Below, one piece after another: positions 1 to 64,000 of a stretch of 64,000 bases of DNA (position 1 is its first letter; every line of letters begins with the position of its first letter). This DNA is from Macrostomum lignano (Eukaryota). A program made the translations under genes and the position numbers. The notes beneath the pieces are model-generated. The model saw nothing but the letters and a program-made list of their open reading frames with translations. It was not told the origin of the DNA and ran no database searches. The stretch is taken from contig NIVC01002323.1 of the NCBI GenBank assembly GCA_002269645.1, forward strand, positions 119,779 through 183,778, written 5' to 3'.

Positions 1-190
1 CAGTGGAGGCCTTCACCCGGCATGTGGAGGAGGTGCCTGCTTCAGATTGGTCCAGCTGCTTCAGCAAGTGATTTAGGCGCATGAAAATTTGCATCGAATC
101 TGCTGAAGAGTACTTTGAAAAGATGTAAGTGTTTTTTCTCTCTAACTATTTCTGTCTGGGCACATCCGGAAACTTATTGCTCAGCCCTCG
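1..190 (+). mobile_element. 3' end of a decayed mariner (Tc1/mariner) transposon: transposase C-terminus plus right TIR
   Basis: Frame 3-128 reads VEAFTRHVEEVPASDWSSCFSK*FRRMKICIESAEEYFEKM*, a mariner-type C-terminus (CF..W..R...CI...GEYFE) with TGG>TGA at 69-71. The TIR ends ...AAACTTATTGCTCAGCCCTCG (190) followed by TA (191-192). Its reverse complement CGAGGG... is an irritans/Hsmar2-style terminus. Confidence 0.85.
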
Positions 191-492
191 TAAGTTTGGA
201 GTGATTTGAGAGAATGAAAACTCTAAAGGGAACATATTAATAACAAAGTTGTCGCAATGCATTATTAATTAGTCCGCAGTTTTATGAGTAATTATTGGGA
301 AATTCCTGGATGTATTTATTATAGTATCGTAAACAGTATTGTTATCAATCATGTCTGCACGTCTATGGTTGATATCTTTAATGGCTTATTTATAGACGTA
401 GTTTAAATAGGGTAGAGTTTACTGATTTATAAAAATTTTAAATGAAACACAACGATCAAAAGTAAATTTGACAAGCAAAATAAAAGTACATT

Positions 493-771
493 ATGTCTTC
501 GACCATCAAACCAACTACAGCCGAACAGTTCGACTTGGAGTACGTCAGCAAGCGCGCGCTACAGCCCGAATTAATCGAACTAAAGTCCAAACCATGGACC
601 GATTGGATATTCCCAATCGGTAACGTGGTCCTCTGCGTGATTGTTGGCATATTCACGGTCGTCGAGTTCAACTGGCGCTTGCGTAGGAAACGTCAAGCCG
701 CCGCCAAAGAGGTGAAAGAGTGCAGGTACTTGGATCCCATGCCAAGCCAGGCTGCTTCAAAGGAAGAATAA
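493..771 (+). CDS. Putative 92-aa single-pass membrane protein, intronless
   Basis: GC-richer ATG-TAA ORF in AT-rich flanks. One hydrophobic segment (WIFPIGNVVLCVIVGIFTVVEF) is followed by basic RLRRKRQ (positive-inside rule). No recognisable family. Confidence 0.5.
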   Translation: MSSTIKPTTAEQFDLEYVSKRALQPELIELKSKPWTDWIFPIGNVVLCVIVGIFTVVEFNWRLRRKRQAAAKEVKECRYLDPMPSQAASKEE

Positions 772-1556
772 GTTTCTTTTAACTTGACCATATTGCACTA
801 TAGCATTCTAACCATTTAAGCAAGTGGAATGAAAGTCAATATTTTTTCGTGATTACTAGTTAATTATGCTGTAACTATAATATATTTCAATGCATTAGTA
901 TGCTTTGATTCTAACTTCATCGGCACCAACCAGTACAGAAACTTTTTGATTATCATTGTTTTTTAAGCCGGACAAATTATTGTATCATCTTAGCCATCAG
1001 AATAAGGTTACTAGACCTCCTACATGCATGTAGTGGTGAATTCTTTACTTGATACTTTGGTATATGATAAATATGAAGAAACGATGACGTGGAAAATGAT
1101 AGGTTTTATTCAAATAAATGTTCATGTACTATGTACACGTAAGCTGCTCTGCTTAGTAATTTGTTGCAACATTACGGAAAGGTATATTGCTTTTAAAAAT
1201 GCGCAGGTTCCGCTTTTTAGACATATAATACGCTAGATGTGATATAAAGCTGCACTTTTAAAAAAGTATCTAGATTTTACTGCATTTATAAACGCTAAGC
1301 AATCTATGTTACTCATGAAGTTTCTTATTCTTCGAGTTACAAATGGATATTTAAACTGATCGCTACTTTATATTTTCGCTTTCAACACAACAAAAGTTTT
1401 TTTACAAAGCCTAATATTTGTCAGAATAATTAATAGACCTTAATAGATTTAGCAGAAAATGTAACTTATAGGAAATTTTTTTAACTTTTGTGGGCTAACA
1501 TAAGATCATTAGTCAACCCTTTGATTTGAAGTTTAAATTTGGTCATCGAGTTCTAA

Positions 1557-1816
1557 GGGCCTTTTCATATTACCAATTCCAGAACCAGAATCGGTTCGGA
1601 ATTCCAAGAAAAAGCGCAGTATAACTATTAAACTCTGTTAATATTTGACTGCCTTAACAACCTAACTTAGCACAATTTTTCACTTTCTTCTTGGCGATTG
1701 TCATTCAATAATAAAAACTTTATAGCACGTATCTCCCTCTAGTTATGGAGACAAAAAGTTATACTTCACAAATTGGTTCTGGTTCTGGAACCAGAGCAAG
1801 CAATATGAAAAGGCCC
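1557..1816. mobile_element. PIF/Harbinger (Tourist-like) MITE, 260 bp
   Basis: Perfect 15-bp TIR GGGCCTTTTCATATT (1557-1571) / AATATGAAAAGGCCC (1802-1816). TAA target duplication at 1554-1556 and 1817-1819. Subterminal TTCCAGAACCAGAA is also inverted. Confidence 0.85.
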
Positions 1817-2411
1817 TAAGACTGTTGTTTTTTAAGCGTTTTTAAAAATCTGACCGAAGTCACGCGTGGGTGGAGACGGAGGCGGGCGAACTCGCAGTGT
1901 CAACACTGCCGGGTTTCTAATTATTTGTCTATTTAGTCTAAATAATACTAAATCTAATACTAAATATTTCTTACGCTAACAAATAGCTATAAAACAGTAA
2001 TCCTGTAATTGTAGGCCTATCTGCTATCATAGGACCTAACGGCTAACGCTGACAAATAATTGTGTTAGATAAGCCTTCAAATTTATTTAGGAAATTAGCT
2101 ACTACTAAGCCTACTGGACTCTAGACTATGATAAGACTAGTCAGTAGGTCAGTAATCTAGTATGGTGTCACAAGCCTAGGTAGCCTAGGCTGCCCTAGCC
2201 TAGTACAAGTCTTGGATCTACTAGGCTAGGCTAGGCTAGGGCTAGGCCTAAACAAGATTTTTTTTAATGGTCTAGTCCTATTTCATATAGTCCATACTAA
2301 AAATGGTTTGTAATTTGTATTGTCCTAAATTTTAAAACTTTTAACATTTTACTAGGCCTAGTATTAGTAAAAATTATTGTTAAAAACTTAAATTATAGGC
2401 CCTATTAAGTA

Positions 2412-3156
2412 TGTAGTGTCTATTTGTCCAGCTGAGCTGTATAAATAGCCATTTTTGTTTCTTTTCCGGCTGGCCAGACAAATAGCTAATGTCATTATTT
2501 TCCAGCTGAGCTGGATAAAAAGCTGTTGTCGTTAGTTGTCTGGCTCAGCCTCTCTCTCCTTCTCCGGCTCTCTACGCCTGTCTTTATCTCTAGTTCCTCC
2601 ATCTTCAAAGTGTGCCAGCAGACTAATGACCTGCTTAATCAAAGCGTGCCATGCAGAAATTTAAAGAGTTCCTAATTTCAAATCATTATCTGGCAAAATG
2701 GCGAAAGGAAATTACATTCATGTTTTTACATTTATGTTTGAAAGAATGAAAACTGCATGTGGCATTTTAGTGCAGATATATTTACATTTAGGTAATATAT
2801 AAGCATATAAATGTATTTATGAACATGCAGAACTTACGCGAATTCGGCATTACAATTGTCAAACAGTACATAAGTTGCATAAGTTGGTTCAAAGTTCCAA
2901 TCACTGATTCAACTTATCTGAAATATCTAGGCCTATACCCAGATTGAGTCTTAAAAAATCTTAGAGTTTCTAAAATACTACAAAGTCTTTATTTGTACAT
3001 GTACATGTACATATATGACTCAGCCCAACAAATAATGACAATAGATATTTATCCGTCTCAGCCAGAAAAATAATGACATTAGCTATTTGTATGGCTAGCC
3101 AAAAAAGAAACAAAGATGGCTATTTATACAGCTCAGCTAGACAAAATGCCACTATG
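2412..3156. mobile_element. Mutator-like (MULE) non-autonomous element, 745 bp
   Basis: About 140-bp imperfect TIRs (2412-2550 vs about 3017-3156) flanked by a 9-bp direct repeat TATTAAGTA (2403-2411, 3157-3165). Confidence 0.75.
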
Positions 3157-5561
3157 TATTAAGTATCATGTTTTTAAAGGTATGGTTAAATTTTGTTTAT
3201 TTTTTGATGAAAATATTAATGATATTTTAAAACACCTTTGTTTCAAAACCTTTTTTTGATTTAGTAATCTTAACTCATGAAAATCAAAAGACTTTTTATA
3301 AGAAATTTTCGGTATACAATTAATTGATTTTTTTACATCATACTTAGAGACACGGCCACCATTTCTACAAATTTTTGGATTATAAACATGGCCGCTGTGT
3401 TTCTAATAGTGCCTAAGTCTATATTTATAGGCACAGCCAGCTCTAATATTATATTAAGCTTTAATATTATAGACTTTGTCTCTAACCATAGTCAGGATCA
3501 TGCTATGTGTGCGCTCGAAGCTACCCCAAAATTTTTTTTGCAGTGTGCGCCAGGTACGCCAGGCAAAATGCACAAATGTGCCAGGTGCGCCAGTCTTAAA
3601 TCCTAATCCTAATGTAAAAAAAATTGCAATATACACAAAATCACAATATATTGTAAGTTGTAACGTTTCGTGTAATTGCAAGTAAAGATTATAAAGTTGA
3701 AGATTTGAAGATTTATGTTTTTAATTTCAAAAATAAAGAATAAAAGGAGAAATAAAACACAATTTAGAGAATATTTTAAATGAAGCAACGGTTGTCAATT
3801 GTCATAACAATATATTTGTGAAATCATTGTTAAACTTTGTGCAAAATTTCATGCTTCATATACTTTATGTTCTTTGATTTTGTCTTTCGCAGTGGTCGTG
3901 GCACAGCCTCCTCCAGTGTGCGCCATGCAGGGTGCACCAATTGTATATATGCCAAGGTGTATGCTAGAAGACCCTTTCAAAATTTTGTGCGCCAAGTGTA
4001 TGCCAGCTGTCCCGAATGTGTGCCAGAATTTCCAGCATACATGACATGATCCTGAGTGTGGGTCTCTAATAGTGCCTAAGTCTATACTTATAGACACCCA
4101 TCGTCAGGAAGATGGCCTTTTTCACAGAAAATTCCATCACAAAAGGGGGTTAAACGTGCACTGCGCTGGCACATTCTGGCACAATAGCAGGCAAAAGAAA
4201 AAAATCCGGCACAGTATGGCATAAAACAAAAAATTGACACAATTTGGTGCAATACAAAAACTTTTGACAAGACAATATTTTCTTAAACAAAAAAATGCAT
4301 GTTGTTTCTTTTTATTAGCACTTTTTGCCAGTGTATTGATGGCTTTTTTAAATTAATACATTTTAATATTGTATTTTCAATGAAAAAGATTCAAATACAT
4401 GTTTTTATGGTATTTTTAAGCAGAAAGTATGGTTTTTTGTGTTTTTTTTTAAATTTCCAACATAGCACAAGCAAACTTATTTGATAGGAATAGTTCTAGT
4501 GCACAGCATGATCAAACTTTTTTGATAGGATTTGTTCCAGCGTAGGCATGCCATGATCCTATCTATTGATAAACATAGCTAGGCTGCTGTGTCTATAATA
4601 TTAGAGCTTATAGACACAGTGAGTTGGCAATTGTGTCCATATAGTATAGGTCTACTGATGTACATTTAGCTAATATAAGATTCTTGTTCTTGTATATACT
4701 ACTGCACAATCTAGACCCTGGGGGGGGGGGCATACATGTGCAACATCCAAAATTTGGTCAGCTATGCAACTTAGTTTTAACAAAAAATGTGACAGTTTTT
4801 GGCCAAAAATGCAACTTACATGTAAAAGATATGTCTCTCTCCCTTGCTGCCTTCTGATTGGCTCTCCATTTTCACCTCTCTCTTTAGTTGTGCACTCCAT
4901 CCCTCTCCTTATTATCTTCAATTCAAACCCCCCTGCAAGTTAATGTTCTATAAATATATCAGTTTGGGCCATGCATCCATTTACTGTTCCTTACTGCTCT
5001 TTTTCTCTCTCAGTATCAATTAGTTTTCCCTCAGAGTTAATTAAGTATTAACTCCAATTAAATAGTCTTTAGTTTAGTTTTTAGTCTTATTTTCTTGACA
5101 CTTATTAAGGCAAAATGCCTCATTATCTACTTAGTACTACTTGGGTATTTATTTGGGTGGATATGGGTGGAAAATATAAATTATAAAACTAATACTAATA
5201 TAAAATAATATAATGTTAACTTTTTAATTCATATTTATCATAATTTTAAATTATCTATTAATTTGTTAGCGTTATATAGGGAAGGGGCTTAGGGAGCTAG
5301 TGTAGCCTCCCTTCCCTCCAATTGCCTAGGGGGGTAATGATTGAAATCTATTGTATGGAGGCCATTAAGCTATATACCACTTTCTGTTCTATCTTTTATT
5401 ATCTTGTCTAGGTACATTTGAACAACTTTGACTCTGAATTCTTATCTTGTCTTATTTCTTCTCTCATATTACTCTTGATGAACTCAATCATTGTCTTAAG
5501 GCCCTATTTAGCATGTTTTACTAGTATTATTATTACTATCCCTCTTCTCAATAGAGGGCAA

Positions 5562-6123
5562 GGGGGGTTTCACAAACTCAAAATATCACAATGTCGAAAG
5601 CACCCTCTTTCTCAAGATTGAAATTTCATAACATCAAAAATTCAAATAGCAACCACTTTCACAAGGTTGAAACTTCATACGGTCGAAATTTCACAAGGTC
5701 AAAATTTCATAACATCGAAAACTCAAATAGCAACCACTTTCACAAGGTCGAAACTTCATATGGTTGAAATTTCACAACATCGAAAACTTTAGCAAGGGAC
5801 TTCATAAGGTCAAAATTTCACAATGTAGAAAACTACCGTATGGTTCTTAACTTCTTGTTATATTAAATTTTCGACGTTGTGAAATTTCAAGCTTATGAAG
5901 TTTCGACCTTGTGAAATTTCGACTTAATGATATCTCTTGCTAGAGTTTTCGGTGTTGTGAAATCTTGATCTTGTGAAATTTCGACCTTGTGAAAGTGGCT
6001 GCCATTTGAGTTTTCTACATTATGAAATTTTGACCTTGTGAAATTTCGATCTTGTGAAGTTTCGACCTTGTGAAATAATTTACTTTTCGACGTTGTGAAA
6101 TTTCGACCTTGTGAAAGCACCCC
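5562..6123. mobile_element. Foldback-type MITE, 562 bp, with internally repetitive inverted arms
   Basis: Termini GGGGGGTTTCACAA / TTGTGAAAGCACCCC. Arms are built of TTTCACAAGGTCGAAA-type subrepeats in opposite orientation. 8-bp TSD GAGGGCAA (5554-5561, 6124-6131). Superfamily not assignable. Confidence 0.8.
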
Positions 6124-6285
6124 GAGGGCAATCCCAAATGGAAAAATCCTGAGTATGCTAGTATAATTAGTATTCACTTAGTATTAATTATATTTTTTTA
6201 TATAGCTAAGAATTATTTATTTAATAATACCAACTAAATTCATGCAATCTACACTATAGAATAAATTATTAAATCAATTCTAAAC

Positions 6286-9200
6286 ATGGATGCACCATCA
6301 ACTTGGGTTATTGTTATGACGCCAATTCGTTGTGGCCAAATGACAACTCTAGAGTGTGTGCGTACCTCTGAAGAGCATATTGATCAAAAGAAAGTCGCCC
6401 ACATGGCTACAGGAGTTAATCAAGGAATTGTTATCAACAAGGCCATTGTTGATGATAGTAAGTAGTTGCATTATTTTTTTGGAATTGTTTAATAGCTAAT
6501 TATTCATTGCAACTTTGAAGATCAAGTTTCATCAAGAAGCTGTCACTAAAGTTTGTCCCCTAATCACTTTTGAGATCCCAGACAGCCCCTGAAATTCGTT
6601 CCTTGATCCAACCTCAGACTTAAAGGGGAGATTCGTCCCCTAAACCACCCCAGAAGTGAGATTCGTCCTCTAAACCAACCTCAGAGGTGAGATTCGTCCG
6701 CTAAACCCAACTCAGACTCAGAGGTGAGATTCGTCCCCTTAACCAACCCCTGAAGTGAGATTCGTCCCCTTAACCAACCCCTGAAGTGAGATTCGTCCCC
6801 TTAACCAATCCCTGAGGTGAGATTTGTCCCCTTAACCAATCCCTGAGGTGAGTTTTGTCTTCGAAACCACTCTTAATATCATCCTAAAGTCGCCTCCTCC
6901 CTCGAGAACCGCTTTCAATTTTCGCTAAGTTTAATTTTACGAGTTCAATATATTTTACTAATATATTCTATTATTATGCTAGAGTACAATCAGCAGCTTC
7001 TATGTATATACAGTGCTCAATGCTCAGGTATTTTTGTGGTATTACAAGCTAACAATCTCGCTAGAAAGATTCCATTGTCTCTCCAAAGATCCTACTCTAT
7101 AAAATCCTCATTCTATATTACTCTGGCGCCACTTTGACGGCTGGTTTATTGGTGTGTTAAGAGAAAGAGGAACATCGTTATTCTCTAGACTGGGGCACCG
7201 AGGCAGATTAGAGCTTGGTTGTAATTTGCGTGTGTTATTAGGGTCATAAATACATGTATATTGTATGTCTTGCTAACTCTATGTATGCATTTACATGTTC
7301 TTTTCATCAATTGACTTTAGTAAACGTTAATCCAGATATTATTAATTTAGATTAGAAATCAGATGATTATCTACAGAATATAGAAATTACTTATGGGATT
7401 TTTTATGAGTCCTTATTACTAATCAGTAATCTGCATGCCAACTAGCTCTATTATAAATGTGCGTGTGTGTACACTGTACAGGCTAAGGGTAAGGGATTCG
7501 ATTCGATGTCTGAATTTAATATTATACAGTTGGCAGTGAGCCAACAGCTGCCCAGCTAGGAGAATTGATGACTGTAGAGGAATGGGGGAGGCTTTAGTGC
7601 GCATCCCGGCCCGAGGGTGATTCCTCATGAGAGCATTACTTTTATTTAGATCTATGCAGAGATTATGTTGAAAAAAATACTTCGCAGATTAACCAAAAGT
7701 TTCTACTCGTATAGCGCCAGTTAGAGGCGGCGCCAGCTACAAAGGGGACGCCAGCTACAGAGGCGGCGCCAGCTACAAAGAGGGCGCCAGCTGCAGAGGG
7801 GGTGCCAGCTACAGAGGGGGTGCCAGCTACAGAGGGGATGCCAGCTACAAAGGGGGCGCCAGCTACAGAGGGGATGCCAGCTACAAAGGGGGCGCCAGCT
7901 ACAAAGGGGCCGTCAGCAACAAAGGGGCGCCAGTTACAGATGGGGCGCGCCAGTTACAGATGGGGCGCGCCAGTTACAGATGGGGCGCCAGCTACAGGGG
8001 GGCGCCAGCTACTGAGAGGTCGCTAGTTACAGAGAGGGCGCTAGTTACAGAGAGGGCGCTAGTTACAGAGAGGCGCCAGCTACAAAGGGGGCGCCAGCTA
8101 CAAAGGGGGCGCCAGCAACAAAGGGGCGCCAGTTACAGATGGGGCGCCAGCTACAGAGAGGGCGCTAGTTACAGAGAGGGCGCTAGTTACAGAGAGGCGC
8201 CAGCTACAAAGAGGGCGCCAGCTACAGAGGGGACGCCAGCAACAAAGGGGCGCCAGTTACAGATGGGATGCCAGCTGCAGAGGGGATGCCAGCTACAGAG
8301 GCGCCAGTTACAGATGGGATGCCAGCTACAGATGGGATGCCAGCTACAGATGGGATGCAAGCTACAGATGGGATGCCAGCTACAGAGGCGTAGGCTACAG
8401 ATGGGATGCCAGCTACAGAGGCGTAGGCTACAGATGGGGTGCCAGTTACAGATGGGATGCCAGCTACAGATGGGATGCCAGCTGCAGAGGGGATGCCAGC
8501 TACAGAGGCGCCAGTTACAGATGGGATGCCAGCTACAGATGGGATGCCAGCTACAGATGGGATGCAAGCTACAGATGGGATGCCAGCTACAGAGGCGTAG
8601 GCTACAGATGGGATGCCAGCTACAGAGGCGTAGGCTACAGATGGGATGCCAGCTACAGAGGCGTAGGCTACAGATGGGGTGCCAGTTACAGATGGGATCC
8701 CAGCTACAGATGGGATGCCAGCTGCAGATGGGATGCCAGCTACAGAGGCGCAGGCTACAGAGTTTCCTGTAACTCCTACTGGAAGCTGACTGCAGCGAGT
8801 TTGCTAACAAGCTTTTAGAAGCGGGAAAATCTCCCGCTCTAATAGTGCATTGTGGTGAAGTCTGACGCTTACATTAGGATTATCCTTAAAAACAGGAACG
8901 TGCAATTGTATTATTCATTTTCCCAGTCCTCAATCCAATTTAGCCCTTGAATTTTTTGTGCCGGAGATCTGAAGGATGTTTATTAAACCAGTTTGCATGA
9001 CTCATCACCTCAATTCACATTGTTGCTTTCGACTATATACTTGGTCTGTTTTGCTACAAAATTGCTAGCTGGGTACACTGTCCTAAAATTAGGTCTATTT
9101 GACGCTTTCTTTTAGAATCAAGCAAGTTTTCATCTCTAGCCGATATGTATCGAAATAAAACTTTTTCGAACAGGCAAAGAGTACAAACGGTTATACGCCA

Positions 9201-10113
9201 GATATTATATAGTTTTTGGTAGACAAAAATGAGAAGAATTAATAATTAATGATTGATATAGAGAGTATTTGCGCAGTTGAAGCTCTGCGCATTTCTGATC
9301 TGATTTTCAGAATTATAAATATATGTGCACTCCAACTATATTTAGTGTGCAGCATAAAGCTTTCATTCTAGCGATATGCTAACACCAGTTTACACACAAT
9401 ATCTTCATTTGTAATTTGTACTTCGATAAATCAATATAATAAACGAAATAATATGCTAGTGATACTACTAACAATTCATAAGTGAATATTTGCTTAATCA
9501 ATTTTTGTCTTTGTCAGATGGCACCTACGATCAGCTGACCGATTCGGAGTCGGAAATAACCTACAAGTGTTTTGTAGTGAATCAGGATTCCAGAGATATG
9601 AGAGCGGTGAGTCACCTTTATAAATTTATTCATTCACACACACATTGAATTTGTCTGCCTATGGGCTCTGCCCTACGTGTGTAAATGTTTGTGCGCTAGT
9701 AAGCTGGATACAGGAGTTACGTAATCAATCAAAATCCTCGTCAAATCGGATTTATTGTTATGTTGCGTAACTCTCAACTGTTAATTTAATATCTTGGTAT
9801 GTTCGAAGTAGAGAGGGTGTTCATGCTGTTTGTCTGAGGCCTTAACTAAGCCAAAATACTGCCTTTCGCTGGTGTTAAGATCTAGATGTGCAATCAGTGC
9901 GCTTCAAGATATTGCTGTAGTCTGTAGTCTTTTGGATTGTTATATGGATGAATTAGTTGTAGTCAGAGGTGGGTGTTTAGATAGACAGACAGATATACAG
10001 ATAGGTAGATAGATAGACAGATAGGTAGGTAGATAGATAGATAAATAGATATATAGATAGACAGATAGATAAATAGATAGGTAGATAGATAGATAGATAG
10101 ATAAATAGATAGG

Positions 10114-10169
<56 letters not shown>

Positions 10170-13100
10170 AAGATAGATAGATAGATAGATAGACAGATAG
10201 ATATTCATAGATTGATAGATAAATATGCAGTTAGTTAAACCTATTGATATATAAACATCAGGACGGACTTTCGCACTATGCGGATACTTACGCTATCTAA
10301 GATAAGCTTTCAGGCATTTATAATTAAAGTTAATTAGAGTTTCTAGTCAATTGTAGAATATTTTGTTCTTAATTTACCAGGAGCTCCGCAAGCTGAAGTT
10401 CTGGTTCGTGTCCACCATTCATAAGAAGGTCACCAGCTTCCTAGTGCAGACGTCGTTCATGTTCTTTAACGACCTGATCACGCCGGGTCACGTGCCCAAG
10501 GACTACGCCAGTTTCATCAAGCGAGTCATGCGCCTGATGCTGCTGGACAAGTATCAGAATATTTCTCGAATCCATCTGGATGTTGTGCCGCTGGACATCA
10601 AGGAAGCCGGCATTGACGGCTTGGAAGGTAAACTTAATACTTGTGTGTGCAGATTCCTATTCAGCCTGCTTTTTAATTACAAATAAACGCACATCATCTA
10701 CTCTTAGTAGAACTACTGGCATTTGCATATTAGTATTCAATTTGTCCATAATCGCGCAATATCGACTGATTTCAGATGTGAATGGTGTTGGTGGTAAGAA
10801 CGGAGATTTTTTAGATATTGATTACTCACTGTTTTCTAGTCATTTCATATATTTTGTTGTTATATTGCATGTAGTTAGTATGTCGTTTTTATTCCATATA
10901 AATTGGTTATTTTTTACCTTTAAATTTGAGTCTTATTTACGATAAGCACCAGCTGAATATGGCGTCCCAAACGCACAATGCAAGTTTTTTAAGTAGTGAC
11001 TGGTTAATTTTTGTTGTGTTTTTTATGTAAAATTTTTTTTATATTGATAGTCACAGGCAATCAGAACGCCTCCCATCGACTCTTTATTCATTAGCGTTTT
11101 TTCTTTCGCTGTATATGTCTTAGACACTACTTGTAGTATCGGTGACGGGGAATAATAGTTAGCTTTGTCTAGATTTATTAGATATTAAATCGATTTTAAT
11201 TACTGAAAAATCATGTCTGCAATCATTTCTAGATCGAGACGATCGGCCTGTTGAAGTGCGCGTCCAAGAGCAAGTGATGCGCACTATTGAAGAGGCTTAT
11301 CCTAATGTGCTTACTACTGAAGAGTTGTCAAAGTGAGTAGTGTGTTGAGTTTTTAATCTTATTATTGACACAGATTGCTTTGTAAAATCTTGTAAACTTT
11401 TTAGTTGGTAAACATTCAACTTGGTACTAGAGTTGTTACTATGATATATTCAATTTTTCATTGATATTTGGTTGCTAGGGTAGTTTATTTCAGCCTTATC
11501 TGTTGCTAGGGTAGTTTATTCAACCTTTTCTGGTTGCTAGGGTAGTTTATTTTAATCTTTACTGGTTGCTAGGGTAGTTTATTTTAACCTTTACTGGTTG
11601 CTAGGGTAGTTTATTTTAACCTTTACTGGTTGCTAGGGTAGTTTATTTCAACCTTATCTAGTTTCTAGGGTAGTTTTTTGCAACCTTTTCTGGTTGCTAG
11701 GGTAGTTTGTTTCAACCTTTTCTGGTTGCTAGGGTAATGTTATTTCAACATTTAATGTTTACCTGGTTGCTAGGTTAAATTATTTCAATATTCGTCTGGT
11801 TGCTAGGGTATTTATTTCAATATTCATCTGGTTGCTAGGGTAATTTATTTCAACATCATTCGGTTGCTAGGGCCAAATAAGTTGTTAAGTCAGCAGGTGT
11901 TAATACCATACGAATAATCCGCACTGCAGGGTGGTCCAACAGGACGAGAAGCTGGTGCTGCGCATCCTAGACCAGCTGCTAACCGAAGGCAGGCTTCATC
12001 GTGTCGCCATGGAGGGCCGCAATCGAGGCAAGTTCGCCTACGTGCTGCAGGTGCAAACGGGACAAGACGATACCAACGCGGAACTGGGCATGGGCAAAGT
12101 TGAAGAAATTAACGAAGGAAATATGGACGTGATCACTAAGATGAAGGAGAAACCCACCGTGGCCATCATCACTAATCTGATGTGCGAGAAACGCGCTGTA
12201 GACGCCGTTATGCAAGACAAAACCACCTACGTTCGCTACGAGACTAAAGGCGGTGACTCTCACGTGTACACCATCGGCTATATTGGCGCGCACAAGTGCG
12301 TGAGCACTAAACTGCCAGCCGTTGGTCGCGACCGGCGAGCCAAGATTGCTAGCGGCAATACTACTACTAGACTGTTGGGCACCTTCCAGGTGAGCTCAAC
12401 GGGATCAGCGTGTCTGACTCTCCCGCCGCATTGGGCCCCTGGTTCGATTCACCACATTTACCTGTGTGAGCGTGTGTATAAAATTGTGCTCAGGAGACAA
12501 CACAATGGGCAGAATTGTCTCAGCGTTGGTTGTGGGACGGTGTCGCTGAAGGTCCCACAGCCTTCCTGCCACTGCTTATCACTTATTCAGATGAGCTATA
12601 ATGCTAATTTGTATGAATTCTTGCCGCGTATTTTTCAGTCAAATGGGATCCTACTTTAAAATTCTAAATCCCAATCTTGCGCTCGTAGTGAAGTTCCGAC
12701 GTTAGTAAGATTCCGACACTAGTAAGATTCGATCCCACATTAGTAAGATTCCCACATTAGTAAGATTCCGACATTAGTAAGATTCCGACACTAGTAAGAT
12801 TCCGACACTAGTAAGATTCCGACACTAGTAAGATTCCCACATTAGTAAGATTCCGACATTAGTAAGATTCCGACACTAGTAAGATTCCGACACTAGTAAG
12901 ATTCCGACGTTCGTAAGATTCCGACATTAGTAAGATTCCGACATTAGTAAGATTCCGACACTAGTAAGATTCCGACACTAGTAAGATTCCGACGTTCGTA
13001 AGATTCCGACACTAGTAAGATTCCGTCATTATTGAAATTCCGACATCGCTAAAATGCAGACTAATCGCTAAAAGCTATTACATCTAACCCAACATATCGG

Positions 13101-16100
13101 AACGGGAAAGCCCTAGCAAGGCTAACTAAACTCTTCATTATCGAACCAACAATAACTTGCTCAGGACATCGAGCACGTTCTGCTTGTCGGCGTATGCGGC
13201 TCCGTGTGCAATCTGAGCGACTTGGCTCAGAGTAGCCGCTTAGGCGACATCATCGTAGCCTCGCCAAGCCCCAAGCAGGACAGCGCCTACGTCTACTGCG
13301 ACAGCGTTGACGAGGACGACTCCGGCCAGCTGAAATTCAGTCTCAAGCAGTGGATTGTGCCCGATGCTAAACTGCCGCAGTTGGCCGCTAATTTAGTGTC
13401 CGCCTATGGGCCCAGCTTTGAACAGGTGAGCTGCTCCTGTGTGTCCACAGTGTACATCATTTGTGTCTTTGGTTCGGACAGTCCCGTCCATATAGTGTAC
13501 ATCATTTGTGTCTTTGGTTCGGACAGTCCCGTCCATATAGCGTACATCATTTGTGTCTTTGGTTCGGACAGTCCCGTCCATATAGCGTACATCATTTGTG
13601 TCTTTGGTTCGGACAGTCCCGTCCATATAGCGTACATCATTTGTGTCTTTGGTTCGGACAGTCCTATCCATACAGTTTACAACATTTGTGTCTTTAGTTC
13701 GGACATTCCCGTCCATATAGTGTACATCATTTGTGTCTTTGATTCGGACAGTCCCGTCCGTAGTATATATAGTGTCCGCGGACACTCCCGTCCATGAAAC
13801 CGGACACTCACTGTATTTAATCACCAACCCCGTCAGGCGCCATGGACGCAGCTAAGCGCCGAGGTGGCCAATCAGCTGGCCGACTTTGCCAAGCCCGAGG
13901 GCGTGGAAGACAAAGTGCAAATGCAGCTGGGCGACGGTCAGATGATTGAGATGGCGCCGCCAACTCTGGACCGAAGCGGCGACCTGCCAGTTGTTCGAAT
14001 GGGACCGCTGGGCAGCGGCAAACCCATTGTCTCTGACGCCTACCTGAGATCCGAATTCGCCACTGAAAAGGGACTTATTGGCTATGATACGGAGTTTGAT
14101 CAGGTGAGTTCTGTGCTGATTCAATTATGCCAAGTTTTTGGGGTTCTCAATTTTAGTGCGGCTTCTGCAGTGCTGAGTTTGGGTGTCCGATTTTGAGTTT
14201 TTTTGTTCAGGTGCCGAGTCTGGCTTTTTGGGTCTATAGTACTGACTCTGTGTTGCTGAGTCTACTGTGCTGAGTCTGAGTTGCTGTATCTAGGGTGCTG
14301 AGTCTGAGGTGTTGAGTTTATGGTGCTGAGTCTGAGGTGTTGCTGAGGTGTGCTGAGGTGCTGAGGTGTTGAGTTTATGGTGCTGAGTCTAGGATACTAA
14401 GTCGATGGTGCTGAGTCTATGATATAGAGTCTGAGTTGGTAAGTCTAATGAGCTGTGTCCATGGTGCTGATTCTATGGTGCTGATTCTATGATGCTGAGT
14501 CTGAGTTGCTGAGTCTAATGAGATGTGTCTATGGTGCTGATTCTATGATGCTGAGTCTGAGTTGCTGAGTCTGAGTTGCTGGGTCTGAGTTGCTGGGTCT
14601 AATGTGCTGTGTCTATGGTGCTGATTCTATGATGCTGAGTCTGAGTTGCTGAGTCTAATGAGATGTGTCTATGGTGCTGATTCTATGATGCTGAGTCTGA
14701 GTTGCTGAGTCTAATGAGATGTGTCTATGGTGCTGATTCTATGATGCTGAGTCTGAGTTGCTGAGTCTGAGTTGCTGGGTCTAATGTGCTGTGTCTATGG
14801 TGCTGATTCTATGATGCTGAGTCTGAGTTGCTGAGTCTAATGAGATGTGTCTATGGTGCTGATTCTATGATGCTGAGTCTGAGTTGCTGAGTCTAATGAG
14901 ATGTGTCTATGGTGCTGATTCTATGATGCTGAGTCTGAGTTGCTGAGTCTGAGTTGCTGGGTCTAATGTGCTGTGTCTATGGTGCTGATTCTATGATGCT
15001 GAGTCTGAGTTGCTGAGTCTAATGAGATGTGTCTATGGTGCTGATTCTATGATGCTGAGTCTGAGTTGCTGAGTCTGAGTTGCTGGGTCTGAGTTGCTGG
15101 GTCTAATGTGCTGTGTCTATGGTGCTGATTCTATGATGCTGAGTCTGAGTTGCTGAGTCTGAGTTGCTGAGTCTGAGTTGCTGGGTCTAATGTGCTGTGT
15201 CTATGGTGCTGATTCTATGATGCTGAGTCTGAGTTGCTGGGTCTAATGTGCTGTGTCTATGGTGCTGATTCTATGATGCTGAGTCTGAGTTGCTGAGTCT
15301 AATGAGATGTGTCTATGGTGCTGATTCTATGATGCTGAGTCTGAGTTGCTGAGTCTAATGAGCTGTGTCTATGGTGCTGATTCTATGATGCTGAGTCTGA
15401 GTTGCTGAGTCTAATGAGCTGTGTCTATGGTGCTGATTCTATGATGCTGAGTCTGAGTTGCTGAGTCTAATGAGCTGTGTCTATGGTGCTGATTCTATGA
15501 TGCTGAGTCTGAGTTGCTGGGTCTAATGAGATGTGTCTATGGTGCTGATTCTATGATGCTGAGTCTGAGTTGCTGGGTCTAATGAGATGTGTCTATGGTG
15601 CTGATTCTATGATGCTGAGTCTGAGTTGCTGAGTCTAATGAGCTGTGTCTATGGTGCTGATTCTATGATGCTGAGTCTGAGTTGCTGAGTCTAATGAGCT
15701 GTGTCTATGGTGCTGATTCTATGATGCTGAGTCTGAGTTGCTGGGTCTAATGTGCTGTGTCTATGGTGCTGATTCTATGATGCTGAGTCTGAGTTGCTGG
15801 GTCTAATGAGCTGTGTCTATGGTGCTGATTCTATGATGCTGAGTCTGAGTTGCTGAGTCTAATGAGATGTGTCTATGGTGCTGATTCTATGATGCTGAGT
15901 CTGAGTTGCTGAGTCTGAGTTGCTGAGTCTAATGAGCTGTGTCTATGGTGCTGATTCTATGATGCTGAGTCTGAGTTGCTGAGTCTAATGAGCTGTGTCT
16001 ATGGTGCTGATTCTATGATGCTGAGTCTGAGTTGCTGGGTCTAATGAGCTGTGTCTATGGTGCTGATTCTATGATGCTGAGTCTGAGTTGCTGGGTCTAA

Positions 16101-16839
16101 GGAGCTGTGTCTATGGTGCTGATTCTATGATGCTGAGTCTGAGTTGCTGGGTCTAATGAGCTGTGTCTATGGTGCTGATTCTATGATGCTGAGTCTGAGT
16201 TGCTGAGTCTGAGTTGCTGAGTCTAATGAGATGTGTCTATGGTGCTGATTCTATGATGCTGAGTCTGAGTTGCTGAGTCTGAGTTGCTGAGTCTAATGAG
16301 CTGTGTCTATGGTGCTGATTCTATGATGCTGAGTCTGAGTTGCTGAGTCTAATGAGCTGTGTCTATGGTGCTGATTCTATGATGCTGAGTCTGAGTTGCT
16401 GGGTCTAATGTGCTGTGTCTATGGTGCTGATTCTATGATGCTGAGTCTGAGTTGCTGAGTCTAATGTGCTGTGTCTATGGTGCTGATTCTATGATGCTGA
16501 GTCTGAGTTGCTGAGTCTAATGTGAGGGGTCCATGGTGCTGAGCCCGAGCTAATTCCTCAAAATGGAATGCATTCTGTATCTGAGGTTCACAGTATACAA
16601 TATCAGCTAGATGTAAATCAGTCTGCTGAGCAATCATCTTCAGACAATAATAAAAAACCTAACTTATCCCATTTCCCGCTCAGGTACTCGAGAGCATCCT
16701 TGGCAACCGGTGCAACTCCTTCCTGGTTGTGCGCGCCTGCTCGGATTATCACGATGGTCAGAAGGGCTCAGTGTGGCAGCCGTATGCCAGTCTGCAGGCT
16801 GCGGCATTCGCTAAGAGTGTATTGCAGGAATTGGTCTGA
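6286..16839 (+). CDS. About 589-aa protein: N-terminal domain + winged-helix (Storkhead-like) + PNP/UDP phosphorylase (nucleosidase)-fold domain
   Basis: Exons 6286-6457, 9518-9606, 10381-10627, 10776-10793, 11233-11332, 11930-12389, 13165-13425, 13837-14103, 16684-16839. All GT-AG, phases compatible, total 1770 nt. PNP-fold motifs: VAIITNLMCEKRAVDA, VLLVGVCGS, RLGDIIVAS, VVRACSDYHDGQKGSVWQPYAS. wHTH-like segment IEEAYPNVLTTEELSK...ILDQLLTEGRL. Exon 1 is the least certain. Confidence 0.85.
6625..6862 (+). repeat. About 30-bp minisatellite (GAGGTGAGATTCGTCCCCTTAACCAACCCCT) in intron 1
   Basis: About 7-8 imperfect tandem copies. Confidence 0.9.
7714..8761 (+). repeat. GCCAGCTACAGA-core minisatellite (18-21 bp units)
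   Basis: Tandem copies; source of spurious ORFs 7802-8810. Confidence 0.95.
9979..10218 (+). repeat. (GATA)n microsatellite
   Basis: Direct inspection. Confidence 0.97.
11470..11872 (+). repeat. About 32-33-bp minisatellite with GGTTGCTAGGGTA core
   Basis: About 12 imperfect copies in intron 5. Confidence 0.9.
12692..13045 (+). repeat. 16-bp minisatellite (TAGTAAGATTCCGACA)
   Basis: About 20 copies in intron 6. Confidence 0.95.
13449..13765 (+). repeat. 45-bp minisatellite
   Basis: About 7 copies of TACATCATTTGTGTCTTTGGTTCGGACAGTCCCGTCCATATAGCG in intron 7. Confidence 0.95.
14255..16545 (+). repeat. 56/70-bp minisatellite (ATGGTGCTGATTCTATGATGCTGAGTCTGAGTTGCTGAGTCTAATGAGATGTGTCT)
   Basis: More than 30 copies filling intron 8; length variants arise from a 14-bp internal subunit. 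Confidence 0.97.
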
Positions 16840-17035
16840 ATGCGCGAGATTAGTGACGAGTATCGTATTAGAAGAAATCTGTACTTGAAAATTTCGCTTA
16901 AGTCTATAGGATTTACAGTAGTGCTAAAAATACATTGAAAGTTTTCCATCTCGTTGAGCAATTTTGCAGCGAAAACCAAGGGCCTCCTCACCTGTGGAAG
17001 TTTTTATATTTTCCAAGCTTAACATCTTTCTAGGC

Positions 17036-17564
17036 CAGAGGTCGGCAAACCGTCTTAACGTAAGTGCCGATTATAGAATCTAGCGCATGGCTGCGGGCCT
17101 GAGAGGAGAGAGAAGAGAGGAAATAGGAGAGGGGAGTGGAGAGAAGAGAAGGGAGGGGAGAGGAGAGGGGAGAGTAGAGAAGGGAAGGGAGAGGAGAGGG
17201 GGAGGAGAGGGGGGAAAAGAAGGAAAGGGGAGAGGAGAGGAGGGGAGAAGAGAGGAAAGGGGAGAGAAGAGGGGAGAGAAGAGGGGAGAGAAGAGAGGAA
17301 AGGGGAGAGAAGAGAGGAAAGGGGAGAGAAGAGAGGGGAGAAGAGAGGAAAGGGGAGAGGAATATAAAGTAGAAAGGAGAGAGGACAGAGAGCAAAAGGG
17401 GAGAGTGGATAGGAGAGGGGAGAGAAGAGGAGAGAGGAGGGGAGATGAGACCAGGGTAGAAAGATGAGATGAGACAGAAGAGAAAAAGAGAAGAGTGCTG
17501 AGCTGATGCCCGCATTGCTATTGTGAAGTTTCAAGGACCAGCGGGCAGGGTTTGCCGACCCCTG
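17036..17564. mobile_element. hAT/Charlie-type MITE with an internal GA-rich purine expansion
   Basis: TIRs CAGAGGTCGGCAAAC (17036-17050) / GTTTGCCGACCCCTG (17550-17564), 14/15 match. Flanks TTCTAGGC and CTCTGGAC resemble the Charlie NTCTAGAN target. Purine tract at about 17100-17490. Confidence 0.8.
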
Positions 17565-19507
17565 CTCTGGACTTTATTTCGTGCAACTGTGCTGATGACA
17601 CTGTGTACTTCTTCCTTGTCAAATATAATCCTGCCCCGGTTCGTTATAAGCTTGTATTTGAAACAAGGTTTAGGTTTATATTTTACTCTTGCATTGCTTA
17701 TTCATTAATTATTAGCAGCCGGTACTTGTTAGACTACTTAAAGTGGCAATGTTAGTAAAGGAACGAGTAGAGTTTTGCTAATCTTGTATTTTAATTGCTT
17801 GCTTACACGATATCTTAATTATTTGTGGCTACATATGCTATCAATGTTGCTTATTTGTGTAAATATATTCATATCCAAGAATAGCTTGCTCTTTGTTTAG
17901 CAATGCAATAAATATCTTATTGATTACGATGGTTAATAATGTTTCATTCGTTTATGTAAAGCTTTTTGTTTTGCTTTGGCAGCAGCAGAGTAGTGTGAAA
18001 GTTGATTATTAATATTTATACTTTAAGCTCTAGTTCATGTTGCCTATGAATTATTGTAATCGATTTTAGTTACCCGCGGTTCCTCTATTATTATTTAAGC
18101 TGTCGTCGAATGTCAGATTTTGCAATAGCTCCTTAACTTGTTTGTTTTTCCTGCTTTGAATCAATTTTTGTTTTAATCCTGTTTATACTCTTTTCACAGA
18201 TTTCCAGCTGATGAAATGATTAAGCGGTTAAAATATAAATTCATAATTCAATTTTAGACAGATTTATTATCGTCCTGCGGCTGGCTTTTTGCTGCGCTTG
18301 TAAATCACGGACTAAATATTTATTAGTTATGAACAGAATTTTCTCTTTTGTTTCATTCAAGATACTACTTTTAGTAGTAAAAAGAATCATACTCTATAAG
18401 CTGAAGCGATTAAGCCGATCAACAGAAAGAAATCCAATTCTGAACTTCTAGTCGGGCGCGGATATCATTTAGGCCGGAAAAAACCATGTTTCAAAATTAA
18501 TTTATTTATAGAAATTTTGCAACGGTATATGCGCTGCTTACACTACTTGTTTGTGATGTGAGTACTGAGTAGTATGCATCGCATTAAGTACTTATACTAT
18601 ACATTTATAACAGCTGTTTAATTCTTGACTTCTTCGTTAAGCCCTCTGGTAAATAAACCAGATAACACCACAAGATAATTTGCGAATCTTGTCAGATTCA
18701 CTACCGATTTCCTTGTTTGAGGTGCGAAACTGGTAAAAACCACCAGATTCGTCACCATGTAATTTTAGTGTTATCTGGTTTGCCTGTTATCTGGTGAGTC
18801 ATCTGAATTTCACCAGATAACATGGCCCAAATCTTGCTTTGAAATCAGATTACATGACAAGATTCGCCACCAGAAATTTTTTTGTTTTCTTGTTTGACTG
18901 TTATCTGGTGAGTTATCTGGATTTTACAGGATAACATGACGCGAATCTTGTTTGAAAATCAGATAACAGTACAAGATTCGCCACCAGATAATTCTCTGTT
19001 ATCTTGGTTGATCAAATCTTGTTTGAATCGGAATTTGACAGGATAACAAAGCGCGAATCTTGTTTGAAAATCAGATAATGGAACAAGATTTCAATCAAGA
19101 TACCTTTGTGTTATCCGGTCCATAAAAACCCATTGTACTTTTCACCCAGAATTTCTAAAATTTCGTGATCTGGGCCCGATTTATTAATTAATTTCCAAGT
19201 AAAGGCCCGGATCAGCATTTTTGGCCCGGAATATCCCCTTTTTCAGAAAATGTGATCCTGCAAAGTTCGAGAAAAAGGAAAGCTGTTCCGGCTGGATTTT
19301 CCAAAAAATTTCACCTGGAACACAGCTAAATTCTGAGTGTAGACCCTAATTTCAGTAGATTTTCTGGATGTAAATGTTCTGGGTGAGATTTTGGAAGTTC
19401 AGTCGGAATTCCTCAGTGATCTGAACCAAGTGATCCGGAAAATCCACAGGGATCAGCTCCCATTGACCCGAATCTCGATGAAGTTACGGATAAGACTGGT
19501 CTTCGCG

Positions 19508-20181
19508 TCTGTTGTGGCTTAAGGCAGCTGCTATGCTGACCTGCGATGGATAATCAATCCTCGCTTCTGTTGTGGCTCAAGGCAGCTCTGCTATGCTGAC
19601 CTGCGATGGATAATCAATCCTCGCTTCTGTTGTGGCTCAAGGCAGCTGCTATGCTGACCTGCGATGGATAATCAATCCTCGCTTCTGTTGTGGCTCAAGG
19701 CAGCTCTGCTATGCTGACCTGCGATGGATAATCAATCCTCGCTTCTGTTGTGGCTTAAGGCAGCTCTGCTACGCTGACCTGCGATGGATAATCAATCCTC
19801 GCTTCTGTTGTGGCTCAAGGCAGCTCTGCTATGCTGACCTGCGATGGATAATCAATCCTCGCTTCTGTTGTGGCTCAAGGCAGCTCTGCTATGCTGACCT
19901 GCGATGGATAATCAATCCTCGCTTCTGTTGTGGCTTAAGGCAGCTGCTATGCTGACCTGCGATGGATAATCAATCCTCGCTTCTGTTGTGGCTCAAGGCA
20001 GCTCTGCTATGCTGACCTGCGATGGATAATCAATCCTCGCTTCTGTTGTGGCTTAAGGCAGCTCTGCTATGCTGACCTGCGATGGATAATCAATCCTCGC
20101 TTCTGTTGTGGCTCAAGGCAGCTGCTATGCTGACCTGCGATGGATAATCAATCCTCGCTTCTGTTGTGGCTTAAGGCAGCT
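19508..20181 (+). repeat. 58/60-bp tandem array (about 11.5 copies) inside the CACTA-like element
   Basis: TCTGTTGTGGCTCAAGGCAGCTCTGCTATGCTGACCTGCGATGGATAATCAATCCTCGCT, head-to-tail with no spacers. Confidence 0.97.
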
Positions 20182-20343
20182 ACTAAGAGTAGTCACTTTT
20201 ATTTGACTACGCAGGTCAATCTTTAATCCGAGGGGTAAAAAAGCCTCGAAATTGCAAAGTGAATTGATCTGCTTTTCGGAGGCACTGTAGCGTCCGTAAT
20301 GTGAGGCTGTGCACATCCTCCGTACAGGTGACAATTAAAAAAT

Positions 20344-21222
20344 TGTTGCGCCCTGATTGTGTGCGAGAGGTTTGACTACCACTGGCATGTAGTCTATTAT
20401 AGCTGCTTAGTGTGTCAACGGGCTGAATGATTCTATCGTCATATTTGACGCTTATGATGGGTTTCGACCTTCGGGCTCCTTGTTAGGGAAGCCTTCGGGT
20501 CTCAGGCTCAGAAATAAATCAATTAGAGACCTGGCCCCCCACTCCTGTCAGATGGTCAGCCCCATGGTAGCTTGATCGTGTGGCGAGCAGTCTAGGTCCT
20601 ATAGCTAAGAGAGGGACAGCGAGAGACGAGCAGGGAGAATTTTGAAAGTAGAAATTAGCTAATCCGCAGATCAACTAACTTGCTGCCACCAGCCCGTGCG
20701 CCCTGGCTCACCACACCGGGACTCTCGAAATCGGGCTTCCGACTAGAAGGGGCTTTGCACTTACCTGCCAACTAGTGTCTTTTTGCTGTCAATCTCGAAG
20801 TCATATAGCCGATGATAAGGGACACTGCTGGAACTAGATCGCGTTGGCCATGCAGGTACAGAGGGGACTTGTGCAGGGGATTCTTGCGGTGGCGAGTCTA
20901 TGGGGTAGCTACATGTACTATTACATTGCTAAATACGAAGATATGTACTTTTAGCCTTCAACGCGCCAACTAGCCTCTCATAGCGCTGATGATAGGCTAA
21001 CTCGAACTTCAGAGACCGCATGATTCATTTACCCGGCCGCTTGGCTACCCTAGAGTGCACAAAGTACATCTCTGGCGCCGATTCTGCACTTCTGGCAGTT
21101 TTGCTCACTGATTTGTTAGATTGGTCGACTGAGAACTGCCTTGCCATTGGTCCACTGTGACCGGCGCCTACTAGCTTAGCTACTCATCTGAGCCATCGGC
21201 GAACAAAGAAATAAAACCGACA
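20344..21222 (+). mobile_element. Candidate solo LTR
   Basis: Begins TGTTG, ends ...GAAATAAAACCGACA with AATAAA near the 3' end. Flanks AAAAT/AAGAT match only 4/5. No second copy in the window. Confidence 0.25.
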
Positions 21223-22667
21223 AAGATAACTGTTAGATTTAACCTTCTCCTTAGTTCACTTCACACTTCAGATTGAATTGGAGTCTTAGACTACTAGCAG
21301 TATTATTGAATGATTCCTGCCTCAGCAACAGCACTACTGAACAAAATGAGCAAAAGTGTGCGCCTAATTCAGCTACTGCAACAGGGGACAGAAAAGGGAT
21401 CACCCAATCAAGCAAGTCTAGGTAGCCTCTCACCCAACCAATCAGAAACTCAACAGCCGGAGACCAGGTATTCCACAGTGACCGAATCGGCTCGATGCTC
21501 TGCAGCTGTAGACTCGGGATGATGCTGTCACAATCTTCGCTGTTAGCTAGCAGGTGATGCTCTTAACTGGATGTTCGCTGCTGTCGACCGGGGGACTCGT
21601 CCTTGATGATGATGGGGGAGGTTGCAATCCGGGGATCAAGAAACGACGGTCGTGCTCCGGGAACCAGAAGTTGCGCGCTGGACCCGAGCCAAAGTAAGAA
21701 GAAGTTGCGTCCGAGCGGGCCAAAAACTCCGGTTTAAATAGCCGCCAACTGGACCGCAGTTTGTTATAACGGAACACGTCGATTCTGATTGGCTGAGCCG
21801 ATTTGTTAAAATGAGCGCCGAATTTTCTGATTGGCTAAGCTCGTTGCTACCCAGAATCACGTGACCGAGAGATCCTATCAGTTCCCACAGGGTCGTAAAA
21901 AGATGACAGGTGCGGCCATAAATCACCCAAAATCGCAACAAAATGATTTATGACTTTTCGCGTAGGATTGACAGAAATTAATGAAAAAATATACATTAGA
22001 AAGCTCTTATTAAATAGAAAGTGAAGATAATGAAGAGAAATCGCTAATCGCTGATCCCAAGGTACTTTTAGGGGTACAACGCATAGCTGTCAAAGCTGTC
22101 ACACGCTTGAGTGAATCCGAACAATAGGCTCTGACCTCATAAATCTTGATGGCCTGTCAAAATGATGAGAAAAAAAAGCTACCGCCCGCATCCTCTCAGA
22201 CCATCTGGCGCTCGCTTCAACACTGAGTGAGGCGCAGGTGGCTGTCAGATCAGCTTCGAAAGCGATGATTTACGACCCAAAAAGCTGCGCCAGCAAGCTT
22301 TAATGTTATTATGACTACTAGTATGGCCAGACATTATATCTAGTATAGATTCTATGAAAATTCGCAGAAAAAGGATAAAAATGCCCACTGCCCACTGTTA
22401 GTAGGCAAGTAAGTTTAGAGCCCATGTGCTAGCGCGGGATTTGGGAAAAAGTGCGTCCTCATCACTTAGAAGCATGAGTCAACCAACCATATTCTTTGGC
22501 ACAGCTGGGTGTCTAGACTGAGACTGTGGCATAGTTCCAAATAGCTCTAACTGGCCCAGTATGCAAAGCAGCTTTCCTATTAAGATATATGCTAATCCTA
22601 ATTATGTCGGTACATGCTCCATTGGTTTGTCTAAGGCGTTTGCAGTTGCACCAGCCGTGAGCAGATC

Positions 22668-22851
22668 AAGTCAAGAGAGTAGTCGTTACAGACTTCGAGT
22701 GTCGGTAATCTTGTTGAGGTTTAATAAATCCTCAAACAAGTCAAGAGAGTAGTCGTTACAGACTACGAGTGTCGGTAATCTTGTCGAGGGTTAATAAATC
22801 TTCGAACAAGTCAAGAGAGTAGTTACAGACTACGAGTGTCGGTAATCTTGT
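22668..22851 (+). repeat. 70-bp tandem repeat, about 2.6 copies
   Basis: AAGTCAAGAGAGTAGTCGTTACAGAC... recurs at 22668, 22738 and 22808. Confidence 0.9.
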
Positions 22852-23830
22852 CAGCCACTTGTTTTCGGAGGGTGTCACTGCTTCGAACGACGCAGTTGAT
22901 GACGCCGTTGGACGATCGTCCATCGCACTACCAACATCTGCAACGCCAAGTCGGTTGGATATTACCGTTGGCACACGGGATTGCGAAGACAATCAGGTAA
23001 GAGTTTCCAGCGCAGTCGGCATTTCGTGGACGCAACTGCACGACGAAGCCATCGCCGCGCGAGCCGGCGCATCAGATGATACACCATTCACTTTGTTTCC
23101 GGTCTACGAGCAGCCGATCAACGAAAGCCAGTTGATTCCGGATGACGACTATGCTACGAATGACATTCTATCGACGCAGCTGACATTACTAGTGAACAGT
23201 CGTACAATCTGGCAATGATTGTCGGCGAACCGTCGCTGTCTGTTAGAGCTAGACGATTGAGTGTGTATGTACATTACTGTTTCTTTATAATTCTGTATAT
23301 TTCGGAGAAGGCTTCCATCGCCATTTAATTTAACTTTATAATGCAGAGTCGTTCCATTGCGCCGGCATATAATGCAAGCCCCCGTCGGTGGTCTCATTCA
23401 TCGCCGTCCGCGCGCGCGACCCGATCTTTCAAACGTCTGGCTCACGCGTCGACTGCCGCCAGAGTCGTGTCCGAGTACAGCAGGTCCGACCTCGCCAGCG
23501 AGTACACCAGCTCGCAGCAGATCACCAATTCAGTAGCATCAATTGGTATCCACAGTATAAGTAGGTCTACTTATAACTGGACTCCCGCAACTCAGACGTA
23601 TGCCACGCTGTTCTCCAGACATTTCCGCTCCTGTTAAGCTACCGCTTAATTTGTATAAGACGATTACAAATGACACCCCGCTGTTAAATAGATGCTACTC
23701 ATAAAATCTTGAAGCACCAACTTTTTATACACTTACTTACTACTTACTACTTACTACTGACGGGGGCGCAGGCGCCGCGAATAGGCCGCGAGGCCCCTAT
23801 CGCAACCCCCAAGGTAAAAGAGCACGAGGA

Positions 23831-28105
<4,275 letters not shown>

Positions 28106-28614
28106 TTACTGCGAAATTTGATGTCAATGCCTTCCGGATTTTATTCGCATGAATTACCCGACTGTTACCTGGTCAACGAATGTTGCTTGTCGGATAGGAT
28201 AAAAAACAAGATAACAAACAGGATAACACGATGTTTCTCTGCAAGATTCGCATGAATTACCCGACTGTTACCTGGTCAGTGAATCCTATTCGAATCTTGT
28301 TTGAAACAATGAAACGTAAGATTTCGTCACGCAAACAGGATTCATACAAGATAACATTTTGTCTAACCGGAATAGGGCGTTATCTTGTTTGAGCGAAAGT
28401 TATCTTGTGATGTTATCTGGTTTATTTACCAGAGGGAGTCTTACGCTTCTGTCGACTTTATCAGTGCCTTGGCTGCGATCAGGGTATTGAGGTTTAAATT
28501 TGAGCAAGGATTCATTGAAATCCTTCCAATCTGTAAAACTAGCTTTTTCGGCTCTCTGAATGAATTAAAATTTAGATGAGAATAAGGTGCAGATACTAGA
28601 AAAATCGGGTATGC

Positions 28615-29530
28615 TACTCGCTATAAAATGCGCTTATCTTCTCTTTTTCAGTAGCGAAAGTAGCGTTTTAGCCAAAAAAATAGTAGCATTCAAATCTACG
28701 AGTACTAAACTTCACAAGATATTTTGCATTGACTTTTAAAGCTGCAGTAATCGTCTCTGGTTTTCTACAAGCAGATCTCTTAAGTTAGCTATTTCATCCT
28801 CTTACACCGACTGGGCTGCTTCAGAATATATATTTTTTAAATCTATTTAATAAAAACTGAAGATTGCAGGAAAACTTACAAAACCCAAATCCACTTCCTG
28901 TGAATAGCGACTATAGCGAGCAAGAGAGAAAAGAGCCCCAGCTAAGGCTGATAAATAGTTTTGGCTTTCGCCCGCTTGTGTCTTTGACCTCTCTCCTTAC
29001 TGCTCTCTCATTGGCAGAGCCAGATTGGGCCTGCCCCTAGGCTGAGTTTCGTCCGTCTGACTTTGACCTCTCTCCTTACTGCTCTCTCATTGGCAGAGCC
29101 AGATTGGGCCTGCCCCTAGGCTGAGTTTCGTCCGTCTGACTTTGACCTCTCTCCTTACTGCTCTCTCATTGGCAGAGCCAGATTGGGCCTGCCCCTAGGC
29201 TGAGTTTCGTCCGTCTGACTTTGACCTCTCTCCTTACTGCTCTCTCATTGGCTGAGCTAGATTGGGCCTAGCCCTAGGCCGAGTTTCATCCGTCTTGCGT
29301 TCACTTTTGTGTACATTGAGTTAATGCTTGCTGTTCATGCTTAGTAAATTCTGCACGTTCTTAGTAAGTTCTGCGTTCTTAAAACCCCATACATGTAATG
29401 TTCCTGAAGCCAAAAACCCGAGAAATGAAAGTAAATTTAAGTGACACTGCGCAGACAAACTACTGAAAAAATCAGACGCTCTGCTTTTTTACAAACTTTA
29501 ATTGCGATTGACATCTAGTTTTTCTAGCAC
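28615..29530 (+). repeat. Dispersed repeat copy A, with four tandem 79-bp units each carrying two ATTGG (CCAAT) motifs
   Basis: Collinear similarity to 33765-34395; 79-bp units start at 28982, 29061, 29140 and 29219. Confidence 0.85.
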
Positions 29531-29587
29531 CAAATGCACGAAATGCAGAATGCATAATTCAACATGCACGATATTCTAGGGTCCCTA

Positions 29588-29788
29588 GCGTTTTTTTAGA
29601 ATCCAACAGACACCTCCCTCTGGTAACCAAATCTTGTCTATGGCCTACACCGCTTCTAGTATTGATGTTCAAAGCCACTGCTACAAAATAGGCTGAAGAA
29701 AGTTTGCAAATCGATTCAGCAGCGATTTAGGCCATAGACAGAAGATTTGGTTACCGGAGGAGGTGTCTGTTGGATTCTAAAAAAACGG
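29588..29788. mobile_element. Tc1/mariner-type MITE, 201 bp
   Basis: About 59-bp near-perfect TIRs (29589-29647 vs 29728-29787), termini (C)CGTTTTT, flanked by TA at 29586-29587 and 29789-29790. Confidence 0.85.
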
Positions 29789-29922
29789 TATTCAATCGTA
29801 TTTTCTCTCTCTTAGTCCATGTAAATTGGCACTTTATTTAACATCAGATTATAAGCAATATTACGACATCAAAATTCTTAGTTAATCGTACATTCAAAAC
29901 TAGAGACTAATACACCTATGTA

Positions 29923-32900
29923 ATGCCTGCCAATTGGAATGCGGTTCTACCAACTTGTCTAGCGATTACAATTTGTCTATTTTGCGCTTGCAACAAGTCT
30001 GGCTTCGCTTTAAAGTTGGACAACAATTTCTACGACCTCTTCAGCCTGTCGCGCATTTACGACCGCGTGAAATATGGTGATATTGCTCAGCTACACAAGG
30101 CCTATCAGGAATACCATATCAATGAGAACACGGCCCGGTTATTGTTCACTTTGGCTAGAGCTTTCACAACTACTAAAATTATGAGTGAAAAGGATTTTAT
30201 ACTGGCGTCTTACATAAGCTCCTCGCTTGATCCCAGCGTGTGCGACGACTACACCCGGTTTAGTAAGCATCAGCAGATCGATGTGCAATGCCACTTCCAA
30301 GCCTTTGTGGTAAGGGGGCCATGTAAATTTGCATGACAATTTTCATTGATTTTTATAATAGGGGCCAAATCAGAAGCAAGGACAACTAAAGCATCGTATA
30401 TATAGGACGCGACACTCGAAATCTATCGAAAATGTTTAGAAAGTCACTTTTCGCCAAAAAATACACTCGAAGATAGGAAGTTTTCATTTTTTCAGCACAA
30501 AAAATTGTTATTGCTTTCGATAGGAGGCAGACCCAATGTTCATCTTTTGATATGATGTGCTGATACAAAATATCTGAATGTTGCAATTCAAAAATTAAAA
30601 TAACGTGCTTTCCGTTACTACTCTACTTAAAATAGAAATGTAGGAAAAAAACGCCTAAAATAATGAAAACAACGCAAATGTAACACTATAAATTATCACG
30701 AAGTCATCAAATCACAAAATCATACGAAAGTAAAACTTCATATTGAAAAAACCACCCTAAAAAATTCGGCAGACATGCGTGGAAGGCGTGCTCCAGAGAC
30801 CAGCCGACTGTCTAATGGCCAGCGAAGCCGATCGAGGCGACTGTCCTCAGGCGAAGCTGTGCAACTCTGCCTACAATCACGCAGCCGAAGGAGGCAAGGA
30901 AACTCGAGCCTGGCTGCAGCTGTGGGCCGAGGAGACAATGCAGGACCTCGTTAATTATCGGAACAACACACCGACAGAGATCGCCGCCATGCTGCGGAAG
31001 AGCTGCCTGCACGATTCTCAGTTCCTATCCGCCATCTACAATCTGGCCCTGTGCTCGGAGATTTCTAGGCAAGCCTCGCTGATGCATCCGAGGATAGTGC
31101 ACCCGCTAGCTGAGATCTACTGCCCGGATCCCTGCCTGCGAAGGCCATGCGCTTCCAGGGCGCTGCGGCATCAGCTAATTAACACAGAGTGCTTATCACT
31201 GTCCACTCGATGGGAGAGTAGGCACGCCATCGCGCACATGTGGGATGACTTGCAACTGCAGCTACAGCACGATATGCCACCGCAGTACACGTGAGTGCGA
31301 TAACACGGTTTACACTTGTTGACCTTGAAAGTCTCTTATAAAAGTATCTGGTGACCTTCAAGTAACATTGAAACTCTCTTATCAACGAATCATGCGACCT
31401 TGAAATTCTCTTGTCAGGTATCTTGTGACCTTGAAGCCCTTTTATCAAAGAATCATATGACCTTGAAGTTCTCTTATCAAAGAATCATGCGACCTTGAAA
31501 TTCTCTTGTCAGGTATCTTGTGACCTTGAAACCCTTTTATCAAAGTATCTTGCGACCTTGAATCTCTCCTATAAATGTTATTTAGAGAACTTGAAACTCT
31601 TGTGACCTTAAAATTATCTTATAAATGTATCTTGTGACCTACATGTAGCTTGAATTACTTGTATAAAAGTATCTTGGTACCTTGAAATTAAATCTCACCT
31701 GAAAGATTTGTACTACCCTTAAGAAATCATGTATTCTAGGTAAATCTTACAAAACTGACGCACAGTACCTGCGCCATTCCCAGATGCGCTTGCCGCTACG
31801 GCAGTTGGTCGCCAGTCAAGCAGGCTTGCGAACATGTTTCCGGAGGCGACTTTCGCACCTGCTCGCCAACCCTGGCCAACCGGTATTTCCCCTGCGACTC
31901 TGTCGGAACTGTGGCTTGCTACGAGAACAGCGAATCAGAGGAGATCCCATTCATCTGCCGCTGTCGCCCAGGCTTCGTTGGCGTGTTTTGTCACGAGAAA
32001 GTCAACTCCTGTCTGAACTTGGCTGTGGACGTCAAACTGCATGGTAAATATTGAATCTATTGATAGTTTGCATAAATAAAACTATTGACCAGTGTTTGTT
32101 TGGAAGTGGTCTGAACTTTTTTTAAAAAACATGTTGGTTCAAGGGGCTTAAACATCAGGGGCTTTAGCAGCAGGGGCTTTAGCAGCAAGGGCTTTAGCAG
32201 CAGGGGCTTTAGCAGCAGGGGCTTTAGCAGCAGGGGCTTTAGCAGCAGAGGCTTTAGCACCAGGGGCTTTAGCCATCTCATTTTTTCCAGCCGAATTCGC
32301 TCTTCTCCATGTCGCCCCTGGCTGCAATCCCCTGTCCTTTAAGCCAAAGTATGCAGAGCCAGATGTGAAAAAACTCAATCCGCAGGCACAACCCGTCGCA
32401 TGTCGGGCAACCGGATGTGCAACGTGAATCACGGAGGCGAGCCCTTAGCCAACTGGAACTCGCCCGTAAACACCTGCCAACCCGATCCGAAATCGCACGG
32501 CGGCTATAATTGCACCTGCGTTTCGCCATTCTACCGGCTGATTTACCTGGAGACGGACAATTGCCTGGGCGCTCGTCGGGCCTGCGACGCTGAGCTGTGC
32601 ATCAACGGCGAGTGCGTCTCAACGCCCGACAAGATGACCGCCAGCTCGTGCCGCTGCAGCCCCGGCTGGGCCGGCTCGCTATGCGACGTCCAGTTGGAGG
32701 ACTGGAGCGTCTGGACCGGCTGCCGGCCCGTCTGCGGCGTCAACCGGACTCGACAGCGCCGGAGGCGCGGCGATAGGCGCCAATACGACCGAGTGTACGT
32801 GGAGACGGAGCTCTGCCCGAGCAGGTGGGCGCTTTCATATTTTTTTTACTAAATCTTGGTGTTATACACTGGCTGACAAGCAGCCTCGTTGCAGCCAGCT

Positions 32901-33199
32901 TACAACAGGAGTCACAGGGACCTCTAGCCAGAGCCTCTGTAGCTGGCGCTCCCTCTGTAAGCTAGAAACGGTACGTCTTTTCACTATCAGAAGGGTTGGC
33001 GTGCAAACTGCCGAATTTCAGATCCTGCTACGCCGACACGAACGATCTGGAGTACTCGGCCTACCAGACGCTGACCCACGCCACTAGCGCCGATGCTGCC
33101 GCCCTCACGGGCTGCGCACTGCTGGCTTTGCTCAGCTTTGTTGGCTTGCGATTCTGGCAGCCTCGCTTTGCTGCCGTTGAGGGACAGCCAGCAAGCTGA
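29923..33199 (+). CDS. About 629-aa secreted/membrane-anchored protein: signal peptide, uncharacterised Cys-containing N-terminal region, 3-4 EGF-like repeats, TSP1-like module, C-terminal hydrophobic anchor
   Basis: Exons 29923-30309, 30773-31290, 31766-32043, 32386-32824, 32895-32956, 32994-33199 (1890 nt). EGF motifs CRCRPGFVGVFC and CINGECV...CRCSPGWAGSLC. TSP1-like WSVWTGCRPVCG...RQRRR. The last junction needs the distal AG of a CAGAAG acceptor, or else a 1-nt indel, so the 3' model is less certain. Confidence 0.8.
31310..31700 (+). repeat. Degenerate about 30-bp minisatellite (GACCTTGAAA..CTCTT) in an EGF-gene intron
   Basis: About 11 imperfect copies. Confidence 0.8.
32148..32272 (+). 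repeat. 15-bp minisatellite (CAGGGGCTTTAGCAG)
   Basis: About 8 copies; reverse complement of units at 37880-38095. Confidence 0.92.
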
Positions 33200-33764
33200 T
33201 GTTTGCAACGGGGTTTCAAACGTCTTCGTCTTCAAGTTCATGAAATTGACTAATGGAACCAGCAAATTGGTTTGTCAATTAGTAACTTGTATATTAGTTG
33301 CTACAAATTTGTTTAAATACTGAACAGTCTATTGAAGTCCTCCTTGCGTTGTAAGTTGTCTTATAAACATTTTATTGTTAGTCATAAGTTTATGATCACA
33401 CGAGTTCTGTTAATATTTAGACAGGTTTTCAATCAACATTTCGGATTCATCAATTTAATACAACCGTGAAAAACTCGAAAAAACAGAGAAAATGGTGACT
33501 TCCTTTGCTTTCATCTTTTTGTTTGCTTTTCTCGAACTTCGTAACTGCATTTGACCTGATGGATTCAATCTGAATAAGTCACTGATTTTTTCTGCTTATT
33601 TTTGTTAAATGTTTACTTCAGCAAAAATCAGAGAGATCGGCAGCCAAGGTACTTTGATTATACATACCTATTTTATTTGCTTGCAGTGGGAGCTCCTTTT
33701 GTTGTAGCAGTGTCAGTTAATTGTTTGCAACCGCAGAAACTATAATAAAAATATGCCACCTGCA

Positions 33765-34395
33765 AAAATGCGCTTATCTACCGGTACTCTTTCTTAGGAG
33801 CTAAATTAGCAAAATATAGTGAAAATTTAATACATTTTACAGGATATTAAAAGTTTTTGAAGCTGTAACAATCGCCTCTGGCTTCTCTATTAAGCAGACC
33901 CATGAAATTAGCATATTCATCCTGTTTTACCGACTGCCTCAGAATTGAAATAATAAAAATGAATCTATTTAAAACTGACGATTGCAGGAAAACTTAAAAA
34001 AGCCAAATCCAGTAGCGAGCATAGCGAGCAAGGGAGAAAAGGGGTGGCGCCCCAGCCCTCAGCCAGGCCGATAAGCAGTTTGGCTTTTCTCTTGCCCGCT
34101 TGTGTCTTTGACCTCTCTCCTTACTGCTCTCTCATTGGCTGAGCCAGATTGGACCTGCCCCCTAGGCTGAGTTTCGTCCGTCTGAATTTGATCTCTCCCC
34201 TTACTGCTCTCTCATTGGCTGAGCTAGATTGGGCCTGCCCCCCTAGGCTGAGTTTCGTCCGTCTGACTTTGATCTCTCCCCTTACTGCTCTCTCATTGGT
34301 TGAGCTAGATTAGACACTGCGCACACAAACTACTGAAGAAGAGTAGATTTTCTAATTCTTTTACAACTTTAATTGCAAGGGACACATCTAGTTAT
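33765..34395 (+). repeat. Dispersed repeat copy B (same family and orientation as 28615-29530), about 2.6 79-bp units
   Basis: Shared blocks AAAATGCGCTTATC, ATTGCAGGAAAACTTA, the 79-mer and GACACTGCGCA.ACAAACTACTGAA. Confidence 0.85.
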
Positions 34396-34434
34396 CCTAG
34401 CATCTGTGGTTGCAACATGCTGGCAAGATACCAG

Positions 34435-37400
34435 TTACCAAGGCACAAACATTGCCACAATCAATAACATTACAGACGCAGCAAGGCTGCACTTGTTTCG
34501 GCTGCAACTGCTATTTCGATCGTCGTCGAGATTAACGTCGACAACATCGATTCCCAGATGTTGCAGCTCAGTCGTGGTTGGCACCGCTGTTGGATTGTCC
34601 AATTCAATCACGTTAGACGCTGGGCCGGTAACGTTGGCAGCGGAAATCGCCGTCACAGCTAGGAAGGTTTGGCTTAAACCGAGCGAACTAACTTGACTGA
34701 AGATGTTTGCAGATGCTTTTGGCGTTCTAAGTAGCTCCTGTGCGATTGAAAAGTTATTACCTAGCAACTGGCCAGGCGATGCAGCGAAACGAACCGAGTA
34801 AGCTGGTACGTCTGTTGGTTGAATTGAGACGAACAATTTCTAGTCGAATATAACGAGTTACAAATTGTCGACAATAGAAAAACAAATACTGTTTTAATGA
34901 CCACAACGATTCGTTGAAGAAAATCGAGTGTTCAAATTTGGGCCAAGAATAACAAAATTCCTGTCTCTCTAAATTTAATGGGAAACGAAACTTCTAATGG
35001 TAAACTTTTAAGACCTTGCAATTATTATTTCTTCTAAAACTATTCGGGTTTGGTTTTAGTTGCGACTTTTTTTACTGTTGTTGTTTTATTATTTTTATTT
35101 GAAATTTGCGATTATCCTAGAAGTATAGCTGGCAATATTGAAACTAGTGATGACATGACATGACATACTTGGACCGTCCGATAGTCCTGATGGATCTTTA
35201 ACTGCCGTCCAGGATAGAAGCACAGTTCTGGTCGAGACGCTAACGCTCAATCTGAGGTCCGTGATCCGAACAGGGGCTGTCAGGCTCTTTTCAAAGCTCG
35301 GATTGCTATTAGCAACCGTCAGTTTGCCGGCTGAAGCAACCCGACTGAGCGGTGAGGTGCAAATTATTGAAACAGAATAGTCGCGAGAGATACTCACAGC
35401 GTCGGCTGGTATGTAACCGGAGTAAGTGCCGTCGTTTGCCTTCAGATCGGCTCCTGAATTGGTGTTAAAAGGTGACTGATTTTAGTTTATTCGTTTAGAA
35501 AGCAAGGTCACAGGATAATTTTCCTCATTTTCAAGTTGGTATTTCAATATTCTATCATCAAGCTCATCAGATAAATATAGCCCTCAAGAAAAACAAGACC
35601 TAGCAAAGTTTTCTAGCTTATATAGGAAATTTTCGCCCCAGTCGCAACCTACCGGCCCCATTGTCTGTCAGATTAAATCGAGCCACTCGACCTTCGTTTG
35701 ACCTGACAGCGGCAAACAGCCGAGCCCCGACAACCGGAGAGTAGCCTCGCATCAAGCGGGCATAAACGCCTATCAGTGTGCTCTCCGTCACTGCCTGCAC
35801 CCAGTCTGGGATGACGTCACCGATGAGCGTAGTGGGCAGATCCGCAGTTTCAGTAGCGGATCCTGCAGGCGCTGGCCTCCCAGTAACGACAACCAGACCG
35901 CTCCTGACGGTTTCAGCTTGCCTTCTGAATCGTCGGTAAACCCGGCGTCGCTGCCAGACCGCACTCGACGTAGCCGCCAGGTTTTCCAGCGACCAACGGC
36001 CAATCTAATTTTCACAATTGAAGCATTATACGAAGAAACTACTTCCTTCATACGACTTTCTGTCAGGCGGTACATGTAGTTCATAGAGGACAGACAACTC
36101 ACCACAATATCCTTGTCAGGAATCCGCACAGACACGGTGCCTGAAGCTGTGTCCACCGTGCAGGCACTGTTATCGCCAGCTCCGCTGCAGTTGAAGGACT
36201 TGCCGTTCGGCGATCGAACCATCAGCCGCAAGCTGGCCGCCGAGGCGGGCTCGGCGGGGAAGGACAGCACGAAAGCGAGGTCGCGACGAATCGACGAGTC
36301 GACATTGAATTCTAGACGACGTTGAAAATTTGGCCGGACCTCCTGAGTAGCCAGCTGAGGTAGTTTGTTAGGGGTATTGCGTATTATTAATATGTTCTCT
36401 GAAAGGCGTCCAGAAGTGTTCACACTATATCTGTGACTTGGAGGATGGCTCTTATGGGCGTGAATCATGGTAGAGCAGCTTCGGCTGAATCGGCAGAATT
36501 GCCTCAGCGCTGGCTATGGGACGATGACACCGAAGGTGAAGGCGTATGCCAGGGTGCCCACAGTTTGCTCTGCAACTCACGGTGATGACTCTATCAGCAG
36601 CAGCCACCGCGGATGTGGTGCCGCCCAGCGACAGCCGCAGTCCCGCAGCCGCCAGCCCACCAGCGGCGTCGGCGCCGGCCGCTTCGCCAAAAAACTGACG
36701 ACCTCCGGTGACATCGGCCAGACGCGACATCCGAGTGTCAGCTTGGTCGCCGTAGCGAACGGACACGACCTCCAGGCTGCTGGCAGCCAGTGCATTAATC
36801 GTCGCATCTAAAACGCCATCGCAGCCTTCTTCGCCGTCTGACAGGAGAATAATTTGTCCCGTAGAGCGACGATTCGGACGATGCGGATTCACGCCTAGCA
36901 GCTGGTTGGCGAGGGGTTTTGTTTCTGGCATGGAGTCAACAGGTGATAAATCATTCGATGACTTCCCATGCATTGATCTGTAGTATACACCATCTACACC
37001 CCTGGTGCTGGCGCCCCTGGTGCTGGCGCCCCTGGTTCTGGCGCTGGTGCTGGCGCCCCTGGTGCTGGCGCCCCTGGTGCTGGCGCCCCTGGTGCTGGCG
37101 CCCCTGGTGCTGGCGCCCCTGGTGCTGGCGCCCCTGGTGCTGGCGCCCCTGGTGCTGGCGCCCCTGGTGCTGGCGCCCCTGGTGCTGGCGCCCCTGGTGC
37201 TGGCGCCCCTGGTGCTGGCGCCCCTGGTGCTGGCGCCCCTGGTGCTGGCGCCCCTGGTGCTGGCGCCCCTGGTGCTGGCGCCCCTGGTGCTGGCGCCCCT
37301 GGTGCTGGCGCCCCTGGTGCTGGCGCCCCTGGTGCTGGCGCCCCTGGTGCTGGCGCCCCTGGTGCTGGCGCCCCTGGTGCTGGCGCCCCTGGTGCTGGCG

Positions 37401-40400
37401 CCCCTGGTGCTGGCGCCCCTGGTGCTGGCGCCCCTGGTGCTGGCGCCCCTGGTGCTGGCGCCCCTGGTGCTGGCGCCCCTGGTGCTGGCGCCCCTGGTGC
37501 TGGCGCCCCTGGTGCTGGCGCCCCTGGTGCTGGCGCCCCTGGTGCTGGCGCCCCTGGTGCTGGCGCCCCTGGTGCTGGCGCCCCTGGTGCTGGCGCCCCT
37601 GGTGCTGGCGCCCCTGGTGCTGGCGCCCCTGGTGCTGGCGCCCCTGGTGCTGGCGCCCCTGGTGCTGGCGCCCCTGGTGCTGGCGCCCCTGGTGCTGGCG
37701 CCCCTGGTGCTGGCGCCCCTGGTGCTGGCGCCCCTGGTGCTGGCGCCCCTGGTGCTGGCGCCCCTGGTGCTGGCGCCCCTGGTGCTGGCGCCCCTGGTGC
37801 TGGCGCCCCTGGTGCTGGCGCCCCTGGTGCTGGCGCCCCTGGTGCTGGCGCCCCTGGTGCTGGCGCCCCTGGTGCTAAACCCCTGGTGCTAAACCTGGTG
37901 CTAAACCCCCTGGTGCTAAACCTGGTGCTAAAGCCCCTGGTGCTAAACCTGGTGCTGGCGCCCCTGGTGCTAAACCTGGTGCTAAAGCTCCTGATGCTTA
38001 AACCAGGTGCTAAAGCCCCTGATGCTTAAGCTAGGTGCTAAAGCCCCTGATGCTAAACCTGGTGCTAAAGCCCCTGGTGCTGGCGCTCCTGTTGCTAAGT
38101 AGCTCGTAGCTTGTACATTACACAACACAGTAATTCTCCCTCACCTGCATAGCCCGCCGAACAGCTCCACCAATGCAGGTGCCACCTTTTGCCTTCAGGC
38201 CAGAGACAGCTTGCGCCAGTCGCTGTCTTGCAGCCGGTGAATCAATCGTTAGAAAATTTACCAGCACAGTGGCTTTTCTGTTGAAGCTGATCAGTGCGCA
38301 CTCTGCTCCATTTTCCAGTACCTCAGTTAGGAACTGGTTGACTGCACCGATCATGTTGCTGATGCGGCTGTCCTGCGTGGTTCGATGGCGAATCTCTGTG
38401 TATTTTGGATTATATTTCGGTAATCTGAGGGTACCTTTAAAAAGGACGAGTCTCGGAGTACCTTAGTGAAGAATCTCGGGAGTATCTCATGGTAAGGAAT
38501 CTCGGGGTTTGGTGACGAATCTCGGGGTATCTTGGTGACGAATCTCGGGAGTACCTTAGTGACGAATCTCGGGGTTTGGTGACGAATCTCGGGGTATCTT
38601 GGTGACGAATCTCGGGAGTACCTTAGTGACGAATCTCGGGAGTATCTCATGGTAACGAATCTCGGGAGTATCTTGGTGACGAATCTCGGGGTATCTTGGT
38701 GACGAATCTCGGGGTATCTTGGTGACGAATCTCGGGAGTATCTTGGTGACGAATCTCGGGAGTATCTTGGTGACGAATCTCGGGAGTATCTTGGTGACGA
38801 ATCTCGGGAGTATCTTGGTGACGAATCTCGGGAGTATCTTGGTGACAAATCTCGGGAGTATCTTGGTGACGAATCTCGGGAGTATCTTGGTGACAAATCT
38901 CGGGAGTATCTTGGTGACGAATCTCGGGAGTATCTTGGTGACAAATCTCGGGAGTATCTTGGTGACAAATCTCGGGGGTATCTTGGTGACAAATCTCGGG
39001 GTATCTTGGTGACAAATCTCGGGGTATCTTGGTGACGAACCTCAGGGTATCTTGGTGGCTAATATCGGGGTATATTGGTGACGAATCTGTGGGTATCTTA
39101 GTGGCGAATCTCGGGGTATCTTGGTGGCGAATCTCGGGGTATCTTTGAAGTGACTCTTGTGGTATCTTTTTAGCTGCATTTATACTCACGCTACCCATGC
39201 TGCCTGAGGTATCCATGACAACCACCACGCGTCGCTTTTCAGACTCGGCTACCAGCTGAAATCGAACCCCAGAATCATCGGCCGGTCCACTTCTCGGGCC
39301 GTCAACATCTCTTTGAAAATCTTCGTGCATCCTGACAATCTCAGCCGCGCTCAGGCCTCCGCAGTGCCTGTTGAGCAGATTGTCGGCGCCTCTGTTGTGC
39401 ACCAGCTTGGGATTCGATACCCGACTGACGGAGTCGCAGAATGCAGCGACCCCGGAGCTGTAGGGCGCGAATAAGAATGATGCAGCGTTTGAGTCCGGCA
39501 GCTCCGTCACCTCTATGCTGCAGTTGTCGCTCAGCTGTTTCGTGTCAGCATTGAAGGCGCAGCGGCGACTGGCACCGTTGCCTGCGGGAACTCGCAGCTC
39601 AGTTTGCAGAGCCGGGCTGCAGGATGCTGCCCTGTACTGCCGAGTGCTAGCAGAAGTGGCCACGGTCTGCAGCAGGCTGCCTAATGGGGCCTCGCTCAAC
39701 AGGCCCCAGCGGTATTGCGAGAAGTACAGGGCGAGGCGCCGGCCCACTGTGAGTAATTGTCAGGGGGGGGCATTGGTTGAGTTCAGGTTGGAAGGTTGTC
39801 AGCTTTGCGATTGGCAAGATAGAGACTCAAGGTGAAAATTCAGAGTCAACGTGGCATGGTTTCAGGGCTCCAGCATCCTCTGCTCTTCCATCCTCCGCTC
39901 CCTCATCCTCCGCTCCTTCATCCTCCGTTCCTTCATCCTCTGCTCTTTCATCCTCTGCTCTTTCATCCTCCGCTCCTTCATCCTCTGCTCCTTCATCCTC
40001 TGCTCTTCATCCTCTGCTCTTTCATCCTCCGCTCCTTCATCCTCTGCTCCATCATCCTCTGCTCTTCCATCCTCCACTCCTTCATCCTCTGCTCCATCAT
40101 CCTCTCTCTGCTCTTCCATCCTCCACTCCCTCATCCTCCACTCCCTCATCCTCCGCTCCCTCATCCTCTGCTCCCTCATCCTCTGCTCCCTCATCCTCCA
40201 CTCCTTCATCCTCTGCTCCCTCATCCTCCACTCCTTCATCCTCTGCTCCCTCATCCTCTGCTCCCTCATCCTCCACTCCTTCATCCTCTGCTCCCTCATC
40301 CTCTGCTCCCTCATCCTCCGCTCCCTCATCCTCTGCTCCCTCATCCTCTGCTCCCTCATCCTCTGCTCCCTCATCCTCTGCTCCCTCATCCTCTGCTCCC

Positions 40401-43400
40401 TCATCCTCTGCTCCCTCATCCTCTGCTCCCTCATCCTCTGCTCCCTCATCCTCTGCTCCCTCATCCTCTGCTCCCTCATCCTCTGCTCCCTCATCCTCTG
40501 CTCCCTCATCCTCTGCTCCCTCATCCTCTGCTCCCTCATCCTCTGCTCCCTCATCCTCTGCTCCCTCATCCTCTGCTCCCTCATCCTCCACTCCCTCATC
40601 CTTCCATCCTTCACTCCTCCGTTCCTTCTCTAGCTTTTGCAAGTAAATAAAATGTATAGCCCCCATTTTAACCTAAGTTACTACTAAAGGTTACTAAACT
40701 TAGTAGTCACACTAGAATTCACTTATCATGACACACTCTACACTCTGCACGCAGTTGCACGAGGGTAAGTTGCACTGGATTTTTCCATTTCTCCTGGCTT
40801 GCGGTGCAGGCAAAGCTATACAAATCTATTTTCCAGACTGGAATGCACGCAATAGCTGCCTCTGTGTGTGTATGCGTGTGCTTGTGTGACTTTGCTTTCG
40901 TCAGCTATCTGTTATCGAAGTTTCCTTTTAAGTGCATGCATAGTATGTCTGCTTTTCTTTTAGCGCGTACGCTCTTATCTGTTTCGTACCAGAACATTTT
41001 GGTTTTACCGTTCTTAAGCGATTAAAACTATTCATGCTTACGATTGATGTGGGCTTAAAGCCACTTAAATTCTGGCCGGTTAAAGATACATGACAATGGC
41101 CACTTAAGTAGTGGTAGACATGCAGTATAGTATTCAAGATTACAATAAGCGGTAACAGAGTCACACCGTACCCTCTAAGTGAGGTGGCAGAGTCACACCA
41201 TGGAATCTGAGAGTCACTCCATAGTATCTGAGTGAGGTGGCAGAGAGTCAACCCATGGAATCTGAGAGTCACACCATGGAATCTGAGAGTCACACCATGG
41301 AATCTGAGAGTCACACCATGGAATCTGAGAGTCACACCATGGAATCTGAGATTCACACCATGAAATCTGAGAGTCACACCATGGAATCTGAGAGTCACAC
41401 CATGGAATCTGAGAGTCACACCATGGAATCTGAGAGTCACACCATAGAATCTGAGTGAGGTGGCAGAGAGTCGCACCATGGAATCTGAGATGCACACCAT
41501 GGAATCTGAGATTCACACCATGGAATCTGAGATGCACACCATGGAATCTGGGAGTCACACCATGAAATCTGAGGGTCACACCATGGAATCGAGAGTCACA
41601 CCATAGAATCTGAGTGAGGTGGCAGAGAGTCGCACCATGGAATCTGAGAGTCACACCATAGAATCCGAGTGAGGTGGCAGAGAGTCACACCATAGAATCT
41701 GAGTGAGGTATCAGGGTGCACCACTTGCCCAGCAATGGTCACTAAGACTCACAATTATCGCTATTCTGAGGCTCCAAACTCTCTGTCGCAAGCAGCACTC
41801 GCAGCGCAGGCCTTGCGCAGCCGGCCACCACAGATTCCGGACCCTCATTCCCCATAGCCAGATCCGGACTGGCAAAGAAATCCGCCCTGTCGCGCCTGTG
41901 CCAGTCGGCTGGAAGCGGGTGCAGCCGGGAGCCTCGGGGGTACACCTGGGCGAATTGGCGACCTAGGCGACCCGACACCAGCACGCTGACGTCCCCGAAG
42001 CTCAGTGGGCGTCCAACTTGTGCAGTGAGAGATGTCAAAACGTCAGAGGCTTGCTCAAAGCCTGCCTGATTTTGGAAAAGGAAAAGTACATGATGATACA
42101 AGTTCAAGCTACACAATGTGGTACTCTCAGCTACACAAAGTGGCACTCTCTTAGCTACACAAAGTGGCACTCTCAGCTACACAAAGTGGCACTCTCAGCT
42201 ACACAAAGTGGCACTCTCAGCTACACAAAGTGGCACTCTCAGCTACACAAAGTGGCACTCTCAGCTACACAAAGTGGCACTCTCAGCTATACAAAGTGGC
42301 ACTCTCTCAGCTACACAAAGTGGCACTCTCAGCTACACAAAGTGGCACTCTCAACTACACAAAGCGGCACTCTTAGCTACACAAAGTGGCACTCTCTCAG
42401 CTACACAAAGTGGCACTCTTAGCTACACAAAGTGGCACTCTCAGCTACACAAAGTGGCACTCTTAGCTACACAAAGTGGCACTCTCAGCTACACAAAGTG
42501 GCACTCTCAGCTACACAAAGCGGCACTCTCAGCTACACAAAGCGGCACTCTCAGCTACACAAAGCGGCACTTTTAGCTACACAAAGTGGCACTCTTAGCT
42601 ACACAAAGTGGCACTCTCAGCTACACAAAGTGGCACTCTCAGCTACACAAAGTGGCACTCTCAGCTACACAAAGCGGCACTCTCAGCTACACAAAGCGGC
42701 ACTCTCAGCTACACAAAGCGGCACTTTCAGCTACACAAAGTGGTACTCTTAGCTACACAAAGTGGCACTATCAGCTACACAAAGTGGCACTTTCAGCTAC
42801 ACAAAGTGGTACTCTTAGCTACACAAAGTGGCACTCTCAGCTACACAAAGTGGCACTCTCAGCTACACAAAGTGGCACTCTTAGCTACACAAAGTGGCAC
42901 TCTCAGCTACACAAAGTGGCACTCTTAGCTACACAAAGTGGCACTCTCAGCTACACAAAGCGGCACTCTCAGCTACACAAAGTGGCACCCTCAGCTACAC
43001 AAAGTGGCACTCTTAGCTACACAAAGTGGCACTCTCAGCTACACAAAGTGGCACTCTCAGCTACACAAAGTGGCACTCTCAGCTACACAAAGTGGCACTC
43101 TCTTAGCTACACAAAGTGGCACTCTTAGCTACACAAAGTGGCACTCTCAGCTACACAAAGTGGCACTCTCAGCTACACAAAGTGGCACTCTTAGCTACAC
43201 AAAGTGGCACTCTTAGCTTCACAAAGTGGCACTCTCAGCTACACAAAGTGGCACTCTCAGCTACACAAAGTGGCACTCTCAGCTACACAAAGCGGCACTC
43301 TCAGCTACACAAAGCGGCACTTTCAGCTACACAAAGTGGTACTCTTAGCTACACAAAGTGGCACTATCAGCTACACAAAGTGGCACTCTCAGCTACACAA

Positions 43401-44109
43401 AGCGGCACTCTCAGCTACACAAAGCGGCACTTTCAGCTACACAAAGTGGTACTCTTAGCTACACAAAGTGGCACTCTCAGCTACACAAAGTGGCACTCTC
43501 AGCTACACAAAGTGGCACTCTTAGCTACACAAAGTGGCACTCTCAGCTACACAAAGTGGCACTCTTAGCTACACAAAGTGGCACTCTCAGCTACACAAAG
43601 CGGCACTCTCAGCTACACAAAGTGGCACCCTCAGCTACACAAAGTGGCACTCTTAGCTACACAAAGTGGCACTCTCAGCTACACAAAGTGGCACTCTCAG
43701 CTACACAAAGTGGCACTCTCAGCTACACAAAGTGGCACTCTCAGATACACAAAGTGGCACTCTTAGCTACACAAAGTGGCACTCTCAGCTACACAAAGTG
43801 GCACTCTCAGCTACACAAAGTGGCACTCTTAGCTACACAAAGTGGCACTCTTAGCTTCACAAAGTGGCACTCTCAGCTTTCAGCCATCTAGAGAGGTGAT
43901 GCTGAGGATACCCGGATGTTCTGCAGCAGCAAGGCGTACTGCTCCACTGACAGTGAAATTGCAGAATCTTCCTCCAAGAACACCAGCAGCTTCCTATAGC
44001 GACCATCAGTCAGGCGAAGCTCGCTCCTTTTGCTAGCAACAAAGTCTGGCTGAGTCGCGATGCAGATTGAGATCAAAGCAGTCAGTGCAATGCTTTGTTT
44101 TAGAAGCAT
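34435..44109 (-). CDS. CLCA: About 960-aa CLCA-like protein (N-terminal zincin-like/Cys-rich, vWA, beta-sheet, FnIII, GPI-like tail), protease motif degenerate
   Basis: Exons (minus strand) 44109-43912, 42065-41753, 39746-39190, 38372-38145, 36901-36581, 36354-36103, 36004-35653, 35453-35169, 34811-34435. Total 2883 nt, phases compatible. CLCA hallmarks: YRWGLLSE, ASFLF...FCD...HN..A.NL.N..C, VVVVMDTSGSM, GGTCIG, IILLSDGEE, NLTDNGAGADLKANDGTYS, ITDL...LSWTA. Confidence 0.92.
36990..38095 (+). repeat. 15-bp minisatellite CCTGGTGCTGGCGCC (about 55-58 near-perfect copies, then degenerate CTAAAGCCCCTG variants) in CLCA intron 4
   Basis: Direct inspection; source of the (WCWRP)n and (LVLAP)n ORFs. 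Confidence 0.98.
38445..39145 (+). repeat. 23-24-bp minisatellite (GACGAATCTCGGGAGTATCTTGGT) in CLCA intron 3
   Basis: About 28 copies. Confidence 0.95.
39868..40612 (+). repeat. 15-bp pyrimidine-rich minisatellite (CTCATCCTCTGCTCC) in CLCA intron 2
   Basis: About 49 copies. Confidence 0.97.
41165..41706 (+). repeat. 21-bp minisatellite (GAGAGTCACACCATGGAATCT) in CLCA intron 2
   Basis: About 23 copies. Confidence 0.95.
42107..43877 (+). repeat. 22-bp minisatellite (AGCTACACAAAGTGGCACTCTC) filling CLCA intron 1
   Basis: About 80 copies. Confidence 0.98.
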
Positions 44110-44169
44110 TTCTCTTTAAGAAGTCGGCTTCCGGGAAATTCAGATTTTTAGACTTGTAAAGCGGCTTGA

Positions 44170-44204
44170 AAATGACAATCAAACTTCAGGTTCCTCTATA
44201 TATA
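44170..44204 (-). promoter_or_regulatory. TATA box + Initiator of the CLCA-like gene
   Basis: Minus-strand TATATATAG starts at 44204. Inr-like TCATTT has its A at 44173, 31 nt downstream. ATG at 44109. Confidence 0.55.
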
Positions 44205-45258
44205 CATCGACTACAGCTCGTTAGTTGCTACTTTTAGTAGCAGCAATGACACAGAAATATTACGTTAAATTAATTTTTTCAACAAATTGCGATTCCAAAA
44301 CACTGTTATTTATCAAATAATATACATTTCAATCATTTTCTGACAGCTATTCTGCTATTCTAAGCCTTCGCAAAAACCTTAACAATTAAGAATCTTTTGG
44401 CGCAATTTGTCGTACTCGTACAATTAATAACCGACGAGAGCAAACGTTAAGGTTCGTTTGAAATTCTCGGACTAAATGGGTCTTGCAAATGGCTACGCTA
44501 CTTGCGTATTGCGTATATCCACACTCCTCAGAGCGACTCTGCGTTTCTGCTGGGCCATGGTTGGCACTGACAAAACTGGCGTCTGCTGCGTGACCCCCAC
44601 CAGACATTCCGACAGCAATAAAGATCCTGAGACCCGCGGCTGCCAACTCCGCTTTCTCCCCCTCCTCTACTCATATGGTTGCGCTTAATTATTCATTTGG
44701 CCGTCAGTCGGTGAGCTCAGTGAGATCTGTAAAACGGTTAGTCCTCCTGTGTAGTTTGGTCGGTCCAGTGTGCAGTCGGTTTTCAACAATCTATACAACA
44801 TCCTAAACAAATTCCAATTGAATTGATTATTTATTAGAAACAATCCCCTCAATCATCGGCTCTGCTTCAAGTTCTCCGATTTGCTGGTACAAGCAGACGG
44901 CAGTTCGCAGAGGAGAGAGACGGGTGCTCATAGTAGAAAACCGACTCAAGCCAATAACAGCGCGTCTGCATGGCAAGAATTTAGCTTGGAAATTTTTAAA
45001 AAGAGCGCAGAGTCGAGACAGACTCTCGGTCGAAAGCAGTCCCTAACGAGGGGTTCTTTTCTCGCGTTTTAAAAAGCCTTTTTGTTTGGCTATATAGAAG
45101 CGCAGCCCCCTTCACTTTTCTCGGGTTATTTTATTGTCCTGCTCAACTTGACCCACCCAGCTCGCTACCGTCAGGCCTGGCCCACCCATCTACACTGCAG
45201 CTCTGCATAAGCTCACACCCACTCACTCGGAGCCAGTCTGGTCTCTATCTTCTCAACC

Positions 45259-45292
45259 TATATTTAAGCTTGGTATTTTGCTAATAAACATT
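45259..45292 (+). promoter_or_regulatory. Possible TATA/Inr of the cadherin gene
   Basis: TATATTTAA at 45259, CATT with A at 45290 (+31), ATG at 45438. An alternative TATATAG lies at 45091. Confidence 0.35.
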
Positions 45293-45437
45293 CCTCAAGG
45301 TTAACGTTGGACAATAGAAGCATTTTAGAATGGAAATCTTTCCCAACAAATACCATGTTATTGCTTGTTGATTGAAACTGAGACAGAAATAAACAACAGA
45401 AAATTCCCTCACATCGAGGCAAAATTTGCAATAAAAA

Positions 45438-64000
<18,563 letters not shown>

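Follow-up and report, generated by a model that had tools for sequence, protein, structure and literature searches.

A CLCA-family protein of Macrostomum lignano with a substituted zincin motif, a shortened self-cleavage region and a candidate convertase site

Background

Vertebrate CLCA1, CLCA2 and CLCA4 are zincin-VWA proteins that cleave themselves and regulate TMEM16 and Orai channels. What becomes of such a protein, and how might it mature, when its zinc site is substituted and the segment that it would cut is deleted? The question is raised by BOX15_Mlig006068g1 of the flatworm M. lignano, a gene for 960 amino acids on the minus strand of contig NIVC01002323.1 at 44109-34435 of the window, by which we mean the whole stretch of 64,000 nucleotides that was analysed.

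Results and discussion

The gene and its exon model

Window positions 46109-32435 are 100% identical to locus L003 of NIVC01002323.1, whose annotated gene (L003:2001-11675) corresponds to 44109-34435. As modelled from the window, nine GT-AG exons with consensus splice sites join into an uninterrupted 960-codon ORF, and the product equals public protein PAA58881.1 save at the exon 8 donor, placed at 35168 by the annotation.

Exon 1: 43912..44109, minus strand; start codon ATG at 44109; product MLLKQSIALTALISICIATQ..., with an N-terminus like a signal peptide, after which CLCA_N begins; identical to the sequence of public protein P0154
Exon 2: 41753..42065, minus strand; zincin-like CLCA_N domain, N-terminal part
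Exon 3: 39190..39746, minus strand; pseudo-active-site helix, cysteine-rich region and VWA start with DTSGS
Exon 4: 38145..38372, minus strand; VWA domain
Exon 5: 36581..36901, minus strand; C-terminal part of the VWA domain
Exon 6: 36103..36354, minus strand; the beta-sheet-rich domain begins
Exon 7: 35653..36004, minus strand; beta-sheet-rich domain with the extended hairpin W627..T664
Exon 8 (annotation's donor): 35169..35453, minus strand; DNGAGAD motif, short hairpin and start of the FnIII-like domain
Exon 9: 34435..34811, minus strand; FnIII-like domain, disordered linker and hydrophobic C-terminal tail ...NSSCSRNKCSLAASVMLLIVAMFVPW, then the stop codon

A preliminary description of this DNA had placed the gene at 35300-39744, which covers exons 3-8; the gene is larger, but the peptides quoted all lie on the minus strand where they had been located, and the numbering of exons 3, 7 and 8 agrees with the nine-exon model. 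The RNA-seq support proposed there for the exons is provided by the Mlig_3_7 annotation, which was built with StringTie/TACO and a de novo transcriptome, ORFs being called by TransDecoder (PMC5730564), and in which all exons, the basic stretch described below included, are present. By this transcript-derived annotation, the gene is real and transcribed. Separately, the M. lignano protein model P0004 contains a 93%-identical copy of exons 1-2, apparently fused to a retroelement ORF.

Family membership and fold

Pfam CLCA_N matches residues 136-318 with 37.2 bits (cut-off 25.6) and VWA scores 46-48 bits; the CLCA1 VWA structure 6pyo is matched in sequence at E=1.7e-11 and superposes on the window VWA with a target-normalised TM-score of 0.85-0.88. 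The AlphaFold2 (AF2) model is confident in every domain (mean pLDDT 89, pTM 0.88). Read from the N-terminus, a signal peptide is followed by zincin-like CLCA_N, cysteine-rich, MIDAS-bearing VWA, beta-sheet-rich and FnIII-like regions, and the protein closes with a short hydrophobic tail; this is the domain order of the homologous vertebrate CLCA1, CLCA2 and CLCA4 (PMC9007345). The landmarks R-W-G..E, DxSxS/T/D, DNGAGAD and P..ITDL are likewise common to both, at 20-28% identity between the window protein and family members from outside Macrostomum. M. lignano also has TMEM16 (ANO) homologues (PMC3447372). The VWA metal site, rightly described earlier as intact, is complete, and its residues occupy alignment columns that at least 90% of the family conserve.

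MIDAS: 39199..39213, minus strand; D349-T-S351-G-S353 in exon 3, completed by T421 (exon 4) and D454 (exon 5)

By inspection, the protein ends with the small residues NSSCS, a short spacer and a hydrophobic tail of 16 aa, a pattern suggestive of a GPI signal or a tail anchor. Such a membrane tether would resemble that of vertebrate CLCA clusters 2/4; the M. lignano proteins P0003 and P0001 have a transmembrane segment and a cytoplasmic tail, whereas the window protein has a bare hydrophobic end.

The substituted zincin motif

Positions 39744-39691 of the minus strand translate to GRRLALYFSQYRWGLLSE, which contains the counterpart of the family consensus VHEWxHLRWGVFDEY.

Degenerate zincin motif: 39691..39729, minus strand; L177-Y-F-S-Q181-Y-R-W-G-L-L-S188-E189, aligned with H-E-x-x-H-x-R-W-G-x-F-D-E

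Where vertebrate CLCAs have HExxH...D, the window protein has LYFSQ...S; the changes H>L, E>Y and H>Q (L177, Y178, Q181), which had been recognized at the outset, are borne out, and D>S at S188 is added to them. Since none of the four zinc-binding and catalytic residues is left, the protein cannot, judging from its sequence, work as a canonical zinc protease. The preliminary description had allowed for an intact HExxH exon elsewhere, and a scan of the whole gene found none. The motif lies in a confidently modelled helix (171-184, pLDDT 95-97) that retains the structural residues R-W-G...E in spite of these substitutions. Across the family the D position tracks HExxH, being D in 87/98 intact and 7/25 substituted sequences (p=4e-9), and the E that follows is kept in 123/123. 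The string FSQYRWGL.SE.P is invariant in the three proteins aligned here (the window protein, P0002 and P0003), the latter two of which are 43-45% identical to the first, which argues for selection over decay. That the window protein is a CLCA-family member and non-catalytic we consider almost certain.

The deleted self-cleavage segment

Short hairpin: 35326..35379, minus strand; YSVSIICTSPLSRVASAG, in one uninterrupted exon (8), standing where other CLCAs have a self-cleavage segment of ~45-60 aa

The span that begins at the Y of YSV and ends with the S of S.G measures 16 aa in the window protein against a family median of ~53, and against 61-62 aa in tetrapod-like sequences with ..AAY|IPGW or ..AMY|IDGW, so that ~45 aa are missing, in agreement with the short loop first reported. 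The vertebrate ~45-aa segment with its ..R/ALY.PG autocleavage site is absent, and AF2 predicts in its place a tight hairpin (strands 764-774 and 778-789, pLDDT ~96). Enzyme and loop were proposed to have been lost together: dead site and missing segment do coincide in every member of the Macrostomum clade examined, but coincidence gives no order in time, and dead-motif CLCAs of gar, bowfin, sea urchin, crab and bivalves retain the long loop, so that the enzyme can be lost and the loop kept.

The polybasic hairpin

Polybasic stretch: 35921..35950, minus strand; R642-RRVYRRFR-R651, candidate proprotein-convertase site RRFRR651|Q652-A

Positions 35950-35921 translate to RRRVYRRFRR, followed by QA. 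The R-X-X-R furin/PC-type site earlier noted in exon 7 is thus present, in the canonical form R-X-K/R-R, and the protein has no R-X-[KR]-R other than RRFRR651. Seven basic residues within 10 arise in 89/20000 shuffles, and the cluster exceeds chance. It lies ~90 residues upstream of the old cleavage position, in a beta-hairpin of the beta-sheet-rich domain (W627..T664) that is 38 aa long where the family median is 20, the basic site occupying an 18-aa insertion relative to vertebrate CLCAs. Between strands 625-631 and 659-666 the basic stretch has pLDDT 57-77, the lowest-confidence internal stretch of the AF2 model; pLDDT and secondary structure are the sole basis on which its solvent exposure is judged. 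The 63 nt that contain the basic stretch lie between the copies of a 9-bp direct repeat, GCGGTCTGG, which suggests a simple slippage or duplication origin.

Paralogues in M. lignano

In M. lignano the dead motif and short hairpin are common to five or more paralogue lineages; transcript P0009 has them too, and on the sequences compared they are traits of a Macrostomum-specific multigene clade. Mlig010296 (P0011/P0005), Mlig010915 (P0010), Mlig028759 (P0002) and A0A1I8GWG2 (P0003), 27-45% identical to the window protein, share with it both the dead motif and the 16-aa hairpin. No intact zincin motif was found among the M. lignano members recovered by our searches, all of which are substituted.

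The polybasic hairpin is less uniform, ranging from 24 to 38 aa within the clade and varying in sequence. Three lineages have a canonical basic site at the same loop: the window protein has RRFRR|QA, P0011 and the L001 upstream gene both have RRIRR|QA, and P0010 has two motifs, RRKR|SA and RRAR|S. Paralogues P0002, P0003 and P0013, as well as P0009, have none, and our searches found no orthologue of the window gene in which conservation of the site could be tested. Conservation of RRFRR, which the preliminary description would look for in orthologues, is seen here in two further paralogue lineages and not in these others.

Inactive CLCAs elsewhere

Lenart et al. (2013, PMC3650047) reported HExxH in only 72% of CLCA_N members and inferred five or more independent losses of it. 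The window protein exemplifies the same phenomenon, with H>L, E>Y and H>Q instead of the H>R highlighted for CLCA_N in that paper, whose text has no mention of flatworms and no occurrence of 'cleavage site', the cleavage segment not being discussed. In our survey the zincin motif is substituted in 23/117 family representatives. R-X-[KR]-R occurs in either cleavage-relevant loop of 9/23 dead-motif and 10/94 intact proteins (odds ratio 5.4, p=0.0025; the p-value ignores phylogeny, with ~6-7 independent lineages). Examples, each with its motif and basic site, are:

Lytechinus pictus XP_054756299: RNWGY; RRRRRS
Lytechinus pictus XP_054755671: RNWAR; RKRR
Eriocheir sinensis XP_050731210: LEWAK; RRRR
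Pinctada KAK3102098: HQWGR; RRKR
Saccostrea XP_061187626: HHWGH; RRKR
Amia XP_066577810: RLWAT; RVRR

These sea urchin, crab, bivalve and bowfin proteins resemble the window protein in combining a dead motif with R-X-[KR]-R in a cleavage-relevant loop, but they keep a long loop (40-81 aa) with the basic site inside it, whereas in the Macrostomum clade that loop is deleted and the site stands on another, newly extended hairpin. The concern that many invertebrate CLCAs are already so arranged is accordingly justified in part, dead CLCA_N domains being published and their pairing with polybasic sites recurring in several phyla. Inactive CLCAs have been described before, and the window gene is an unusual variant among them.

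Possible routes of maturation

On balance we favour an account in which the window protein is a non-catalytic, membrane-tethered, metal-dependent (MIDAS) binding module, matured in trans, as would be at least two other paralogues, by a subtilisin/kexin-type proprotein convertase. The convertase step taken by itself we put a little short of an even chance. Cleavage after RRFRR651, at the tip of the hairpin, would yield an N-terminal product of ~630 aa after signal-peptide removal (pseudo-protease, Cys-rich and VWA regions) and a tethered C-terminal product of ~310 aa. Since the cut would fall between two strands of one sheet, both fragments may remain associated; being inside a folded domain, it would nick that domain and not obviously free a fragment. 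A furin-type convertase is presumably available in M. lignano. A PC-family (peptidase S8) enzyme is present, the documented one being the neuronal PC2 (PMC4490696, PMC12435804). The preliminary interpretation thus stands as to family, the four replaced zinc/catalytic positions and the absent cleavage segment; its convertase cut, GPI anchor, shedding and 'adhesion/mucus' role are inferences.

Alternatively, the non-catalytic CLCA may stay uncleaved, its polybasic insertion either forming a surface patch that binds mucus, sulfated glycans or acidic lipids, or being neutral and specific to the lineage. Heparin-binding motifs have a characteristic spacing of basic residues, which QRRRVYRRFRRQ matches by eye. 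The variability of the hairpin, the three paralogue lineages and P0009 that lack a basic site, the direct repeat and the position within a folded beta-sandwich, unusual for a maturation site, all fit this alternative, to which we assign an appreciable though lesser probability. It accounts less readily for the retention of RR[FI]RR|QA, P1' and P2' included, between paralogues only ~30-46% identical, for the pair of textbook furin motifs that a third paralogue has at that site, and for the enrichment of basic sites among dead-motif CLCAs in general.

Processing by a CLCA-type metalloprotease, whether by the protein itself at a non-canonical site or by an intact paralogue in trans, is very unlikely: E189 is kept, and the partial cleavage that persists in the mouse CLCA4a E>Q mutant (PMC9007345) implies that a protein's own active site is not always strictly needed, but non-ligands (L, Y, Q, S) fill 4/4 zinc/catalytic positions, the substrate segment is deleted, and the M. 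lignano members found by searches include none with an intact motif. A decaying pseudogene, or an artefact of annotation, is scarcely credible here, since the loss of all catalytic residues, a highly duplicated, repeat-rich genome (PMC5730564) and the retroelement-joined copy in P0004 are outweighed by an intact nine-exon ORF with consensus splice sites, transcript-derived annotation, confident AF2 domains, conserved motif structural residues, cysteines and MIDAS, and identical substitutions fixed in paralogues at 43-45% identity.

Results

The window carries a real CLCA-family gene, Mlig006068, on the minus strand. Six-frame reading, tblastn with related proteins and splice-site inspection gave a model of nine exons with GT-AG at all junctions, and this model is the 960-aa 'hypothetical protein BOX15_Mlig006068g1' of Macrostomum lignano (GenBank PAA58881.1, UniProt A0A267EBB0); the exon 8 donor, at 35168 (...SDGPN/VPAY), follows the public annotation. 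Between 46109 and 32435 the window is 100% identical at the DNA level to NIVC01002323.1 (assembly GCA_002269645.1) around Mlig006068. Because the Mlig_3_7 annotation derives from RNA-seq (StringTie/TACO guided by the genome, a de novo transcriptome in addition, and ORFs called by TransDecoder; PMC5730564), the exon structure, including the polybasic stretch discussed below, has indirect transcript support.

Exons of Mlig006068 (window coordinates, GT-AG model)
44109-43912, minus strand, exon 1
42065-41753, minus strand, exon 2
39746-39190, minus strand, exon 3
38372-38145, minus strand, exon 4
36901-36581, minus strand, exon 5
36354-36103, minus strand, exon 6
36004-35653, minus strand, exon 7
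35453-35169, minus strand, exon 8
34811-34435, minus strand, exon 9

The first four introns are each mostly occupied by a long minisatellite. Simple and tandem repeats make up 15% of the M. lignano genome (PMC5730564), which these arrays fit, yet the pattern of one array per intron is striking.

Minisatellites in introns of Mlig006068 (window coordinates)
36999-37876, 15-mer x 59
38445-39145, 24-mer x 30
39874-40602, 15-mer x 48
41243-41669, 21-mer arrays
42107-43878, 22-mer x 80, 94% match

A literature search for 'Mlig006068' returned no match, and the sole Macrostomum paper found to mention CLCA does no more than include CLCA1/2/4 homologues in a list of ion-channel genes.

A profile of the M. 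lignano paralogues P0002 (Mlig028759) and P0003 (A0A1I8GWG2), run with HMMER against 1.84 billion representatives, found 1227 relatives at E<=1e-3, and 141 of the returned proteins were aligned with the window protein. PF08434 (CLCA_N) matches residues 136-318 at 37.2 bits (Pfam; cut-off 25.6, E=2.9e-9), and the annotated gene at this locus has a precomputed PF08434 hit on record. The cysteines of the Cys-rich region (C213, C233, C246, C274 and C299) occupy columns that hardly vary in the family, and the landmarks DNGAGAD and P..ITDL align with the family. The VWA domain (Pfam VWA_2 47.9 bits, VWA 45.9 bits) has a complete MIDAS, formed by D349, S351, S353, T421 and D454, all at alignment positions that 90% or more of the family conserves, and to judge from these residues it should still be binding-competent. 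Human CLCA1 VWA (6pyo) is the only solved relative by sequence (E=1.7e-11), and its fold agrees with that of the window protein's VWA at a target-normalised TM-score of 0.85-0.88.

An AlphaFold2 model of the 960-aa protein, for which 78 family sequences were supplied, reached a mean pLDDT of 89 and a pTM of 0.88. Its downstream domains, beta-sheet-rich and then FnIII-like, all-beta at 538-790 and 800-910, stand in the family order; fn3 gave no Pfam hit in this protein. A PDB fold search with the model found matches through the VWA domain only, with no full-length CLCA and no zincin, so that the evidence for a zincin fold in the N-terminal domain comes from Pfam, the alignment and the literature.

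Where the CLCA family has (V)HEWxHxRWGxFDEY, the window protein reads L177-Y-F-S-Q181-Y-R-W-G-L-L-S188-E189, which rules out a canonical zinc protease. The preliminary description had considered the zinc motif dead on the grounds of H>L, E>Y and H>Q; the family alignment bears out all three and adds D>S, and every peptide quoted in that description lies where it had been placed. The D of the G..DE extension, here S188, is found in 87/98 intact but 7/25 substituted family members (p=4e-9), while the residue that follows is E in 123/123 CLCA representatives, HExxH intact or not. This pattern in the alignment suggests a link of the D with catalysis or zinc binding and a structural role for the following E; since the one co-varies with HExxH and the other is universal, the helix keeps its structural residues with the chemistry gone. 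The pseudo-active-site helix (171-184) is modelled with a pLDDT of 95-97. An alternative exon restoring HExxH was rejected: the six frames of the window hold only four HE..H matches, none of them in the gene or CLCA-like.

The self-cleavage segment is absent. Counted from the tyrosine of YSV to the S of S.G, the window protein has 16 aa against a family median of about 53, a shortening that the preliminary description had noticed. The canonical segment between the beta-sheet-rich and FnIII domains, ..R/ALY.PG.. in vertebrates, is not there. Tetrapod-like CLCAs have 61-62 aa, with ..AAY/IPGW.. and ..AMY/IDGW.. visible, in agreement with the published cleavage sites QNR/ALY and RSR-ALY (PMC9007345). 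Among the CLCAs compared, the 16-aa length is confined to the Macrostomum clade and the transcript P0009. In the model two strands, 764-774 and 778-789, form a tight hairpin with confidence where the cleavage region used to be; an extra exon could not restore the loop, since exon 8 encodes this hairpin without a break. The earlier suggestion that enzyme and loop had been lost together holds in so far as both are gone in every Macrostomum clade member whose sequence covers them, but dead-motif CLCAs elsewhere keep the long loop, so the two losses are not obligatorily coupled.

The convertase-type motif described earlier is also present: R648-F-R-R651/Q-A, with R647 at P5 (RRFRR651/QA), is the sole R-X-[KR]-R in 960 aa, and seven basic residues in ten arose in 89 of 20000 shuffles. 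It lies on an insertion between strands 625-631 and 659-666, where residues 631-660 have a pLDDT of 57-77, and the polybasic stretch is the lowest-confidence internal segment of the model. The hairpin that bears it is nearly always 18-21 aa long in 117 relatives; at 38 aa, those of the window protein and the paralogue P0010 (Mlig010915) are the two longest in the family. The canonical convertase motif thus sits on an inserted, probably flexible loop, and it recurs in two paralogue lineages. A cryptic in-frame mini-intron (45-93 nt) across the basic stretch was considered and rejected, as its candidate donors (gtcgag, gtgcgg, gtcgct) are poor beside the real ones, there is no pyrimidine tract, and the transcript-derived public protein retains the stretch; the real donors of the gene are gtgagt (four times), gtgagg, gtaggt and gtatcc, plus that of exon 8.

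The main rival to a convertase site reads the polybasic stretch as a patch of basic residues that serves binding, or as a neutral insertion. A 9-bp direct repeat, GCGGTCTGG, occurs on the minus strand at 35955-35963 and 35892-35900 (chance expectation about 0.04 for a region of such size) and flanks 63 nt that include the stretch, which hints at an origin by slippage; the repeat is possibly a trace of an insertion or duplication by which the hairpin grew longer. Against the rival speaks the recurrence of the motif at the same loop in paralogues. A literature search for CLCA and furin returned nothing relevant.

Mlig006068 belongs to a multigene M. lignano clade with P0002, Mlig010296 (P0011/P0005), P0010, the P0001/P0003 group and fragments such as P0013; the transcript P0009 (SRR30276804) belongs with them. 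Wherever covered, the motif is substituted (L[YHF]FSQ[YF]RWG, RELSIYLWG or YEFGQFRWG), and every member covering the hairpin of the former cleavage region has it at 16 aa. At the loop of the basic site, P0011 and the gene upstream of P0002 have RRIRR/QA and P0010 has GRRKR/SAEE and IRRAR/S; P0002, P0003, P0013 and P0009 are without a basic site there. In the tandem pair on NIVC01002494.1 the upstream gene (Mlig010296 type) thus has RRIRR/QA and the downstream gene, P0002, has no such site.

Tandem CLCA-like pseudo-protease paralogues (NIVC01002494.1 locus)
1-3931
10001-15269

In the window protein, P0002 and P0003, FSQYRWGL.SE.P is invariant at an identity to the window protein of 43-45%, which speaks for a non-catalytic helix under purifying selection and against decay. 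A decaying pseudogene is therefore an unlikely account of a gene that has, for all its lost catalytic residues, GT-AG at every junction; residual protease activity is unlikely too, with all four zinc or catalytic positions substituted (H>L, E>Y, H>Q and D>S) and the cleavage segment gone. No orthologue was found in other species: a first protein search returned four M. lignano proteins only, and exon 7 alone returned nothing.

HExxH is substituted in 23/117 (20%) of the representatives with an alignable motif and loops. According to Lenart et al. (2013), no more than 72% of CLCA_N domains have retained it, and at least five independent losses were inferred there (PMC3650047); our figure agrees, so an inactive CLCA is an already known kind, and one more from an invertebrate is by itself no surprise. 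What is distinctive here is the deletion of the self-cleavage segment together with a candidate convertase site on a different hairpin, shared by a flatworm-specific clade, whereas several other dead-motif CLCAs have a polybasic site in the classical loop.

Polybasic sites in the classical loop of dead-motif CLCAs
Lytechinus pictus: RRRRRS; RKRR
Eriocheir sinensis: RRRR
Pinctada: RRKR
Saccostrea: RRKR
Amia: RVRR

R-X-[KR]-R occurs in either loop in 9/23 dead and 10/94 intact proteins (Fisher odds ratio 5.4, p=0.0025), a test that ignores shared ancestry; the association rests on perhaps six or seven independent lineages. On these alignments the co-occurrence of dead zincin motifs and polybasic sites in several phyla is suggestive, and we regard this pattern as the most interesting lead.

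Discussion

The self-cleaving CLCA proteins have been studied for their part in regulating mucus and the TMEM16 and Orai channels. A clade that has dispensed with both enzyme and substrate segment, yet retains the fold, cysteines and MIDAS, is a natural experiment, and it suggests that the CLCA scaffold has a protease-independent function. The observation made on Mlig006068 in the preliminary description is confirmed, and its interpretation is partly supported.

A furin-type enzyme is assumed in M. lignano, as in metazoans generally. A subtilisin/kexin-type convertase would cut the window protein after R651, giving the C-terminal fragment the neo-N-terminus QAETVRSGLVVVTGR; a PC2 homologue is documented in this species (PMC4490696, PMC12435804). 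Since the strands on either side of the cut would belong to one and the same beta-sheet, the two fragments may hold together afterwards, and the shedding proposed earlier is not implied by the sequence. An N-terminal signal peptide was judged by inspection; the C-terminus, ...DDDRNSSCSRNKCS-LAASVMLLIVAMFVPW followed by the stop, fits a GPI signal by eye, with a low-confidence terminal helix (946-956) in the model. With this tail as a putative GPI signal, the protein would be tethered and bind in a MIDAS-dependent way; TMEM16 homologues, present in M. lignano (PMC3447372), are possible partners.

If the basic sites are truly convertase sites, they would show that it is the cleavage that counts and that it can be outsourced. 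We put forward tentatively, and with more doubt than conviction, the broader view that cleavage itself, rather than the built-in protease, may be selected in the CLCA family, so that lineages losing the zincin (sea urchin, crab, bivalves, bowfin and flatworm) would repeatedly gain convertase sites, handing over from cis-autoproteolysis to cleavage in trans. This would have gone furthest in Macrostomum, with loss of the old substrate segment and the building of a new convertase site elsewhere in the beta-sheet-rich domain, on another hairpin. M. lignano is amenable to transgenesis (PMC5730564).

Other features of the window

In the M. lignano protein model P0004 (UniProt A0A1I8IUE9), a retroelement ORF with DUF1758 and related domains is joined to a copy of Mlig006068 exons 1-2; this copy is about 93% identical in the best BLASTP alignment and 78-90% identical per exon by tblastn. 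Of the retroelement part, just 25 residues have a match in the window, and this lies upstream of exon 1. The copy is either a diverged second copy of the gene's 5' end or a merged gene model.

Matches of P0004 (window coordinates)
47073-47147
43906-44049
41754-42149

Three further features lie beside the CLCA gene.

23834-26809, minus strand, non-LTR (LINE-type) retrotransposon
About 32340-33200, plus strand, last part of an adjacent gene that has EGF-like and TSP1-like matches; a 593-aa product is annotated at this locus
About 46300-64000, plus strand, large FAT- or protocadherin-like gene with many exons and repeated cadherin domains, continuing past the window end

The LINE-type element encodes endonuclease (Exo_endo_phos_2), reverse transcriptase (RVT_1) and RNase H in three overlapping frames and is therefore probably frameshifted. 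One exon of the FAT- or protocadherin-like gene matches Pfam Cadherin at E=6e-48.
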